From contig OZ252100.1 of the NCBI GenBank assembly GCA_965248435.1, forward strand, positions 1,472,001-1,536,000: a DNA stretch of 64,000 nucleotides, written 5' to 3'. Position 1 is the stretch's first letter. Each line of letters opens with the position of its first letter. Of the stretch, positions 1 to 64,000 are shown in pieces. A model generated the notes under the pieces. That model had not been told where the DNA came from, ran no database searches, and saw nothing but the letters and a program-made list of their open reading frames with translations. Source of the DNA: Candidatus Latescibacterota bacterium (GTDB lineage: Bacteria > Latescibacterota > UBA2968 > GCA-2709665). Both the position numbers and the translations under genes were made by a program.

Positions 1-54
1 TTTCAGAATGGATCACAATCCTTTTCTCCTTGGCTTATTTCGAGTAGTGGCGAT

Positions 55-1494
55 TTAGAGTTCTCTTGATCGCCAGACTGTCATCTTCTCGATCTGCATG
101 TCGTGCATCGTGTATGGAATCCCTCCGATGGCGAGCCCGGATTGCTTGATTCCAGCAAACGGCATCCAATCCACCCTGAAGGCGGAATGATCGTTGACCA
201 TGACGGCCGAGGCATCCAGGCGCTCAGAGGCCCGCAGTGCCGTGTCGATATCACGAGTACAAACAGCGGCTTGAAAGGCGTAGGGAATGGAGTTGGCTTG
301 CGCGATCGCCTGATCGATGTCGCTGTATCCATATACACAGATCGCCGGCCCGAATATCTCCAATTGACTGACCTTGACATCGACCGGTGGATCGAGCAGG
401 ACCGTGCATTCATAGCAGGTGTCAGATATTCTATTGCCGCCGGTGATCAAGTTGGCTCCAGCGTCACCTGCTTGGTCCACCCACTCCTCTACCCGATTTA
501 CCTCTGCCGGCCGGATGAGCGGCCCTACCTCGGTCTCTCCGAGCGTCGGATCCCCGATCTTGAGCCCTTCTGCAGCATCGGCCAGGCGGTCGACAAACTC
601 TTTTGCGACGGTTTCATGGACAAAGACCCTCTGCACGGAGACACAAACCTGACCGGCGTGATAGAAACCGCCTTTAGTCAACAATGGCAAGACATCATCC
701 AAATCCGCATCCGCTGCCACGATGACCGGCGCGGCGCCTCCGTGTTCGAGCGCGCATCGGGTTCCCGGCGCCAATTTGGAACGGAGCATCCACCCGACCC
801 GCGCGCTCCCGATAAAGGAGAAAAAACCGACCCTGGGATCGGTAACGAGCTGCGCGGCAACATCCAGGTCTTTTACGACCAGTGCCTGGCACCACTCCTC
901 GGGCAGTCCGGCCTCTCGCAGGATATTCACGAACCGAAAACAGGATAGGGGTGTGTCCTGTGCGGGCTTTACGATGACCGGGCATCCCGTCGCGACGGCC
1001 GGGCCGACCTGATGTACGATCAAATTCAGGGGGTGATTGAACGCGCTGACCGCGACGACGACACCGATCGGCTGTTTGTGCGTGAATGCGATTCGGCCGG
1101 CCGAGGCGGGGTTCAGATTCATGGGAATTTCCCTGCCCCCCTCGGTACGCAGCACCTCTATGCAGTTCTTGACACCGTCGATCGCGCGCGCGACTTCCAC
1201 CTTCGAGTCGACCAGGGGTTTACCCCCTTCGCGTGCTGCTTCGACGGCCAATTCTTCTGCCCGCTGCTCCATAATCGCGGCTGCTTTGCCGAGTATTTCG
1301 ATGCGCTGATAAGGTTTCAGCCAGGCGTCTCGATCCCGAAACAGGCGGCTTGCTGTTTCGAGTGCCTTGTCAACCGCCTTGCTGTCTGCGGCTGTCGCCG
1401 TGGCGATCAAAGCGCGGTCGAAAGGTGCGAACACATCAAGCTCGCCATCGTTCGTGGCCGCTCCGGGAATCATCAGTGGAATTTTTTGAGACAT
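55..1494 (-). CDS. NAD(P)-dependent aldehyde dehydrogenase
   Basis: 479 aa; ALDH motifs FNHPLNL, KPAQDTP, FIGS..VG, catalytic LEHGG and GQVCVS, EIFGP. Confidence 0.95.
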   Translation of the reverse strand: MSQKIPLMIPGAATNDGELDVFAPFDRALIATATAADSKAVDKALETASRLFRDRDAWLKPYQRIEILGKAAAIMEQRAEELAVEAAREGGKPLVDSKVEVARAIDGVKNCIEVLRTEGGREIPMNLNPASAGRIAFTHKQPIGVVVAVSAFNHPLNLIVHQVGPAVATGCPVIVKPAQDTPLSCFRFVNILREAGLPEEWCQALVVKDLDVAAQLVTDPRVGFFSFIGSARVGWMLRSKLAPGTRCALEHGGAAPVIVAADADLDDVLPLLTKGGFYHAGQVCVSVQRVFVHETVAKEFVDRLADAAEGLKIGDPTLGETEVGPLIRPAEVNRVEEWVDQAGDAGANLITGGNRISDTCYECTVLLDPPVDVKVSQLEIFGPAICVYGYSDIDQAIAQANSIPYAFQAAVCTRDIDTALRASERLDASAVMVNDHSAFRVDWMPFAGIKQSGLAIGGIPYTMHDMQIEKMTVWRSREL

Positions 1495-1514
1495 TCTCTC
1501 TCCACTCCGTTAGA

Positions 1515-1635
1515 TCTCGTATCTCGTATCGGGAAACTCGTATCTCGGGGTGCTTCTCCAGGGCGAGTTCCATCGCCAAGTAGATCCCACGAGATACGTT
1601 TCACGAGATACGAGATACGCTGTCTTTGAGATACG
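1515..1635. repeat. Heptamer-periodic inverted repeat (TATCTCG)n ... (CGAGATA)n
   Basis: tctcgtatctcgtatcgggaaactcgtatctcg followed by cgagatacgtttcacgagatacgagatacg...gagatacg; related half-arrays at 3296-3321 and 33963-33984. Confidence 0.8.
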
Positions 1636-1638
1636 GAT

Positions 1639-3279
1639 TCAGACCAGTTTGCTTTTCTCCTTAATCTCGCGGTTCAGGATTCTGTCATTATCGACATAGT
1701 CTACCGGGCAGTCGATCAAGTGAACGCCCGGGGTGTTGAAGCATTCTTCCATCATTGGACGTAAATGGTCCGCACTCTCTACACGGTGGCCGTATGCGCC
1801 ATAGCTATCCGCATACTTGACAAAATCGGGATTGTTGTAATCCAGTCCAAACTCGGGAAAATTCATGTTGGCCTGCTTCCATTTGATCATGCCATATGCG
1901 CTGTCATTCAGGACCAGTACCACAAGGTTCATTCTGAGCCGCACGGCGGTTTCAAGCTCCTGGGAATTCATCATGAATCCACCATCTCCACAGATCGCCA
2001 TAATCCTGCGTTCGGGACAGACCAGGCAGGCCGCCATGGCCGATGGCAATCCAGCGCCCATCGATGCCAGGGCGTTGTCCAGTAACACGGTGTTCGACTG
2101 ATGAGCCTTGTAGTTTCTGGCGAACCAGATTTTGTAGACCCCGTTGTCCAATGCGATGATCCCATCCGATGGCATAACTTTTCGCACATCCGCGACCAGG
2201 CGCTGCGGATAGATCGGGAAACGGTCGTCGTCCGCACCTTCCAGAAGATGCGACTCTACCGCCGCCTTAACCTTCATGAAGTAAGAGAAATCCCAGCAAT
2301 CTTGCACTTGAATGCGTTCTTTGATCTGCCAGATGCTGTTCGCGATGTCCCCGACGACCTCCACCTGGGGGAAGTAGACAGGGTCCACCTCGGCAGAGAA
2401 GAAGTTGATGTGAATGACCTTGAAGCCGTCCAGCTTCATGAAAAAGGGCGGCTTTTCGACGACATCGTGGCCAACGTTGATGATGAGGTCGGCCCTTTTT
2501 ATTGCGCGATGCAGGAAGTCATTGTCAGACAGCGCTGCATTTCCCAGGAAGAGCGGGTCGCGTTCGTCCACGACGCCTTTTCCCATCTGAGAGCTGATGA
2601 AGGGAATACCGGTCTTATCGATGAACGCCCTCAGCATTTTCGACGTCAGTTTTCTGTTCGCTCCCGCGCCGATCAACAAAAGCGGATGGTTTGCCTCTTC
2701 GATCATCTCGGTTGCCCATCGGACAGATTTTTCCTCGGCGATCGATCGACGGTTCCGGGACTGTGGGATCACTTCCTCGTCCGTGCCCTCGGCGGCGATA
2801 TCCTCAGGCAGCTCCAAATGTGCGGCCCCCGGCCGCTCGATCTGCGCGGTGCGGAACGCCTCGCGAATTCGTGATGGGATACTGTCTCCGCTCGCGATCT
2901 GTTTGGTGTATTTGGTCAGGGGCCTCATCATGTCTACGATATCGACGATCTGGAATTGGCCCTGCTTACTCGTCTTGATCGGCTTCTGGCCGGTGATCAT
3001 CACCATGGGCATCGCTCCGAGTTGTGCGTAGGCGGCGGCGGTTACGAAATTGGTCGCGCCCGGCCCCAGGGTGGAAAGGCAGACCCCGGCCTTGCCTGTC
3101 AGTCTCCCATAGGTTGCCGCCATGAATCCGGCTGCCTGCTCGTGCCGTGTCAGGATCAGCTTTATGCTGGAGCCCCTTAACGAGTTCAGGAGATCCAGGT
3201 TTTCTTCGCCGGGGATGCCGAAAATAAACTCCACTCCCTCAGCTTCAAGTGCATCTACGAACAGGTCAGAAGCCTTCAT
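1639..3279 (-). CDS. Thiamine pyrophosphate-dependent enzyme, acetolactate synthase large-subunit-like (possible 2-oxoacid decarboxylase)
   Basis: 546 aa; FGIPGEEN, TRHEQAAGFMA, LGPGATN, TPP-binding GDGGFMMN...LND motif. Confidence 0.92.
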   Translation of the reverse strand: MKASDLFVDALEAEGVEFIFGIPGEENLDLLNSLRGSSIKLILTRHEQAAGFMAATYGRLTGKAGVCLSTLGPGATNFVTAAAYAQLGAMPMVMITGQKPIKTSKQGQFQIVDIVDMMRPLTKYTKQIASGDSIPSRIREAFRTAQIERPGAAHLELPEDIAAEGTDEEVIPQSRNRRSIAEEKSVRWATEMIEEANHPLLLIGAGANRKLTSKMLRAFIDKTGIPFISSQMGKGVVDERDPLFLGNAALSDNDFLHRAIKRADLIINVGHDVVEKPPFFMKLDGFKVIHINFFSAEVDPVYFPQVEVVGDIANSIWQIKERIQVQDCWDFSYFMKVKAAVESHLLEGADDDRFPIYPQRLVADVRKVMPSDGIIALDNGVYKIWFARNYKAHQSNTVLLDNALASMGAGLPSAMAACLVCPERRIMAICGDGGFMMNSQELETAVRLRMNLVVLVLNDSAYGMIKWKQANMNFPEFGLDYNNPDFVKYADSYGAYGHRVESADHLRPMMEECFNTPGVHLIDCPVDYVDNDRILNREIKEKSKLV

Positions 3280-3374
3280 GAAATCTCCCCTCTTGATCGT
3301 ATCTCGTATTTAGTATCTCGCACCGCGGCGTGACGACCTTATGCGGCACATTTCGCGAGTTTCACTGCCGCCAG

Positions 3375-4082
3375 TTAGGTCCCTACGAGCTCGATGAGCT
3401 CCGTGAGCAAGCTGACCTCAACGTCGGGAACAATATCTGTTCTGTTTGGAGCCCTCTCCCGATTCAGCCAGACTGAGCGCACGCCCGCCCTGCCTGCACC
3501 CTTCACATCATCTTCCAGCGAATCCCCCACGTGCAGGAGGGAGCTGGGATCGCACTCAGCCTGTTCGACCGCAATGTGAAACAGTCTCGGATCCGGTTTT
3601 GCGAATCCGTGGTCTGGCGCGAACACCGCGAACTGGAACTTCCCTTCAAGTCCACATTTCTCCGGATAGCTGTTCCCGTTGGAAAGGATGCCCAGGACAA
3701 ACTCTCCCTCGAGCGTGTCCAGCGTCTCCAGGACGTCGTCATACAGCTCAATATCTTCAAACCTGTGGCTGAAGTAAACATCGTTCAGGCGCCGTGCGAG
3801 TGCATCATCGTGCAGGCCGACCCTGGCGATCGTCTCCCGGAATGCCTCGAGCCGTACTTCCTCGAGATCCACGACCTTTCCCTTCAGCTTCTCGGCAACT
3901 TCCTCGCGAATTCCGATCATCGCGTCGATCGTGAGCTTGCCCTCAGTTTCCGGTCTGACCGTCGTGAGTTCATCCATCGAGCATTTCAGAGAGTGCCTCA
4001 TGACTTTCTGGAATTCCCATAATGTATCGTCCGCGTCGAACGATATGGCTCGGATGTTCTGGAACCTGGTCATGAAACGCAC
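3375..4082 (-). CDS. HAD-superfamily hydrolase
   Basis: FDADDTL motif I, SNG motif II, KPDP and HVGDSLEDDV motifs III/IV. Confidence 0.92.
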   Translation of the reverse strand: MRFMTRFQNIRAISFDADDTLWEFQKVMRHSLKCSMDELTTVRPETEGKLTIDAMIGIREEVAEKLKGKVVDLEEVRLEAFRETIARVGLHDDALARRLNDVYFSHRFEDIELYDDVLETLDTLEGEFVLGILSNGNSYPEKCGLEGKFQFAVFAPDHGFAKPDPRLFHIAVEQAECDPSSLLHVGDSLEDDVKGAGRAGVRSVWLNRERAPNRTDIVPDVEVSLLTELIELVGT

Positions 4083-4109
4083 CGCTCCGGACGTATAACT
4101 GAGGTCGAA

Positions 4110-4571
4110 TCAGACATCACAGATCATTCGAAGAAATTCAAATTCCCCGCCGTTCGTTTTGTTGAGGAATATCTCTCCTCTCTCGAATCCGGCCTTCAGA
4201 TACACCCTGATCGCTCGCTGATTGAATGTGGCTACGGCCAATGAGAATCGATCCGGGTGAAACCTCGATACGCCGTATTCCATTCCAGCCTTGACGAATT
4301 CAAGCCCCATCCCTTTGCCCGTGAGGTCTGGTCGCAGTCCGAGTCCGATGTCCAGAGTCTCTCCCCTCATTTTGAAGCTGAAGAATCCGATAAGGTCTCC
4401 TTCATCGTCGTGGATCGTATACCTACGATCCGGCCAATTCTCGGGGTCCAGGAATTCTTCGAGATCTTCAGCATCCTGATCCGTGTCGTAGAAGGTATAG
4501 GGTTCCTCATAGTGCCAGGCGACGATTGTTTCAGCGCCTTTTTGGTCCATCTGCTTGAACCTGAATTGCAT
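4110..4571 (-). CDS. GNAT family N-acetyltransferase
   Basis: LRPDLTGKGMG acetyl-CoA loop; FNQRAIRVYLKAGF. Confidence 0.92.
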   Translation of the reverse strand: MQFRFKQMDQKGAETIVAWHYEEPYTFYDTDQDAEDLEEFLDPENWPDRRYTIHDDEGDLIGFFSFKMRGETLDIGLGLRPDLTGKGMGLEFVKAGMEYGVSRFHPDRFSLAVATFNQRAIRVYLKAGFERGEIFLNKTNGGEFEFLRMICDV

Positions 4572-4699
4572 TCCTCACCCGGTGGACATTCTATTAATGT
4601 AAAGGGAGTACACCGCCTCCGGCGGGCGTGACCCGGAGTCCTCTCAGGAAAGTTCCTGTTCAGGGGTGGGTCCTGTTCGAACAACTGAAATCACGAAAT

Positions 4700-4750
4700 A
4701 ACCCACCCCGGCCCGGCTTTGGCCGGGCCACCCCTCCCAGGAGGGGATTC
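4700..4750. repeat. REP-like palindromic element (ACCCACCCC...CCCCTCCCAGGAGGGGA family)
   Basis: cccaccccggcccggctttggccgggccacccctcccaggaggggattc has two hairpins; related fragments at 39557-39580 and 40393-40477. Confidence 0.55.
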
Positions 4751-4771
4751 TGGTGCCCATTTTGGCATGGG

Positions 4772-5386
4772 CTAGTGAATTGGGTTCGGAATCTCTTCCT
4801 GCTTCCACGGCAGCGCCTTCTTTTCGACAGCTTTTCGAACAGTATGTAGCCAAACTGGCCAGAACCAATCTGTCTTGCACCCCGGCGGAAGGAATTTCTT
4901 GTCAACGGGATACTTCATTTCGCCGTTCACATCGCTTTGGAGGTAGCCCTCAACCTGGGAGAAAGGAATCCACGCATACGGCCCACTCTCGGCGTAGGCC
5001 GCATCCACAGCGGGGGGTTGGAGATTGCTGAGCAGCTGCGCTGGAACAAAGTCGATCTCGGCAAAAAAAAGCGCGAACCTGTTGTCCATCAAGGCCTCCT
5101 GCTCCGCGATTTTCTTCATCAAATCTGCGCGTGCAAAATAACCTCGTGTTTCTTCCTCGGTTTCTCGGGCCGCGGTTTCGGCAAGGCTCTCTCCTTCCTT
5201 CGCTCCGCCGCCAAAGCCCGCCCATCCTCGAATCTTTTTATGATCTTCGGCGAGAAGCAGATAGACCTCATCTCCTGATTCGAAATAGAGGAGTGCACCA
5301 GCGGGGTTCTGCGCGAGCGCGGGACCGCAAATCGCCAGCAGAAGGACGAAAGCAAAGGACAGCCGTATTTTCACTCGGGTCGCCAA
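4772..5386 (-). CDS. Nudix hydrolase with predicted N-terminal signal peptide
   Basis: Nudix box GGGAKEGESLAETAARETEEETRG; N-terminus RVKIRLSFAFVLLLAICGPALA-Q (TTG start). Confidence 0.8.
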   Translation of the reverse strand: MATRVKIRLSFAFVLLLAICGPALAQNPAGALLYFESGDEVYLLLAEDHKKIRGWAGFGGGAKEGESLAETAARETEEETRGYFARADLMKKIAEQEALMDNRFALFFAEIDFVPAQLLSNLQPPAVDAAYAESGPYAWIPFSQVEGYLQSDVNGEMKYPVDKKFLPPGCKTDWFWPVWLHTVRKAVEKKALPWKQEEIPNPIH

Positions 5387-5405
5387 TTATCAAACAGCTC
5401 CAGGA

Positions 5406-5804
5406 CTACTCCCAAAAATCAGATCCGATCTCTATCAAATTTCCTTCCGGATCCGATATCATTGAAGATCGCATCTTCCACGGTTCGTCTCTGGGTGGGT
5501 ATATCGGGTTTGCGCCGCCTTCAACCATCTCTTTAAACGTGATGTCCACCTGCTCCGGAGCACCGACATTTATCGCCAATTCGAAGGTCCCATTGATGCC
5601 GTCCGGGAAGGACGGGTCCTGTCCGAGGAGCCCCGGCAGTTGCTTCCTTTCAAACATCGAAAGCCTGATCCCATCGTGCTTGAACTCGGCATACGGTCCC
5701 TTCCCATCCCAATCGGTGTCTACCCCAACGACGTTCTTGTAGAAATCCACCATCGTCGTAAGGTCTTTGACAAAGATGCCGAGCATATTGAATTTTCTGT
5801 TCAT
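5406..5804 (-). CDS. VOC/glyoxalase family protein
   Basis: VKDL...FY, PRDEPWKMRS...DPEGNLIEI; start chosen at ATG after GGAGAG. Confidence 0.9.
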   Translation of the reverse strand: MNRKFNMLGIFVKDLTTMVDFYKNVVGVDTDWDGKGPYAEFKHDGIRLSMFERKQLPGLLGQDPSFPDGINGTFELAINVGAPEQVDITFKEMVEGGANPIYPPRDEPWKMRSSMISDPEGNLIEIGSDFWE

Positions 5805-5832
5805 TGCTCTCTCCAATTTCCGCACTGTAGAT

Positions 5833-6306
5833 TTACGATGTCCGTTTTTTCACCAGTCGGACAAATATCATGAAGTGCGTAACCAGGAGTAGTGGCACTA
5901 CCATAGTCGGGATGTACCAGGCTGCTCCAAAGTTGGGCGCCACGTCGACATGGCGTAATGCATTGAGCAGATCTACCGTGCCGACGACGTTGAACACCCA
6001 GACCAAAATCAGGGCGCCGGCCCAATTTGTCCGCAACGCGATGAGCGCCAACAACGCAAGGACACCCGCCGCTAAATCTCCATAGGCCGCGGGAACTGCG
6101 AAATCGTCCGGCAGCGGCTGTGCCAGGACGCCAGGGACGAGGAATACCATGCCAACGTGGCGAAATGCGTGTGGGACGGCGAGCCAGAAGAGTGCTGTGC
6201 GTTGCGGCTGCTTATCCAACCAGGGAGTTAACGTCCACTTTGCCAGCAGGCCGATCACAAGCAGACTGAGTAGAAACTGCAGTCCGAAAATGGCTTGTAC
6301 GTCCAT
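5833..6306 (-). CDS. Hypothetical integral membrane protein
   Basis: 157 aa with about 5 hydrophobic segments; AGGAGG RBS upstream; AYGDL motif. Confidence 0.75.
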   Translation of the reverse strand: MDVQAIFGLQFLLSLLVIGLLAKWTLTPWLDKQPQRTALFWLAVPHAFRHVGMVFLVPGVLAQPLPDDFAVPAAYGDLAAGVLALLALIALRTNWAGALILVWVFNVVGTVDLLNALRHVDVAPNFGAAWYIPTMVVPLLLVTHFMIFVRLVKKRTS

Positions 6307-6338
6307 TGGATTACCTCCTTTTGATCCCTCGTTTCAGG

Positions 6339-7085
6339 TCAAGCATCTCGTCTCATCAGACTGTAGCTCTGTGCCGTGGGGCCCACGGCAGGCTGTGTTG
6401 CCAGAAACAAGGCCATGGGGACGACGTCATCGGGTGACTTGATCCATTCACTTTCGATTTCGAAAATGGACCCTCCCGCACCCTCGTTTCTCGTCATGCT
6501 CGTTTCTACAGGACCCGGGATGAGCTCGTTTACACTGATGTTGTGCTGCCAGAGCTCCTGCGCCAGCGTTCGTGTCAGCATCCAGAGGCCGGCCTTTGAG
6601 CAGCAGTATGCCGAGCTCTCGGCATATCCCTTGTGACCCATCCCGGAGCCGACGGTAATGATCTTGCCGCTGCCGCGTCTTTTCAGTGCTGGAATCGCCG
6701 CTTTTGCGCAATAGTATGCCCCGAACAGATTCGTGTGTAACGTGGCCTCCCACACGGCCGGGTCGCTTTCTTCCACGGATTTCCGGTCCAGGTTCGCCCC
6801 GGCGTTCAGAACGACAATGTCGATCCCCTCGAGTTCCGAATCCGCGAAATCGAACAGCTCCTCTACCGCTTCCCACTCCGCCACGTCTGTCTGAAATGAG
6901 ATCGCGGTCCCACCTTCCTCCCGGATCTCCGCCACAATTCCTTCGAGATCGGACTTGGTGCGGGCCGCACAGCAGACGGACGCGCCCGCTCGAGCAAAAC
7001 CTGCGGCGATAGATCGACCGATGCCTCGTCCCGCCCCGGTGATGACGGCCCCTTTTCCGGCAAGCGTGTTACTATCTGATACCAT
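6339..7085 (-). CDS. SDR family oxidoreductase
   Basis: TGAGRGIG, LNAG, YCCSK catalytic motif. Confidence 0.93.
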   Translation of the reverse strand: MVSDSNTLAGKGAVITGAGRGIGRSIAAGFARAGASVCCAARTKSDLEGIVAEIREEGGTAISFQTDVAEWEAVEELFDFADSELEGIDIVVLNAGANLDRKSVEESDPAVWEATLHTNLFGAYYCAKAAIPALKRRGSGKIITVGSGMGHKGYAESSAYCCSKAGLWMLTRTLAQELWQHNISVNELIPGPVETSMTRNEGAGGSIFEIESEWIKSPDDVVPMALFLATQPAVGPTAQSYSLMRRDA

Positions 7086-7125
7086 AACTTGCCTCCGTAA
7101 AGATCCTTACGTCGTCAACCAACTG

Positions 7126-7758
7126 CTACCTGGTCGCGGCCAGAAGAACCGCGTCCATTTCCATTCCCTCGACTGCTTCCACAGAGCGCCTGTCAACGCT
7201 GAATCCCACCGCACGCGCGGCGTTAGCGACCTGGTCCGAACGATATCTCATCGCGACAACATCTGCCTCTTCGCCATAGTCGACGGGTCCCTCGCCTTCC
7301 CAGGTCGACGCGAGAAGCTGCCCGCCGGCTTTCAGCACGCGGTACCACTCACTAAGACAGGCACCCATGCCTTCCAGATCGACGTGGTGGAGTGCGAAGT
7401 AACTCAGAACAGCTGCGCACGAACCATCCTGCACGTGGTCAAGCTTTCCCATATCGCCCTCGGTTATGTCGGCAGAATCACCTAACCGTTGCCGAGAAGT
7501 AGCTACCATTCTCCGTGAGAGATCGACACCGAGGAGTTGCCGTCCCGAAACGTATCTTTCTCTGAGCCGCTCCAGCATGTGTCCGGATCCACACGAGGAG
7601 TCCAGAACGGGGCCATCGAGATCTGCAATTCGTTCTGCCAGGCCACCGAGCGCCTCAGCATACATAGGGAGGTCGATTTCATCATCCATCATCGTGCTGT
7701 ACGAGTCGGCGATCTCCTCGTAGAACTTGGTGACCTCCTCGATGGATGAGATCTTCAT
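7126..7758 (-). CDS. Class I SAM-dependent methyltransferase
   Basis: VLDSSCGSG motif I, GVDLS, RVLKAGG; start moved to MKISS. Confidence 0.88.
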   Translation of the reverse strand: MKISSIEEVTKFYEEIADSYSTMMDDEIDLPMYAEALGGLAERIADLDGPVLDSSCGSGHMLERLRERYVSGRQLLGVDLSRRMVATSRQRLGDSADITEGDMGKLDHVQDGSCAAVLSYFALHHVDLEGMGACLSEWYRVLKAGGQLLASTWEGEGPVDYGEEADVVAMRYRSDQVANAARAVGFSVDRRSVEAVEGMEMDAVLLAATR

Positions 7759-7840
7759 CGTCTCCAACCCATCAGAGTACGAATGAGATCGAGAGGGCAA
7801 GCCCACCTCGACGGGTAAAGGATCCGAAACGCTTTGTCAT

Positions 7841-8812
7841 CTAATCAACACGGACAACCAGCTTTCCCCTGGCCTGATTCGATTCCATGTACTCGTGAGC
7901 TTCCACGACCTCGTCGAATCCAAACACCCGGTCGATGTTCACTTCCGCTTTTCCTTCCTCGAGTTCCGTCAAGAATCCCTGAAAGGCTTCTTGGTCCATA
8001 TCCTCAGCTCCTCCCGTGTAAACCGTGAGCCGCACCGTGTGTGGTATCTCGTCCATGGGTGCGAAGCGCTCGAACTGCCAACTGTTTCCGAGGATACCGG
8101 TCATACACACCACCCCTCTTTCCCTGCAAGCACGCATCGAGTCCTTCAGCGTCTTTGTTCCGACGAGTTCAAGGACGAAGTCGACCCCTTCCGGAAAACG
8201 GGTCCGAACCGCTTGCGCGATACTGCCGTCATCTATGAAGACCTCGTCTACGCCATTCTCCCGCAAGACTGGCTCTTTGTCCGGGTTTCGCGTCGTGGCG
8301 TAAACCTGCATGTCCTTTGACTTGGCGAGTCGTGTTGCCATCATCCCGATAGATGACGTCCCTCCCCGAATCAGTAATGTTCGCCCTGGAATGACGTCGA
8401 GGCCGTGTCGCAACGAACCCCACGTGGTCTGGAACATCTCCGGCAAGGCACCCAGGACGTGCCACTCCAGCCGGGTGTCCACAGGGAAGACCGACGAAGC
8501 CGGAACGCTGGTAATTTCTGCGTAGGATCCATCGAAATCACGCCCCATCCCCTCCATGAGAGCCACGACCTTCTGTCCAGTTTGCAGGTCAGTGCCGGGT
8601 GCTTCGACCACGAGCCCGGCACACTCGATTCCCAAAACTCTTGGAAATTTTACAGAGGGCGAGTGTCCCTGCCTTGTGAACATCTCCGACCGGTTCAGCC
8701 CGAATGCCTTTATTTCGATTACCACCCGCCCACGCTCTGCAATTGGCTCTGGGTGCTCCGTAAATTCCAGTACCTGGGGCGAACCCGCACTGCGGACCAC
8801 GTATGCCCTCAT
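7841..8812 (-). CDS. MDR-family NADPH:quinone oxidoreductase-like (zinc-binding ADH fold)
   Basis: GIECAG, GSYAE, RGGTSSIG, C-terminal AHEYMESNQARGKLVV. Confidence 0.93.
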   Translation of the reverse strand: MRAYVVRSAGSPQVLEFTEHPEPIAERGRVVIEIKAFGLNRSEMFTRQGHSPSVKFPRVLGIECAGLVVEAPGTDLQTGQKVVALMEGMGRDFDGSYAEITSVPASSVFPVDTRLEWHVLGALPEMFQTTWGSLRHGLDVIPGRTLLIRGGTSSIGMMATRLAKSKDMQVYATTRNPDKEPVLRENGVDEVFIDDGSIAQAVRTRFPEGVDFVLELVGTKTLKDSMRACRERGVVCMTGILGNSWQFERFAPMDEIPHTVRLTVYTGGAEDMDQEAFQGFLTELEEGKAEVNIDRVFGFDEVVEAHEYMESNQARGKLVVRVD

Positions 8813-8961
8813 GAGTTCTCCTGGCCAAGCTACCTATTGATCAAGGCAACATCATTTGTTTTCTGCAGCATCCCTTATCGGGAAAGGGGCGTGTTTCAGA
8901 AAAAAGAAACGGAAGGATTCCTCCTCCCGCAAACCCAATCCCAGACCATTTTCTTGTTCCG

Positions 8962-9582
8962 CTAACGTTTCGCAGCGAGCTGTTGGAATGCCGAAGGTGG
9001 CGGGCCATCTTCGAGGCGACGTCTGATCAGCTGAGCACACTCTTCGGGGTTGAGCAATGAGGTGTCGACTTCCACGTCGTAGATCCCGGGATTGTGTACT
9101 TCACGTTGCCACAGCTGAACCGGATCCGGCACAGGGTCGTCCGCTGAGCCTTCCGCGCCCCACGTGTCTCGTCGCCGCTCCATGATGACGTCGATGGGGC
9201 AGCGAACGCCGACGAACAGGACCGGTAAGCCGTTAAGACGCCGGGCGCTCCCGGTGAGGATCCCCCGGGGGGTAACGTAGCCGTCGTGGTGTCCGACATC
9301 GACGACGACGTTCAGGCCCATCCGGCTGTGGGCAGCGATAGATTCGTACATGGCCGCGTAGTGCGCGACGATGAAAGACTCGAGGTCGGGGTAGTCGGCC
9401 CCAGGCCGCAGCCCGATTCCCGGCTGGTAGCGTTCGGGGGTCATCGCCTTGAACCGGTCCACCCCCAGGTTCATCCACGGGCCCTCGAAAGTCTCCTGAA
9501 TCGCCGAGGCAATGCTGGACTTGCCCGACCGTGGGACCCCGTTCAGGATGATGATCTGCCCTGCTTCATTCGCTGGCGCCAT
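8962..9582 (-). CDS. Chloramphenicol phosphotransferase (CPT)-like P-loop kinase
   Basis: IIILNGVPRSGKSSIA Walker A; LNVVVD; YDVEVDTS. Confidence 0.88.
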   Translation of the reverse strand: MAPANEAGQIIILNGVPRSGKSSIASAIQETFEGPWMNLGVDRFKAMTPERYQPGIGLRPGADYPDLESFIVAHYAAMYESIAAHSRMGLNVVVDVGHHDGYVTPRGILTGSARRLNGLPVLFVGVRCPIDVIMERRRDTWGAEGSADDPVPDPVQLWQREVHNPGIYDVEVDTSLLNPEECAQLIRRRLEDGPPPSAFQQLAAKR

Positions 9583-9607
9583 TCGAACGCCTCTTTTCCA
9601 GCGGGTG

Positions 9608-10420
9608 TCAGACCGACTCGATCAGGCGCATTCGGCCGATGAAAGCCCACGGAATTTCTGTGAATTGCGCCTGGCCCAGGTCTTTCTCCTCTCGCGGCTC
9701 GAACACAGGCTCTTCCAGGCCGTCCATCACAAGACCCGTGTCGAAAAAAGTCGTCAGCAAAGAAGACAACGGACGGTGGAAGTAGTGCTGCGGATCTCGA
9801 TTGCAAATCCCTCTACTTTCGCCCGACGCCGGGGTGATATATGATGTAACCTTGATGGAGCGAATCCGCCTGAATCCGCTCTCATCATAAACCAGCTCCG
9901 CCAAACGGGACGTTCCGACGCTGTTGTTGAAACAGGGATGCATGATCGAGAAGACGAATCGCCCGTCCTTCTTGAGTAATCTAGGCACACGACTCGCAAG
10001 GGGTCGAATCGTGGCGAGATCCATCAACGTCATATTGCAGACCACGGCGTCGAATGTGTGCTCACCAAGCTTCGCCAACTCCGCTTCGGATGTCGCATCA
10101 AGAACCGCGTATGTGATCCGATCCTGGCCGCGCGATCGCTCCTTTGCCTTCTGGATCATCACGGTGCTGACGTCGACAGCTGTCACAACGGCACCCAGAC
10201 CCGCAAGGTGCCGAGCGAAGACGCCGTTACCGCAGCCGACATCCAGGACGGTTTCACCCGGCTGCAGGTTGAGCATTCGCTCGGCGGAAGGCCTGACGAG
10301 CTCCTGATGGAAATCATTCCCCTCGTTTCCCATTCTTTCGTCCCAGATGTCGGCCTGCTTTTCCCACTCGTCGTTCGAAGTCTGGGACAATTCCGGCCAT
10401 TCGTCAGGTTTCTGAGTCAT
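9608..10420 (-). CDS. Class I SAM-dependent methyltransferase
   Basis: VLDVGCGNG, FDAVVCNMTLMD, FSIMHPCF, YFHRPLS; start at MTQKP after AGGAGAG. Confidence 0.92.
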   Translation of the reverse strand: MTQKPDEWPELSQTSNDEWEKQADIWDERMGNEGNDFHQELVRPSAERMLNLQPGETVLDVGCGNGVFARHLAGLGAVVTAVDVSTVMIQKAKERSRGQDRITYAVLDATSEAELAKLGEHTFDAVVCNMTLMDLATIRPLASRVPRLLKKDGRFVFSIMHPCFNNSVGTSRLAELVYDESGFRRIRSIKVTSYITPASGESRGICNRDPQHYFHRPLSSLLTTFFDTGLVMDGLEEPVFEPREEKDLGQAQFTEIPWAFIGRMRLIESV

Positions 10421-10454
10421 CTGCTCTCCTGATCGATTAAATGAGCAAGGAATC

Positions 10455-11201
10455 TCAAAGGGATGCGCCGACAAACTGGGATGCGAACTCCAGAAAGTGC
10501 TCTATTTCAGTATTCAACAGATTGTTGTCCTTCGAGGTCGTCGTGCCATCGTATGATCTCGTCGCGGCCTCGATCAGCGGCTTCCACTGAGGAAATCGAG
10601 CGCATGCCCAACACCCCGCAAAGCGCTTCGATACCACCACATCTCGTTCTTCAAAGGTATAGATGATCCTGCAGAGATTGAGAACGCAGTAGTCAGGGTA
10701 GCGGAGATTCTTCTTGATGAAGTCCAACTCAGAGTCGAGGGCGAGGGAGATTTCATTCCACGACGCGTCAGGAAAAATGTCAGTGGGCTCTGGGCCATAA
10801 AGAGAGATATAGCAGCCTGCCCTTATGTGAGAACAATGCAGCGCCCACGATTCGTCTCGTATTTCAGGTCGAAGTTGATGGTTGGGCGGGGTTGTCTTTC
10901 GGGCATCCTCATACAGAATAAAATAGGCGTCCAATTCGGCACCCAAAGGAGGAAAACGGTCCGACAAATTCTTGAAAAGCTGAGATATGTCACCCCTCAC
11001 CTGATCACGCAGTGATTCCCTCAAGATGACATGGCAGTCGATATCCTGGATCTTTCCGGAATCCGGAAACACGGATGCTCCATACATATAGATCCCGTAC
11101 AGGTTCTGGTGGACAATCTCCTTGAGTCCGTCTACGAATGCCTCACAAAGCTCCGTGACCGGCAGGGGAAGTTCGCGATACGCCTTGATTCTCCGCATCA
11201 C
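10455..11201 (-). CDS. Nucleotidyltransferase with DUF4111/AadA-like C-terminal domain
   Basis: YMYGA...QDIDCHV pol-beta-type motif; YCVLNLCRI...VSKRFAGCWA typical of the aminoglycoside adenylyltransferase-like C-domain. Confidence 0.8.
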   Translation of the reverse strand: MMRRIKAYRELPLPVTELCEAFVDGLKEIVHQNLYGIYMYGASVFPDSGKIQDIDCHVILRESLRDQVRGDISQLFKNLSDRFPPLGAELDAYFILYEDARKTTPPNHQLRPEIRDESWALHCSHIRAGCYISLYGPEPTDIFPDASWNEISLALDSELDFIKKNLRYPDYCVLNLCRIIYTFEERDVVVSKRFAGCWACARFPQWKPLIEAATRSYDGTTTSKDNNLLNTEIEHFLEFASQFVGASL

Positions 11202-11587
11202 GCATCTGCCGTGCGGCTGCCGAAATAGAGCCGATGACCATCCAGATCCTGAAGTCCGAAGTCACGCATCCCGTAGGGCCGATCCTCCGGGGCGTTGACG
11301 TCGGTGTGCCCCATCCCCTTCATCTCTTCGAAGACCGCGTCGGCATCCTCAACCTTGATGTAGATGCAGTCACCTTCGTGTCCTTCCTCGGTGTCCCGCT
11401 CGAAAAAGTGTATCTCGACGCCGCCGCGGTTCACGATGGCGTAAGGGCCGATGTCCTTCCATATGTTTCGAACGGTGAACCCCAGGCTGTCCCGGTAGAA
11501 ACCTGCCGCTCGCTCGACGTCCTTCACACCGAACATCGTCGCGGCATTGCGGAATGCTTCATCGGGCACAGATTTGCGTGTATCCAA
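11198..11587 (-). CDS. VOC/bleomycin-resistance family protein
   Basis: VKDVERAAGFYRDSLGF; PEDRPYGMRDFGLQDLDGHRLYF. Confidence 0.9.
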   Translation of the reverse strand: MDTRKSVPDEAFRNAATMFGVKDVERAAGFYRDSLGFTVRNIWKDIGPYAIVNRGGVEIHFFERDTEEGHEGDCIYIKVEDADAVFEEMKGMGHTDVNAPEDRPYGMRDFGLQDLDGHRLYFGSRTADA

Positions 11588-11670
11588 TTCTTCCTCCTAA
11601 AGCAACAATCCGGGCAGGCATTGCGTCAACTTCATCCCGATCTATTACGGTGTCAATCTTGAATTCATAT

Positions 11671-12081
11671 TCAGTGGGGCAATCTTGGATGGAAGTATGC
11701 GTAGAGGTACGCTCCAGCGAATGCGCCAACAAAGGAGATCACAGCCAAATACTCGCCACTTCCCATCTGGGCGTAAATAGGTCCGGGGCACGCCCCGGTA
11801 ATAGCCCAACCCATCCCGAAAAGGCCGCCGCCGATAAGGGTGCCTTTCTGAAATCGCTTCCCTTCGATCTCGATCTGTTCCCCGCGCACCGTCTTCAGGC
11901 CGAGCTTCTTGATCAAGAAGACGGAGATCGCACCTACGACAACGGCAGAGCCAATAATCAGGTACATATGAGCTTCTTCAAAGCGAAACATCTTCTGTAT
12001 CCTGAACCAGGAAGCTACCTCAGATTTAACCAGCACCAATCCAAAATATGCGCCTATAAAAATCGAACTTAGAATTTTCAT
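11671..12081 (-). CDS. YeeE/YedE-family (DUF6691-type) sulfur-compound transport protein
   Basis: GGGLFGMGWAITGACPGP motif; hydrophobic. Confidence 0.9.
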   Translation of the reverse strand: MKILSSIFIGAYFGLVLVKSEVASWFRIQKMFRFEEAHMYLIIGSAVVVGAISVFLIKKLGLKTVRGEQIEIEGKRFQKGTLIGGGLFGMGWAITGACPGPIYAQMGSGEYLAVISFVGAFAGAYLYAYFHPRLPH

Positions 12082-12095
12082 TCATATCCTCGCCA

Positions 12096-12575
12096 CTATG
12101 AAAAAAACCGAAAGACCGCCACCATAAATAATCCCCCCACAAAAAAGCTGATGGTCGCAACTAAGCTGGGCCATTTGAGGGCGGACAACCCCATGATTGC
12201 GTGACCCGATGTGCATCCACCGGCATATCGCGTACCGAATCCAACGAACAATCCGCCCACAAAAAGGGCCATCATCCCGCCCCAATGATGATAGTGGCTG
12301 GGCAGCAAGGGGATCGGCGCATTCGATAGAACGTGCATGCCAATAGCACTGCCAATGAGTATGCCCAGAACGAAATACAAATTCCAGGATTCTGTTCGCC
12401 AATCGTTTTCCCGCAAATAGTCTATTTGGGTGTTAGGTGAACAGATTGAGCCCAGATGTCGAAAACTGCTCGATATGCCGAAAGGTTTCCCAACAGAGAT
12501 CAACAACAAGGGCACGGTCAGTCCGATTAAAGGCCCGGAAACATACCAGGGCCAGGTTTCGAATAACCAATCCAC
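12096..12575 (-). CDS. YeeE/YedE-family sulfur-compound transport protein
   Basis: WPWYVSG, FGISS, GFGTRYAGGCTSGH motif. Confidence 0.92.
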   Translation of the reverse strand: MDWLFETWPWYVSGPLIGLTVPLLLISVGKPFGISSSFRHLGSICSPNTQIDYLRENDWRTESWNLYFVLGILIGSAIGMHVLSNAPIPLLPSHYHHWGGMMALFVGGLFVGFGTRYAGGCTSGHAIMGLSALKWPSLVATISFFVGGLFMVAVFRFFS

Positions 12576-12613
12576 GTCACTCTCCTCTCGCGAACGGTTC
12601 TTATTTCGATGGC

Positions 12614-13444
12614 TTATAAGGTTCTCGAACTTCCCCGAACCTGCGAAGCACCTCCGGCCTCAAGATCTTTTTTTACTACCAGGGTGAACGTTCCCGGCAA
12701 AGTCAAACATTCCCCGTGCGGTATTTCGACCAACGTCTCTACGATCAAGCCACTGGCGCTCACGGCGGACACGATCTCTCCCAACTGCCAGTACCGCACA
12801 CGACACAGAGGAAACGAATCGACTTCATCACTAGAAAAAGCGACGTGAGTCGGTGCGGGCTTTTCTAATATCTCCTCAGAAAAGTAGTCGCCCTCCAGAA
12901 CCAATCGATCTCCATCCTGAGCAGGCGCAAATTTCCTGTTCATTGGATGAAATTCGTGCAGAACCAGCTTTCCCCCCGGCTTCAGGATCAAATGAATCAG
13001 CCTGGCGAGCGGATCCAGATCCACAAAGTAATGGAGGATCCCGAGCTCCATTAAGACGAAATCGAAGGTGGAACCAAAAGGTTCCGTGGACCATTCCATC
13101 AGGTCTGAGACGATGTAATTGATGGACACTCCAGCGGCTCGAGCTACCTCCTGAGCATAACGCTGATTTTCTTCAGAAATATCGACGACGGTCACCTCGG
13201 CTCCAAGAAGGGCCATGGCTACAGCTCGACGCCCGTGCGACCCCAGAAGGTTTGCGACGGCCTTGCCTTTCAGGTCACCCAGATAGTTTGCGTACTGTCG
13301 GAGGATGTAGTCGGGATTCTGACGGATTTTTGCTGCCGCCTCCGCTGGAGGGCCGTAGCCCCTGAGCCACGCTTCGTAGGCTCTATGCGACCAGGCTGCT
13401 TTGTTGGCTCTGCTGTGTTCTCTTTGTGACACTGTCGCCATCAC
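12614..13444 (-). CDS. Class I SAM-dependent methyltransferase
   Basis: NLLGSHG variant motif I, VTVVDIS, ILKPGGKLVLHEFHP. Confidence 0.88.
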   Translation of the reverse strand: MMATVSQREHSRANKAAWSHRAYEAWLRGYGPPAEAAAKIRQNPDYILRQYANYLGDLKGKAVANLLGSHGRRAVAMALLGAEVTVVDISEENQRYAQEVARAAGVSINYIVSDLMEWSTEPFGSTFDFVLMELGILHYFVDLDPLARLIHLILKPGGKLVLHEFHPMNRKFAPAQDGDRLVLEGDYFSEEILEKPAPTHVAFSSDEVDSFPLCRVRYWQLGEIVSAVSASGLIVETLVEIPHGECLTLPGTFTLVVKKDLEAGGASQVRGSSRTL

Positions 13445-13445
13445 T

Positions 13446-15755
13446 TCACTCTACGAGGCGGAACAGCTCATCCTGCCTGGTCGTTTGTCGTGTCTGAACG
13501 TCTTCTACCGTAACCGTTAGTTTGTAGACCCCTGCAGGCATTTCTGTTACATCAATATTCAAATAGATGAAATCGTCCTCCTGATCCCCCTCATAACGGG
13601 CCGTGACCGCCGTCTCCCTCCCTGCGCCTCCTCGTCGCCTCTCGTATTTTTCCGAGACCCGATTTTTTTCAGGGAGCACGTATCTTACTCGATAGTCGAC
13701 AACACGTTCTTGATCGAATTGCCCCTCCCTTTCTGTCACTTCTTCTACTTCTACTCTGGCCCCCGCCTCGGGCAAATCCACGGCTTCGAAAAGAGCGGGA
13801 TCGATCTCCTTCTTCCCAGGCGCCCCGATGCTGTAGGTCACATCGTATCGAGTCCGGCCGAATTCGTCTCGGGTCAGGTTGTAGACTTCCAGGTAGACGA
13901 ACACGAGATCATTACGAGGGTAGGTCCGAAGCGGATTCGGTACGATCCTCAGGTCCGCGCGATTCTCGGGAAACGCCACACGGGTTTCGATGTCGCTGGA
14001 CAGCAGCAGATCGCTCATCGCCAACGCCGTATTGTCGAATGAGAAGGCGTAGGTCTCACGAAACGTCCCGATTGAGCCCCCGGCCCGGTCGAGGACCTCT
14101 GCTGCCAGCGTGTAGGACCCCTGGCCCGCGTGCAGTTCCTGCTGAATAAGCAGGTAGCTGTTCTTGAGGCTGTCAGAGCCCGCACGCGCGTGGGCCGGCA
14201 AGCTGCCTACCCTCTTATAGACCTCTCCCCAGTTCTCGTCGAACATAAAGATCCCGTTGTCTGCCTGAGCCTCATCTGCCCCCAGGCGAGCCTTCACTCT
14301 CGATCTGGGGACTGCATAGGCAAGCTCTATGCGGACACTGTCCGCATCCCGGAAGCCCACCGTGAGATGAGGCAGTGTATATTTGTTCTCCACATACGGA
14401 TCCACATATCTTGGCGATTTCTTCTCGAAGGTCTCTCTGGGATGCCCGGGCCACTTGCCGCGGCGGGACGCCTCCAGAGCCTCTTCCAGGAGATAACCCT
14501 CCCACCGCCACGCATCCAGACCGTTCCAGTTACGAAAGCGAAGCTCAAAATCTTCGTATACCCAGGTTTCCAGGTGGTGCTCTACCCTGGATATTTGCAG
14601 CTCCTCCTGCACGCCCGTCGTTCCCGGCTGAGCTTCGGTTTCCAGAGTATCTTCCTCGCCTTCACTCACCTCCTGTTCGAGCTGGATATCTGGCCTCTGC
14701 GCCCATATGTGGAGGGGCAGCCCAAACTTGATGTGGGTCTTGCCCATGTCGGTCTGCCAGCCGGAGATACCCTTCTCGGGTCGGGTGAAACGGAGATTGG
14801 CATAGGCAACGCGCCCGTAGTGTGCCATCCGCCGCTCGTTGTAGTCGGTAAGCAGGAGGGGGTCCTGCTTGCTCCAGAATCGCTCTCGCGCAGGACTATC
14901 GGTCCACTGAGCCTGTGAAGCAGGTTCCTGTGCCTGTAGAGCGGCCTGTTCTATACCGACCTTCTCGTCCTTATCCGCGAGGTAATCGACCGACTCCATC
15001 ACGGCGCGCTCCTCTGGCCGCATCCGTTTCAGTGCAGCCGAGTAGAGCAAGTAGGCGTTTTCCTCCTCGCCCAATCTCTGATAGGCCAGCCCCATGAAGA
15101 GGAACGCGTCCTTGTCTCTCGAAAACTGCTTGAGCAGCTGTTTAGACACACGGACCAACCCGTTCGGATCCCCGCTCTCGAGGTATAGTAAACCGAGCTG
15201 GTAATAGGCGTTTCTGAACGTGGGATCTGCCTGGATGGATTGGGTCAGATAATTTTCGCCTTTCTTCCGCTCCTCCTCGGGGAAGATCTCCTTGCCCAAC
15301 ATTTCCATGTGCTGGTACTTCAGAAACCGCTTCAGAGCGAGGTAGCCGAGGTAGTAGGCAGCCGCGGCGTTGTTCGGGTTCGCCTTCAAAACTTCGCGGT
15401 ACTTCCGCTCCGCATCGCGCCGGAAGCCCTGTGACCACAGGATTTCCCCGTACGCACGTTGATACTGTTCATTGTCGGGGTCGAGGCGAATGGCGTTTCG
15501 GATGGACCCTTCCGCGCGCTTGCGGTCTGAGGGTGTGTCGAGCGATAAGTAGAGTTTTGCGAGTTCGTGGTGTGCGGGGGCGTAGTTCGGGTCTGCCTTG
15601 AGGACACGTTGAAACGCGTCAGCACTTCCTTCATGAAGGGCCAGCAGGAACAGGGAGTCCGCTTTGCTGAATACGGTGCTTGCGTGAATCTCTGCTCCAA
15701 GAGTACAGGACAGCGCGAGTGCGAAAAGAAGCGTCCTTTTCAGTCTGGATTCCAT
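13446..15755 (-). CDS. Secreted TPR + GWxTD domain protein
   Basis: Signal peptide; several TPRs; FWSKQDP...NERRMAHYGRVAYAN...GWQTDMG signature; C-terminal beta-rich domains. Confidence 0.88.
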   Translation of the reverse strand: MESRLKRTLLFALALSCTLGAEIHASTVFSKADSLFLLALHEGSADAFQRVLKADPNYAPAHHELAKLYLSLDTPSDRKRAEGSIRNAIRLDPDNEQYQRAYGEILWSQGFRRDAERKYREVLKANPNNAAAAYYLGYLALKRFLKYQHMEMLGKEIFPEEERKKGENYLTQSIQADPTFRNAYYQLGLLYLESGDPNGLVRVSKQLLKQFSRDKDAFLFMGLAYQRLGEEENAYLLYSAALKRMRPEERAVMESVDYLADKDEKVGIEQAALQAQEPASQAQWTDSPARERFWSKQDPLLLTDYNERRMAHYGRVAYANLRFTRPEKGISGWQTDMGKTHIKFGLPLHIWAQRPDIQLEQEVSEGEEDTLETEAQPGTTGVQEELQISRVEHHLETWVYEDFELRFRNWNGLDAWRWEGYLLEEALEASRRGKWPGHPRETFEKKSPRYVDPYVENKYTLPHLTVGFRDADSVRIELAYAVPRSRVKARLGADEAQADNGIFMFDENWGEVYKRVGSLPAHARAGSDSLKNSYLLIQQELHAGQGSYTLAAEVLDRAGGSIGTFRETYAFSFDNTALAMSDLLLSSDIETRVAFPENRADLRIVPNPLRTYPRNDLVFVYLEVYNLTRDEFGRTRYDVTYSIGAPGKKEIDPALFEAVDLPEAGARVEVEEVTEREGQFDQERVVDYRVRYVLPEKNRVSEKYERRRGGAGRETAVTARYEGDQEDDFIYLNIDVTEMPAGVYKLTVTVEDVQTRQTTRQDELFRLVE

Positions 15756-15787
15756 TCGATTTTCCGTTACTCGGCTTTGCGGCGATC

Positions 15788-16282
15788 TTATGCCTTTTGA
15801 TTAGTCTGTTCGTATTGGGCCAGGAAGTCGTATATCCGCCGGTGAAGTCTTGCGTCTTCAAGCGCGTGGTGAATGTCGTCTTCTGATAATGGCAATTGAG
15901 GATTTCCGAGATGCCAGGCCCATTGGTGAAGGTCCCAGCACTCGAACGGCCAATTCGATGGAAGATCATCCAGGCCGCTAAACAGCACACGCGTTACCAG
16001 GTACCAGTCGTAAGTAGCAATGAAACTCCAAAACTCTGCCGGCTCATCTCCTACAAAATCTAGGAACTGGGTCGCAATGGAGGTTAGGGGTTTCCACGCC
16101 GGAGATTCTCGAGGCGCCAGATGAGGCAAGACATTCTCTTTGATCCAGGGCTTCACGGCATCGGGATCAAAATCTGTTGAGATTGCATAAAACTCCCGGT
16201 CGTCTTCTGCGACAGCACCCAAACTTATCAGTGCAACTTCCTTACCATCGTCGTAGTACTCCGTATCCAGCCAAAACCGCAT
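15788..16282 (-). CDS. DEDDh 3'-5' exoribonuclease (Rv2179c/RNase AS-like)
   Basis: LDTEY ExoI, LISLGAVAEDDREFYA, HHALEDA ExoIII. Confidence 0.85.
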   Translation of the reverse strand: MRFWLDTEYYDDGKEVALISLGAVAEDDREFYAISTDFDPDAVKPWIKENVLPHLAPRESPAWKPLTSIATQFLDFVGDEPAEFWSFIATYDWYLVTRVLFSGLDDLPSNWPFECWDLHQWAWHLGNPQLPLSEDDIHHALEDARLHRRIYDFLAQYEQTNQKA

Positions 16283-16359
16283 CTATCTTTTACCTCGTAT
16301 GTTGAATGAGAGCCAAGCCGCACCCAGGACCTGATTGATGCTCGTGTAAGCGCCAAAAC

Positions 16360-17118
16360 CTATGCTACCCAGAATGTTGAGAACCTCGCCTCTCTACTGT
16401 AACCAAGTTTCCTCGCAACCTTCGCAGAAGCAGTATTGCTCGCATCGCAGCACCAGTAGGTTTCGCAGCCGCGCTGCTCGCATAGCTGGATTAGCCGCGA
16501 GCAAGCAACCGTGGCATATCCTTTGCCTCTATTTTCCTCTCTGGTCAGCACGCCGATTTCTGCCGACCCGGCGCCAAAGTGGGCCGCATACGCCTCGGTG
16601 AGTATACAGTCGGCCTTCATGAGACAGAGGCCAATTCCATTCTGGAGAAAGGCATTCAAACTTCCACACGTCGTCTGCATAAAATCCTTCCAGGCACATC
16701 TCTCGAGCAGTTCCCGGTCCATTCTACGACAGTCGAGGTCCTGTCCGATTCGAAATCGATCGAGAGAGGATGAGCCTCCAGGACAACCATCGAACTGAAG
16801 CCTCGTGCCTTCCTCCAGGAAGGTAAGGGAACGAAAAAACTGATAGTCCCGCTCGTAAGGAGTGAAATGGACTCTCCAATTCGCCTGGAGTTGTGCCGCG
16901 ACCTCCGTTACCGCATCCCCTGTCAGCTCTCCCGATGCAAATGTGTTACCTGATGCTTCCGCAATGAACGCATAGCTGGGGGTCGATTCATCGTCTGCGA
17001 AAACTCTGCCGGGATTCATTCCTTCCAAGACAGCATACAGAAATGCCCTCTTGGGCACATCTGGAGTGAACATTCTAGAAATGCGGTTTGGAATTGGCCT
17101 AGTCTTGATCTCGAACAT
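16360..17118 (-). CDS. GNAT family acetyltransferase (two-domain)
   Basis: EIGVLTREENRGKGYAT; WCCDASNTASAKVARKLGY. Confidence 0.9.
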   Translation of the reverse strand: MFEIKTRPIPNRISRMFTPDVPKRAFLYAVLEGMNPGRVFADDESTPSYAFIAEASGNTFASGELTGDAVTEVAAQLQANWRVHFTPYERDYQFFRSLTFLEEGTRLQFDGCPGGSSSLDRFRIGQDLDCRRMDRELLERCAWKDFMQTTCGSLNAFLQNGIGLCLMKADCILTEAYAAHFGAGSAEIGVLTREENRGKGYATVACSRLIQLCEQRGCETYWCCDASNTASAKVARKLGYSREARFSTFWVA

Positions 17119-17173
17119 CCGGGGGACGCCTATACCTGCTTCTCCTTCTCACTTGTAAGGTATTTCAACACCA

Positions 17174-17980
17174 TTAGCGATACGTCAACTTTGGCTCTTT
17201 CTGTCCTCTCCGTCTCAATCCCCCTACGACCAGGTTGTGATAGGGTTCCTCAGGTGCCATCCCAACGGGACGTATTTCAGCGTCGTGAAATCCGATACGC
17301 ACCGACTTTCGCCACGCACGGGTTCGGTTCATGTCGGACCAATGGATCGTGTAATAGCTAAAAAAGATGACATCGCCCTTTTTGGCCGGCACCTGAACCG
17401 TTTCTACGTGGTCTGGATGATATTTCTCAGGCGGCAGATACGGGCGCGTATGATCCCCGGTAATGTGCTCCAGGGGTCCCTGTTCGTGGCTTCCAGGAAC
17501 AACCCGGAGACATCCGCTCTCAGGTTCCGCATCGTCCAAATGCAGCAAACAGTCCACAAAGCCGGGTCCGTCGTGGGGATAGAAGGGATAGTCCTGGTGC
17601 ATCGGGAAAGGGGTGCCGCGTTCAGGCGGTTTGCCGTGCAGAATCGTATGATGCCACTGTACGTTTGGCCCGACAAGCGCCTTCACGCAATCGATCAACT
17701 TCTCGTGAAAGATCACACGACCCCAGGCAGGAGAATACCATTGTGGATTGGCAATAAAGACGGCTCGGGTGTCGTTCTGCTGGCCCTCCGGCAGGTAGTG
17801 ATCCCGCCACGGCCCGCGCCACCCAATGCTGTCCTCGCCCCACCAATCCTCAACAATCCGATTCATCTCTGAGTGGAGTTCTTCAATCTCATCCTTCGTG
17901 AAGATTCCAGAAACCTTTACATAGCCGTCCTTTTTGTAGGCTGTAATCTGTTCTTCCGTAGGCACAAAGGGTTTACCCAT
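17174..17980 (-). CDS. Phytanoyl-CoA dioxygenase (PhyH) family Fe(II)/2OG dioxygenase
   Basis: MHQDYPF HxD motif, GCLRVVPGSH, GDVIFF..TIHWS..N. Confidence 0.92.
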   Translation of the reverse strand: MGKPFVPTEEQITAYKKDGYVKVSGIFTKDEIEELHSEMNRIVEDWWGEDSIGWRGPWRDHYLPEGQQNDTRAVFIANPQWYSPAWGRVIFHEKLIDCVKALVGPNVQWHHTILHGKPPERGTPFPMHQDYPFYPHDGPGFVDCLLHLDDAEPESGCLRVVPGSHEQGPLEHITGDHTRPYLPPEKYHPDHVETVQVPAKKGDVIFFSYYTIHWSDMNRTRAWRKSVRIGFHDAEIRPVGMAPEEPYHNLVVGGLRRRGQKEPKLTYR

Positions 17981-18063
17981 GTGTCTTCTCCGTGGGTGAT
18001 CGGTGTATCAAATGCCTCACCGACTTCAAATACCGGGAAGATTTAGCCATGTGTTGTTCTTTT

Positions 18064-18573
18064 CTAGGCTTCCAATAGATTGGCGACAATGAGAGCGCGG
18101 TGATGCAGCGGACTAAAGACGTTGGGTGCCAATTCTGAAAGGACCCGATCGGGTGGAACTAACTTGCGAGCCAGGATTTCGTGCTGGGGTACCCACTTCT
18201 CGAGTTGAACGCTCGCCAGCCAAAAGGACCGCACCAGCACCAGCCCCTTTTCGTGACCCCTGGTACATCCACCGCGGGAAAACCCGAGCAGCTTCGCCTC
18301 TTTAACTTCCACACAAGCTTCCTCCCTCATTTCACGCCGCAGCGTTTCCTCCCACGACTCGCCACCCTCTGGTCTACCTCCAGGGAAGTCCCAGCTTTTC
18401 CCATCGTGCGTAATCAGCACTACTTCACCACCGCCTGTCACGCAAATACCTGCCGACCCGTGACGTTGTCCCTCGGGAGGATCGTGAGACGGAAACCAGG
18501 CGGCGAGCCAGTCCTGCCCACCCGATTCTACCTGGAATTCTTCATATTCCCGCGCCGCTCGCGGCTGTTTCAC
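18064..18573 (-). CDS. Nudix hydrolase
   Basis: PGGRPEGGESWEETLRREMREEAC Nudix box. Confidence 0.9.
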   Translation of the reverse strand: MKQPRAAREYEEFQVESGGQDWLAAWFPSHDPPEGQRHGSAGICVTGGGEVVLITHDGKSWDFPGGRPEGGESWEETLRREMREEACVEVKEAKLLGFSRGGCTRGHEKGLVLVRSFWLASVQLEKWVPQHEILARKLVPPDRVLSELAPNVFSPLHHRALIVANLLEA

Positions 18574-19298
18574 GGTTTCCTGCCTCCAAACAGAGCTAAC
18601 TCAAACAGTTTGAAAAAGCAGTCGACGTCAAGGAATCCGACCTGGCGAAGCCACTCACATTGAACATCGACCGGAGCAGGAATGTTCTCCTTCTTGTCCG
18701 GTCGGTTATAGTACGTCTCCGCGACCTCCTGCCTGGTCTTGTTCGGGGCTTTCGTCCTGTGGAAGCGATGAAGGTTATCAACAAAGAAATCATCGAAAAG
18801 CTCTTTACCAGAGGATGTGAGCGACGCGACGTGATCGAGGTTCAGGAATATGCCTCCCGTTGACAGGAGATCTAGGACCTCGGCATACAGTTCCTTCTTG
18901 CGGGTGTCTTGTTGATGATGGATGGCGAAACCTGAGACGACGATATCGAATTGAGCTTCGCCTCTGACATCCTTAAGCCACGCCGGCGTCGCAATATCGG
19001 CTTTAACAAGCACGGCGCGTTTGGCGTCATTCAATTGATCCCGTGCAGCGTTCAGCATGGGATCTGAAAAGTCTACAAAAGTCGCATGAATTGCGGGGTA
19101 CATGTTCATCAGAGACCGGCCGAGGATCCCGTCACCACAGCCTATATCGAGTATGCGCGAAGGCCGAGGGCACCACAATTGAGCAATCTTGGCCAGGACC
19201 TCAAATTGAAGGTCTGTGCCGGGAATGGCTCCTCGCACGCCTTGAAGAAAGACCCTTGCCGGATCCTCTTTTTGCCATTCGCTTTTGATTTCAGTCAT
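18570..19298 (-). CDS. Class I SAM-dependent methyltransferase
   Basis: ILDIGCGDG, FDIVVSGFAIHH, GGIFLNLDH. Confidence 0.92.
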   Translation of the reverse strand: MTEIKSEWQKEDPARVFLQGVRGAIPGTDLQFEVLAKIAQLWCPRPSRILDIGCGDGILGRSLMNMYPAIHATFVDFSDPMLNAARDQLNDAKRAVLVKADIATPAWLKDVRGEAQFDIVVSGFAIHHQQDTRKKELYAEVLDLLSTGGIFLNLDHVASLTSSGKELFDDFFVDNLHRFHRTKAPNKTRQEVAETYYNRPDKKENIPAPVDVQCEWLRQVGFLDVDCFFKLFELALFGGRKP

Positions 19299-19378
19299 TT
19301 TCGCCTCATCATCCGACTTGATCTTCCACGGCAGGTAACGCGCAAACGATTCCGGACAGCCAGCAGGCTAAAGCCATC

Positions 19379-20161
19379 TCAATCTCGATCTATCGAAAAC
19401 ATGAAGAATTCACCCAGTTCCTGATAGCCCATTCTCGCTGCGATGGCGATGGAAGCGGCATTGTCTGGTGTGCAATGCCACTGCGGCACGAGTCCCATGG
19501 ACAACCATGTATCGATAAAAGCAGCTGTCGTGAGCGTTGCATACCCTCTTCGTCTGTATTCCGGGCCTGTCGTGAGCGCTATATCGCATTCTCCTCCACC
19601 CACGAATGTCGTATGACAAAGGCTCGCAATCTGTTCTCCTTCAAGCAGCGCGTAGCCGAGTCCTTCAGAGAGGAATTTTTCCCTCCGGGGCCATAAGAAG
19701 CCTAAACGCGGGCGGTACGTGTTGACGATTCGATCGAAGAGGCTTTCGTCGACGCGCAGCATCCGGCAGCCCTTTGGAACTTTCTCGCTCCAGTTTCTGT
19801 TTGCGGAGAACCGCTCGGCATCCAGTCGAAATGTCTTCATTCGGAATCCCTTTGACTGTTCTCTAAAGTGGGCTTCTATACTGGTTTTCCAGTCCTGGGG
19901 ATGGATGCACAGGGAATACGGACGATCTTTGCTGGTCAATTCGCCTGGCAAACTGTGACCCGCGCCAGCACCTGCGAGGTAGTTGTAGTTGGTAGCTCCA
20001 CATATGAGAACCTGAGCGGGCCGGGTCCTGTCGTCAACAAACACCGTACCCGCTTGATGCCCATCCACCACCGAGAAAGCGATAGGAGAGTAGTACTCCA
20101 CTTCGCTCAGTAAAGATGAAACGATGCTGTACTCGTTTTTCTCAAGTTCGATCACGAGCAA
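19379..20161 (-). CDS. GNAT family acetyltransferase (two-domain, same family as 16360-17118)
   Basis: PEYRRRGYAT; WHCTPDNAASIAIAARMGY. Confidence 0.88.
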   Translation of the reverse strand: MLVIELEKNEYSIVSSLLSEVEYYSPIAFSVVDGHQAGTVFVDDRTRPAQVLICGATNYNYLAGAGAGHSLPGELTSKDRPYSLCIHPQDWKTSIEAHFREQSKGFRMKTFRLDAERFSANRNWSEKVPKGCRMLRVDESLFDRIVNTYRPRLGFLWPRREKFLSEGLGYALLEGEQIASLCHTTFVGGGECDIALTTGPEYRRRGYATLTTAAFIDTWLSMGLVPQWHCTPDNAASIAIAARMGYQELGEFFMFSIDRD

Positions 20162-20178
20162 TTCCTCTCATCGAGGTC

Positions 20179-20550
20179 CTACACGTGTTGATCAACAAGA
20201 ATGGGATTGCCGTCCGGATCAACCACAATAAAGCTTGCCGGTCCTGAACTCTCCTCATCCGTTTCAGTCTGTATTCTGATACCTTTTGTCTTAAGCTCTC
20301 GTTGGAGATCTCTCACGTCCGTAAATGAATCCAGTTTCGTGGCATTTCGATCCCAGCCGGGATTGAAAGTCAAACTGTTCTTTTCAAACATTCCTTGAAA
20401 CAGTCCGATCGTGCAATCACCATTTTTCATAATGAGCCAATTTTGCGAAAGGTCGCCGCCAAAGACCTCGAAGCCGAGGTTCTCATAAAATGATCTTGAA
20501 GCTTGAATTTCCTTAACATTCAGACTTACTGAAAATGCACCTAATGTCAT
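20179..20550 (-). CDS. VOC/lactoylglutathione lyase-like protein
   Basis: [31 protein letters not shown]; start at ATG after AGGAGG. Confidence 0.9.
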
Positions 20551-20771
20551 ATTTCCTCCTCGTGACAGTCGCAACCAAAGGTTCGTGTTGAAAGGATATC
20601 AAAACGACGGACAATTGCATATAGTTGGAGTTTTTGGTTGGGGGAGGACAGGTTGGGATCGGAGGGCGCGAAGCGCCCGCAGCCGCAGCGCCGCCTGTTA
20701 TGCGCCGGCAGCCCCCTTCGCTGCAAAGCCCTTAAAGGGAAAGGAGAGAAGGCTCGAGAAAGCGCCTCCTT

Positions 20772-21818
20772 TTACACCGGGAACGGAACATTATAACGTT
20801 GGCCGAGTTCTGCCAGTTCATCGGCTAAACCCGCTTCCACCGGGATGCCCTCAGTGAGACGCTGCTCGCGCCGTAAGCCCTCGATCTCCCCAGGGTAGTA
20901 GACTCGATCAAAGCCCGCAGCCGGTTCCAAGGCAGTAAACTCACTCAACATCTCGTCTAGATTTCGTTTAAATATGTCCAAAGGCATAAACCGTTTGGTA
21001 TCGATAGCCATTATAAAGTGCCCGAGATGTCTTGGGGCATCCATCTCTCCGTACATCTGATTGATGTGTGGTCCCCACAGCATACCCGCCAACAGGCTGC
21101 AGAAGATATCGATAACCATAGCCAAACCACTACCCTTGGGACCAGCCACCGGGTGCAATCCCGCTACAGCAGCCGGATCCGTTGTGGGATTACCAGCGGC
21201 ATCCATGGCCCACGTATCCGGGATCGAATCTCCCTCAACCGCAGCCAAGGCAATCTTGCCGTAAGGAATTGATGAGGTGGCCATGTCCAGCACAATGGGG
21301 ATGCCATCGGTAGGGAATCCGAAACAGATGGGATTGGTGCCAAAGAAAGCCTTGCGGGCGCCGAAGGGAACCAGAAGGGCATCAGTAGCCGTCATGCTCA
21401 TGCCCACATACCCTTCCGAGACCATGCGCAGTGTGTAAAAGCCGGCCATGCCAAAGTGGCTGGAGTTTCCAATGGAAACGATGCCGGTCCCAGCCTCTGC
21501 CGCTAGTTCCATGGCGTGGCTGGTCGCGTGATAGGCGACCACGTGACCCAAGCCATCCCCACCGTTTATGATACCGATCGAAGGTGCTGTTCGCGCAAAG
21601 TCGAGTTGTGGACGCGCCTTGATCGTGCCATTCTCCAGGCGTCGGACGTAATGGGCCAAGCGTACGATCCCGTGTGTGTCTATTCCTGATAGATTGGCGG
21701 TAAGCAGACAGTTGGCGACAATAGCGGCATCGTCCTTTGGTACCCCAACCGTGTTCAATAGATCCACAACGAAGACCGAAAGCTTGCTCTCTGGAATCAA
21801 GACCGGCTTGTTATCCAT
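20772..21818 (-). CDS. Ldh_2 family oxidoreductase (ureidoglycolate/malate dehydrogenase-like)
   Basis: THGIVRL, NSSHFG, FGTNPI, LDMATS, KGSGL, YPGE motifs. Confidence 0.92.
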   Translation of the reverse strand: MDNKPVLIPESKLSVFVVDLLNTVGVPKDDAAIVANCLLTANLSGIDTHGIVRLAHYVRRLENGTIKARPQLDFARTAPSIGIINGGDGLGHVVAYHATSHAMELAAEAGTGIVSIGNSSHFGMAGFYTLRMVSEGYVGMSMTATDALLVPFGARKAFFGTNPICFGFPTDGIPIVLDMATSSIPYGKIALAAVEGDSIPDTWAMDAAGNPTTDPAAVAGLHPVAGPKGSGLAMVIDIFCSLLAGMLWGPHINQMYGEMDAPRHLGHFIMAIDTKRFMPLDIFKRNLDEMLSEFTALEPAAGFDRVYYPGEIEGLRREQRLTEGIPVEAGLADELAELGQRYNVPFPV

Positions 21819-21966
21819 AGCAGACGATTCCTTTCATAGTTGACTCCGTTATGCTCAGCTCCGGTTGAGAACCGACGTTTGATCCCTCTGGTTGCACAAG
21901 CTGAAAACTCTTGTTCTAAACCAGCATAATCAGTATAGCAGAGTGGTGAACTATTATTCATCAGCC

Positions 21967-22710
21967 TTATCCCATGTACATTCCGCCGTTGATGTCAAGC
22001 ACAACGCCGGTGATGTAACTGGCCAGCGGTGAAGCTAGGAACAGGATCACGTTAGCTACATCCTGTGGCTCACCAAGACGACCTAACGGGATCTGTTTCA
22101 GGTAGGCGTCCTCGTTCCCGCCGATCTGCTCCTTGACTGGTTCAGTTAGAATGATGCCTGGAGCAACGGCATTGGCTGTGATGCCAAATGGACCACCCTC
22201 TTTTGCCAGCGACCGCGTAAGGCCAATCAACCCAGCCTTCGACGCCGTGTAATGGACGCCCACCTCGATCCCACCAACCCGAGCAGCCAGCGACGAGAAG
22301 GTAATGATCCTGCCGTTTCTACGACGCCTCATACCCTCCATAAAAGCCTGACAGACGAGGTACGTGCCACGTAGATTCACGTCCAGGACCAGGTCCCACT
22401 CATCTACAGGCACGGCGGCGACGCCTTTTCGATAGGAAATCAGCCCAGCACAGTTAACGAGAATGTCCACTCCGCCCACGTCGGAATTCACTCGCTGCTG
22501 CATACCCTTGACAGCCCCCGGATCCCTTAGATCGCATCGTATTGCCCGACCCGAACCGATTGATGCAATCGTCTCCTGAACACCTGATTCGTCGATGTCC
22601 ACGGCAATAACAGTTGCACCCACTCGAGCAAGCGTTACAGCACAGGCTCTGCCGATTCCAGAAGCGGCGCCCGTAATGAGGGCGACCTTTTCAGAAAGAT
22701 CAATTTGCAC
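21967..22710 (-). CDS. SDR family oxidoreductase (FabG-like)
   Basis: TGAASGIG, NCAG, YTASK, ITGVVLDINGG. Confidence 0.93.
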   Translation of the reverse strand: MQIDLSEKVALITGAASGIGRACAVTLARVGATVIAVDIDESGVQETIASIGSGRAIRCDLRDPGAVKGMQQRVNSDVGGVDILVNCAGLISYRKGVAAVPVDEWDLVLDVNLRGTYLVCQAFMEGMRRRRNGRIITFSSLAARVGGIEVGVHYTASKAGLIGLTRSLAKEGGPFGITANAVAPGIILTEPVKEQIGGNEDAYLKQIPLGRLGEPQDVANVILFLASPLASYITGVVLDINGGMYMG

Positions 22711-22846
22711 GTGAAATGTTCTCCCTATATAGGGGACTATTGAGTTCGGGCCTTCGCTGGGCGCTCACGTCGACACGAAACTGTGAGTGTTCATTGGTTG
22801 AGGACCTAGATCGAAGTCAGCACGACCTAAAGTCACCTCGCCTCTC

Positions 22847-24145
22847 CTAGCCTCTTCTCATCCTGAGCCCACACCAGTCTATTGTGAGCGAGGCGAGAAC
22901 CTCAGCGACCCGCTGCATTGAGTCGATGCTCACTTTCTCATCGATTCCGTGGATGTTTTCCGACTTCGGCCCGTAGCACGTGGCCGGCGTGTCGTAATAG
23001 AGGTTGAAGTATCGAGCATCGGTCGTCGCCTTGAGCAGCGCCCCTTCGGGTGTCTCACCTCGCCAGTCCTTGTGTGCCTTCATCAGGTCCCGCCCGAGTT
23101 CCGACTCCGGATCGAAACTGCAGCCTTCGGCCTGAAACCCGACGTACTCGACGCGGGGTGGGAAATCTTTGAGCCACGGATCGGCGGCGGCGGCCACTTC
23201 CACGCAGGTTTCGATCTCCGTCAAGACATCGGGCACACGTTCGTCGGGCAGCACACCCATTCGAAACCGGGTGAAGCAATCCCCCGCCACGGTGCTCGCC
23301 CAGTCCCCGCCGCGAATAATGCCCACGTTCAGATTGACTGGGTGCTCGACCCCTGCGTAGAGTTCGGGGATGCGGTCCGGGAGGTTGCGTTCGACTTCCA
23401 GGTCCCGAAGCGCCTGGATGATCACCCACGACTTCTCGATCGCGTTCACGCCCTTTTCTGTGCCGAGTACGTGCGCCGTTTTCCCGAGCACACGCGTCTG
23501 GAACCAGATCACGCCTGCCTGCCCCCTCATGTAGGTCTCTCCGAACGGCTCCGGGATCACGCAGGCGTCCGCGGTGTAGCCTTCTGCCAGCAGCGCCAGC
23601 GTTCCATTGCCCGAACACTCCTCTTCGATCGGAGACTGCCAGACCACCCGTGATGCCAGCTCGACACCTATATCCTGAAGCGCAGCCAGCACCCACAGCG
23701 TGCAGACGGAGCCACCCTTCATGTCGGCCGCACCTCGGCCGTAGATCCAGGTCTCTCCGTCCTGCTCGTTTTCGACGATCCGAGGTTCGAACGGCGGGGA
23801 GGCCCAGAGCTCGGTCGGCTCAGGGCTCACCACGTCCACGTGTCCGTTGAAAACGAGTGACCTTCCCGCATCGCTTCCCGGGGCGTGGATGCCCACGACG
23901 TTCTGGCGCCCCTCGTAACCCCAGTCCACCGGGCTGAATCCGGGCAGGCCCTTGATCTGGTCGATATCGACCGGCACCATCCGGGTCTCGAGACCTAGCG
24001 AATCGTAGACCCCCGCGATGAATTCCTGGGCCGACGCCTCCTCGCCGAGTACGCTGCCGTGCCGCACCCAGTCGCTCAGGACCTTCACAGCCCAAGCCCG
24101 CCGCGAATCTATTGCCTCCTGGATGTCTGCTCGATCAGGGTTCAC
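22847..24145 (-). CDS. M20 metallopeptidase, ArgE/DapE-family deacylase
   Basis: NGHVDVV, GRGAADMKGG, IEEE, IHGIDE. Confidence 0.93.
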   Translation of the reverse strand: MNPDRADIQEAIDSRRAWAVKVLSDWVRHGSVLGEEASAQEFIAGVYDSLGLETRMVPVDIDQIKGLPGFSPVDWGYEGRQNVVGIHAPGSDAGRSLVFNGHVDVVSPEPTELWASPPFEPRIVENEQDGETWIYGRGAADMKGGSVCTLWVLAALQDIGVELASRVVWQSPIEEECSGNGTLALLAEGYTADACVIPEPFGETYMRGQAGVIWFQTRVLGKTAHVLGTEKGVNAIEKSWVIIQALRDLEVERNLPDRIPELYAGVEHPVNLNVGIIRGGDWASTVAGDCFTRFRMGVLPDERVPDVLTEIETCVEVAAAADPWLKDFPPRVEYVGFQAEGCSFDPESELGRDLMKAHKDWRGETPEGALLKATTDARYFNLYYDTPATCYGPKSENIHGIDEKVSIDSMQRVAEVLASLTIDWCGLRMRRG

Positions 24146-25527
24146 AATTTTATCCAGGGAAAGCCCGTCGTCATGTAACCTGTCACCGTTCCGTCGCTGT
24201 CGCGGCGGAATTCTACCCGCTCCCCGGCACCGCGACCCGAGGTCGCCAGAAAGGCATCGGGATCTTCCGTGGGCTCCAGCCTCACGGGCGGAGGCTGTCG
24301 ACCGTCGGCAGGCGGTGAGACGAGCAGAAGCTCACCTTCGCAGGTCTCGACCGAGGTTTGATTTCCGAGCGTCGTCGAAACGTAACTGCCCACGAACGCC
24401 TGCCACGCCTTCGGCGTCGAGACCGGCGACGTCACCGTTGTTTCTTCGGGCCCCTCAGTTTCCGCGCCCGTTATCGTCTCGATGATACGGGCAAGGAGGG
24501 GATACCGGGCCGAGTGACCGTCACTGTTGGTCAGGGCGACAAGCCCCAGACGGCGCTCCGGGCTGAAGAAGATCTGGCTCAGAAACCCCTGAAGACCGCC
24601 CCCGTGTCCCAGGAAGATGTCCTTGCCGATGCGCTGTCCCCACCAGGGCAGGCAATAGCCCGTGTCCCAGCCAGAATCCACGAACTGAGGACGCTGCATC
24701 TCCTTCAGCGAGGATCCCGCCAGCACCTGGGCATCGGCTCGTTCCGAAACATCCGTCCTGAACTGAAAGGCGATCCACCTGGCAAGGTCGGCCACGCAGG
24801 AATAGAGACCCCCGGCCGCGACGTAGCCGTTGAGGTGCGGATGAGGCGCGATCGATGTGGAGGTCTCGTGAGAAAGGATCTGGTAGCCGGTGGCAACGCG
24901 GGGGCGCAAAGCGTCCGTCAGCTCGAAGCTGCTGGTGCGCATACCGAGGGGGTCGAGGATATTCGTCAGCACATATTCGGTGTAGGATTGGCCCGAAACA
25001 CGGCTCACTACCTCGCCCAGCAGTGCGAAGGCCAGGTTGGAATACTTGAATGCGAGGTCGGGGTCGATGACGACTTCGACGTCAGGCAGGACCTTCAGGA
25101 TCTCCTCTATCCCGGGAAATTCGAGCGTCTCCCACTGGTCCCCCGGCGCCTCGGCCATAAGCCCGGAGTGGTGGCACATCAGCCGCCGAAGGGTCACGGC
25201 CTCGATGTTTCCCGCGCGGGCCTCTACGTCCGCGAACTCACCGATGTGCTTGACCACGGGATCATCGAGGCTGAGCCTGCCGCAGTCGCGGAGCTGGAAG
25301 ATTGCCGTGCCCGTGAAAGTCTTCGTGATCGAGGCGACCCGGTAGAGGGTATGCTCGTCAGGCTTCCGCTCCGACTCCAGGTCCGCATAACCGAAACCGC
25401 CCGTCCAGACCAGTTCCTGATCTCTGACGACGCCGATAGACACGCCAACCGGGCGCTGCTCGTCCAGCACCTCGGCGACCTGCTCCTCCAGCTGTTCAGA
25501 TATAGACCCTGTGACGGGATCGTCCAC
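24142..25527 (-). CDS. Serine hydrolase, beta-lactamase/AmpC-like family
   Basis: SITK (SxxK), LMCHHSG, YSN (YxN), HGG triad; no signal peptide. Confidence 0.9.
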   Translation of the reverse strand: MDDPVTGSISEQLEEQVAEVLDEQRPVGVSIGVVRDQELVWTGGFGYADLESERKPDEHTLYRVASITKTFTGTAIFQLRDCGRLSLDDPVVKHIGEFADVEARAGNIEAVTLRRLMCHHSGLMAEAPGDQWETLEFPGIEEILKVLPDVEVVIDPDLAFKYSNLAFALLGEVVSRVSGQSYTEYVLTNILDPLGMRTSSFELTDALRPRVATGYQILSHETSTSIAPHPHLNGYVAAGGLYSCVADLARWIAFQFRTDVSERADAQVLAGSSLKEMQRPQFVDSGWDTGYCLPWWGQRIGKDIFLGHGGGLQGFLSQIFFSPERRLGLVALTNSDGHSARYPLLARIIETITGAETEGPEETTVTSPVSTPKAWQAFVGSYVSTTLGNQTSVETCEGELLLVSPPADGRQPPPVRLEPTEDPDAFLATSGRGAGERVEFRRDSDGTVTGYMTTGFPWIKL

Positions 25528-25581
25528 AGACTGCGCTCCGTTTCTCGCAGCTTGTTGATTACGGGAAGTGACGCATCTATT

Positions 25582-25863
25582 TCACTCCGTCCGGCTCGTC
25601 ACCTCGATCAGATGATACCCGAACTGGGTCTGGACCGGGCCCTGTACGGTCCCGATATCTGCACTGAAGACGACCTGGTCGAACTCCTTGACCATCTGGC
25701 CCGGGCCGAACTCGCCGAGATCTCCGCCCTCTTTTCCGGACGGGCACTGGGAATGCTCCTTCGCGACGTCGGCGAAATCAGCCCCCCCTTCGATCTGGGT
25801 CTTGAGATCCTCACACGCTTCCTGAGTCGGCACCAGAATGTGACGGGCACTCGCTAAAGCCAT
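25582..25863 (-). CDS. ppiC: Parvulin peptidyl-prolyl cis-trans isomerase
   Basis: ASARHILV, HSQCPS..GGDLGEF, QMVKEFD, TQFGYHLI; 93 aa from ATG after GGAGG. Confidence 0.93.
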   Translation of the reverse strand: MALASARHILVPTQEACEDLKTQIEGGADFADVAKEHSQCPSGKEGGDLGEFGPGQMVKEFDQVVFSADIGTVQGPVQTQFGYHLIEVTSRTE

Positions 25864-25897
25864 TACGTCCTCCCCATGTGAAAGTACGCTACTCTTG

Positions 25898-25953
25898 ACC
25901 ACGGACCACGGACCGCTGACCGCCGACCGCCGACGAATGATCACGCTATTCAT
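25898..25953. repeat. Heptamer repeat (GACCACG/GACCGCC)n ending ATGATCACGCT
   Basis: gaccacggaccacggaccgctgaccgccgaccgccgacgaatgatcacgct; related copy at 48357-48417. Confidence 0.7.
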
Positions 25954-25966
25954 CTCGCCGTCCGCT

Positions 25967-26410
25967 CTATCCCAGCAATCCCATACAACACTTCTTGAAC
26001 TTCTGACCGCTCCCGCAGGGGCACGGATCGTTCCGGCCCACTTTCGCAAATTTCTTGCGCACCGTCTCGCCCCGAACGGATCCATCGTCGCGGAACCGTT
26101 CAACGTAGCCCGTCTCCAGCTGGGGGATCCAATTCGCCCACCGGTCCGCCTCGGGAAACCTGCCCGTCGTCGAGACGTAGCTCAGAAACGCTTGAAGCAG
26201 TTCCGGGAACGCCTTCCGGACCGGCAAAGGCAGATCCAGCTGGGCGACCTTTTTCAATGACGTTTCGAATCGTTCCTCGGAGAGCTCATCCCCCGTCTCC
26301 TGACACCACGCGGACAGGAGGGAATCGGCGTGCTCCTTCAAGTCCTGATTGAGAAACAGGAAATGCTCCGAGGTGCAATACTCAGGAACAAAATCCGACA
26401 GTCTGTGCAT
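25967..26410 (-). CDS. SEC-C metal-binding motif protein
   Basis: C-terminal [20 protein letters not shown]. Confidence 0.88.
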
Positions 26411-26427
26411 GAATCTCGAGCCCTGGA

Positions 26428-27240
26428 TTAAAGGACTGCTGCTGTCGACCTAAAATCGAGACGCTCTCGAGTCGCCCAAATCGTGATCCACGGCGGCATT
26501 CTGCTTTGAAAATGGTTCCAGGATCCCGGTTTCGCATTCGGATCCCCGCCTTCCTCCTCCCACACGCCGATCACTCTCATTCCGAGTGAAATCATCGTAT
26601 TGACGATCGTGGTGAGGCTGTGGCGAAATTCGTGTGGACCCTTAACGCTCTTCCTCGTGCCATCCGGAGCTTTGAATTCCCAGAAAGGATCGGGGTCGCT
26701 AACTTCACTCCCATCCTCGAACGGCTCTGTGACGAGGTATCCCTCTCCATTCCACCGATCCCACACGGCGTGGGCATAAGGATTCGTGAAATGGATCCGG
26801 AAGAACCCTGCCGGTCGCAGGACGCGAACGGATTCAGCGATCACCTTCCTTGCATCAGGCACAAAGTTGATCCCGTGGGCCAGCCAGACGACATCGAAAC
26901 TCCGGGACTCAAGCACGGACAGATCCCGCATGTCTCCCTGGATCGTTTGAATAGACAAACCATAGTGATCCGCGGTCGCCCTATCCTTCGCGAGCTGACG
27001 CTCTGTAAGGTCCAGAACCGTTACCCGGGCGCCGAGAATGCCGAAAGCGGCGGACTGCTGTCCTCCAGAAGCCGCAAGACACAGGACATCCTTGCCCGCA
27101 ATCTCGATCTCTACTCCCTCGCGGTTGATGGCGCGATAGGCGGTCTCGTCCGTGAGCTCCATCCAGGGAATCGAGTACCCGATGCCTTCTTTGGAAAGTT
27201 CCTCCCACCGCTCTTTGTTGTACTTCGCGATGTCATCCAT
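26428..27240 (-). CDS. Class I SAM-dependent methyltransferase
   Basis: [25 protein letters not shown]. Confidence 0.92.
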
Positions 27241-27280
27241 GTGGAAGTCCTGCCTCAGGGATTCCCTCAGATTGCGATCC

Positions 27281-28507
27281 CTACGCCTCCTCCAGACTCA
27301 GCGTTCCCGAACCTCTTTCCCCACCAATTTTGGCGGCGTCGGGAAGTCGCTTCAGACGAGCCATCGAAACGATGCCGAACAGTGGGCCGACGGACAGCAG
27401 TGCGAACACCCAGTTCCAGGAGATCCAATCGACAAACACCGGCACCACGCGAATCGAGATCAGCGTAAGCAAGAACCCCATACAGGTCTGCAGGGTCAGT
27501 GCGGTTCCGACGTACGCGGAGTCGGCCAGCTCGGTAATGCTCGCCGAAAACTGAGCCGAGTCGGCGACGATCGTAAATCCCCAGATAAGACAGACCGTCA
27601 ACAGCAGCACGGGCGAGCCCGCGTAGAACATCCCTGCAACGACACAGCACAAACCGCTGATCAGCATCGATACGATCGTAATCGTCGTACGTCCGTAGCG
27701 GTCTGCGAGAATCCCGGCGAAAACACACCCGATGCCGCCAATCCCGATGACCGCGAATCCGCCGATCGCCGACCAGAATTCAGCATCATTCAAACCGCTT
27801 TCCGTAAAGCTTGAAAGGAGGAAGATCGGGATCCACGTCCAGACCGCGTAGAGCTCCCACATATGTCCGAGATAGCCGAAATTCGCCAGGCGCACGCCTC
27901 GATCGGCCATCGCCCTTCCGATGTAACGCCAGTCGAACCGCGTGCCCTTCGTGGCGTAGGGTCCATCTGTCACAACCAAGAGACAGATCAGTCCGCCGAT
28001 GAGTGAAGAGACCGAGGCCAGGAGCATCAGCTGCCGCCAGTCCGGGCCGCCGATGACCTTCAGAAGATGGGGCAGCGCAGACCCGACCGTCAGAGCACCC
28101 ACCAGCATGCCGATCGCCATGCCCCGCCCTTCCTTGAACCAGGTCGCCATGATCTTCATTCCGGGCGGGTAGACGCCTGCGAGACAGACGCCCGTGAAGA
28201 AGCGCAGCACGAGCGCCGGCTCTATACTGGTGACGAACAGGCCGATCGCACCGTTGAACAGGGCGCCCAGAAAAGCGCTCACCGAAAACAGGTAACGTGC
28301 ATTGAAAATGTCGGACAGATTCAGCAGGACGCTGACCAGCGTTCCCACGACGAATCCGATCTGCACCGACATCGTCAACCACGACCTGCCGGCGTCGTCC
28401 AGCTGCCACTCGGCCGTCAACGTCGGGGTCACCGCGGAGGCTGAAAACCACAACGCCATCCCGAGCAGCTCTGCGACAGAGAGGGCGAACAGAATGCGCC
28501 ATTTCAT
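27281..28507 (-). CDS. MFS transporter
   Basis: About 12 TM segments; GVYPPGMK, GHMWELYA, GILADRYGR, ADSAQFS. Confidence 0.93.
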   Translation of the reverse strand: MKWRILFALSVAELLGMALWFSASAVTPTLTAEWQLDDAGRSWLTMSVQIGFVVGTLVSVLLNLSDIFNARYLFSVSAFLGALFNGAIGLFVTSIEPALVLRFFTGVCLAGVYPPGMKIMATWFKEGRGMAIGMLVGALTVGSALPHLLKVIGGPDWRQLMLLASVSSLIGGLICLLVVTDGPYATKGTRFDWRYIGRAMADRGVRLANFGYLGHMWELYAVWTWIPIFLLSSFTESGLNDAEFWSAIGGFAVIGIGGIGCVFAGILADRYGRTTITIVSMLISGLCCVVAGMFYAGSPVLLLTVCLIWGFTIVADSAQFSASITELADSAYVGTALTLQTCMGFLLTLISIRVVPVFVDWISWNWVFALLSVGPLFGIVSMARLKRLPDAAKIGGERGSGTLSLEEA

Positions 28508-28575
28508 CTAGGCTCGCCCGTTTGCCATCATTGCTCGGATGTATAGCACCAGCCTCACCCTCACCGCGAACAGCC

Positions 28576-29361
28576 TCAAACGGCCGCCGCCTTTCCTCCG
28601 TCGATATTGATCGCCGTGCCGGTAATAAAATCGGCTCGCTCCGATACGAGGAAGGCGACGAGGTCGGCGACCTCGCGGGGCTCGCCGAGCCGTCCGAGCG
28701 GGATCTCCTTTCCCTCCGCTTCGCACCACGCCTCGAAACTGAGCTTGCTTCCTTCCCGCTTCCATCGCCGCTTCCACTGAGCGGTAATAATGTTGGTCAG
28801 GCAGACCGTATTCACGCGGATGTTGTCCTGAGCCGCATCCTTCGAGAGGGCCTTCGTGAACGCGATGCCGGCGGCCCGGGTGACCGACGTCGGCACAGAC
28901 TCACTCCCCGGAGACTTTCCGCCGGGGTGCGTGATGTTCACGATGCAACCGCCGCCCCGCTTCTTCATCTCTGGGATCGCTACCCGGCAGGATCGAACCG
29001 CTGCCCAGAGCTTCAGCGCGAAGTCTTCCTGCCAGATCTCTTCGGTCGCCTCATCGAAGTGGAAGGCGGCAGACCTCCCCGCGTTGTTGACCAGAATATC
29101 GAGTCCGCCGAATTCTTCCACAGCCGCGGATATAAACGCCTCGACCTCCTCGCTCTTCGTGACGTCACTCGGCCTGGCCTGCACCCGCGCGCCGGTCGCC
29201 TCGCGAATCTCGTCTGCGGCCGCGTCCAGAACATCCCTTCGGCGGGCGCAGATCGCGACGTGACAGCCCTCTTCGGCCAACTTGAGGGCCACCGCCTTCC
29301 CCACACCCTCGCTCGCGCCCGTCACAGCAGCGACCTTGCCCTTCAGGTTGAGATCTAGCAA
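28576..29361 (-). CDS. SDR family oxidoreductase (atypical, no canonical YxxxK)
   Basis: TGASEGVG, NNAG, IPLGRLGEP, ITGTAINIDGG. Confidence 0.9.
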   Translation of the reverse strand: MLDLNLKGKVAAVTGASEGVGKAVALKLAEEGCHVAICARRRDVLDAAADEIREATGARVQARPSDVTKSEEVEAFISAAVEEFGGLDILVNNAGRSAAFHFDEATEEIWQEDFALKLWAAVRSCRVAIPEMKKRGGGCIVNITHPGGKSPGSESVPTSVTRAAGIAFTKALSKDAAQDNIRVNTVCLTNIITAQWKRRWKREGSKLSFEAWCEAEGKEIPLGRLGEPREVADLVAFLVSERADFITGTAINIDGGKAAAV

Positions 29362-29390
29362 GTTAAAGAAGCCTCCCTTTCAGCGTCGCG

Positions 29391-29490
29391 ATTCTGGAGT
29401 ATTGCAGTACTGGAGTGTTGGAGTATTGGAAAACCTTGCATTTCCATTACTCCACTACTCCATTCCCCCATTACTCCAATCCCCCAGCAT
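29391..29490 (+). repeat. Octamer-periodic hairpin element copy 1
   Basis: ATTCTGGAGTATTGCAGTACTGGAG head, (TGGAGTAT)-like arm, loop, (CCATTACT)-like inverted arm. Confidence 0.85.
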
Positions 29491-29535
29491 CTTTCTATTC
29501 GTTCCCCCAGCACTCGCAGCTTCTGCCCTTTTCTC

Positions 29536-30501
29536 TTATTCCCGCAATCCTGCCAATATCTTCTCCGCCAGCTCCATCGTCTTGACCGCCTCGTCCAGGT
29601 TCGCGGCCGGAAAAGTGATCGGACGATCCTCTTTGACGCAGTCGATGAAAAATCGGTCCTGTCTGGTCGTGGAATTGTCGTCCGCGTCGGATCGGTTCTC
29701 TCCCTCTCTGGTTTCCGGTTTCTTGTCCACGTAGATCGTGCATTGCTTGATTCCCTCGAGATAGGCTGAAATGCCGTCCCCGTGGATTTCGTAGCTTTCG
29801 CGCCTGTTGCCCGTTGTGAGGTTGAAGATCAGACTCGCGATACATCCGCTTTCGAACAGAACGGTCGCCGCGTGAACGTCCTTGTATGGAGTGATCGACC
29901 GCCGCACGATGCTCTGCACCTCGGCGACATCAGACTCCGCGAGCCCGCGAACGAGATCGATCGAGTGAATCGGCGATTCCCAAATGTAGTTGTCCAGCAG
30001 ATCCTCAGGAAACCTTCCCTGGCTCGCCTGGCCCACAATGTTCTTGTGAAACTCGCCCGTCATTTGGGTCACAGGCCCGCGGGCCCTCACCCGCTCGTAG
30101 GCCCACGTGACGTAGGGATTGAATCTGCGATCCCAACCGACCATCCCCTTCGCCCCCGTTTTCGCAGCTGCGTCTCGCAGCCCCCGCGTCTCGGCGGCAC
30201 TCATCCCGGGCGGTTTCTCCATAAGCGTATCTATCCCCTGCTCCAGGCAGGGCAGGGCAGCTTTCGCATTCAGAAACGCCGGCGTGGCGACGACGACCGC
30301 ATCCAGGTCCTCCTGGTCGAACATCTCTTCCGAGGAAGCATACCTTCCCTTTACATAATATTGATTGCCGGCTGCTTCCCTGGATTCTTCCACCGGGTCG
30401 CAAACCGCGACAAGGTCCACGTCTTCAAGGTCGTCCATAGCCTTGATATGATTCTTGCCCCTCCCACCACACCCGATCACTGCTACCCTCACTCTAGACA
30501 T
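29536..30501 (-). CDS. Gfo/Idh/MocA family oxidoreductase
   Basis: VAVIGCGGRG, MEKP, GWDRRF, IHSID. Confidence 0.92.
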   Translation of the reverse strand: MSRVRVAVIGCGGRGKNHIKAMDDLEDVDLVAVCDPVEESREAAGNQYYVKGRYASSEEMFDQEDLDAVVVATPAFLNAKAALPCLEQGIDTLMEKPPGMSAAETRGLRDAAAKTGAKGMVGWDRRFNPYVTWAYERVRARGPVTQMTGEFHKNIVGQASQGRFPEDLLDNYIWESPIHSIDLVRGLAESDVAEVQSIVRRSITPYKDVHAATVLFESGCIASLIFNLTTGNRRESYEIHGDGISAYLEGIKQCTIYVDKKPETREGENRSDADDNSTTRQDRFFIDCVKEDRPITFPAANLDEAVKTMELAEKILAGLRE

Positions 30502-30544
30502 TCCTGATTCTCCCCTTTTGACACGTTACGTAACCAATTACCGG

Positions 30545-30657
30545 ATTCTGGAGTATTGCAGTACTGGAGTGATGGAGTATTGGGAAATAACTCGGCAGTA
30601 TCTCAGCCCCAATTTTCCATTGACCCAAATACTCCAATACCCCATTACTCCAGCATT
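30545..30657 (+). repeat. Octamer-periodic hairpin element copy 2
   Basis: Same 25-bp head as 29391; inverted arm caaatactccaataccccattactccagc. Confidence 0.85.
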
Positions 30658-30670
30658 CGCGCTTTTTTCC

Positions 30671-31675
30671 CTATTTCTCCTTCAGCGCGCTGTTCCCCTG
30701 GATGCTACACCCGGCATACAGCACCTGCTGCACGGCTATGTCGTGTCCCAGGCTGTAGTCCGGCTCTTTTTCTCCGCGGATGCAGGCCGCGATCTCGCGC
30801 AGCAGAGACGGGAATTCAGGCGAACGCTCGAGCTTCAGTTCCTGCCACCCCTCCTTGTAGCCCTCCGATGCCGTTTCCAGGCAGAGTTCCAGATTTGGTG
30901 AGCCGATCCCGGCGTTGATCGCCGTTCCCCCCGTTCCGTGCACCTCGATGCGCCGCGCCATCCCGATCTCCATGCCTGCCATGTCGATCGTCCCCAGTCC
31001 ACTCCCGAACTCGTGCACGACAACGGCATTGTCCACTTCTCTCCGGTTGCCGTAATGTTTCCGAAGAACAGGATGAACCTCGGTCGGCTCGTCCATCAGC
31101 GTCACCATGATATCCACAAGATGCCCCGCCATCTCGAAATAGATCCCGCCTTCGTAGACGCTGAATTCAGAATCCAGCTCCGGGTGCCACGATTTGGGTT
31201 TGGGGATGTGTCCCCGGAAATAAAAAATGTCTCCCAGCACACCAAGGCGTGCGAGGCGCAAGATCTCATGAACAGCGGGACTGTAACGCCACATGTAGGC
31301 CATATGAAGGCGAAGCCCCTTGCGGACGGATAGATCCTGAATCCGCCGATACTGCTCGAGATCCACACCGGCCGGTTTTTCCAGCAGCACGTGCTTGCCC
31401 GCCTCGAGGGCCATTTCGGCATAGTCCAGATTTTGGTAGACGTGCCCCTCCGTGATCACGATCTCGGCGTCACTTTCAAGGACAGCTTCAGCAGACGGGA
31501 AAACCTTGATATCCGAAAACAGTTCCTTCCACCTCTCTTGATTCTTCGATATCACCGCTGGATCCGGATCATACATTCCGAGCAGCTGGATCTCGTCCGG
31601 TCGTTCCGCCGCCTCCCTGACGTGCATCACCGCGTGACTGTGCCAGGCACCCAGAAAAGCGAATTTTATTGGCAT
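30671..31675 (-). CDS. Gfo/Idh/MocA family oxidoreductase
   Basis: GKHVLLEKP, YMWRY, EMAGHLVD. Confidence 0.9.
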   Translation of the reverse strand: MPIKFAFLGAWHSHAVMHVREAAERPDEIQLLGMYDPDPAVISKNQERWKELFSDIKVFPSAEAVLESDAEIVITEGHVYQNLDYAEMALEAGKHVLLEKPAGVDLEQYRRIQDLSVRKGLRLHMAYMWRYSPAVHEILRLARLGVLGDIFYFRGHIPKPKSWHPELDSEFSVYEGGIYFEMAGHLVDIMVTLMDEPTEVHPVLRKHYGNRREVDNAVVVHEFGSGLGTIDMAGMEIGMARRIEVHGTGGTAINAGIGSPNLELCLETASEGYKEGWQELKLERSPEFPSLLREIAACIRGEKEPDYSLGHDIAVQQVLYAGCSIQGNSALKEK

Positions 31676-31720
31676 GTGATTCTCCGTCTGTTTTATATCA
31701 CCGTTTCTCTTGCCAGATTT

Positions 31721-32022
31721 GTCATTCCGCTGAGGAACGAGCCCTGGAGGAATCTACTCGCTGAACATTTTGGTGACGTGCCAGTTGATGCATTTCCTGT
31801 TGAGATCCCTCCCTTTGGCTCGGGAGGACAGACGGGCCGCAGGCCTGGTGATCACCACCTAATTTACAGCCGATTTTGTCATTCCGAGTTGCCCTCGGCA
31901 GTTTGACGACGCCTCGGGATGAAGGTCAAGCAAAGCTGCAACGAGGAATCTCAACAGTGAATATCTTACCGAACAGCAAGCGTGCGGGCACAAAAATCGG
32001 GCGAGTTTTTCCCGACTCGCCC
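31721..32022. repeat. Cluster of REP-like GTCATTCCG...GGAATCT elements and GGGCGAGT/ACTCGCCC palindrome
   Basis: gtcattccg...ggaatct at 31721-31755 and 31878-31952; gagatccct...ggaggaca at 31802-31830; palindrome at 31999-32022. Confidence 0.55.
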
Positions 32023-32057
32023 TCGTTTGAAAACCGAGATCGCCCGGCCCCGGAACC

Positions 32058-32702
32058 TCAACCCCCTCCTGCCCACCTCACCCCCTGTGTGACGAGCTTC
32101 TGCACCGCCGGGACCCTGAACGTATCGGGTCCGTGCCCCAGCGCCGTATAAAAGACGCGTCCGTCCCCATAGGGCTTCACCCATGCCATCGGATGCGACT
32201 TCTCGTAGCATTCTGCGGAGCCCAGCACGTGGATCGCGGGATCGTATGCGGACATGTAGATCTCATCCGTGACTTCGAAGTCGCTCAGCTCCTGAGTAAC
32301 CGGGTGGCCCTCGTCTTCGATACGAACCGTAAAGGTCGATCCCTTGGGATGCCAGTTCGCGTGGCCGCCGAGCAGATCCACTGCGCGGCCACCGATACAC
32401 CACGCCGTCCCGTGAACTCCGGCAATCCCTTTTCCGCCGTTCACAAACTCGAGAAGTCCTTCTTCCTGCTCCGGCGCCAGGTCCGGCTCAACTCTCCTCG
32501 AGCCGTCCGGATCCCGCACAAAACGGGTGAACCCCGTACCGAACACGCAGACATCGAACGCGTCCATCTCGCTCGAGGCAAGCGTCCCCTTTTCCTCCGT
32601 CAGCGTCACGGCGAGATCGTCCTGCTCGCTCAGAAACGCTTCGATGACCCCTGCGCTTTTTTCGAACCCGTGGTTGGGACCAGACAGGATCAAGACATTC
32701 AT
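32058..32702 (-). CDS. ThuA-domain protein (class I glutamine amidotransferase-like fold)
   Basis: GGKGIAGVH, HPVT, DEIY, PMAWVKPYGDGRVFYTALGH. Confidence 0.9.
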   Translation of the reverse strand: MNVLILSGPNHGFEKSAGVIEAFLSEQDDLAVTLTEEKGTLASSEMDAFDVCVFGTGFTRFVRDPDGSRRVEPDLAPEQEEGLLEFVNGGKGIAGVHGTAWCIGGRAVDLLGGHANWHPKGSTFTVRIEDEGHPVTQELSDFEVTDEIYMSAYDPAIHVLGSAECYEKSHPMAWVKPYGDGRVFYTALGHGPDTFRVPAVQKLVTQGVRWAGGG

Positions 32703-32748
32703 GAACGAATCTCCTCAGGTCGATGGTCTTTCTCAGGAAGGTCGCGAC

Positions 32749-32777
32749 ATAATAAACCTGGAGAGCATGGATGTCAA
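32749..32777 (-). promoter_or_regulatory. Sigma-70 promoter for the ThuA gene
   Basis: Minus strand TTGACA-N17-TATTAT about 47 bp upstream of the start. Confidence 0.7.
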
Positions 32778-32884
32778 GCGACGTTTCCCCTTTGACTTCC
32801 TTGAAAGTCGCGTTAACCTTAAGAGACTCAGCCTTTCTGACGAACATCCGTTTGCGGTACCCGGTACCCGTGTTTGATTTTCCC

Positions 32885-32906
32885 GGGGCGACGCCTGCGT
32901 CGCCCC
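32885..32906. repeat. REP-like palindrome
   Basis: GGGGCGACGC-CT-GCGTCGCCCC; next to a CGGTACCCG duplicate at 32855-32870. Confidence 0.6.
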
Positions 32907-32985
32907 AAAACCGTCAGGTCTCTGTAGCCGATCTGCCGTATCCCTGTACCCGGTCTCTTTTGCCTCTTTGTAGTAAATCTCCTGA

Positions 32986-33951
32986 TTGAGGAATGATAGA
33001 GCTTTGAGAGTCGTCGTGATACGAACCGGCGGGATCGGAGACGTCGTTTCTACCCTCCCTGTGCTTCAGAGCCTGAGTAGGGCCGTATTGCCCGAAAATC
33101 TGTGTGTGATCGGCAACGCGGAAACGCTCAGTCTTACCGAGGACTGCATCTGCAGTATCCACTCCATCGACCGGGCAGACTGGGCGCCGTTCTTCGTGGA
33201 GGACGGGCGCCTCCCTTCAGTCCGAGTCGATGAATTGACTGAAACAGATCTGGTCCTCTCCTACCTTCCGGACCGGGTGGGCCACTTCGCGGAGAATCTA
33301 AGGCGGGCAGGCGTCCACAGGGTGGTCTTCCACAATCCGCACCCGCCGCGAGACGGCACGGTCCACATCGTGGATCACCTGTTGAAACCTCTTTTTGATC
33401 TCGGCATCGAGATCACGAGTCACGCGCCCTTGATTTCGGTCCGCGAAAGCGAGCGCGACGATGCGCGACGTCTCCTCGAGGCGGAGCCCTGCTTCGTCAT
33501 TCACCCCGGCAGCGGCGGCGTGCACAAATGCTGGCCGGCCGAACGCTTCGCGAAGGTCGCCGATCGGATCAGCCGGGAGTTCGGTCATCGTATCATCCTG
33601 CTATCTGGCCCGGCAGATGGCGACAGGGCGGAGCAGGTCGCGAATGACATGAGAACAGATCCGGTCCGCCTCCACCATCCACCACTGCGGCTCCTGGCGG
33701 CGGTTTTACACGAAGCTGTGGCCTACCTCGGCAACGATTCCGGGCCTTCCCACGTGGCTGCAGCGGTCGGCGCCCGGGCCGTCGTCCTCTTCGGTGCCAC
33801 CGACCCGCGGATCTGGGCCCCTCGCGGAAAGTCGGTGAAGATAGTCGAAGGGGAACGTAACCTGGATATGGAGGATCGACTTGAATCTATCTCGGGGGAT
33901 CGCGCAGTCGAGGCCGTTGTACAGGTCTTAGAAAGCATGACCGGAAGTTGA
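32986..33951 (+). CDS. Glycosyltransferase family 9 (ADP-heptose:LPS heptosyltransferase-like)
   Basis: GGIGDVV, HPGSGG..KCWP, YLGNDSGPSHVAAAVG, LFGATDP..WAP. Confidence 0.93.
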   Translation: MRNDRALRVVVIRTGGIGDVVSTLPVLQSLSRAVLPENLCVIGNAETLSLTEDCICSIHSIDRADWAPFFVEDGRLPSVRVDELTETDLVLSYLPDRVGHFAENLRRAGVHRVVFHNPHPPRDGTVHIVDHLLKPLFDLGIEITSHAPLISVRESERDDARRLLEAEPCFVIHPGSGGVHKCWPAERFAKVADRISREFGHRIILLSGPADGDRAEQVANDMRTDPVRLHHPPLRLLAAVLHEAVAYLGNDSGPSHVAAAVGARAVVLFGATDPRIWAPRGKSVKIVEGERNLDMEDRLESISGDRAVEAVVQVLESMTGS

Positions 33952-34069
33952 ACTCATTTCTTCGAGATACGAAATACGAGATGCGGGCCTCGGGATCTTG
34001 ACCTCGGAAGCATATTGGTTATCTTACTGTGCAATATTTCCACCCAAAACTGATCAGGAGTTTCCCCAT

Positions 34070-34432
34070 ATGTCCAAAGCCCTGCTCATCGTAGATCACG
34101 GGTCGGTGAAAGAAGAAGCAAACCGAATGCTCGAAGACGTCGCAGAGCTCGTCCGCCGTAAACGGCCGGATCTGATCGTCCATATCGCGCACATGGAGCT
34201 TGCCGAGCCGACGATCGAACAGGGCGTATCGGCCTGCGTCGAAGATGGTGCCACTGAAGTGATCGTACACCCCTACATGCTCTCGCCGGGACGACACGCA
34301 ACCACGGACATCCCATCGATGGCCCAGGATGCGGTTCAAGGTTTTCCGAATCTCAAATTCAGCGTCACAGGACCCCTCGGGCTCCACGACAAGATTGGCG
34401 AGGTCGTCCTGGAACGCGCCGGCCTCCTCTAA
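34070..34432 (+). CDS. cbiX: CbiX/SirB-type small chelatase
   Basis: LIVDHGS, AHMELAEP, PYMLSPGRH...DIP, PLGLH; start at ATG after AGGAG. Confidence 0.88.
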   Translation: MSKALLIVDHGSVKEEANRMLEDVAELVRRKRPDLIVHIAHMELAEPTIEQGVSACVEDGATEVIVHPYMLSPGRHATTDIPSMAQDAVQGFPNLKFSVTGPLGLHDKIGEVVLERAGLL

Positions 34433-34481
34433 CACAGCTTCATTCGTCCCGTCTCCATTACATTTTTTCGATTGGTCTCTC

Positions 34482-35657
34482 ATGCGCTCTACCCGGATGA
34501 AGGGTGTGTGGTATGTCGGCCTCGCCCATTCCGCGATGGACTTCTACATGACCCTCTTCCCCCCGCTCCTGGCCTTCTTCAAGGCCTACTTCAATCTTTC
34601 GATTGTTCAGGCTTCACTTCTCCCCGCCTTTTCCTCCGCCTGCGGATCGTTTCCCCAGCCCTTCATGGGTTACTTCAGCGACCGTAGAAACCGCCTGACC
34701 CTTGCGATCTTGGCGCTGATCGTCACCGCGTTCGGTGCCTCCTCCATCGGGTTTGCTCCTTCTGCGGTAATCCTCGCCTGTCTCCTTGCCGTTGCAGCGG
34801 TCGGCTCTTCGCTCTTTCACCCCACCGCAGGGGGACTCGTCACCTCCATCAACCCCACACGCTCCAATTTCAGCCTGGCACTCTTTCTGACGGGCGGCAG
34901 TCTTGGAATGTCCATCGCCCCTATCGCTGGGACTCAGATCGTCGAACGCCTCGGGCAGCAATTTCTGTGGATCGCGATCTTTCCAGGTCTGGCGGTCATA
35001 CTGTTCCTCCTTCGCCTCGACCGGACGGAGTTCGCGCCCGCAGGCAGGAGACCCGCCGGGCGTGTTAACCTCGCGCTCCTTCGAACGCCCGGACTCCGAC
35101 CCTTGTGGGTCCTTTACGCCATCGCGGTGCTCCGATCCACGGTCGGGTTCTCGTTCTACAGCTTCACATCACTCCTGCTCACGGCAAGAGGGGAGTCCAA
35201 CGCCAGCATCGGCTGGATCATTTCAGCATATCTCCTCACGGGCACAGTCGGTCGGATCGTGGGCGGATACGTGGGAGATCGCGTCACGCCCCGCAAGCTC
35301 CTTGCCTTTTCGGTGGTCAGTTCCACCCCCTTCCTCGTGGCCTTCGCGCTGTTCGAAGAACCCTCTGCCTTCCTTTTCCTGATCTTCGCCGGTTTCTTCG
35401 GCGAGCTTGGCGCATCCACGAACATCATCCTCGCACAGCGGACGCTGCCTCAGAACGTAAGCACCGCCACGGGCGTCGTGATGGGGCTGTCCTGGGGGAC
35501 CTCCGGACTTATGCTCCCCCTCGTCGGGATGCTCGCGGAGACGACATCCATCTCTGTCGCACTCTCCTACGTCTCCCTCCTCCACCTATTTGCGGCCCTG
35601 CTCGTCATGGCCCTTCCTGCGAGTGCCCAAGGCGAAGTTGAGCAGGCACGTGTGTAG
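34482..35657 (+). CDS. MFS transporter (Fsr-like)
   Basis: AHSAMDFY, QPFMGYFSDR, SLFHP, GGYVGDR; about 12 TM segments. Confidence 0.9.
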   Translation: MRSTRMKGVWYVGLAHSAMDFYMTLFPPLLAFFKAYFNLSIVQASLLPAFSSACGSFPQPFMGYFSDRRNRLTLAILALIVTAFGASSIGFAPSAVILACLLAVAAVGSSLFHPTAGGLVTSINPTRSNFSLALFLTGGSLGMSIAPIAGTQIVERLGQQFLWIAIFPGLAVILFLLRLDRTEFAPAGRRPAGRVNLALLRTPGLRPLWVLYAIAVLRSTVGFSFYSFTSLLLTARGESNASIGWIISAYLLTGTVGRIVGGYVGDRVTPRKLLAFSVVSSTPFLVAFALFEEPSAFLFLIFAGFFGELGASTNIILAQRTLPQNVSTATGVVMGLSWGTSGLMLPLVGMLAETTSISVALSYVSLLHLFAALLVMALPASAQGEVEQARV

Positions 35658-35754
35658 GCTATGATGCTCCAGTCTTACGATCCACGAACAACGATCCACG
35701 AGCGACGGTCCTTAAGTTGACAGAATCGCGGCAAAGTGGGTTATTTTGATCCAT

Positions 35755-38700
35755 ATGTCTAAAAGATCTCCTATAAACTCCCTGCTGATCCCCATCTTGA
35801 TGTTCGCGTTGCCCCCTGTCGCAGAAGCCGAGGAACTCCTCTATTCTCCCGGCCAGATCCTGGTCAAGTTCAGAACACCCGCCTCAAAGCCCTCGCAGGA
35901 CCAGCTCCAGGACTTAGCCCGGCGATTCGGCGCCCAGGTTCCTGAACCCCTCTTCCCCGGCCCGCTCCGCCTCTCCAAACCGGTCTTGAATCTCCATCAG
36001 GTCTACCGCATCCGCATCCGGCCTGACGTAGACCCGCGAGAGGCCTCCGTCGCCTACGCAGCCCTCCGGGAGGTCGCCTACGCCCAGCCGAATCACCTCT
36101 TTCGACCGGTCCAGGCGCCAAACGACGAACGCTTCTCCGAACAGACCGGACTCTCGAACATCCACTGGCAGGAACTATGGGATAGGTTGGGCCCGAAACA
36201 GCAGGAAGTTGTCCTCGCCGTCATCGATTCCGGAATCGATACCGACCACGAAGACCTCGCGGAGAACATCTGGACGAACAAGGCGGAAGTCGAGGGACAG
36301 CCCGGTGTGGATGACGACCGGAATGGCTACGTCGACGACGTAAGCGGGTGGGACTTCTCGGATGCGCCCGACCTTCCCGCGAAGGGGGATTTCCTGACTC
36401 GGGACAACGACCCCTCCGACGAATCGGGTCACGGCACCCTCGTCGCCGGGATCGCCGCCGCGCGCGCTGACAATGGGGTCGGCATCGCCGGCGTGGCGCC
36501 GGACGCCAAATTGATGGCCCTCAGATGTGGGGTCCTCCTCCAGGCGGGCGGCAGCTTCTTCGAAGAAGACGACCTGGCCGCAGCCATCCTCTACGCCGTG
36601 GAGAACGGCGCCGATGTCATCAACATGAGCTGGGGCAGTTCGGAGCGGGCCTTTCTGATCCAGGACGCGATCCGCTACGCGTCGATCAACGGATGCGTGC
36701 TCGTGGCCGCCGCGGGCAACGAAGGGGAGTCCGGACTCTCTTATCCCGCGGCCTTCGACGAAACGATCGCCGTTGCTGCCACCGACCGAAACGATCTTGT
36801 CGCCAGTTTCAGCAGCAGAGGGTCGGGGCTCGATCTCTCGGCCCCGGGAATCAACATCCTGAGCACCCTGCCGGGCGACACCTACGGCTTCAGTTCCGGC
36901 ACCTCCTTTTCGGCGCCTCACATCTCCGGCCTGGCCGCGCTTCTACTTTCCCGGCGTCCCGAACTCACACCCGATCAGGTCAGATCGCTCCTGTCCGCTG
37001 CGACCGTAGACCTCGGCCCAGACGGCTGGGATGAGACGTTCGGTGCGGGGAGGATCGACGGTCTCGCCCTCTTGTCTCCCCTTTCGAGCCCGGACGCGCC
37101 CGCAACGGTCCAGATCCGCGCGCCGGGTGCGGACGCCGGGGCGGAGTCTGAATTCACCGTCCTCGCATCGGCCTCCGGTCAGGAAGTCACCGTTTACCGG
37201 ATCTCCTGGGGGCTCGGTCGCTCTCCTTCATCCTGGTCACCCCTCGATGAAGGTCCATCCTCGTCCGAAATTGAAGTCTCGTGGGATGTCTCCTCCCTGC
37301 CCGACACATCCGCGGTGCTGCGGCTGGAAGCCGACCTCGAAGACGGCAGGACACTCGAAGACCGTGTCCCCGTCTTCGTACGCCGATCCGCTCCCTCGAT
37401 CACAGGAATCGTGATCGGTCAAATCCTGGATCGTGATCGCAGGGTCTACGAAGTCCGCTGGCGCACGGATCAGCTCACAGAGGGGGTTGTCCTGTTTAAG
37501 CCCCTCGACGCGACCGAGGAAGACACGCTCTCCCTGGGATTCATCGACAGCACACATACGGCCAGGCTGCCTCAGGATTTGGCCGACGGACCTCTGCAGA
37601 TTCGCGTTCGGTCTGCGGGATCCTCCGGGAAGACCGTGCTCAGCGAACCCGACACCGTCACAGTCTCACCCCTTCTCGTTCAACGCGAAGGCTTCATAAA
37701 GGTCACGGAGCTGCCCGACGGTTTTCTCGCCGATCGGCCCTCGGATTTCGACGGCGACGGACTCGCAGAAATCGCGCTCATGCCCTACGTCGAAGGCCAG
37801 CCCTTCAGTCCGGTCCTGATCTACGAACAGACGGCGGAAGGTGAGTTTGCTCAGGTCTTTGAAAGCAGCGAAACCTTCCTGCCGTGGAGTGTGGGTGATG
37901 TCGACAACGATGGAAACCCGGACCTGCTCGGCTCTGAGCTGAGTAGACTTCGACTATTTACAGGCGGCCCCTTTCCGTCCACCCAGGTCCTGCAGCGGAC
38001 CCAGACCTGGGGCGGCGAGATCGCCGACCTGGACGGGGATGGGAAGAACGAAATCATCGCCCGCTCCGCCGTGATCCCGGGAATCGAAGTCCTCGAACAA
38101 GCATCCGACGGCGTGATCCGCGAGGTGACCTCCCTCTTCGACCCCACATCGGGCTCGGGTGACATTGGGGCGCGGTTCGTCATCGCCGATCTGGACGGCG
38201 ACGGAAGGAACGAACTCCTGGGAGGGGACGCGGACGGAGACCTCTGGGTCTTCGAATCGGACGGTGATGACAGCTATCGGTCCACGTGGAAGCTGGAAGG
38301 GGACGACGATACGGACGTGCGCTGGGTCGGCGGCGGCGTGGACCTGGATGGCGACGGGCAGATCGAATTTGCCGCCGCACGCGCGTCGGAGGACCCGACA
38401 GATCCGCTCAACGGGTTCTGGGACCTCGAGATCTACAGCGCGTCGGGTGACGACGCCTTTGCCCTCGAATGGACTACACGGATCACCGGGGTATCCACGA
38501 CAGGAAACGGGATCTCCGCTGGCGACGTGGACGGAGACGGAACCTTCGACCTGGCCGTCTGTCTCCTGCCCGACCTCTACATCTTCAGGTCTGATGGACC
38601 GGACGTCTACAGGCCGATCTGGTACAGCCCCGCCGGTCTCACCCACCGTCCCGTGATTGCGGACCTGGACGGTGACGATCGAACTGAAATCCTCTTCAAT

Positions 38701-39483
38701 CGTGACGGTGCCGTACAGGTCCTGGAGTGGGACGCACCGTTGAGGGAGGTCGTTTCACCCGAAATCCTCAGTGCGCGCCCGCTCGGACGAGACCGGGTCC
38801 AGCTCACCTGGGTGAAAACGCCAGAGGCCTCCGGCTATCGCCTACTCAGAGGCACCGACGCCGAAACGCTGGTGGCTCTGGAGGAAGGGCTGGTCGTGAC
38901 GGCGTTCATCGATACGACCGTTTTGGAAGGGCAGCTCTACTTCTACGCCATCGAAGCGATCCTGGGAGGTGAGGACAGCGTTCGATCTGGATCCGTATCC
39001 GTCCGTCCAGACGCCCCTCCCCAACTCATCCGATTGGATCCGATCGAAAACCGGCTCCACATCACGTTCAACCAGCCGATGGCTCCCGAAGCCGCCGATC
39101 CCGACAGATACTCCGTTCTACCCGGTGTCGGGCGCCCTGAATCCGCCATCCTCGACCAAGCCGGGATGCGAATCGTCCTCTCGTTCCCCGTCCCCTTCAT
39201 CGACGCCACAGACTACACGCTCCTGATCGGCGACGCGACCGACACGTCGGGCGTCCCCCTGGATACACCGTCGCAGACTACCCCCTTCACCCCGGGCCGA
39301 TCCGTTTACCCGGCGGCGAGCATCGCCGACTTTGACGATGACGGATCGGTTGGGTTCCTGGACTTCGTCCTCTTTGCATTGGCCTTCGAAAGCGCCGATC
39401 CCGATTTCGATCTGGATGAGGACGGCGCCGTCGCCTTCTCCGACTTCCTGCTGTTCGCCCTCATGTTCGGTCAAACGATTTAG
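35755..39483 (+). CDS. Secreted S8 subtilisin-like protease with FG-GAP repeats, FN3/Ig-like domains and C-terminal dockerin-like EF-hand pair
   Basis: Signal peptide; catalytic IDSG, GHGT, GTSFSAPH; many DxDGDG repeats; terminal ADFDDDGSVGFLDF...DLDEDGAVAFSDF. Confidence 0.93.
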   Translation: MSKRSPINSLLIPILMFALPPVAEAEELLYSPGQILVKFRTPASKPSQDQLQDLARRFGAQVPEPLFPGPLRLSKPVLNLHQVYRIRIRPDVDPREASVAYAALREVAYAQPNHLFRPVQAPNDERFSEQTGLSNIHWQELWDRLGPKQQEVVLAVIDSGIDTDHEDLAENIWTNKAEVEGQPGVDDDRNGYVDDVSGWDFSDAPDLPAKGDFLTRDNDPSDESGHGTLVAGIAAARADNGVGIAGVAPDAKLMALRCGVLLQAGGSFFEEDDLAAAILYAVENGADVINMSWGSSERAFLIQDAIRYASINGCVLVAAAGNEGESGLSYPAAFDETIAVAATDRNDLVASFSSRGSGLDLSAPGINILSTLPGDTYGFSSGTSFSAPHISGLAALLLSRRPELTPDQVRSLLSAATVDLGPDGWDETFGAGRIDGLALLSPLSSPDAPATVQIRAPGADAGAESEFTVLASASGQEVTVYRISWGLGRSPSSWSPLDEGPSSSEIEVSWDVSSLPDTSAVLRLEADLEDGRTLEDRVPVFVRRSAPSITGIVIGQILDRDRRVYEVRWRTDQLTEGVVLFKPLDATEEDTLSLGFIDSTHTARLPQDLADGPLQIRVRSAGSSGKTVLSEPDTVTVSPLLVQREGFIKVTELPDGFLADRPSDFDGDGLAEIALMPYVEGQPFSPVLIYEQTAEGEFAQVFESSETFLPWSVGDVDNDGNPDLLGSELSRLRLFTGGPFPSTQVLQRTQTWGGEIADLDGDGKNEIIARSAVIPGIEVLEQASDGVIREVTSLFDPTSGSGDIGARFVIADLDGDGRNELLGGDADGDLWVFESDGDDSYRSTWKLEGDDDTDVRWVGGGVDLDGDGQIEFAAARASEDPTDPLNGFWDLEIYSASGDDAFALEWTTRITGVSTTGNGISAGDVDGDGTFDLAVCLLPDLYIFRSDGPDVYRPIWYSPAGLTHRPVIADLDGDDRTEILFNRDGAVQVLEWDAPLREVVSPEILSARPLGRDRVQLTWVKTPEASGYRLLRGTDAETLVALEEGLVVTAFIDTTVLEGQLYFYAIEAILGGEDSVRSGSVSVRPDAPPQLIRLDPIENRLHITFNQPMAPEAADPDRYSVLPGVGRPESAILDQAGMRIVLSFPVPFIDATDYTLLIGDATDTSGVPLDTPSQTTPFTPGRSVYPAASIADFDDDGSVGFLDFVLFALAFESADPDFDLDEDGAVAFSDFLLFALMFGQTI

Positions 39484-39618
39484 AATTGGCCAACGTTGGG
39501 TTGTGATCTTCCTTGTAGGCCGCCCGGAGGCATGGTGTTGTGAAGTTCGCGATATAACCCACCCCGCCCCAGGAAGGGACTGGCGTCTCTCAAACTGACG
39601 AAAAAGTTTGCTCGAAAC

Positions 39619-39845
39619 CATCAGGGTCGCGGTGTGCGATTCCGATACAACCAGCTCATTTCTCCTCCCAGCGGGTTGGTTCCTCAGTGATCGCGAGCGC
39701 GTGGTGAGGATTTGGCCTTCCTGCCGTGGACTGTTTATGCCACTGAGGGTGAGGTGCCGCGGCCGGAGCCTCCCCGGCGCTTGAGGGGTGCCCTTCTTTT
39801 GTCCAACTTTTCTTGGGCGAGCAAGAAAAGTTGGCCGCCGGAGGC
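39619..39845 (+). repeat. 227-bp structured dispersed element copy 1 (putative ncRNA or non-autonomous mobile element)
   Basis: Near-identical to 40134-40360, diverged copy at 46377-46603; multiple stems; ends CCAACTTTTCTTGGGCGAGCAAGAAAAGTTGGCCGCCGGAGGC. Confidence 0.9.
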
Positions 39846-39964
39846 AAGGAGTTCGGGAAACGAAACGCCATCAATTGTGGATTGCGGATTTGGGATTGAA
39901 AGGCGGGATCACGAAACAACACGAAATTCCACGAAGGACACGAATGCATAGAGACGTCATCGGG

Positions 39965-40062
39965 AAATCCCCCTCAATCCCCCTTTTCCAAAGGGGGAAG
40001 AATACGTTCCGTGAATCGCCTCCCCCTTTGAAAAGATTCTTCGCCGAATGTTGGGGTTAAGG
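39965..40062. repeat. REP-like CCCCCTTT...AAAGGGGG element
   Basis: aatccccctcaatcccccttttccaaagggggaag and a degenerate partner tccccctttgaaaag. Confidence 0.55.
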
Positions 40063-40133
40063 TAGTAAGCTCTAATTGTAGACTCGCCCGCTTGCCGGCG
40101 TCTCTGTAACTCACGAAATGCATCGCTCAAAGT

Positions 40134-40360
40134 CATCAGGGCCGCGGTGTGCGACTCCGATGCAACCAGCTCATTTCTCCTCCCAGCGGGTTGGTTCCTC
40201 AGTGATCGCGAGCGAGTGGTGAGGATTTGGCCTTCCTGCCGTGGACTGTTTATGCCACTGAGGGTGAGGTGCCGCGGCCGGAGCCCCCCCGGCGCCTGAG
40301 GGGAGCCCTTCTTTTGTCCAACTTTTCTTGGGCGAGCAGGAAAAGTTGGCCGCCGGAGGC
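40134..40360 (+). repeat. 227-bp structured dispersed element copy 2
   Basis: Same length as copy 1, 515 bp downstream, substitutions only. Confidence 0.9.
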
Positions 40361-40523
40361 TAAAGGTGGTCGATCGTCGTTCGTCGTTCGTAGACCCACC
40401 CCGCCCAGCTCATAGTTCAGCGCTGTCTGGGTCACCGTTTCGAATTGCGACGGGGCACACCTCCTGGGAGGGGACTCGCAATCCTCTCTTGATATGCCCC
40501 TTGAATATGAAAGCCCCCATTCA

Positions 40524-40719
40524 GGGGTTCGCCAGCAGGAGTTGGCTCCTACCGGATACAATTCGCCAATTCATTCGGTAGGAGCCGTCTCCAGACGGCG
40601 AACAATTCGATCGCGATGTCTGTCTCGGACAACCGTACGTGCCGTCTCCTGACGGCGAACAATTCGATCACGGTGTGTCGTCTCGGACAGCTGTACCCGC
40701 CGTCTCCCGGCGGCGAACA
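40524..40719. repeat. Inverted GTAG-type REP doublet followed by a 57/58-bp tandem repeat
   Basis: gttcgcc...ggctcctac faces gtaggagcc...ggcgaac; core GCCGTCTCCnGnCGGCGAACA recurs at 40584, 40641, 40699. Confidence 0.8.
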
Positions 40720-40748
40720 TTCCAACCTTCGCCAAGGTTTGGAAATTC

Positions 40749-40777
40749 TTGACTCACCAGATGCCACATCGTACCAT
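40749..40777 (+). promoter_or_regulatory. Sigma-70 promoter
   Basis: TTGACT-N17-TACCAT upstream of ATG 40818. Confidence 0.6.
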
Positions 40778-40817
40778 AGGCCTTTCACCTTCCACATCTG
40801 CCACCCAGGGTCATGAG

Positions 40818-41738
40818 ATGGAAGCTTCGGCAAAAGAATCCATTCCCGAAATCCCCAGGGAGACGAAACTCTCGGAGGAGTACTTCTTCCATTACACCAC
40901 GGAATTGTCCTTCGAACCGGGAGAAGTCGCCTTCGTGATGATCGACCTCTGGAACACCGGGTTTGGCCCGGCGCCCCTTTCGGATCTGGGCTGGGAAGCG
41001 GAGTACAACTGCGGCAAGAGCTTTTGTGACCGGGCGGCGGAAATCGAGAAAACGAAGATTCTCCCCATGCTGGAGGCCTGCAGGGAGAACGGTCTGACCG
41101 TGGTACACGCGCCGACGCGCGACATTGCCCTGAAATACTCACAGTGGGAAACCCTCGCCACCGATCCAGAGAAACAGGCGGCGCGATCGAAAGGAGCGGC
41201 CAAGGTACCAGGGGGAAGGGCTGAATCGCCGACTTCGGCGACGTCTGACTGGCCTCCTTCCGACTGGGTGAAGCGCTGGCAGCTCGAGCACACCTTTCTG
41301 TATCGCACTGAGGAATGGATTACGAACTACTACGCGCAAGTCAGGCCCAACCAGGACATTCCGGCGCCCCTGCGTCCGGCCGGCGGCGACCTCGTCGTCT
41401 CTTCGGGGGAGATGCTGCACCGCCTGCTTCGGGATCGGCAGGTCAAGGTCCTGTTCTACTGCGGGTTCGCGGCGAACATGTGTTTGGCCGACAAATCGGG
41501 CGCGATCAAGGATATGTACAGTCGCGGCTACATGCCGATCGTCATTCGAGATGCGACCGCGGCCGTGGAAACCGCTCAAACGATCGACGGCCTCTGGGCG
41601 ACGCACGTGACCATCGACCAGATCGAAATGAAGTGGGGATACTCTGTGACGACCCATGAATTCCTCGAGGCGGTCAGGAGCGGCGGCAAGCTCACCCTGC
41701 CCTGCCGGTATGTTCGAATGCATAAACCCACGGAGTAG
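40818..41738 (+). CDS. Isochorismatase/cysteine hydrolase family protein
   Basis: [31 protein letters not shown]. Confidence 0.85.
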
Positions 41739-41745
41739 TCGAGCA

Positions 41746-42642
41746 ATGGCCCCTTATTCCATCCAAAGCCGGGAGAACCGATTCACGCTGCACCAGGGGG
41801 ACTGCCTCTCGGGAATGCGCAGCGAACTTCCCGATGGCTCCGTGGACGTCGTCGTGACCTCGCCCCCCTACAACCTTGGGACGAGTTATGAAGCCTACGA
41901 CGACACCATCCCGCGCGAACAATATCTGAACTGGCTCGATGAGTGGGCCTCCATCGTCAAGGAAGTGCTCGCAGACGAAGGCTCGCTCTTCCTGAACATC
42001 GGCGCCAAACCCTCCGACCCAACCGTCCCCTTCGAAGTCCTGAACATCGCACAGAAACACTTCCGCCTCCAGAACGTGATCCACTGGGTCAAATCGATCG
42101 CGATACAGAAGGAGGATGTCGGCGACTATCCCGGCATTACCGGAAACATCGGCGTGGGCCACTTTAAGCCGATCAACAGCCCGCGCTTTCTGAATGGCTG
42201 TCACGAATACATCTTCCACCTGACGAAACAGGGCGATGTCAAACTGGACCGCCTCGCGGTCGGCGTCGAGTACCAGGACAAGTCGAACGTCGCGCGGTGG
42301 AAGTCCGCCGGGCAGGATCGAAGGTGCCGGGGAAACACGTGGTTTATTCCCTACAAGACGATCAAGAGCCGGGAAAAACAGCGCCCGCATCCCGCCACCT
42401 TCCCCGTCAAGATTCCCAAGATGTGCATTCAGCTCCACGGCCTCGAGAGAGCGCGTCTGGTCCTCGACCCATTCTGCGGAATCGGCATGACGGCCCTGGC
42501 GTGTATGGAGCTCGGCATGGACTTCGTTGGATTCGAAATCGACCCGGCCTACTTCGAGGAGGCCCGAAGGGCGATCGCCTCGTTGGATTCGAACCCTGAA
42601 GATCATCTGATCAGCACATCTTCACAGGAGCCGCTCCGATGA
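41746..42642 (+). CDS. Site-specific amino-DNA methyltransferase (beta class, probably N4-cytosine), orphan
   Basis: GDCL, VTSPPYN (motif IV) N-terminal; HPATFP; VLDPFCGIG (motif I) C-terminal. Confidence 0.93.
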
Positions 42643-43409
42643 TCCTGGAAAAATTTTCGCTCAAAGACCAGGTCGGCATCGTGACAGGCGGGGGCCAGGG
42701 CCTGGGTGAGGCGTTCTGCAGCGCCTTCGCGGAAGTCGGCGCGGATATCGTCGTCGCCGAAATCAATCCGGAAACAGGTCCAGCTGCCGTCGCGAAAATC
42801 GAAGCGCTGGGCCGCCGGGCGCTCTTTGTCCGGACCGACGTCAGGGACCGTGAAAACGTCAACGAGATGGTCCAAAAGGTCCTGGAGAAGTTCGGCCGGG
42901 TCGATTTCCTGATGAACAACGCCGGCATCGTCTCCTGGGGAGAGGCCGAAAACGTCTCTCAAGCGGACTGGCTCAACGTCCTCGATGTGAACCTGAACGG
43001 GCTGTTCTATTGCTGTCAGGCCGTCTCGGCGCCCATGATCGAACACAGGAGCGGCCGCATCATCAACATCGCGTCCATGTCCGGGGCCATCGTGAACGTT
43101 CCTCAACCTCAGGCCTCCTACAACGCTTCGAAAGCGGCCGTCGTCCACCTCACCCGGTCCCTCGCGTCCGAGTGGGCCCCTCACAACATCAGGGTGAACG
43201 CCATCGCGCCCGGCTACATGAAAACCGCGATTACCCAGCCCTACATCGATAACCCCGAATACGGTGGGACGTGGATCGAGGCCACCCCCATGAAGCGTGC
43301 GGGACTCCCCGAGGAGCTCGCCCCTGCGGCCGTCTTCCTGGCCTCCGATGCCTCCAGCTTCGTCACCGGCACAACGATCACGATAGACGGCGGATTTACG
43401 CTCCGGTGA
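42639..43409 (+). CDS. SDR family oxidoreductase (sugar/polyol dehydrogenase-like)
   Basis: [23 protein letters not shown]. Confidence 0.93.
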
Positions 43410-43452
43410 TTTGCGTACGACTCTCGACGCTTCAATGCTTTCCGACTTCGCT

Positions 43453-43546
43453 ATTCTGGAGTATTGCAGTACTGGAGGGGTACTGGAAAGCCTCCAAATA
43501 AGCCCTGTCACCCCAATACTCCATTGCTCCATTACTCCATTTCCCC
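43453..43546 (+). repeat. Octamer-periodic hairpin element copy 3
   Basis: Identical 25-bp head; inverted arm ccaatactccattgctccattactccattt. Confidence 0.85.
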
Positions 43547-43579
43547 AAAACTAGCCCTTTTATTTGGAGATGCTTAGCC

Positions 43580-44431
43580 GTGAAAAAGACCTGGACCTGG
43601 TCCGTTACGAGCGGCCCCCTGCTCGGAAGATCCCACACCGAGATACAGGACATATGCAAACAGGCCGGCTCTGGCATCGAAGCGGGCATGAAACTGTTCG
43701 GCCTGATCCCGGAGGCGGAACTCGAAACCCTCGGCGAAGACTACCGGAGCGCAGGCGTCAGGATCGAAACCTTCCACCTCCCCTTTACGCCCCAGGACGA
43801 CCTCGCCTCCTTCTACGAGACGGTGAGGCAGAGAGCGGTTGAAACGGCCGTGCGCGGGATAGAGCGTGGAGCGGCGCTCGGGGCATCGGTCGGCATCCAG
43901 CATCCTTCGATGAGTACCTTCAGCGTAGATAACGAGGGCCTGGATCCGTTCATGAGGCAGCTCGGAAAGAGCCTGAAGACACTCCTCGATGTCGCCGAGA
44001 AGAACCGATTTACGATCGCGATCGAGAATATGGGCGCGAAAGGAAGACTGGGGGGTCGACCCGAACATTTCGAGCGCCTCAAGCAGGAATTCGACCATCC
44101 CAATCTCGGTTTTTGCCTGGACTCTGGACACGCCCTGATGGCCCTGGGTCCGGAACGCGCTGGCGAATTCTTCGACGTCATGGCCCCAAAGATCGTCGCT
44201 TTCCACCTGGCCGACAACGCGGGAGACCGCGACTCTCACCTGGCGCCCGGGCACGGTCTCGTCGACTGGACCGGATTCTTTCGGCGCGTCTCTGAGATCC
44301 AGTTTTCGCGTGCGATGTGCATCGAAACGCCGCCGTTCGCTCCCGGCCCGGACTACCGTCCGGAGGCGTGGAAAGAGATGGTCGCCGACGTGGACGCCCT
44401 CGCTCGGGCCGCACTGAGTGAACCGTCATGA
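43580..44431 (+). CDS. Sugar phosphate isomerase/epimerase (xylose isomerase-like TIM barrel)
   Basis: AIENM, CLDSGHA, FHLADN, HLAPGHG, CIE metal-binding motifs. Confidence 0.88.
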   Translation: MKKTWTWSVTSGPLLGRSHTEIQDICKQAGSGIEAGMKLFGLIPEAELETLGEDYRSAGVRIETFHLPFTPQDDLASFYETVRQRAVETAVRGIERGAALGASVGIQHPSMSTFSVDNEGLDPFMRQLGKSLKTLLDVAEKNRFTIAIENMGAKGRLGGRPEHFERLKQEFDHPNLGFCLDSGHALMALGPERAGEFFDVMAPKIVAFHLADNAGDRDSHLAPGHGLVDWTGFFRRVSEIQFSRAMCIETPPFAPGPDYRPEAWKEMVADVDALARAALSEPS

Positions 44432-45219
44432 AATGGGATGCCCGATACGGGCCCTGGGCGCTGGTCACAGGGGCATCGTCCGGACTGGGCGCGGAATTCG
44501 TCCGGCAGATCGCGGCAAGAGGGCTGAACGTCGTCCTGGTCGCCAGGCGCCGGGAGAAAATGCAGGCGCTTGCGGACGAAGTCGAGCGCGCGAGCGCCGT
44601 CCAGACCCGGGTCATACCCGCAGATCTCACCGAAGCGGGCGCCTGCACGGGCGTCGCTCAGGAAACGAGGGACCTGGAGATCGGCCTGCTGGTCAACAAC
44701 GCCGGTTTCGGTCTGTCCGGCGACTATCCATCCTGCGACCCGGATCGCCAGGTCAACATGACGGTCCTGAACTGTGTCGTACCGGTGCTCCTCACCAACC
44801 ACTTTCTCCCCCTGATGCTCGAGCGAGAGCGGGGCGGCATCATCTTCCTGGCCTCGACCGCCGCCTATCAGGCGACCCCCTACCTGGGAACCTACGGCGC
44901 CACCAAGGCCTTCAACCTCATGCTGGGGGAGTCCCTCTGGCGGGAGGTCCATCACCTGGGTGTCGACAGCCTCGCCCTTTCCCCCGGATTCACTAAGACG
45001 GAATTTCAGGCCGTCGCCAACATCGAGGATGCAGGCCCCTTCCGAGAGGCGACACCCGATGCCGTCGTCGCTAAGGGCCTGAAAAGTTTGGGGAAGCGGC
45101 CCTCCGTCGTTCACGGTGCCCTGAACAACCTGCTCACGTTTTCCACCCGAATCCTTCCCAGAAGGGCCGTCACCGCGATTACGGGGACCGCACTGAAGGG
45201 AAGGGCCACCTCCTCTTGA
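44428..45219 (+). CDS. SDR family oxidoreductase
   Basis: YGPWALVTGASSGLG, NNAG, YGATK. Confidence 0.93.
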   Translation: MKWDARYGPWALVTGASSGLGAEFVRQIAARGLNVVLVARRREKMQALADEVERASAVQTRVIPADLTEAGACTGVAQETRDLEIGLLVNNAGFGLSGDYPSCDPDRQVNMTVLNCVVPVLLTNHFLPLMLERERGGIIFLASTAAYQATPYLGTYGATKAFNLMLGESLWREVHHLGVDSLALSPGFTKTEFQAVANIEDAGPFREATPDAVVAKGLKSLGKRPSVVHGALNNLLTFSTRILPRRAVTAITGTALKGRATSS

Positions 45220-46325
45220 AACAGCTCACCTGCCAGGCTTGTAGCACGGTCTACCCCTTTGAAGACCCCAGGTGGAAGTGCGACTGCGGCCAACCTCTCG
45301 ATCTTCAATTTGATTCGCGCTTCAGCCCAGACCAGGTAAAAACCGGAAAGCCAACCATGTGGCGATACCGGGAGGCCCTGCCGATCCAGAATGACGGCCA
45401 CATCGTCTCCTTCGACGAAGGTTTCACGCCCCTTCTGGAGACGCGAATCGGCGGAAACAGAATCTGGATCAAACAGGAACAGCTCTTCCCCACCGGCTCA
45501 TACAAGGACCGGGGCGCGTCGGTCCTCATCAGCAGGGCCGTGGAGCTCGGCATTCGGAAGGTCGTGGAGGACTCATCAGGGAATGCAGGCGCAGCAATCG
45601 CCGCCTACGCCGCGCTTGCCGGAATCGAATGTGAGATCTTCGTACCCGAGGCGACCGCACCGGCGAAACTCGCACAGATCGGGCTCTACGGTGCGGCGCT
45701 CCACAAGGTACCTGGCTCGCGCGAAGATACGGCGCGCGCCGTCCTCGTGGCCGCGGAGACCGAATTCTACGCAAGCCATTCCTGGTCCCCCTTCTTTCTT
45801 CACGGCACCAAGACCTACGCCTACGAAATCTGGGAACAGCTCGGGTTCAGTGCGCCGGACGTATTGATTATCCCGACGGGCAACGGGACCCTTCTGATCG
45901 GCGCCTACCTCGGATTTCAAGACCTCCTGTCCCAAAACCTCATCTCCGCGCTTCCCAGAATCATCGCGGTTCAGTCGGAAAACTGTGCGCCTCTACACAA
46001 GATGTGGGCGGATCGGCTGGAGCAGCTTCCCCCCATGCAGCCGGAGAAAACCATCGCAGAGGGCATCGCCATCGCAGAACCCATCAGAGGCCGACAGACC
46101 GTCGACGCGGTCCGCAAGACCGAGGGGGCGTTCGTCACCGTATCGGAACGCGAGATTTTGACCGCGCTCGTGGAAATGGGCAGGAACGGTTGGTTTATGG
46201 AGCCAACGTCTGCCGCGGCTTTTGCAGGGCTCGAGAAATGCAGCATCGATGAACGGGAGACCGTCGTCGTACCGATCACGGGGCACGGCCTAAAATCGAC
46301 CGACAAACTGCTCAGCCTCCTGTAG
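45216..46325 (+). CDS. thrC: Threonine synthase-like PLP-dependent enzyme
   Basis: N-terminal CxxC...CxCG; PTGSYKDRG PLP lysine; SSGNAG; PTGNGT; EPTSA; TGHGLK. Confidence 0.85.
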   Translation: MKQLTCQACSTVYPFEDPRWKCDCGQPLDLQFDSRFSPDQVKTGKPTMWRYREALPIQNDGHIVSFDEGFTPLLETRIGGNRIWIKQEQLFPTGSYKDRGASVLISRAVELGIRKVVEDSSGNAGAAIAAYAALAGIECEIFVPEATAPAKLAQIGLYGAALHKVPGSREDTARAVLVAAETEFYASHSWSPFFLHGTKTYAYEIWEQLGFSAPDVLIIPTGNGTLLIGAYLGFQDLLSQNLISALPRIIAVQSENCAPLHKMWADRLEQLPPMQPEKTIAEGIAIAEPIRGRQTVDAVRKTEGAFVTVSEREILTALVEMGRNGWFMEPTSAAAFAGLEKCSIDERETVVVPITGHGLKSTDKLLSLL

Positions 46326-46376
46326 ATATTGCCGTTACCCTAAGCCTTACAGCTCGCGAAACATATGGATCAAAGA

Positions 46377-46603
46377 CATCAGGGCCGCGGTGTGCGACTT
46401 ACCTTGCAACGAAGGGATTTCACCTCCAAGCGGATTGGACCCTCAGTGATCGTGAGCGCGTGGTGAGGATTTGGCCATCCTGCCGTGATCGTTTTTTCCA
46501 CTGAGGGTAAGGTGCCGCGGCCAAAGCCGCCGCGGCGACTGAGCGGCGCCCTTCTTTTGTCCAACTTTTCTTGGGCGAGCAAGAAAAGTTGGCCGCCGGA
46601 GGC
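46377..46603 (+). repeat. 227-bp structured dispersed element copy 3 (diverged)
   Basis: Same length and same 3' tail as copies 1 and 2; substitutions preserve stems. Confidence 0.9.
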
Positions 46604-46675
46604 ACGGTGTGTTGGGGTGGGGCGAATACAATTGAGATTTCGGTCCACGAGTAACGAACGACATAAAGAGAAAGA

Positions 46676-47227
46676 ATGAAACACGAGCGAATATCGGTTT
46701 TCTGTGGATCGAGCGACAACTCGGGCCGTGCCTATCACGAGGCCGCCGACCGTCTCGGGAGGATCCTGGCCAGAAGCGGGATCACGATCGTTTACGGCGG
46801 GGGGTCTACAGGACTCATGGGAAGGCTCGCGGATGCGGCGCTGGAGGAAGGCGGGAAGGTGGTTGGCGTCCTGCCCGGCTTTATGGACCAGAAAGAGTGG
46901 GGACACAGGGGCCTGACGGAGCTCCGGATGGTGGACGACATGCACCAGAGGAAGCGGGCGATGCTGGACGCCTCCGACGCCTGTGTCGCGCTGCCGGGAG
47001 GGTGTGGGACATTCGAGGAACTCTTCGAGGTCATCGCCTGGAAAAGCCTCGACCTGCACGGAAAGCCGATCGTAATCGTGAACGTGGAAGGGTTTTACGA
47101 CCCCTGCATGGAACTCCTGGAGCGAAGTATTTCCGAGGGGTTCATGACCCCGACTCACAGAGCAATCTGGACGCTCGTTCGTTCGCCCGATGAGGTCCTT
47201 CAAGCCCTGCAGTCCCCCCCGAGCTGA
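46676..47227 (+). CDS. LOG family protein (TIGR00730-type phosphoribohydrolase)
   Basis: VFCGSS, YGGG..GLMG, MHQRK, PGGCGTFEE motif. Confidence 0.93.
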   Translation: MKHERISVFCGSSDNSGRAYHEAADRLGRILARSGITIVYGGGSTGLMGRLADAALEEGGKVVGVLPGFMDQKEWGHRGLTELRMVDDMHQRKRAMLDASDACVALPGGCGTFEELFEVIAWKSLDLHGKPIVIVNVEGFYDPCMELLERSISEGFMTPTHRAIWTLVRSPDEVLQALQSPPS

Positions 47228-47278
47228 GAGAGAAACCTTCCCGCTCACCCTGCCTGCGCCAGACGACCGCTCGGAAGC

Positions 47279-47307
47279 TTGACATTTTCGCCCCGACGTC
47301 ATATACT
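47279..47307 (+). promoter_or_regulatory. Sigma-70 promoter
   Basis: TTGACA-N17-TATACT upstream of the MBL hydrolase. Confidence 0.75.
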
Positions 47308-47404
47308 ATTCCCACAAATGTGGCATATCCTACTAGTAAATCATTTACTTATCTCGCTCAACTCGATTCCCGCACCGCCACGAGCCGCGGGGAAAACCTA
47401 ACCG

Positions 47405-48355
47405 ATGTGGATCAAATTCTGGGGCGTTCGAGGGTCAGTCGCCTCCCCCATCTCGACTGAGGCACTCGAAGGCAAGCTGGTCGACCTCCTGCTCGCCTCC
47501 AATGGCCTCCAATTCTCGGGTCCGGACGAGGCCAGAGAATACCTCCACACCCATCCGATCTTCAAACGGGGCACCGTAGGCGGCAACACCTCCTGCGTGG
47601 AGATTCAGGCAGAGGGAAGCCGCCTCATCATCGACTCTGGGACGGGCATTTCGGGACTCGGCCGAGCCCTGATGCAGGAGGAATTTGGAAAGGGAAAGGG
47701 TCGGGCCGACATCCTGATGAGCCACACCCACTGGGATCACATCAGTGGGTTTCCGTTTTTCCCACCTATTTTCGTCCCCGGGAACCAGATTACGCTCTAC
47801 GGCTGCCATACTCACCTCAAGGATCGCTTTCTGAATCAGCACCACGAATACAATTTTCCCGTGCCATTCGAAGCGCTGCCGGCGGGCGTGAAATTTCGCA
47901 AATTATCCGCAGGCAAAGAAAAGAAGCTGGGCCCGTTTTCAGTAACTCCCGTCAAGCTCGTTCACCCCGGAGATTCCTACGCCTACAGGATCGAGCAAAA
48001 CAAACGCGCGTTCGTTTACGCAAGCGATGCCTCTTATGCCAATCTTCCTGCCAAGCTTATGGAGAAGTATATTGAGTTTTTCAAGAATGCCGACGCGCTC
48101 GTATTCGATGCACACTTTGCCTTGCTCGATTCGTTCGAAAAGAGCGACTGGGGTCACAGCTCGTCATTCATCGGGGTGGACATCGCCCTCAAAGCGAATG
48201 CCAAACACCTGATTCTCTACCACCACGATCCCTACAGCGACGACACTCAGCTGCAAAACCTGGTTCGGAGTACGCAGGAATACCTCGATCACGTTTCGCC
48301 GGACGGGAACTGCCGGGTCCTGATCGCCTACGAGGGATTGGAGATAGATCTCTAG
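47405..48355 (+). CDS. MBL-fold metallo-hydrolase (phosphodiesterase-like)
   Basis: FWGVRGS, GGNTSC, SHTHWDHISG, HPG, WGHS, YHHDP. Confidence 0.92.
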   Translation: MWIKFWGVRGSVASPISTEALEGKLVDLLLASNGLQFSGPDEAREYLHTHPIFKRGTVGGNTSCVEIQAEGSRLIIDSGTGISGLGRALMQEEFGKGKGRADILMSHTHWDHISGFPFFPPIFVPGNQITLYGCHTHLKDRFLNQHHEYNFPVPFEALPAGVKFRKLSAGKEKKLGPFSVTPVKLVHPGDSYAYRIEQNKRAFVYASDASYANLPAKLMEKYIEFFKNADALVFDAHFALLDSFEKSDWGHSSSFIGVDIALKANAKHLILYHHDPYSDDTQLQNLVRSTQEYLDHVSPDGNCRVLIAYEGLEIDL

Positions 48356-48439
48356 AAGCTGACCGCAGACCACGGACCACAGACGGCTGAAAGACACGTA
48401 TGATCACGCTGCTCATTCTTGGTGTCTGCCGTCCACATG

Positions 48440-48463
48440 AAAAAAGGAGACCGAAGTCTCCTT
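48440..48463 (-). terminator. Intrinsic terminator
   Basis: AAGGAGAC/GTCTCCTT stem with UUCG loop on the minus strand followed by a U tract; between convergent genes. Confidence 0.7.
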
Positions 48464-48472
48464 GTGAACTTG

Positions 48473-48498
48473 GAGACGCCCCACCGGGGCGTCTCTAC
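48473..48498. repeat. GTAG-family REP palindrome
   Basis: GAGACGCCCC-ACC-GGGGCGTCTCTAC; near-identical to 63277-63305. Confidence 0.75.
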
Positions 48499-48562
48499 GG
48501 CCACGGCCTCTTTGGCGTGAATTGCCTTTCGAACAACGAACGACGATCAACGAACGACGGCT

Positions 48563-49963
48563 TTACGATTCACGAATCTTTGCCGCTTTTCCCTTCTGCT
48601 TCCCTTCCTTCTGACCGTCCTGGAAGTTCATAACGATCAGCTTCTTCAGCGCGTCGATCTCCTCGTCCAGCGCGTCGATCTTTTCGTTCTGCAACAGGAC
48701 AAGATCCGCATAGATCTGCGCCCGCTCCTCCTGGCTCAAGATCGTCTGTCTGAGGTCCTCCACCCGCTTGATCAAGGCATCCGTGGATTCCACGTTGGGC
48801 AGCTTCGGCCCTCCTTTGCCCATGGTGTCGAAGCGCTGACGGAGCGCTTCATCCATTTCCGCCTGTTTGCGCTCAGCCTCCTCGATCGCGCGAAGCAGCG
48901 GTCGCTTCTCCACCGCGTACTTCAACACCGAATCAAAGCCCCCATCCGGCTTCCGGCGTCTGTAGACCGGACTCGCGAGGCGGGCCGCACGCCGCTTCCT
49001 GTAAAAAAGACCCAGCGCAACCAGAAACACCAGGGACCCGATCGCCAACGCGGGCAGCAGATAGATCGCGCCCTCCTCCAACCTGTCAGTCCACGGTCCC
49101 TCTGGGTCCCCGGCCATCTCAGGATCAACGTCCTCCCCGGTTTCCACCTCGGGCTTCAACATCGCCTCGAGATGGAACCTTGCCTCCGGCCGGGGGCGGT
49201 CTCCCTCCAAAGCTGCCTTGAAATGGTTCAGCGCCTCCTCACGTTCCCCTTTTACCCTCAGGAGTTTCGCGAGCTCGAAATGGATCGCGCCGTCGTTCGG
49301 ATGGACCTTTAGCGCCTCCCGAAATGCATCGATAGCCTGATCCTGGTGTCCTTCAGTCACGTGATCGAGGCCCAACTGATAGTGATCTACCACCGGCGGC
49401 GGCTCCGGCTCAGGGGACCGGGGCGCTGCTTCTTCCGGGGGGGGTGACTCTGCGGAGGGGTCCACCGGCCGCCTCACGACCATGTCCTGGCGAACCCACC
49501 CCCGCAGGCTCCCGTCGGGCAGCGTGGCCAGGAACCAATCACCCCGAGCCCTCTCCAGGCGCAGCATGTCACCTTTTTTGACCCTCGCGATCACTCGTGA
49601 TGCGCTTTCGGCCGCCGGCTTCTGGCGAACTCTCGCCTGGGCGACCGTGACCTCCAGCAGGTCCCTCGCGATGCCCTCTTCCGTATACCGGCTGTGGACC
49701 CAGGCGGTTCGCCCGTCCGGCAGGATCACCTGATACCAGGCGCCCCGTTTCCCGATCCACTTCATCTGCGTCCCGCGGGGAATCCGCCCCATCAGATTCT
49801 TGAAGCTGTTGTCCCGAAGAATCTCGGGAGAGGAGCGGACATTCACGGCGGCAGTTTTCACAACCGTTACGATCTGATCTCCGTGCTTCAGCTGACCCCA
49901 GGAGGCGCTCGACAGGAAGAGCAGCGCAAAGAGCCCTGTGACAAACGAATGATGTCTTGACAT
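48563..49963 (-). CDS. Signal peptide + two SH3b domains + TPR + TM + coiled-coil tail protein
   Basis: VNVRSSP...WYQVILPDGRTAWV and ARVRQKP...WFLATLPDGSLRGWV; TPRs; TM LLPALAIGSLVFLVALGLFY then RKRR; heptad-rich C-terminus; start at MSRHH. Confidence 0.8.
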   Translation of the reverse strand: MSRHHSFVTGLFALLFLSSASWGQLKHGDQIVTVVKTAAVNVRSSPEILRDNSFKNLMGRIPRGTQMKWIGKRGAWYQVILPDGRTAWVHSRYTEEGIARDLLEVTVAQARVRQKPAAESASRVIARVKKGDMLRLERARGDWFLATLPDGSLRGWVRQDMVVRRPVDPSAESPPPEEAAPRSPEPEPPPVVDHYQLGLDHVTEGHQDQAIDAFREALKVHPNDGAIHFELAKLLRVKGEREEALNHFKAALEGDRPRPEARFHLEAMLKPEVETGEDVDPEMAGDPEGPWTDRLEEGAIYLLPALAIGSLVFLVALGLFYRKRRAARLASPVYRRRKPDGGFDSVLKYAVEKRPLLRAIEEAERKQAEMDEALRQRFDTMGKGGPKLPNVESTDALIKRVEDLRQTILSQEERAQIYADLVLLQNEKIDALDEEIDALKKLIVMNFQDGQKEGKQKGKAAKIRES

Positions 49964-49980
49964 GATTAGCCTCGGAAGAT

Positions 49981-50862
49981 TCACTCGGCCGAACTTCTGG
50001 CCGCAATCACGCATATCCAGTCCCCCTCGCGCCGCACCTCATCAACAAACAGGCCGATCTGTTCGATCGACTCTCGAAACGCTGCCTCCTCCTGGATCAG
50101 AATGCCACCCAGAATCAGCTTTCCCGTGAGCGAAGTATGGGCCTTAAGCTCGCGAAGCATCGAAACGAGTGGCTCGAACGAGATGTTCGAAACCACCAGG
50201 TCGAAGCGACCCGAAACCTCGGAAATGGAACCAAGCTTGAGGTCGATCCGGTCCGCGACCTCGTTCAGCTCAAAGTTTTCGCGCGCATTCTCTACGGCAA
50301 TGGGATCGACATCAACGGCACAGACCTTCGCGGCCCCCAGTTTGGCCGACGCGATACTCAGGATCCCCGAACCGGTTCCGACATCCAGAAGTCGATCCCC
50401 GGTTTGAATCCTCTGCTCGATGACCTGGATGACACCGCGGGTCGTCTCGTGACGGCCCGTCCCAAACGCGGCCTGGGGTTCGATCGTGATCGTAAACCCC
50501 CCATGGGGATCAGGCAAAAGATCCCACGGGGGGCAGATGGCAATCCTGGGTGTGGGAAAAATCGGTTGGAAAAAGTCGCGCCACGAGGTCGACCAGTCTT
50601 CCTGGGGAACGGCCTCCACGCGAAGATGAGCCGTCGACAGCAACCCGGGCCTGCCTGGGAGACCTTGAAGGCAACTTTTCAGTTCGCTGGCAAGTTGCAC
50701 CGGGTCGCGGTGAGGCTGGAAATAGGCAGACAGAAGGGTCCATCCGGCCGTATGCCCATCTTCCACCTGCAGCCCGGCGGTATTCAGGTCAAACAGCAGT
50801 CCGGATGCCAGGTCCGAAAGATCAGAAGGCACCTCCAGAGAAAGCTTGAACCAGGATTCCAC
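49981..50862 (-). CDS. prmA: Ribosomal protein L11 methyltransferase
   Basis: EDW...W, AFGTGRHETT, LDVGTGSGIL; downstream of dnaJ. Confidence 0.93.
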   Translation of the reverse strand: MESWFKLSLEVPSDLSDLASGLLFDLNTAGLQVEDGHTAGWTLLSAYFQPHRDPVQLASELKSCLQGLPGRPGLLSTAHLRVEAVPQEDWSTSWRDFFQPIFPTPRIAICPPWDLLPDPHGGFTITIEPQAAFGTGRHETTRGVIQVIEQRIQTGDRLLDVGTGSGILSIASAKLGAAKVCAVDVDPIAVENARENFELNEVADRIDLKLGSISEVSGRFDLVVSNISFEPLVSMLRELKAHTSLTGKLILGGILIQEEAAFRESIEQIGLFVDEVRREGDWICVIAARSSAE

Positions 50863-50941
50863 TCGGGCACCTCAAGCTGCCAGAAATGCAAGTTTTTTGA
50901 ATATAAGCCCACCTGCACGCCTTTGTCAATCCTAGGCATAC

Positions 50942-50981
50942 AAAATGGGGCAGTCCGCCTCCTCTCGGAAACGGACTGCCC
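50942..50981 (-). terminator. Terminator-like hairpin upstream of the prmA promoter
   Basis: 10-bp stem GGGCAGTCCG/CGGACTGCCC followed by CATTTTG on the minus strand. Confidence 0.55.
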
Positions 50982-51286
50982 TTGGCCGGCATCCCTGCTT
51001 ATGTACTCCACGTCCTGTGTGGTAACCGGTGATAAACGGGCCCCCTTCAGAGATCCCAATGGATCACCGAATACTAATAAGTTTATCGTCATAAAACATA
51101 TAACCATTAAGGCTTTTTTCATACTATTTTAGCCCAGAACAGCCGAGAAAAAGGCCAGCCGCAATGCCTGCAGCTGGCTGGTTACAGTCCCGCCATTCTG
51201 AAACTCTAAAGGTGGAGTATCGGAAAATCTTGCCCTTTCCATTACTTCGCTAATCGATTTGCGCTACTTCACCCGTTCAACCCCCG

Positions 51287-51371
51287 ATTCTGGAGCGTTG
51301 CAGTACTGGAGTGCTGGAGTATTGAAAAACCAGAATTCCAGCCCCGTTCCCCAATACTCCATTACTCCATC
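51287..51371 (+). repeat. Octamer-periodic hairpin element copy 4
   Basis: Head ATTCTGGAGCGTTGCAGTACTGGAG (2 mismatches); inverted arm ccaatactccattactccat. Confidence 0.85.
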
Positions 51372-51401
51372 CGCCCATCGTTCGCATTTCTATTGCTCAT
51401 C

Positions 51402-52565
51402 CTACCCACCTCCAAAAGCCTCCTTCATCCGCTCGAAGAAACGCTTTCCAACACTGGGGGGCTGAATGTTCTCCATTTCGGCCAACTCCTTGAACAGGTC
51501 CTCTTCGTGCTTGTTCAGCTTCTTGGGCGTCCAGACCACGGTCCGCACGATCTGATCCCCGGTCCGATATCCGTTCAGCTCGGGGATACCCTTGCCCCTC
51601 AACCGAAAGAGCTGTCCGGACTGAGTGCCGGAGGGAATCTTCATCTGCACTTTACCCGTGAGTGTCATCACCTCTACCTCGTGCCCCAGTGCGGCCTGGC
51701 TAAAGCTGATCGGCAGGTCCAGCAGGATATCGATCCCGTTCCGCTCGAAAAACTCGTGTTCCTCCTCCTCGATGTAGACCAGTGTGTCGCCCTCGGGCCC
51801 ACCCCGCGGCCCTACGTTTCCCTGACCGCGCAGGTTGATATAATTTCCCTCGGAAACGCCCGCAGGAATCTTCACCGTGATGGTGGAGGTCTTCTTTTCC
51901 CGGCCGTCTCCCCTGCAGGAAGGGCACGGATTCTTGATGATCGTACCTTCCCCCCGGCACTGAGGACAGATCGCCACATTCACAAACTGGCCGAACAGGG
52001 AGCGGCTGGCTTGACGCACCTGACCCACCCCACCGCAGGTATCGCAAGTTGCAGGTTCGGACCCCGAGTTTGCCCCCGATCCACTGCAGGTATCGCACTT
52101 CTCGAGACGGGACAGTTTGATCTTCTTTTCTGTATCTCTCGCTACTTCCTCCAGCTTGAGCTTCAATGCGAGTTTGAGATCTTCCCCCGACTGAGGGCCC
52201 CGGCGGCCACCCCCTCGGCGTCCGAAGATATCGCCGAAAATCCCGCCACCGAAAATATCGTCCAGGTTCGAAAACACGTCCTGAAAATCGCCGGCGTGCG
52301 TAAAGTCGGACCACTGGAACCCACCCGTTCGGAAAGGTCCTCCTAACCCCTGGTGACCGTATCGGTCGTAGATGTTGCGTTTTTCGGGTTCACTCAGAAC
52401 CTCGTATGCCTCCGCTGTTTCCTTGAACTTCTCCACCGCTTCATCATTTCCGGGGTTCCGATCTGGATGATACTTGAGGGCCTGCTTACGATAAGCCTTC
52501 TTGATTTCATTCTCAGAGGCGTCCCGATTCACACCCAGTACTTCGTAATAGTCGCGCCTGCTCAT
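51402..52565 (-). CDS. dnaJ: Chaperone DnaJ
   Basis: J domain with HPD, G/F region, four CxxCxGxG repeats. Confidence 0.98.
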
Positions 52566-53191
52566 TCATCCTTCCCGGATTCAGTTTCCTGTTGTGCTTC
52601 AGCTTTTCCTCGGCTCACAACCACCTTGGTCGCCCGAAGGACCCTTTTCCCGAGACAGTAGCCCTTTTGGGCCACTTCGGCGACCGTCCCGGAATCGTAC
52701 TCATCCGAATCGACCTGCATCAGGGCTTCGTGGTAGTGGGGGTCAAACGGCTTGCCGAGCGCATCGATCTCGGAAAGCCCTCGGTTCTGAAGTATCTTGG
52801 GCAGCTGCTGCATGATCATCTTGACCCCTTCCCGAAACTCTTCTCCCTCGTCTTGTTCTTCACCACCATGAGCGAGCGCCCTGTCCACCGAATCCAGCAC
52901 AGGTAAGAGATCGCGGAGAACGTCTTCGTTGGCCGTCCCGACGAGAGTTTCAAATTCACGGGCGATTCGTTTCTTGTAATTTTCAAACTCGGCGGCCAGC
53001 CTCATCCACCGGTCTTTGTAGGCCTCAGCCTCCTTTTTTGCCTCCTCTAAAGGATCACTTTCCGGAACGGCCTCCTCGGACTGATCTTCAGCCCCATCCG
53101 TTTCTGGCGATGGCGACCCTTCAGTCTCCTCCCTGTTCTCGAGAACCACGTCCTCGTTGCTTGGGTCTTCCTGAACGTCACGGCCTTCCAT
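52562..53191 (-). CDS. grpE: Nucleotide exchange factor GrpE
   Basis: [30 protein letters not shown]...LRATKVVV. Confidence 0.97.
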
Positions 53192-53306
53192 AAAAGGTTG
53201 AGACCTCCCTACGCGTCAAAATTGAAAATTCGCCCCCTGGATGGAGAGCGATTCTGTCGTGAACATCCCGAATTTAAGCTTCGCGGAAAGTTACTGCGGG
53301 AAGGAT

Positions 53307-54338
53307 TCAGTTCGCGAGCATTTCCTCTGTGATTCCAGCGACGTATTCAACCAAAGGAACCAGGTTGGCATACTGAATTCGTGTGGGCCCGATCACGCCG
53401 ATAAGACCGGAAACGTTACCAACGCGATAGCGGGAGGTCAGGAGGCTGCAGCCTCGGAGTTCAGGAGAGGTATGTTCGTTTCCAATCGTGATCGTGATCC
53501 CTTCAGAATTCATGCGTTCATCCAGGATCGTTACGATGGGCTCACGTTTCTCGAGGAACTCGAACAGCGCAGCAAGACCCTCCTGGTCTTCGCTGAACTC
53601 GCGCTGCAGGAAGAAATTCCCGGTTCCCCCAAGATGCAGGTCTTCCCCACCCCTGAAGTTGAACAGGGTCTCCGCCCGTTCCCAGATCAGACGCAGCAGT
53701 CTCGGCGACCCGCGTGAAATTTCGCGTAATCGCTCCTGCACGGACCTTCGAATCTCGCCAATCGATAAGCCCGAAAGCCTTTCGTTTATGGCACGATTTG
53801 TCTCGTCCAGCTCTGAAGCTTGAATGGCCGAATCCACTTCGATAACCATCGTCTTCACGAGCCCGGACTCGATCGCCAGCACGATCAGCATCTTCGATTC
53901 AGACAGGCGAAGCATCTCGATACGCTGAAAGACCCCACCTTCGAACCCGGGTGCGAGCGCCACGCCCAGATTATGTGTCACGTCGGCGATCACCCTCGAT
54001 ACCTGCTCCAGCAGGCTTTCGATGTTCCCGTCGCGCTGGCGCATCTCAACGCTCTTTCGGATCAGCTGCCGCACCTCTTTCGTCAGCTCCTGCTGCGCCA
54101 TCAATTCATCTACGTAATGTCTGTAACCCTTGTCGGTGGGGATGCGCCCGGCTGAGGTATGCGGATGAGACAGGTAACCTTTATCTTCCAGGTCCGACAT
54201 GGAGTTTCGCACCGTGGCGGCACTCAGATCCAGTCCGGACTTGGCGACGGTCCTTGAGCCGACCGGTTCACCTGTCGAAACGTAGGTCTTGACGAGGATA
54301 TCCAGGATGTGCTTTTCACGCTCAGAAAGACTCGGCAT
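53307..54338 (-). CDS. hrcA: Heat-inducible transcription repressor HrcA
   Basis: EPVGSR, SAATVRNSMSDLE, PHTSAGRIPTDKGYR, GVIGPTR. Confidence 0.97.
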   Translation of the reverse strand: MPSLSEREKHILDILVKTYVSTGEPVGSRTVAKSGLDLSAATVRNSMSDLEDKGYLSHPHTSAGRIPTDKGYRHYVDELMAQQELTKEVRQLIRKSVEMRQRDGNIESLLEQVSRVIADVTHNLGVALAPGFEGGVFQRIEMLRLSESKMLIVLAIESGLVKTMVIEVDSAIQASELDETNRAINERLSGLSIGEIRRSVQERLREISRGSPRLLRLIWERAETLFNFRGGEDLHLGGTGNFFLQREFSEDQEGLAALFEFLEKREPIVTILDERMNSEGITITIGNEHTSPELRGCSLLTSRYRVGNVSGLIGVIGPTRIQYANLVPLVEYVAGITEEMLAN

Positions 54339-54401
54339 TGCCGCTCCTTACCAGTGCGATTCTTGGAGTTTGGAATGCGTGGCGGTAAGCGCTAAATCTT
54401 T

Positions 54402-54428
54402 GCGGCACAATAAACTGTGTTGTGCCTT
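54402..54428. promoter_or_regulatory. Divergent CIRCE-like operator
   Basis: GGCACAA-N9-TTGTGCC keeps the GCAC-N13-GTGC geometry of CIRCE; lies between the promoter and the hrcA start. Confidence 0.55.
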
Positions 54429-54448
54429 CCGCATCTGCGATCAAATAA

Positions 54449-54477
54449 ATGATAAGAGAAAGCCCCAGAGTTGTCAA
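54449..54477 (-). promoter_or_regulatory. Sigma-70 promoter of hrcA-grpE-dnaJ
   Basis: Minus strand TTGACA-N17-TATCAT. Confidence 0.8.
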
Positions 54478-54650
54478 GCGAATTAAACCCCTTCAGAAGC
54501 ACCCGATGGTGACGGCCATTCCCGATAAAGACCTTACTTCCCTGTGACTTGATTGCCCTTCCGGGGCATTCCCAGTGCAGGAAACGAGGCCAGAGTATGG
54601 CAGATATCAGCCACCCGAGACGAGACATTCTTTCCTGTCCTCGTTGAGAT

Positions 54651-54664
54651 TGATAACGTTATCA
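54651..54664. promoter_or_regulatory. Perfect 14-bp palindrome, LacI-type operator-like
   Basis: TGATAACGTTATCA in an AT-rich stretch upstream of the response regulator. Confidence 0.45.
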
Positions 54665-54779
54665 GCATAATAACAATATGTTATACATCTTGCTGTCTCG
54701 AGCTGTCCGGTGGCACAATACCTGCTTTTTAGCGACCTTGAAGGATCGAAGTCCAGCTTTCGGAAAACCCTTTGACCGA

Positions 54780-55685
54780 ATGGCCAAGACCATGACCAGG
54801 GATGAAGCCACAAAACCCAAAAAAGTCCTCGTGATCGACGATGACGCCGACATCCTTCGGCTCATGGACCACGTCCTCACTCAGGGGTACTACCTGCCCA
54901 TCACGGCTAGTTGCTGGACCGAGGCGCTGGACGCGGTCGAGGACCAGGGTCCCGACCTGTTGATCCTGGATCTCGTCATGCCTCAACTCGACGGTGTGGC
55001 CCTCCTCCACTACCTTAGAGAAAACGGCTCTCCGCTGCCCGTCATTGTCGTCTCTGGCCACTTGAACGCGAAGGTCGCCGAGGATCTGGCCCGTGCTGGA
55101 GTTGACGCATTCATCTCCAAACCCTTTCAGGTCAGAGACCTCGTGAAAGAGATAGAGCGTGTGATCGGCCCGGGGTCACCGGAATGGGTCGAAGGGCCCG
55201 ACGCGGCTATGCTGCAGGAGACCCCAGAACCCCCCATCGCTCCTGGCAATGACGTCCCTCCATTCGAAACGAAGGGCTTGTCTGAGCATCAGACGGTTCT
55301 GCCGCCAGGAAACGGGCCAAACGGAAATTCGGGACCGGCCCTTGTCGATATCGATACGGACTTCGACCCGCCACTACCACCTGAAACGAGCCAGGGTGAA
55401 GAGGACACCGAGCAAAAACCTACTAGGATGCGTCGCCGTCGACGTCGTCGCAAATACCGGCGGAGAAAGCTTGCTTATCTCGGTGCGGTCACGCTCGTAT
55501 GCCTTTTGATTGCCGGGATGATATTTTTGGCCCGGAAGTACGCCCCCCGAATGGATACGGAACAGATCAAACAGAACGTGCAAAAATCCGTCTACGATCA
55601 GCTCCTTCAGGAGCTCAAGAGGGATCAACTTCTGGACGAACTCAGGACGCAGGGCAAGAAAGAAAGCGCAAAACGGCAGAAATAG
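54780..55685 (+). CDS. Response regulator receiver domain + Pro-rich linker + TM segment
   Basis: VLVIDDD, LILDLVMP, VSG, SKPF; poly-Arg followed by LAYLGAVTLVCLLIAGMIFLA. Confidence 0.85.
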   Translation: MAKTMTRDEATKPKKVLVIDDDADILRLMDHVLTQGYYLPITASCWTEALDAVEDQGPDLLILDLVMPQLDGVALLHYLRENGSPLPVIVVSGHLNAKVAEDLARAGVDAFISKPFQVRDLVKEIERVIGPGSPEWVEGPDAAMLQETPEPPIAPGNDVPPFETKGLSEHQTVLPPGNGPNGNSGPALVDIDTDFDPPLPPETSQGEEDTEQKPTRMRRRRRRRKYRRRKLAYLGAVTLVCLLIAGMIFLARKYAPRMDTEQIKQNVQKSVYDQLLQELKRDQLLDELRTQGKKESAKRQK

Positions 55686-55710
55686 GGTTCCCCGAGGACC
55701 CACAACCCAA

Positions 55711-55746
55711 ACAGAAGGCCTCTGCAAACTTGCAGAGGCCTTCTGT
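55711..55746. terminator. Hairpin terminator between convergent genes
   Basis: ACAGAAGGCCTCTGCAA-AC-TTGCAGAGGCCTTCTGT. Confidence 0.75.
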
Positions 55747-55775
55747 CTTAAGGGCTAAGCGAACGACGGATCTTG

Positions 55776-55916
55776 CGGTACCCGTGTTTTGTCTTCCCGG
55801 TACCCGTGCTTTGCTTTCCCGGTACCCGTGCTTTGCTTTCCCGGTACCCGTGCCCTGCTTTCCCGGTACCCGTGCCCTGCTTTCCCGGTACCCGTGTTTT
55901 GTCTTCCCGGTACCCG
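55776..55916. repeat. 22-bp tandem repeat, six full units plus a partial
   Basis: Unit CGGTACCCGTGyyyTGyyTTCC at 55776, 55798, 55820, 55842, 55864, 55886 and partial at 55908. Confidence 0.92.
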
Positions 55917-55926
55917 GTCTTATGTC

Positions 55927-58900
55927 CTACTTCAATAACATCATCTTCTTGACCTCCCCGAATCCTTCAGCCGCCATTCGAACGAAGTAGAGGCCGCTCG
56001 ACACCGAACGTCCGCCCGTATCCCGCCCGTCCCACTGGATTCGGTAATAACCGGCCTCCTGACGGCCCTCCATCAGCAGCCTCACTTCCTGACCCAGGAT
56101 GTTGTAGACCCTCAGGGTCACCTCGGATGCCTCGGGCAGTTGATAGGCGATCTGAGTCACCGGGTTGAACGGATTCGGAAAATTTTGATTCAACGCATAC
56201 GCATCCGGCAGCGCACGCACTTCCGCGGCGTGCGCCCCGACGAGCTCGCGAACCCGACCCAGACCGTCCGATATGAAGGCCTCGGCGATCTCTACACGAC
56301 CCCCCATCGTCTCATCCAGCAGACGGAACTTCAGGCGAACCAGGTCGCCTTCGCCCTGAAGCAGGCCATCCGCTGTGAAGACGTCGGAAAGGACGACCTC
56401 TCCATTCGTAGATGCGTCCTCGATGGCCACCCCGGTCGGGCCAGATCCATCTGTGAATAGTGATGAAGACTGAGCCTCTGCACCCAGCCAGGCCATTGCC
56501 GAAGGATCATAAGTCAACTTGAAGCTGAACCCACCCACCTCGTCAGCTTCATTCAGTCGAACGAGGAGGTCCACTTCTCCGGACTTCTCACTTTGTGTGG
56601 GGACCAGGTTGAGCTCGGCCTTCCCGTTCGGATTCTGAACCGCGGGTAAAACAGGCTTCGTCAACACGATATCCGAGACATTTTTGTTGAAGTTCAAAGA
56701 GAAAGCCACGAAGTCGAAGAAAGAGACGGTCCCGTCCCCGTCCAGATCTGCCCCATCGATAAACTGCGCGTCTCCCTGGGACGATAGGAACGAAGTCCCG
56801 AAACTCACGAAGTCCAGGAACCCGACAAATCCGTCTCCGTCTATGTCTCCGACGCGCACATCCGCGCCCGCTTTACCGATTACCGCAGTGGCGCCACCCG
56901 AGCCGATGTCTAGGAACACCTGATCGGCGCCGATCGCAAACTGCCCGGAGACAATCGTGATACTGGTCTCCTCAGCCGCCAGGAGGTTGAGTGTGAGCGT
57001 GCCCAGACTGCCCGAATCCTTCGTCGCTACATCTGTGCCCAGGAACACGACAGCCAGCGTGACCACCCCGTCATCAGTCACCGGAATGGCCGCCGCTCCT
57101 TCGAATACGTCCGCAGGTTCGAAATCGTCAAATTCCACCAGAGCCGGATCGTGCTCCAAGGTGACCTGAAAACCCGAGGCTCCGAGAATGCCCTCCGTGA
57201 CAGCCAGATCAAGGGTTATTGTTTCACCCACCTCCAGGGCGGCCGATACTCGGCGCTGTCCCTGGTCGCCCGATGTGAGGTCACCGTCCAGGACGACCGG
57301 TCCTTCGGGCGGCTCCGGGGCCTCGACTTCGACCAGGGCAGAGCTCGCGCCCTCGGTCGACACCCTGACGGACACTGTCCCAGTCCCGGTCGCTGCAAGG
57401 GTCGCCTTCGCTTTCCCTCCGGAGGCCGTCAGGGTGACCGACTCCTCGCCGTTGACCGTGGCGTCTCCACCCGACACGACGAACGTGACGTCGGAACTGT
57501 TGTCGTCCGTGAACGGGAGGCCTTCCAGATCGAGCAGTTCGGCAGTGAGGATCGCCTCCTCGATGCCATCTGCTGCGATCGATTCCACGTCGCTGCTCAC
57601 GATGATCTGTTTCGTGGCCGCCTCACCTTCGATCTGGGCGGTCACGTTGGGTTGCAGGGTCTGAGTGCCCGCGCTGCTTTCCAGAACGAGCTGTGTCACC
57701 ACAATATCAGTCGTGCCGGAGAATCCCTCGTTCACCCTGAACGTGAAGAAACCCACGGGCCCCTTGCCCGACACCATCTGGTCCTCCGACGCACCCAGGA
57801 TCACGGCCGACAAGTTGAAAAAGCCCCCGCTGACCGTGGGAATCGACAGCACGAACCCTTCGTTCTGCTCCAGCAGGTGGGGCTCACCCTCTTGATTGAG
57901 CACCGCATCCACAAACGTCACTGCCGTCGGATCGGTTTCGAGCAGCAGATCGACCCCGAACAGGCCCTCCGGACCCTCGAGATAGACCGCCACCGTGAAT
58001 TCACCTCCGGGTTCACCCTGAACGAAGTCCAGTCCCTGGTCATCCAGTGTCGCATCCAGATCGATCGTGACCGGAGAGGCTGCCGCCGAGATCAACTCTA
58101 CTTCCTCGACCTCATCCACTTCCTCCGGTTGAACCACACCAATCGCAATTCCACTCACCGAGTCCCCTGCGGTCACCCCTATCACATCTGGAGCACCATC
58201 ACCATCCGTATCAAGGAAACCGCTGGTTGAGCCGGTGGTCGTCTCGGCTGTGACAAAGAGCGTGTAGTCTCCTTCCGGAAGATCCGTGATCGTGAAACTG
58301 CCGTCCTCCTCGATGCTAGACTGTCCCTCCCGCTCGCCATCGGCGTCCACGGCGATCACTTCCCCGGAGAGACCGACTTCCGACCAATCGACCGTCGCCT
58401 GCTTGGTCGCGGCTGGCTGCGTCGCACCCAATCCCGTAACGTCGATCGTCCCGGTGATGCTGCCCAGCAGCGCCAGTGTCCCGCCGGTGGAGAACTTTGA
58501 AGAGATCGGGCGCGTGAGCGCCTGATTCCTTTCGCCCACCGCACTCACGACCCTGAGCGAGTAAGTCGTTTCACCCGCGATCTCCGCGGGAAAGGCCACG
58601 GTTACACCGTCATCCAGCAGCGTCCCACCCCTCAGGAGCCCCCCTCTGGGACCCGGCTTGAGGAATGCGGTCACGTGGACGAACTCGCCCGACACCTTGA
58701 TCGGTTCCGTGAACGTAATCAGGACTTCACTCGTCACCTCGGGATCCACGCCGGTCTCGCCGTCTGCGGGAACAGTAGACGCCACCGTGAGCCGCTTCGG
58801 TTTGGCCCTGATCAGGAAGGACGCCCTGTCTTCGAGGCCTCGTATCGACGGCACCTGCACCCGGATCTTGTGCCTTCCGGTCCGGAGGTTATTCACGATT

Positions 58901-61815
58901 TCGCCAGAGTTGACTTCCTCAGGTTGAAACTTGTCGAGGAACACCGTCACGGGCAGTGCAAGTTCGACGTCGTCCTGGTCGAGCACCGTAATCAGGATAT
59001 CGTCTGCCGATCCCTCTCCGTCGAAGTCACCGACCTCCACCTGAAGGCTGATCGCGTCGATCGTCTTGATCACCAGGATGCGGAGGGCAGTTCGAACCTC
59101 TCCGGTCTGCTCCCCGTCTACGATCACGCGCTTCCCTTCCAGGTCCTCGAGGTTCTCTATGACGTCTCCCTGAATCTCCAGGCCCTCCGGCACGAAAATC
59201 GGCAGGGGCGGTGCGAACACCAGCTGCAGCCCACCGTCTTCCCCCACCTCGATCGTCACATCAGCACCCGAGATCAGCCGTTCGTCCTTCTTGATGTTCT
59301 TCTTACGGCTGGGATCGAGAATCTGAAGTTGCCGAATGCTGCCATCGAACTTGCTGAGCTTGACCACGACCTGCAAGTCCGACCTTTCGTTCAACAGGTC
59401 ATTGAACCTCTCGAAGGAAACGCGTCTTCCCCGCTCGTTCCCAAACTTGGCCTTCCGATCGATCGGCACCGGGTCCGGAGACCCAAAGGTGATCGTCCGT
59501 TCCGCGATATCCACAGACGCAACGCGTCCCTGATCCCGGAACGGCCTTCCGCCCAGGATGCGGACGATGTCGGCAACAAAGGCAAGCTGTCGACCTTTTC
59601 GTGTGACCGTTCCCGAGACCTCAACGCGCGTGCCGCGCGTCAGGTCTTCAGCCGCAGCCTCGGATTCGTCTGCGAAGACGAGTTCTGTGAGCCGATTCAC
59701 TTGAACCGTCGGTTTCGGGAATGCACGAATCGCGTTGTCAAACTCGAGAATCTGCCGTGCGTCGATCAGACAGAGAAGCGAGCCTCCCTCTGACTCCGTT
59801 GTTTTCGAGGGATCAAAACAATCGAATTCTGGATCCTCCAGATCGCTGAGTGTCGTTCCATCCAGGAAGAACCCTTGATCCGGGTTGTCCGCCAGAAACT
59901 CCTTCAGCTCCGCGAGCGTCAAAACCGTTCCATCCGGCAGCGTGAACTCCGCATCAGGATCGAACGAGACCGGCTCGGGATTCTGGAAGCTCAGCCGACC
60001 GCCGAACCTGTCGAAGAGATCGATCTTGTCCGTGAACAGGAAATCTCCCTGGCGCACGCCTTCGAACAGGATGACGATCCGCGTTGCCTCCACCGTCAGC
60101 GGTTCTGTCTCCTCTCCGAACACGGCCACGAACAGCCCGTCTGTCGTATCCGAGAATTCCACATCCTCCGCATCTTCGAACTCTTCGAGCGCAACCGCCA
60201 CCTTTTTCCCCTTGGGCCGGTCTCTGCCGGAGTTCCCCTTACCTCGACTGATGTCTTGAGGAATAAGGACCCCTCCGTCATCCGGTCTCAGCGACTCCGA
60301 CTGACCTGCATCTCCCTTCACCCGGATCACTTCCGTTTCATCGCCGACCAGCACAGTCCAGGTCTCTTCAGTTCGCTGGTCCTCGACGAGCAGGACTCCG
60401 CCCTCTCGGTCCACATCGACGACGCGTCCTACGACCACCGGCGCCTCTGGTTCCTCTTGCCTGAAGATGACCACGCGCGCGGCGTCGACGGCACGCTCCT
60501 CGTTGCGCTCGCCGAAGACGCGAACATGATCTCCATCTAAAAGGTCGTCGAATGACGCGGATTGGTCTGCAATATTGCCGTCATTCTCATCCAGAGGCTC
60601 GATCCGAAGGAGGAACTCTGTCCCCTCGCTCACGATGACGAGAGTCGCAGACCTCTTCCCCTCCCGAACATTGAACGTCCCGGCATCCTGATCGACGTCC
60701 TCTACAACGCCAGACACGGCCGGGAATGCAAGTCCTGTCTGATCCTCCAGGGACCGGGTAATCAGGATGCGATCGGCCAGGATGGCCCCGGTCTCCGGAT
60801 CCAGCGGTCCATCTACCTTGACCTCGTCTCCGACCTTTAGGTCGGATAGCGTCGTACTCAACTCGACAGGTTCGTCTGAATCTAATTCCGGCTGAAAGAA
60901 CGCTTCCGTCGCGACCTTGGAGGGGCGATTTCCGCCCCCTGGATTGCTATTCCCGGAACCACCTCCTGGATTGTCATTCCCAGGACCGCCTCCGCCGGTT
61001 CCAGTATTCTTGTCCTTGTCCTTGTCCTTAGTATCGGTCCTGTCCGAACCCTTCAGCCGAACGAAGAACTGAGTGTGATCCTGGACGACGACCTCAACAA
61101 GCTCACCCTCCTCCGTCTCGACTGAAAACGTCGAATTCTCCAGGTCGATGGCCGCCACATTGCCCTCTGTGATCAGCCCTTCCTCGTCGTCATCTCCATC
61201 TTCACCATCTTCGTCCCCATCTGCGTCGTCCTCCGCCCCAAGCGCGGCACGCACATCGCTGAGGTTGACCGTCTCGTCATCCCCCGCGATATCGTTCAGC
61301 TCCTCCTGGTCCGCGTCCTCCAGACCTTCCAGAAAGCCGGCGATCTCCAGCTCCGCCTCCTCGTCGTCCCCGAGTTCCTCCGCCATCGCCTCCAATACCT
61401 CGCGAAGCGCGTCGGTCAGATTCTCCTCATCCTCTTCTCCATCTGTCCCCTCATCTCCATCGACTCCGTCTCCCTCGTCCTCCACTCCCAGAGCTTCTTG
61501 CACATCACTCAGATTCACGGTCCCGTCATCCCCCGCGATATCGTTCAGCTCTTCCTGGTCCGCTTCATCCAGACCGGTCAGAAAGTTGGCGATCTCAAGC
61601 TCAAGCTCCGCATCTTCACCCAACTCTTCCTCGATCGACTGCAACACGGCGCGAAGCGCGTCGCTCAACCCTCCTTCTTCAGAATCGTCAGACGTCTGCC
61701 CCAGGGCAACGCCGGTTGTGGTGGCGATAATTACCGTTCCCACGAAGGCGAATGTCAAAAGAGCCACCATAAGGAACAGAACGCTGGTTCGGCTGATGCA
61801 TTTCACTCGTGTCAT
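55927..61815 (-). CDS. Large acidic secreted/surface protein: DUF5666-like repeats, Ig-like domains, three cohesin-like domains, dockerin-like pair, C-terminal FlgD-Ig sorting domain
   Basis: Signal/TM N-terminus; repeats like DLKVGDEVKVDG...ADRI; cohesin-like F...L.YDP...GEGDL.....F; GDIDGDGFVGFLDF...DLDGDGTVSFFDF; LNQNFPNPFNP...WDGRD..G..VSSGLYF...KKMMLLK. Confidence 0.85.
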   Translation of the reverse strand: MTRVKCISRTSVLFLMVALLTFAFVGTVIIATTTGVALGQTSDDSEEGGLSDALRAVLQSIEEELGEDAELELEIANFLTGLDEADQEELNDIAGDDGTVNLSDVQEALGVEDEGDGVDGDEGTDGEEDEENLTDALREVLEAMAEELGDDEEAELEIAGFLEGLEDADQEELNDIAGDDETVNLSDVRAALGAEDDADGDEDGEDGDDDEEGLITEGNVAAIDLENSTFSVETEEGELVEVVVQDHTQFFVRLKGSDRTDTKDKDKDKNTGTGGGGPGNDNPGGGSGNSNPGGGNRPSKVATEAFFQPELDSDEPVELSTTLSDLKVGDEVKVDGPLDPETGAILADRILITRSLEDQTGLAFPAVSGVVEDVDQDAGTFNVREGKRSATLVIVSEGTEFLLRIEPLDENDGNIADQSASFDDLLDGDHVRVFGERNEERAVDAARVVIFRQEEPEAPVVVGRVVDVDREGGVLLVEDQRTEETWTVLVGDETEVIRVKGDAGQSESLRPDDGGVLIPQDISRGKGNSGRDRPKGKKVAVALEEFEDAEDVEFSDTTDGLFVAVFGEETEPLTVEATRIVILFEGVRQGDFLFTDKIDLFDRFGGRLSFQNPEPVSFDPDAEFTLPDGTVLTLAELKEFLADNPDQGFFLDGTTLSDLEDPEFDCFDPSKTTESEGGSLLCLIDARQILEFDNAIRAFPKPTVQVNRLTELVFADESEAAAEDLTRGTRVEVSGTVTRKGRQLAFVADIVRILGGRPFRDQGRVASVDIAERTITFGSPDPVPIDRKAKFGNERGRRVSFERFNDLLNERSDLQVVVKLSKFDGSIRQLQILDPSRKKNIKKDERLISGADVTIEVGEDGGLQLVFAPPLPIFVPEGLEIQGDVIENLEDLEGKRVIVDGEQTGEVRTALRILVIKTIDAISLQVEVGDFDGEGSADDILITVLDQDDVELALPVTVFLDKFQPEEVNSGEIVNNLRTGRHKIRVQVPSIRGLEDRASFLIRAKPKRLTVASTVPADGETGVDPEVTSEVLITFTEPIKVSGEFVHVTAFLKPGPRGGLLRGGTLLDDGVTVAFPAEIAGETTYSLRVVSAVGERNQALTRPISSKFSTGGTLALLGSITGTIDVTGLGATQPAATKQATVDWSEVGLSGEVIAVDADGEREGQSSIEEDGSFTITDLPEGDYTLFVTAETTTGSTSGFLDTDGDGAPDVIGVTAGDSVSGIAIGVVQPEEVDEVEEVELISAAASPVTIDLDATLDDQGLDFVQGEPGGEFTVAVYLEGPEGLFGVDLLLETDPTAVTFVDAVLNQEGEPHLLEQNEGFVLSIPTVSGGFFNLSAVILGASEDQMVSGKGPVGFFTFRVNEGFSGTTDIVVTQLVLESSAGTQTLQPNVTAQIEGEAATKQIIVSSDVESIAADGIEEAILTAELLDLEGLPFTDDNSSDVTFVVSGGDATVNGEESVTLTASGGKAKATLAATGTGTVSVRVSTEGASSALVEVEAPEPPEGPVVLDGDLTSGDQGQRRVSAALEVGETITLDLAVTEGILGASGFQVTLEHDPALVEFDDFEPADVFEGAAAIPVTDDGVVTLAVVFLGTDVATKDSGSLGTLTLNLLAAEETSITIVSGQFAIGADQVFLDIGSGGATAVIGKAGADVRVGDIDGDGFVGFLDFVSFGTSFLSSQGDAQFIDGADLDGDGTVSFFDFVAFSLNFNKNVSDIVLTKPVLPAVQNPNGKAELNLVPTQSEKSGEVDLLVRLNEADEVGGFSFKLTYDPSAMAWLGAEAQSSSLFTDGSGPTGVAIEDASTNGEVVLSDVFTADGLLQGEGDLVRLKFRLLDETMGGRVEIAEAFISDGLGRVRELVGAHAAEVRALPDAYALNQNFPNPFNPVTQIAYQLPEASEVTLRVYNILGQEVRLLMEGRQEAGYYRIQWDGRDTGGRSVSSGLYFVRMAAEGFGEVKKMMLLK

Positions 61816-61954
61816 GACAAAATCTCCCCCGAGACTTGTGTTAAAAGAAACGTCTCACAAACAATAAAAATAAACCATTTCTATCGAAACTCCAGCGATT
61901 TCCAAATCGATCCGACGCCGCTTCACACAATTCCGTCTCCACGTCATCGCAGCG

Positions 61955-62815
61955 TCACCCGATCAGCGAATTGAGTTCTCTTCTATTCTGCGGATGCCGC
62001 AGCTTGTGCAGCGCCTTTTCCTTGATCTGCCGCACCCGCTCCTTCGTCACCCCCAGCTGTTTCGCGATCTCGGTGAGTGTAACGGGCTGCTCTTGATCCA
62101 GACCGAAGTTGAGTCTCAGTACCTGCGCCTCACGATCCTCGAGCGCATCCAGCAGCCTCCCGAGCTGTAGACGGTCCGTCTCTTCTTCAAGTCGGGCGTC
62201 AGGTGCAGGCTGATCGGCATCAGGCAGCAGGTGGAGCAGACTCTCATCTTCATCGTGGAGTGACGCGTCCAAAGACTTCACACCCTGGGCACGCACCAGG
62301 GTATCTCGAACGATGTCCGGTGACACACCCAGTCCTTCGGCGATCGTCTCCGTCTCCGGTTCCTCTCCCCGGCGCTGATTCAGCTTCCGCGTCAGGTCCG
62401 AAATCCGGTGCAGCAGCTTCAGCCGATTGACGGGCAGCCGAACGAGCCTCGTCTCGCCCATCAGACTCTCGCGGATCGCTCGTCTGATCCACCAGGCCGC
62501 ATACGTCACGAACTTGAATCCCTTGCGGCCGTCAAAGCGCTCCGCGGCGGTCATCAGGCCAACGTTCCCGGCGCTGATCAGATCCTCGAGCGCCATGCCC
62601 CGGCCCCGATATTCCCCGGCCAGCTTGACGACGAACTTCAGATTCGCCCCGACAAGCTTGTTTCTGGCCTTTCGATTCCCGCTGCGAATCGGCTGTGTCA
62701 GCTCGACCTCCTCTTCCGAAGAAAGCGGCCGTGAAGACGCGATATCCCGAAAGTAAAGGCCCAGCGACCCACTTTCACCAATCATTGCCCCGGCCATCTT
62801 GATCCCCCCCGACAT
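61955..62815 (-). CDS. Sigma-70 family RNA polymerase sigma factor (RpoD/RpoS-like, lacking region 1.1)
   Basis: ANLKFVVKLA, DLISAGNVGL, FKFVTYAAWWIR, VRLPVN, TKERVRQIKEKAL. Confidence 0.95.
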   Translation of the reverse strand: MSGGIKMAGAMIGESGSLGLYFRDIASSRPLSSEEEVELTQPIRSGNRKARNKLVGANLKFVVKLAGEYRGRGMALEDLISAGNVGLMTAAERFDGRKGFKFVTYAAWWIRRAIRESLMGETRLVRLPVNRLKLLHRISDLTRKLNQRRGEEPETETIAEGLGVSPDIVRDTLVRAQGVKSLDASLHDEDESLLHLLPDADQPAPDARLEEETDRLQLGRLLDALEDREAQVLRLNFGLDQEQPVTLTEIAKQLGVTKERVRQIKEKALHKLRHPQNRRELNSLIG

Positions 62816-63055
62816 TGAGATTTATGAATGGGTGACAGAGTTTTCCATTCTCTCAGAATATCGACAAATCCGCTGGAAAATGATGTAAGTCAGGTCACCC
62901 TCTAAGCGTGACCTGGAACACGTGACGGGGCTCACATTACACGCGTAATGGGTTGATCGGAAGGGGATTATCACATTTGTATCGGCGGGTCGGCAGCGAT
63001 GCCAATCAAAATTTTTTTCGTCAAAGACGCAGTCATCTACAATCTCGGATACACG

Positions 63056-63087
63056 AAAAAAGGGGCACGTAGTACTACGCTGTGCCC
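63056..63087 (-). terminator. Probable intrinsic terminator
   Basis: GGGCAC...GTGCCC stem with an A tract on the plus strand (U tract on the minus strand). Confidence 0.55.
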
Positions 63088-63113
63088 GGTTTGCCGCTCA
63101 CCACCCAACATTT

Positions 63114-63170
63114 AAGTCCGCCCGGAGGGCGGACTTTGTGATGCTGCAGCGCGGGAATTCATTCCCGCGC
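63114..63170. repeat. Two REP-like palindromes
   Basis: AAGTCCGCCC-GGA-GGGCGGACTT and GCGCGGGAAT-TC-ATTCCCGCGC. Confidence 0.65.
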
Positions 63171-63276
63171 GAATCGGTCAAGTTTCTATATCCCCGATTT
63201 TCCGCGCGCTGGCGAACGACCCAACCCGAACCGATGCAGACACCAGCCGCAGCCCACCCCCGCGCATGACGTCGCC

Positions 63277-63305
63277 GTAGAGACGCCCCGCCGGGGCGTC
63301 TCTAC
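63277..63305. repeat. GTAG-family REP palindrome
   Basis: GTAGAGACGCCCC-GCC-GGGGCGTCTCTAC perfect 13-bp stem. Confidence 0.8.
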
Positions 63306-63365
63306 ACGAACCACGATCCACGGCTTTTACGGTAGCCGTGTTCTGGTTTTCCGGTACCCGGTCAT

Positions 63366-63782
63366 CTACTCTGCCATGGCCTTCTCGACAGCCTCGAGCA
63401 GCTCGGGTATCTTGAAGGGCTTGGAAAGAAAGTGATTGATATCGCTTTTTCGAAGCTGCTCTTTGATTGACTCATCCAGGTACGCTGAGATGACCAGCAC
63501 GGGTGTTTCCAGCTTCTGTTTCCGGAAGAGCTGGGAGATATCCTTCCCGTCCATTCCAGGCATACTCAGGTCGAGCGTAATCAGGTCAAACTCGCCGGAG
63601 AGGGCCTGGCCGATCGCACTCGCCAGAAAGGGCGAGACTTCGACCTCGTAGCCCGACCGAGTAAGGATGCTGTGAATTGCGGTCCGAATGCTCGCTTCAT
63701 CCTCGATGACCAGGATCTTCGCTTGTGGCACTTGTGATCTATCCAGACTTTTGAAAGGAGTTTCTTCGCAAGAAGCTCCCAT
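63366..63782 (-). CDS. Single-domain response regulator (CheY-like)
   Basis: ILVIEDE, LITLDLSMP, ISA, SKPF; true start may be downstream (GTG near 63731). Confidence 0.9.
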   Translation of the reverse strand: MGASCEETPFKSLDRSQVPQAKILVIEDEASIRTAIHSILTRSGYEVEVSPFLASAIGQALSGEFDLITLDLSMPGMDGKDISQLFRKQKLETPVLVISAYLDESIKEQLRKSDINHFLSKPFKIPELLEAVEKAMAE

Positions 63783-63898
63783 AATACGCGACAGGACTTC
63801 TCGTTTCGTCTATTTCGAACAAGATAAAAGCCGCGCGCCTGGGATGTCAAGCGCCAAGACGATCGTTCTCGGCGGTCCACGGCGCCGCGGACCGGGCT

Positions 63899-63936
63899 AA
63901 AAAAATAGCCGAGGCCTCAATGCTGAGGCCTCGGCT
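63899..63936 (-). terminator. Intrinsic terminator
   Basis: 13-bp stem AGCCGAGGCCTCA/TGAGGCCTCGGCT with a U tract on the minus strand. Confidence 0.8.
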
Positions 63937-63960
63937 CACATCTTCTAAATTCCTTAGGTT

Positions 63961-64000
63961 TTAGGGCACAATAACATCGAGGGCACCGTCCTTGTCACCC
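63961..64000 (-). CDS. 3' end of a CDS running in from beyond the window (partial)
   Basis: Reads ...GDKDGALDVIVP-stop, followed immediately by the terminator. Confidence 0.45.
   Translation of the reverse strand, partial: GDKDGALDVIVP

Follow-up and report, generated by a model that had tools for sequence, protein, structure and literature searches.

Triple-helix pseudoknots and 3' caps are features of telomerase RNA, the SAM-II riboswitch and the MALAT1/PAN ENE, bacterial intrastrand triplex repeats were reportedly described by Hoyne et al. in 2000, and IS200/IS605 elements show an orientation bias relative to replication. The nearest counterpart of the locus studied here is the extended TwoAYGGAY RNA (Rfam RF01731), which a preprint (bioRxiv 10.64898/2026.09.22.753630, September 2026), in the parts of its main text drawn on here, describes as a basal stem with extra hairpins and a 3' pseudoknot, multi-copy, mobile-like and largely confined to Pseudomonadota; those parts make no mention of a triple helix, MITEs or Latescibacterota. 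At the DNA level, the part of Holder et al. 2015 (PMC4666352) used here presents PIT, BoxC and TM-ECO as abundant, conserved intrastrand triplex repeats tied to genome instability.

Within the window, by which we mean the whole 64,000-nucleotide stretch of a Candidatus Latescibacterota genome, three plus-strand stretches of 227 nt (39619-39845, 40134-40360 and 46377-46603) are instances of one structured, non-coding element present in many copies, confirming a preliminary description of the three, and all lie 3' of plus-strand genes. The homology of about 37 bp that had been noted upstream proved to be a conserved leader: a repeat search of the window returned one family of three 264-nt copies at 39582-39845 (recovered by repeat search, MAFFT and nhmmer), 40097-40360 (93%) and 46340-46603 (63% gapless). 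Mean column identity in a MAFFT alignment of the three was 86%, and similarity drops sharply 3' of GGAGGC, bearing out the sharp 3' end that had been proposed. An Rfam scan of 38000-48000 matched none of the copies, as anticipated; both of its only matches at E<=1 were to a sub-threshold miRNA model at 40529-40601. Searching the genome with the three-copy profile, nhmmer found 92 matches (E<=1e-3), of which 33 are close to full length; merged, the 92 give 83 elements, every one intergenic. Since many copies are truncated, the family fits decaying selfish DNA, and the notion of a structured, non-autonomous repeat is supported. The neighbourhood holds further repeat material. On the plus strand, a remnant of another core copy (last bases and tail, 39515-39531), recognized by comparison with the linkers of other copies, lies just 3' of a subtilase gene and is followed by the usual downstream linker, and a GC-rich companion repeat with left half ACCCACCCCGCCC and right-half-like AGGAAGGGAC precedes copy 1 (39557-39580). 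A second, interrupted companion copy spans 40394-40475, and a REP-like palindrome, CCCCC-TTTTCCAAA-GGGGG, occupies 39979-39997 with no strand assigned. In related strains, contigs either diverge or are broken at the locus.

The fold stands up for both the outer helix and the 3' domain. The outer helix P1 pairs 39625-39634 with 39754-39764 in copy 1, 40140-40149 with 40269-40279 in copy 2 and 46383-46392 with 46512-46522 in copy 3, all on the plus strand. In an alignment of 53 distinct elements drawn from several genera, the paired share of P1 cells is 96.6%, against 92.1% for shuffles; the covariation score of 0.138 compares with 0.055 in shuffles, 0/500 of which reach it, and with 0.027-0.055 in slid controls, and 6 of the 12 P1 pairs change on both sides. 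One such pair occurs as CG (27 sequences), UA (21) or AU (4), and in a sister genome P1 reads GGCCGTGGCG/CGCCACGGCC versus GGCCGCGG../..CCGCGGCC here. Compensatory changes thus support this helix; they also support the terminal hairpin in a comparison of 35 modules, and in the small GC hairpin (copy 2, plus strand, 40285-40303) one position covaries, reading GC in 12 of 22 copies and CG in 9, with the pair disrupted in 1. The proposed inner CCTCAGTG/CACTGAGG pairing fared otherwise: among 22 copies it shows only one-sided changes or mismatches, and covariation support for the inner helices is absent. Nor did the description as highly structured survive whole, because the outer and terminal helices stand but single-sequence stability does not (plus strand, z = +0.68; 149 of 200 shuffles fold at least equally well). 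The proposal that G-T wobbles favour the plus strand fell as well: the larger alignment holds 5 G.U and 5 A.C pairs, so wobble pairs cannot name the folded strand.

Sequence comparison points to an H-type pseudoknot in the 3' domain: the loop of the terminal hairpin, S2, is the partner of bases 5' of a pyrimidine linker. In copy 1 the pseudoknot strand S1a (GCCC) and the linker L1 (TTCTTTT), the proposed Hoogsteen strand, span 39789-39801, followed by S2 (39802-39815/39822-39834), whose loop at 39816-39821 is the partner of S1a, and by the tail CCGCCGGAGGC (39835-39845), where conservation within the genome stops. The corresponding plus-strand positions are S1a and L1 at 40304-40316, S2 at 40317-40330/40337-40349, loop at 40331-40336 and tail at 40350-40360 in copy 2, and 46547-46559, 46560-46573/46580-46592, 46574-46579 and 46593-46603 in copy 3. 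RNAalifold itself predicts the S1 pairing. Covariation of S1 comes from our own parsing of 35 diverse modules, S1 being invariant in the pattern-ascertained alignment; S1 reaches at least 3 bp in 35/35 modules and at least 4 bp in 29/35, with a mean of 4.49 when paired with the module's own loop versus 2.97 with foreign loops (711 pairs), and complementary variants include GTGCCC/GGGCAC, CGAC/GTCG, GGCA/TGCC, GCGCG/CGCGC, GTCGCC/GGCGAC, GTGCG/CGCAC and GTA/TAC. The linker in turn matches the hairpin purine strand in parallel, position by position, with a run of at least 5 in 34/35 modules; the match spans 10 parsed classes, six to seven of them truly distinct (among them UUCUUUU/AAGAAAA, UUCUUUUU/AAGAAAAA, UUCUUU/AAGAAA, CUUUU/GAAAA, UUUUU/AAAAA and UUUCUUUU/AAAGAAAA). 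We infer that linker and purine strand may form a triple helix of U.A-U and C+.G-C triples; in copy 2, whose purine strand carries an A>G substitution, one of these would be weaker. The predicted arrangement, an H-type pseudoknot whose loop 1 occupies the major groove of stem 2 with U.A-U triples interrupted by C+.G-C, resembles that of the triple-helix RNA pseudoknots, and the block order, Hoogsteen strand, Watson-Crick U-strand, A-rich strand, is that of MALAT1. The element nevertheless has no sequence relation to telomerase RNA, SAM-II, MALAT1 or PAN and is, unlike them, bacterial, multi-copy and mobile; in contrast to a riboswitch it does not lie upstream of a fixed gene class, and its A-rich strand is internal, with 5-7 further base pairs after it.

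In some gammaproteobacteria this 3' module immediately follows TwoAYGGAY RNAs. Two Spectribacter loci have RF01731 matches of 45.1 and 43.0 bits, against a cut-off of 43, that precede the module by about 40 nt on the same strand, and the module follows in 10 of the 15 RF01731 loci inspected. Like extended TwoAYGGAY RNAs, the element is multi-copy and intergenic, has a basal helix enclosing hairpins, varies in copy number in a mobile-like way and is trailed by companion repeats. It differs in lacking the AYGGAY hairpins and in having another central domain, which comes in at least two exchangeable versions; scans of this genome returned 0 RF01731 matches and no csrA, so the only published function idea is not transferable. 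The preliminary verdict of an undescribed element consequently holds for the element, which is outside Rfam, but not for its 3' domain, which is common to TwoAYGGAY RNAs and whose pseudoknot architecture the preprint describes. Of 168 genomes of the phylum, 20 contain the exact module pattern (counts per family 14/21, 3/31, 2/3 and 0/76), with 0 hits everywhere for the reversed control pattern in the same genomes. The module is also present in at least 8 other lineages, and in other phyla unrelated housekeeping genes flank it in either orientation.

ISL3-derived MITEs carry many of the cores in this genome. Of the 74 elements with the 5' part retained, at least 27 follow the left inverted repeat belonging to an active ISL3 insertion sequence, a 1323-bp element with the same inverted repeats as the MITEs, a transposase matching DDE_Tnp_ISL3 (6.9e-66), and 9 identical full-length copies plus 1 broken copy in the genome. 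Both inverted repeats are found at 10 loci, 386-627 bp apart and without a transposase gene, where 8-bp duplications match at 8/8 positions in 4 loci, 7/8 in 2, 6/8 in 2 and 3/8 or fewer in 2; complete ISL3-type MITEs with 8-bp duplications are thus present in the genome, and ISL3 element and MITEs alike target the AT-rich centre of REP-like palindromes. The conserved core is absent from the autonomous element and, in a sister genome, rides inside an unrelated MITE of about 495 bp with other inverted repeats and 4-bp duplications. The observation that terminal inverted repeats, target duplications and transposase are missing applies to copies 1 and 3 only: copy 2 has an ISL3-type left inverted repeat (40035-40056, plus strand), in a MITE that is incomplete since the downstream search gave no matching right repeat. 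ISL3 inverted repeats and 8-bp duplications explain mobility. The earlier idea of a guide-RNA scaffold (omega-RNA or bridge-RNA like) with its guide in the 3' flank, or of a palindrome-associated element moved by a HUH/Y1 enzyme, is largely refuted, and we rate it as scarcely credible. That idea could draw on likenesses to IS200/IS605 elements and TnpB omega-RNA: a subterminal hairpin beyond which the element ends sharply after about 11 nt, a replication-linked orientation bias and five Y1_Tnp matches in the genome. The two strong IS200-like Y1 genes, however, are flanked by their own hairpins, unrelated to the element, and no link to HUH, TnpB, IscB, IS110 or RT genes was found; among 125 flanking ORFs no protein family recurs beside copies (largest clusters 4, IS30-like, 4 and 3), and the 3' flanks of copies are mostly other repeats.

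Orientation tracks replication, not neighbouring genes. The sense strand is the lagging strand in 70 of 83 elements (binomial p about 1e-10), and in 40 of 53 outside a dense cluster, whereas flanking-gene orientation classes are mixed (30/24/13/16). That mixture weighs against a cis-acting mRNA element, a REP-like 3' UTR stabilizer or terminator read through from the upstream gene with no gene of its own: only 46 of the 83 elements lie on the upstream gene's strand, 24 are antisense to both neighbours, and the housekeeping neighbours in other phyla show no constancy either. Within the window this reading looks better, with 3 of 3 copies downstream of genes on the same strand, a terminator-like call on the GC hairpin and U-rich linker of copies 1 and 2, and protection of the upstream message by a triple-helix cap as a possible gain. 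Copy 3, however, has no terminator-like site, and covariation between the linker and the hairpin downstream needs one molecule extending beyond the supposed termination point, which leaves this reading improbable.

The lagging-strand bias is more easily explained at the DNA level, by a single-stranded intrastrand triplex with hairpins of the PIT/BoxC/TM-ECO type, acting in replication, recombination or mobility with no functional RNA. Besides the mixed neighbour orientation and the equal wobble counts, several observations agree with this: no RNA sequencing run was found to contain the stretch, no sigma-70-like promoter was found in front of the window copies, linker and hairpin arm together make up a homopyrimidine mirror repeat, a classic hallmark of triplex DNA, and the divergence or breakage of related contigs would fit. 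Like the published repeats (PMC4666352, in the part used here), the element has three consecutive triplex-capable blocks on one strand and is multi-copy, intergenic and variable in number between close relatives. TM-ECO, however, is a G/C-rich purine-motif triplex of other sequence, with the pattern CCCTCNCCC..GGGNGAGGG..GGGNGAGGG, which in this genome the companion repeat resembles and the core does not; the module is predicted to be a pyrimidine-motif triple, rich in U/A, that a pseudoknot locks in place, and it terminates a larger fold. Against the DNA-level reading, pyrimidine-motif triples containing C+ have little stability in DNA at neutral pH. A multi-helix junction with an H-type pseudoknot and conserved loop lengths is RNA-typical, the module is co-linear with an Rfam RNA motif on the same strand, and conservation of primary sequence across phyla suggests a conserved partner rather than mere instability. 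We consider the DNA-level reading unlikely, although it is the stronger of these rivals.

The evidence is best explained, we think with somewhat better than even confidence, by a multi-copy structured element with a 3' pseudoknot/triple-helix domain that is carried as MITE cargo and may give rise to a small RNA capped at its 3' end by a triple helix. Its anatomy would run from a short conserved leader through P1, enclosing a variable, exchangeable multi-hairpin domain, and a small GC hairpin to the conserved 3' domain. There, 4-6 bases 5' of the pyrimidine linker would pair with the terminal-hairpin loop, linker UUCUUUU could lie parallel to purine strand AAGAAAA in major-groove triples, and to re-enter the helix the chain would have to cross the outer 5-7 base pairs of the hairpin. 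Copies would multiply as the active ISL3 transposase inserts MITEs into AT-rich REP-like palindrome centres, in the sister genome presumably by way of the unrelated MITE with its 4-bp duplications, with tandem duplication as a probable further source. The plus strand as read here would yield the small RNA, and if it is transcribed, transcription would run head-on to replication. The triple-helix knot may serve as a 3' cap against 3'-to-5' exonucleases in the manner of MALAT1/PAN, and the variable domain may present hairpins to a protein partner, which would not be CsrA here because the genome has no csrA. Given the 3' domain held in common with extended TwoAYGGAY RNAs of some gammaproteobacteria, we read the element as a probable Latescibacterota variant of the TwoAYGGAY RNA chassis with another central payload.

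The three 227-nt copies of the structured element (the core, 264 nt with its ~37-nt leader) lie on the + strand at 39619-39845, 40134-40360 and 46377-46603, at the positions claimed in the preliminary description. A gapless repeat search recovered one family of 264-nt units including the leader, in agreement with the weaker homology reported ~37 nt upstream, and in a gapped alignment (mean column identity, 86%) the similarity of the three copies stops abruptly past GGAGGC, bearing out the sharp 3' end. BLAST against the genome, in which the window occupies G000:C1:1472001-1536000, returned 62 matches, and a profile of the three window copies returned 92, 33 of them near full length; merging of fragments left 83 elements in the genome, all 83 intergenic. 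Because the rest of the genome carries the family, the likeness of the three copies is not a matter of chance. A protein-coding reading was ruled out, as the copies differ by 1-nt indels. Unusual stability of the lone sequence was not seen (folding z-scores of +0.68 for the + strand and -0.88 for the - strand), and single-sequence folding stability is uninformative for this element.

Nor is the family uniform: its copies are modular. The central domain of the core exists in at least two versions that cannot be aligned with each other, the terminal hairpin is missing from many genomic copies, and the last ~80 nt are also found alone. One copy on the - strand of the source contig (G000:C1:4970631-4970819; L011:2705-2893) belongs to another subfamily, its outer helix (P1) being of the GATTTTTCCGCG type usual in other genera, and two subfamilies therefore coexist in this genome. 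Around 30 elements, all on the - strand, are packed into 120 kb at G000:C1:4.92-5.04 Mb, with ISL3 and IS30 copies interspersed. Contigs of four DNA runs over 38500-47500 yielded no clean empty site for any window copy and stop or diverge at repeats; a joint 39570>40466 in contigs of two runs, with a similar one in a third, was not counted as an empty site because its sides are short (34 + 28 letters) and both are repeats.

The window holds further repeats. A near-perfect palindromic hairpin at 40529-40601, with a weak, sub-threshold miRNA-model match on both strands, is followed by three tandem ~57-nt units (whole array, 40529-40734); elsewhere (L060:1215-1300) the hairpin sequence also precedes a gene for an IS200-like Y1 transposase. 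Some eight tandem repeats of 22 nt (CGGTACCCGTG.TTTG.TTTCC) fill 55754-55951 and have relatives at 32855 and 63323, a 47-nt repeat (..GGAGTATTGCAGTACTGGAGTG..) has four dispersed copies at 29389, 30543, 43451 and 51285, and two 238-nt direct repeats of 75% identity adjoin at 61181-61667.

The outer helix proposed in the preliminary description, P1, covaries between genomes: GGCCGCGG/CCGCGGCC becomes GGCCGTGGCG/CGCCACGGCC in a sister genome and GCTTTTCCGCG/CGCGGAAAAGC in other genera, with the variants GATTTT../..AAAATC, GGTTTTTCCGTG/CACGGAAAAACC and ..CCACG/CGTGG.. also present. When 53 distinct elements are aligned, two-sided changes appear in 6 of the 12 P1 pairs, 96.6% of cells in the whole structure are paired (92.1% in shuffles), and the covariation score is 0.138, compared with 0.055 in shuffles, none of 500 reaching 0.138, and 0.027-0.055 in slid controls. 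The covariation claimed for the GC hairpin comes down to one G-C/C-G swap, divided 12 versus 9 among 22 copies in the source genome and 48 versus 5 of 53 across genera. In the terminal hairpin, the outer 5-7 pairs are preserved by numerous compensatory changes; the proposed inner helix CCTCAGTG/CACTGAGG gained no such support, showing one-sided changes and mismatches only.

The conserved 3' domain of the family is a module in which a short strand, a pyrimidine linker and the terminal hairpin (stem 2) follow one another. The 4-6 bases directly 5' of the linker complement the loop of the terminal hairpin (pairing S1), which RNAalifold predicted unprompted. We collected 35 modules from the source genome, nine relatives, two gammaproteobacteria found via the Rfam model RF01731 and six other lineages; a MAFFT alignment lost register between tract-length classes, and each module was parsed singly for pair counts. 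S1 reaches at least 3 bp in 35/35 modules and at least 4 bp in 29/35, averaging 4.49 bp when a module is paired with its own loop and 2.97 bp with foreign loops. Its versions include GCGCCC/GGGCGC, GTGCCC/GGGCAC, CGAC/GTCG, GGCA/TGCC, GCGCG/CGCGC, GTCGCC/GGCGAC, GTGCG/CGCAC and GTA/TAC.

The linker, for its part, does not reverse-complement the purine strand of the hairpin; it is its parallel image, U facing A and C facing G in the same 5'-to-3' direction. The match holds in all length and sequence classes seen (UUCUUUU/AAGAAAA, UUCUUUUU/AAGAAAAA, UUCUUU/AAGAAA, CUUUU/GAAAA, UUUUU/AAAAA and UUUCUUUU/AAAGAAAA), and a parallel versus antiparallel control does not discriminate here because the tracts are nearly mirror-symmetric. 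Copy 2 of the window has G in place of A in the purine strand, which would spoil one triple. In our reading, the parallel match probably marks major-groove triples (U.A-U and C+.G-C) in an H-type pseudoknot whose loop 1 would run along the deep groove of stem 2; it is from this three-way covariation of sequences that we infer a triple helix. In H-type pseudoknot geometry one nucleotide spans 5-7 bp over the deep groove, which fits the 5-7 foot pairs of the terminal hairpin.

A pattern scan located the module chiefly in Candidatus Latescibacterota MAGs, with 12 of 80 loci among the matches listed belonging to other lineages: three in Spectribacter, two in Candidatus Oleimmundimicrobium, and one each in Geothermobacter and in MAGs of Patescibacteria, Desulfuromonadales, Nitrospirae, Comamonas, Eubacteriales and Thermodesulfovibrionia. 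Of 168 genomes of the phylum, 20 contain the exact pattern, at up to 87 copies per genome, and the reversed control pattern gave no match in any of the 168. By family, it is present in 14/21 genomes of the window's own family and in 3/31, 2/3 and 0/76 of others. By BLAST, only the last ~110 nt of a window copy reach other genera. In low-copy genomes of other phyla the element is flanked by unrelated housekeeping genes (for example ruvB, rpe, rsmB, purC, gltA and prfC), and no protein recurs beside it there. The element is a structured family that crosses phyla, with a putative pseudoknot and triple-helix 3' domain, seen in this genome as a new variant that rides on MITEs.

The preliminary description recognized no Rfam family, and copies 1-3 indeed match none. 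RF01731 (TwoAYGGAY, a basal stem shared by two hairpins whose loops read AYGGAY) found nothing in the source genome at E<=10 or in window positions 38000-48000 at E<=1, and the core does not match its model. An Rfam scan of the window region and 16 related loci nevertheless returned TwoAYGGAY matches alone, all in Spectribacter, where two loci reach 45.1 and 43.0 bits, against a cut-off of 43, over positions 229-358, and the module follows at 401-429 in the same orientation. RF01731 matches occur in 7 of 121 sampled genomes of Spectribacter's class; the module lies downstream in 10 of the 15 loci inspected, all ten from two genomes and with their own covarying versions, and is absent downstream of the other five, from three other genomes.

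The main text of a recent preprint (bioRxiv 10.64898/2026.09.22.753630) gives Pseudomonadota TwoAYGGAY RNAs a lengthened basal stem, three additional hairpins and a pseudoknot at the 3' end, and describes them as multi-copy, flanked by repeats and mobile-looking, mentioning a Csr/Rsm sponge idea; that main text mentions no triple helix, MITEs, Latescibacterota or expression data, and its figures or supplements may already detail the same pseudoknot. The core resembles this extended architecture in its P1, a basal stem around a hairpin domain with 6/12 pairs compensatory, and in its S1 pairing after the terminal hairpin (35/35 modules), and we infer that the module's pseudoknot is the one outlined in the preprint's text. 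Where that text places 5-6-nt GMTBT(T) arrays upstream and large or REP repeats downstream, many cores have a GC-rich double-hairpin repeat at a fixed distance downstream, and no clear upstream 5-6-nt array was seen, though such arrays were not counted. We class the element with the extended TwoAYGGAY architecture as a new variant that shares the chassis and has a different payload, and not as an RF01731 member, because the module is shared with RF01731 loci yet neither RF01731 nor csrA is found here. A CsrA-sponge role was set aside for this genome, which is 97.5% complete and in which no csrA was found. Judging from Table 3 of PMC2718517, R200 repeats of Pseudomonas fluorescens SBW25 (320 bp, 47 copies) may be the same element as TwoAYGGAY, given the near-equal 48 TwoAYGGAY matches that the preprint text (10.64898/2026.09.22.753630) reports for that strain. 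Intrastrand triplex DNA repeats, as described in PMC4666352, have a different, G/C-rich motif: the module is U/A-rich, has another block order and does not follow the TM-ECO/BoxC pattern CCCTCNCCC N3-6 GGGNGAGGG N3 GGGNGAGGG. Literature searches returned no paper with four module sequence strings and none on Latescibacteria repeats with noncoding RNA.

A 22-bp inverted repeat ~60 nt upstream of many cores also bounds, with a partner at the other end, a 1323-bp insertion sequence with an 8-bp duplication; this encodes a 404-aa transposase (DDE_Tnp_ISL3, 6.9e-66) and is present in nine full-length copies that are identical, plus a broken one. The left repeat precedes 27 of the 74 elements that keep their 5' part, and at ten loci both repeats flank a core, 386-627 bp apart, with no transposase gene inside and with 8-bp duplications that are perfect in four, 7/8 in two, 6/8 in two and poor in two. 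These ten loci are ISL3-derived MITEs, and the structured core is their cargo, because the autonomous ISL3 element lacks it. The insertions occupy the AT-rich centre of REP-like palindromes, CCCCC-T/A-rich-GGGGG, which in the window lie at 39979-39997 and ~40015-40034 and whose centre serves as the 8-bp target. The sister genome carries a homologous core within a MITE of ~495 bp, whose inverted repeats are unrelated and whose duplications measure 4 bp (11 copies aligned, 92-97% identity).

The reported lack of terminal inverted repeats in the window is accurate for copies 1 and 3 and fails for copy 2, which has an ISL3-type left repeat only, at 40035-40056. Before copy 1 stands one half of a companion repeat, and copy 3 has neither ISL3 nor companion repeat. 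This GC-rich companion (ACCCACCCCGCCCC - short loop - GGGGCACCCCTCC - short loop - GGAGGGGAC) occurs at window 39557-39580 and 40394-40475 and at many other genomic sites, stands at a fixed distance after many cores and separates tandem ones, for example C1:5001976 and C1:5002306; its reverse strand resembles the published G/C-rich TM-ECO/BoxC triplex pattern. Mobilization by a HUH/Y1 enzyme, suggested earlier, finds no backing, as the resident IS200-like Y1 genes bear unrelated hairpin ends; these genes (G000:C1:2292534-2292875 and 3762381-3762722) each lie between their own conserved hairpins, upstream GTGGAAAT.AATTTCCAC and downstream GCGCGGGAAT.CATTCCCGCGC, and at one of the two loci the ends recur once more on their own. 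The idea of a guide-RNA scaffold fares no better: no family recurs among the 125 ORFs flanking the 83 elements. Four cores have a gene for an IS30-like transposase (327 aa) within ~70 nt of their 3' end, at G000:C1:2780389, 3786537, 3936612 and 4966092, pointing to a favoured insertion site next to the fold.

By GC skew, the origin lies at ~3.0 Mb and the terminus at ~0.2 Mb, and the sense strand of the element is the lagging strand in 70 of 83 cases, in 40/53 outside the dense 4.92-5.04 Mb cluster, and in 21/27 elements behind the ISL3 repeat and 40/47 others; p-values for this orientation overstate the effect because copies are not independent events. Orientation to neighbouring genes is mixed (same/same 30, opposite/opposite 24, others 13 and 16). 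The replication-linked bias is large and is not accounted for by the RNA explanation that we prefer. It favours the main rival, a repeat that forms its triplex at the DNA level, as do equal counts of G.U and A.C and the finding that none of the 23 sequencing runs listed for the stretch is RNA; we consider this rival less likely than the RNA reading, yet a serious contender. A consensus promoter scan before the copies was negative, and that consensus does not cover the promoters of this phylum. On the RNA explanation, the element would work as a transcript of the + strand as read in the window, and its pseudoknot and triple helix would serve as a protective 3' cap.

Among natural RNAs, triple helices capping the 3' end are known in eukaryotes and viruses. 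A bolder proposal, which we advance tentatively as a possibility short of an even chance, is that P1 and the triple-helix pseudoknot form a portable RNA chassis found across phyla, a bacterial counterpart of the MALAT1/ENE-type cap that would prolong the life of its payload. The payload would be AYGGAY decoys in Pseudomonadota and other hairpins in Latescibacterota, and the benefit of a stable RNA payload would explain why unrelated MITE families captured the chassis again and again. The three-copy finding exceeds a local triplicate in interest, and the replication-linked orientation is an unexplained, testable constraint. If true, a widespread bacterial triple-helix cap would offer a new tool and a new principle of decay control, and the long-orphaned TwoAYGGAY class would gain a modular anatomy of constant chassis and swappable payload. 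The class would also extend to phyla without CsrA, which would argue against its sole proposed function as a general one, and structured RNA modules carried as cargo by two unrelated MITE families would provide a concrete horizontal route for non-coding RNA genes.
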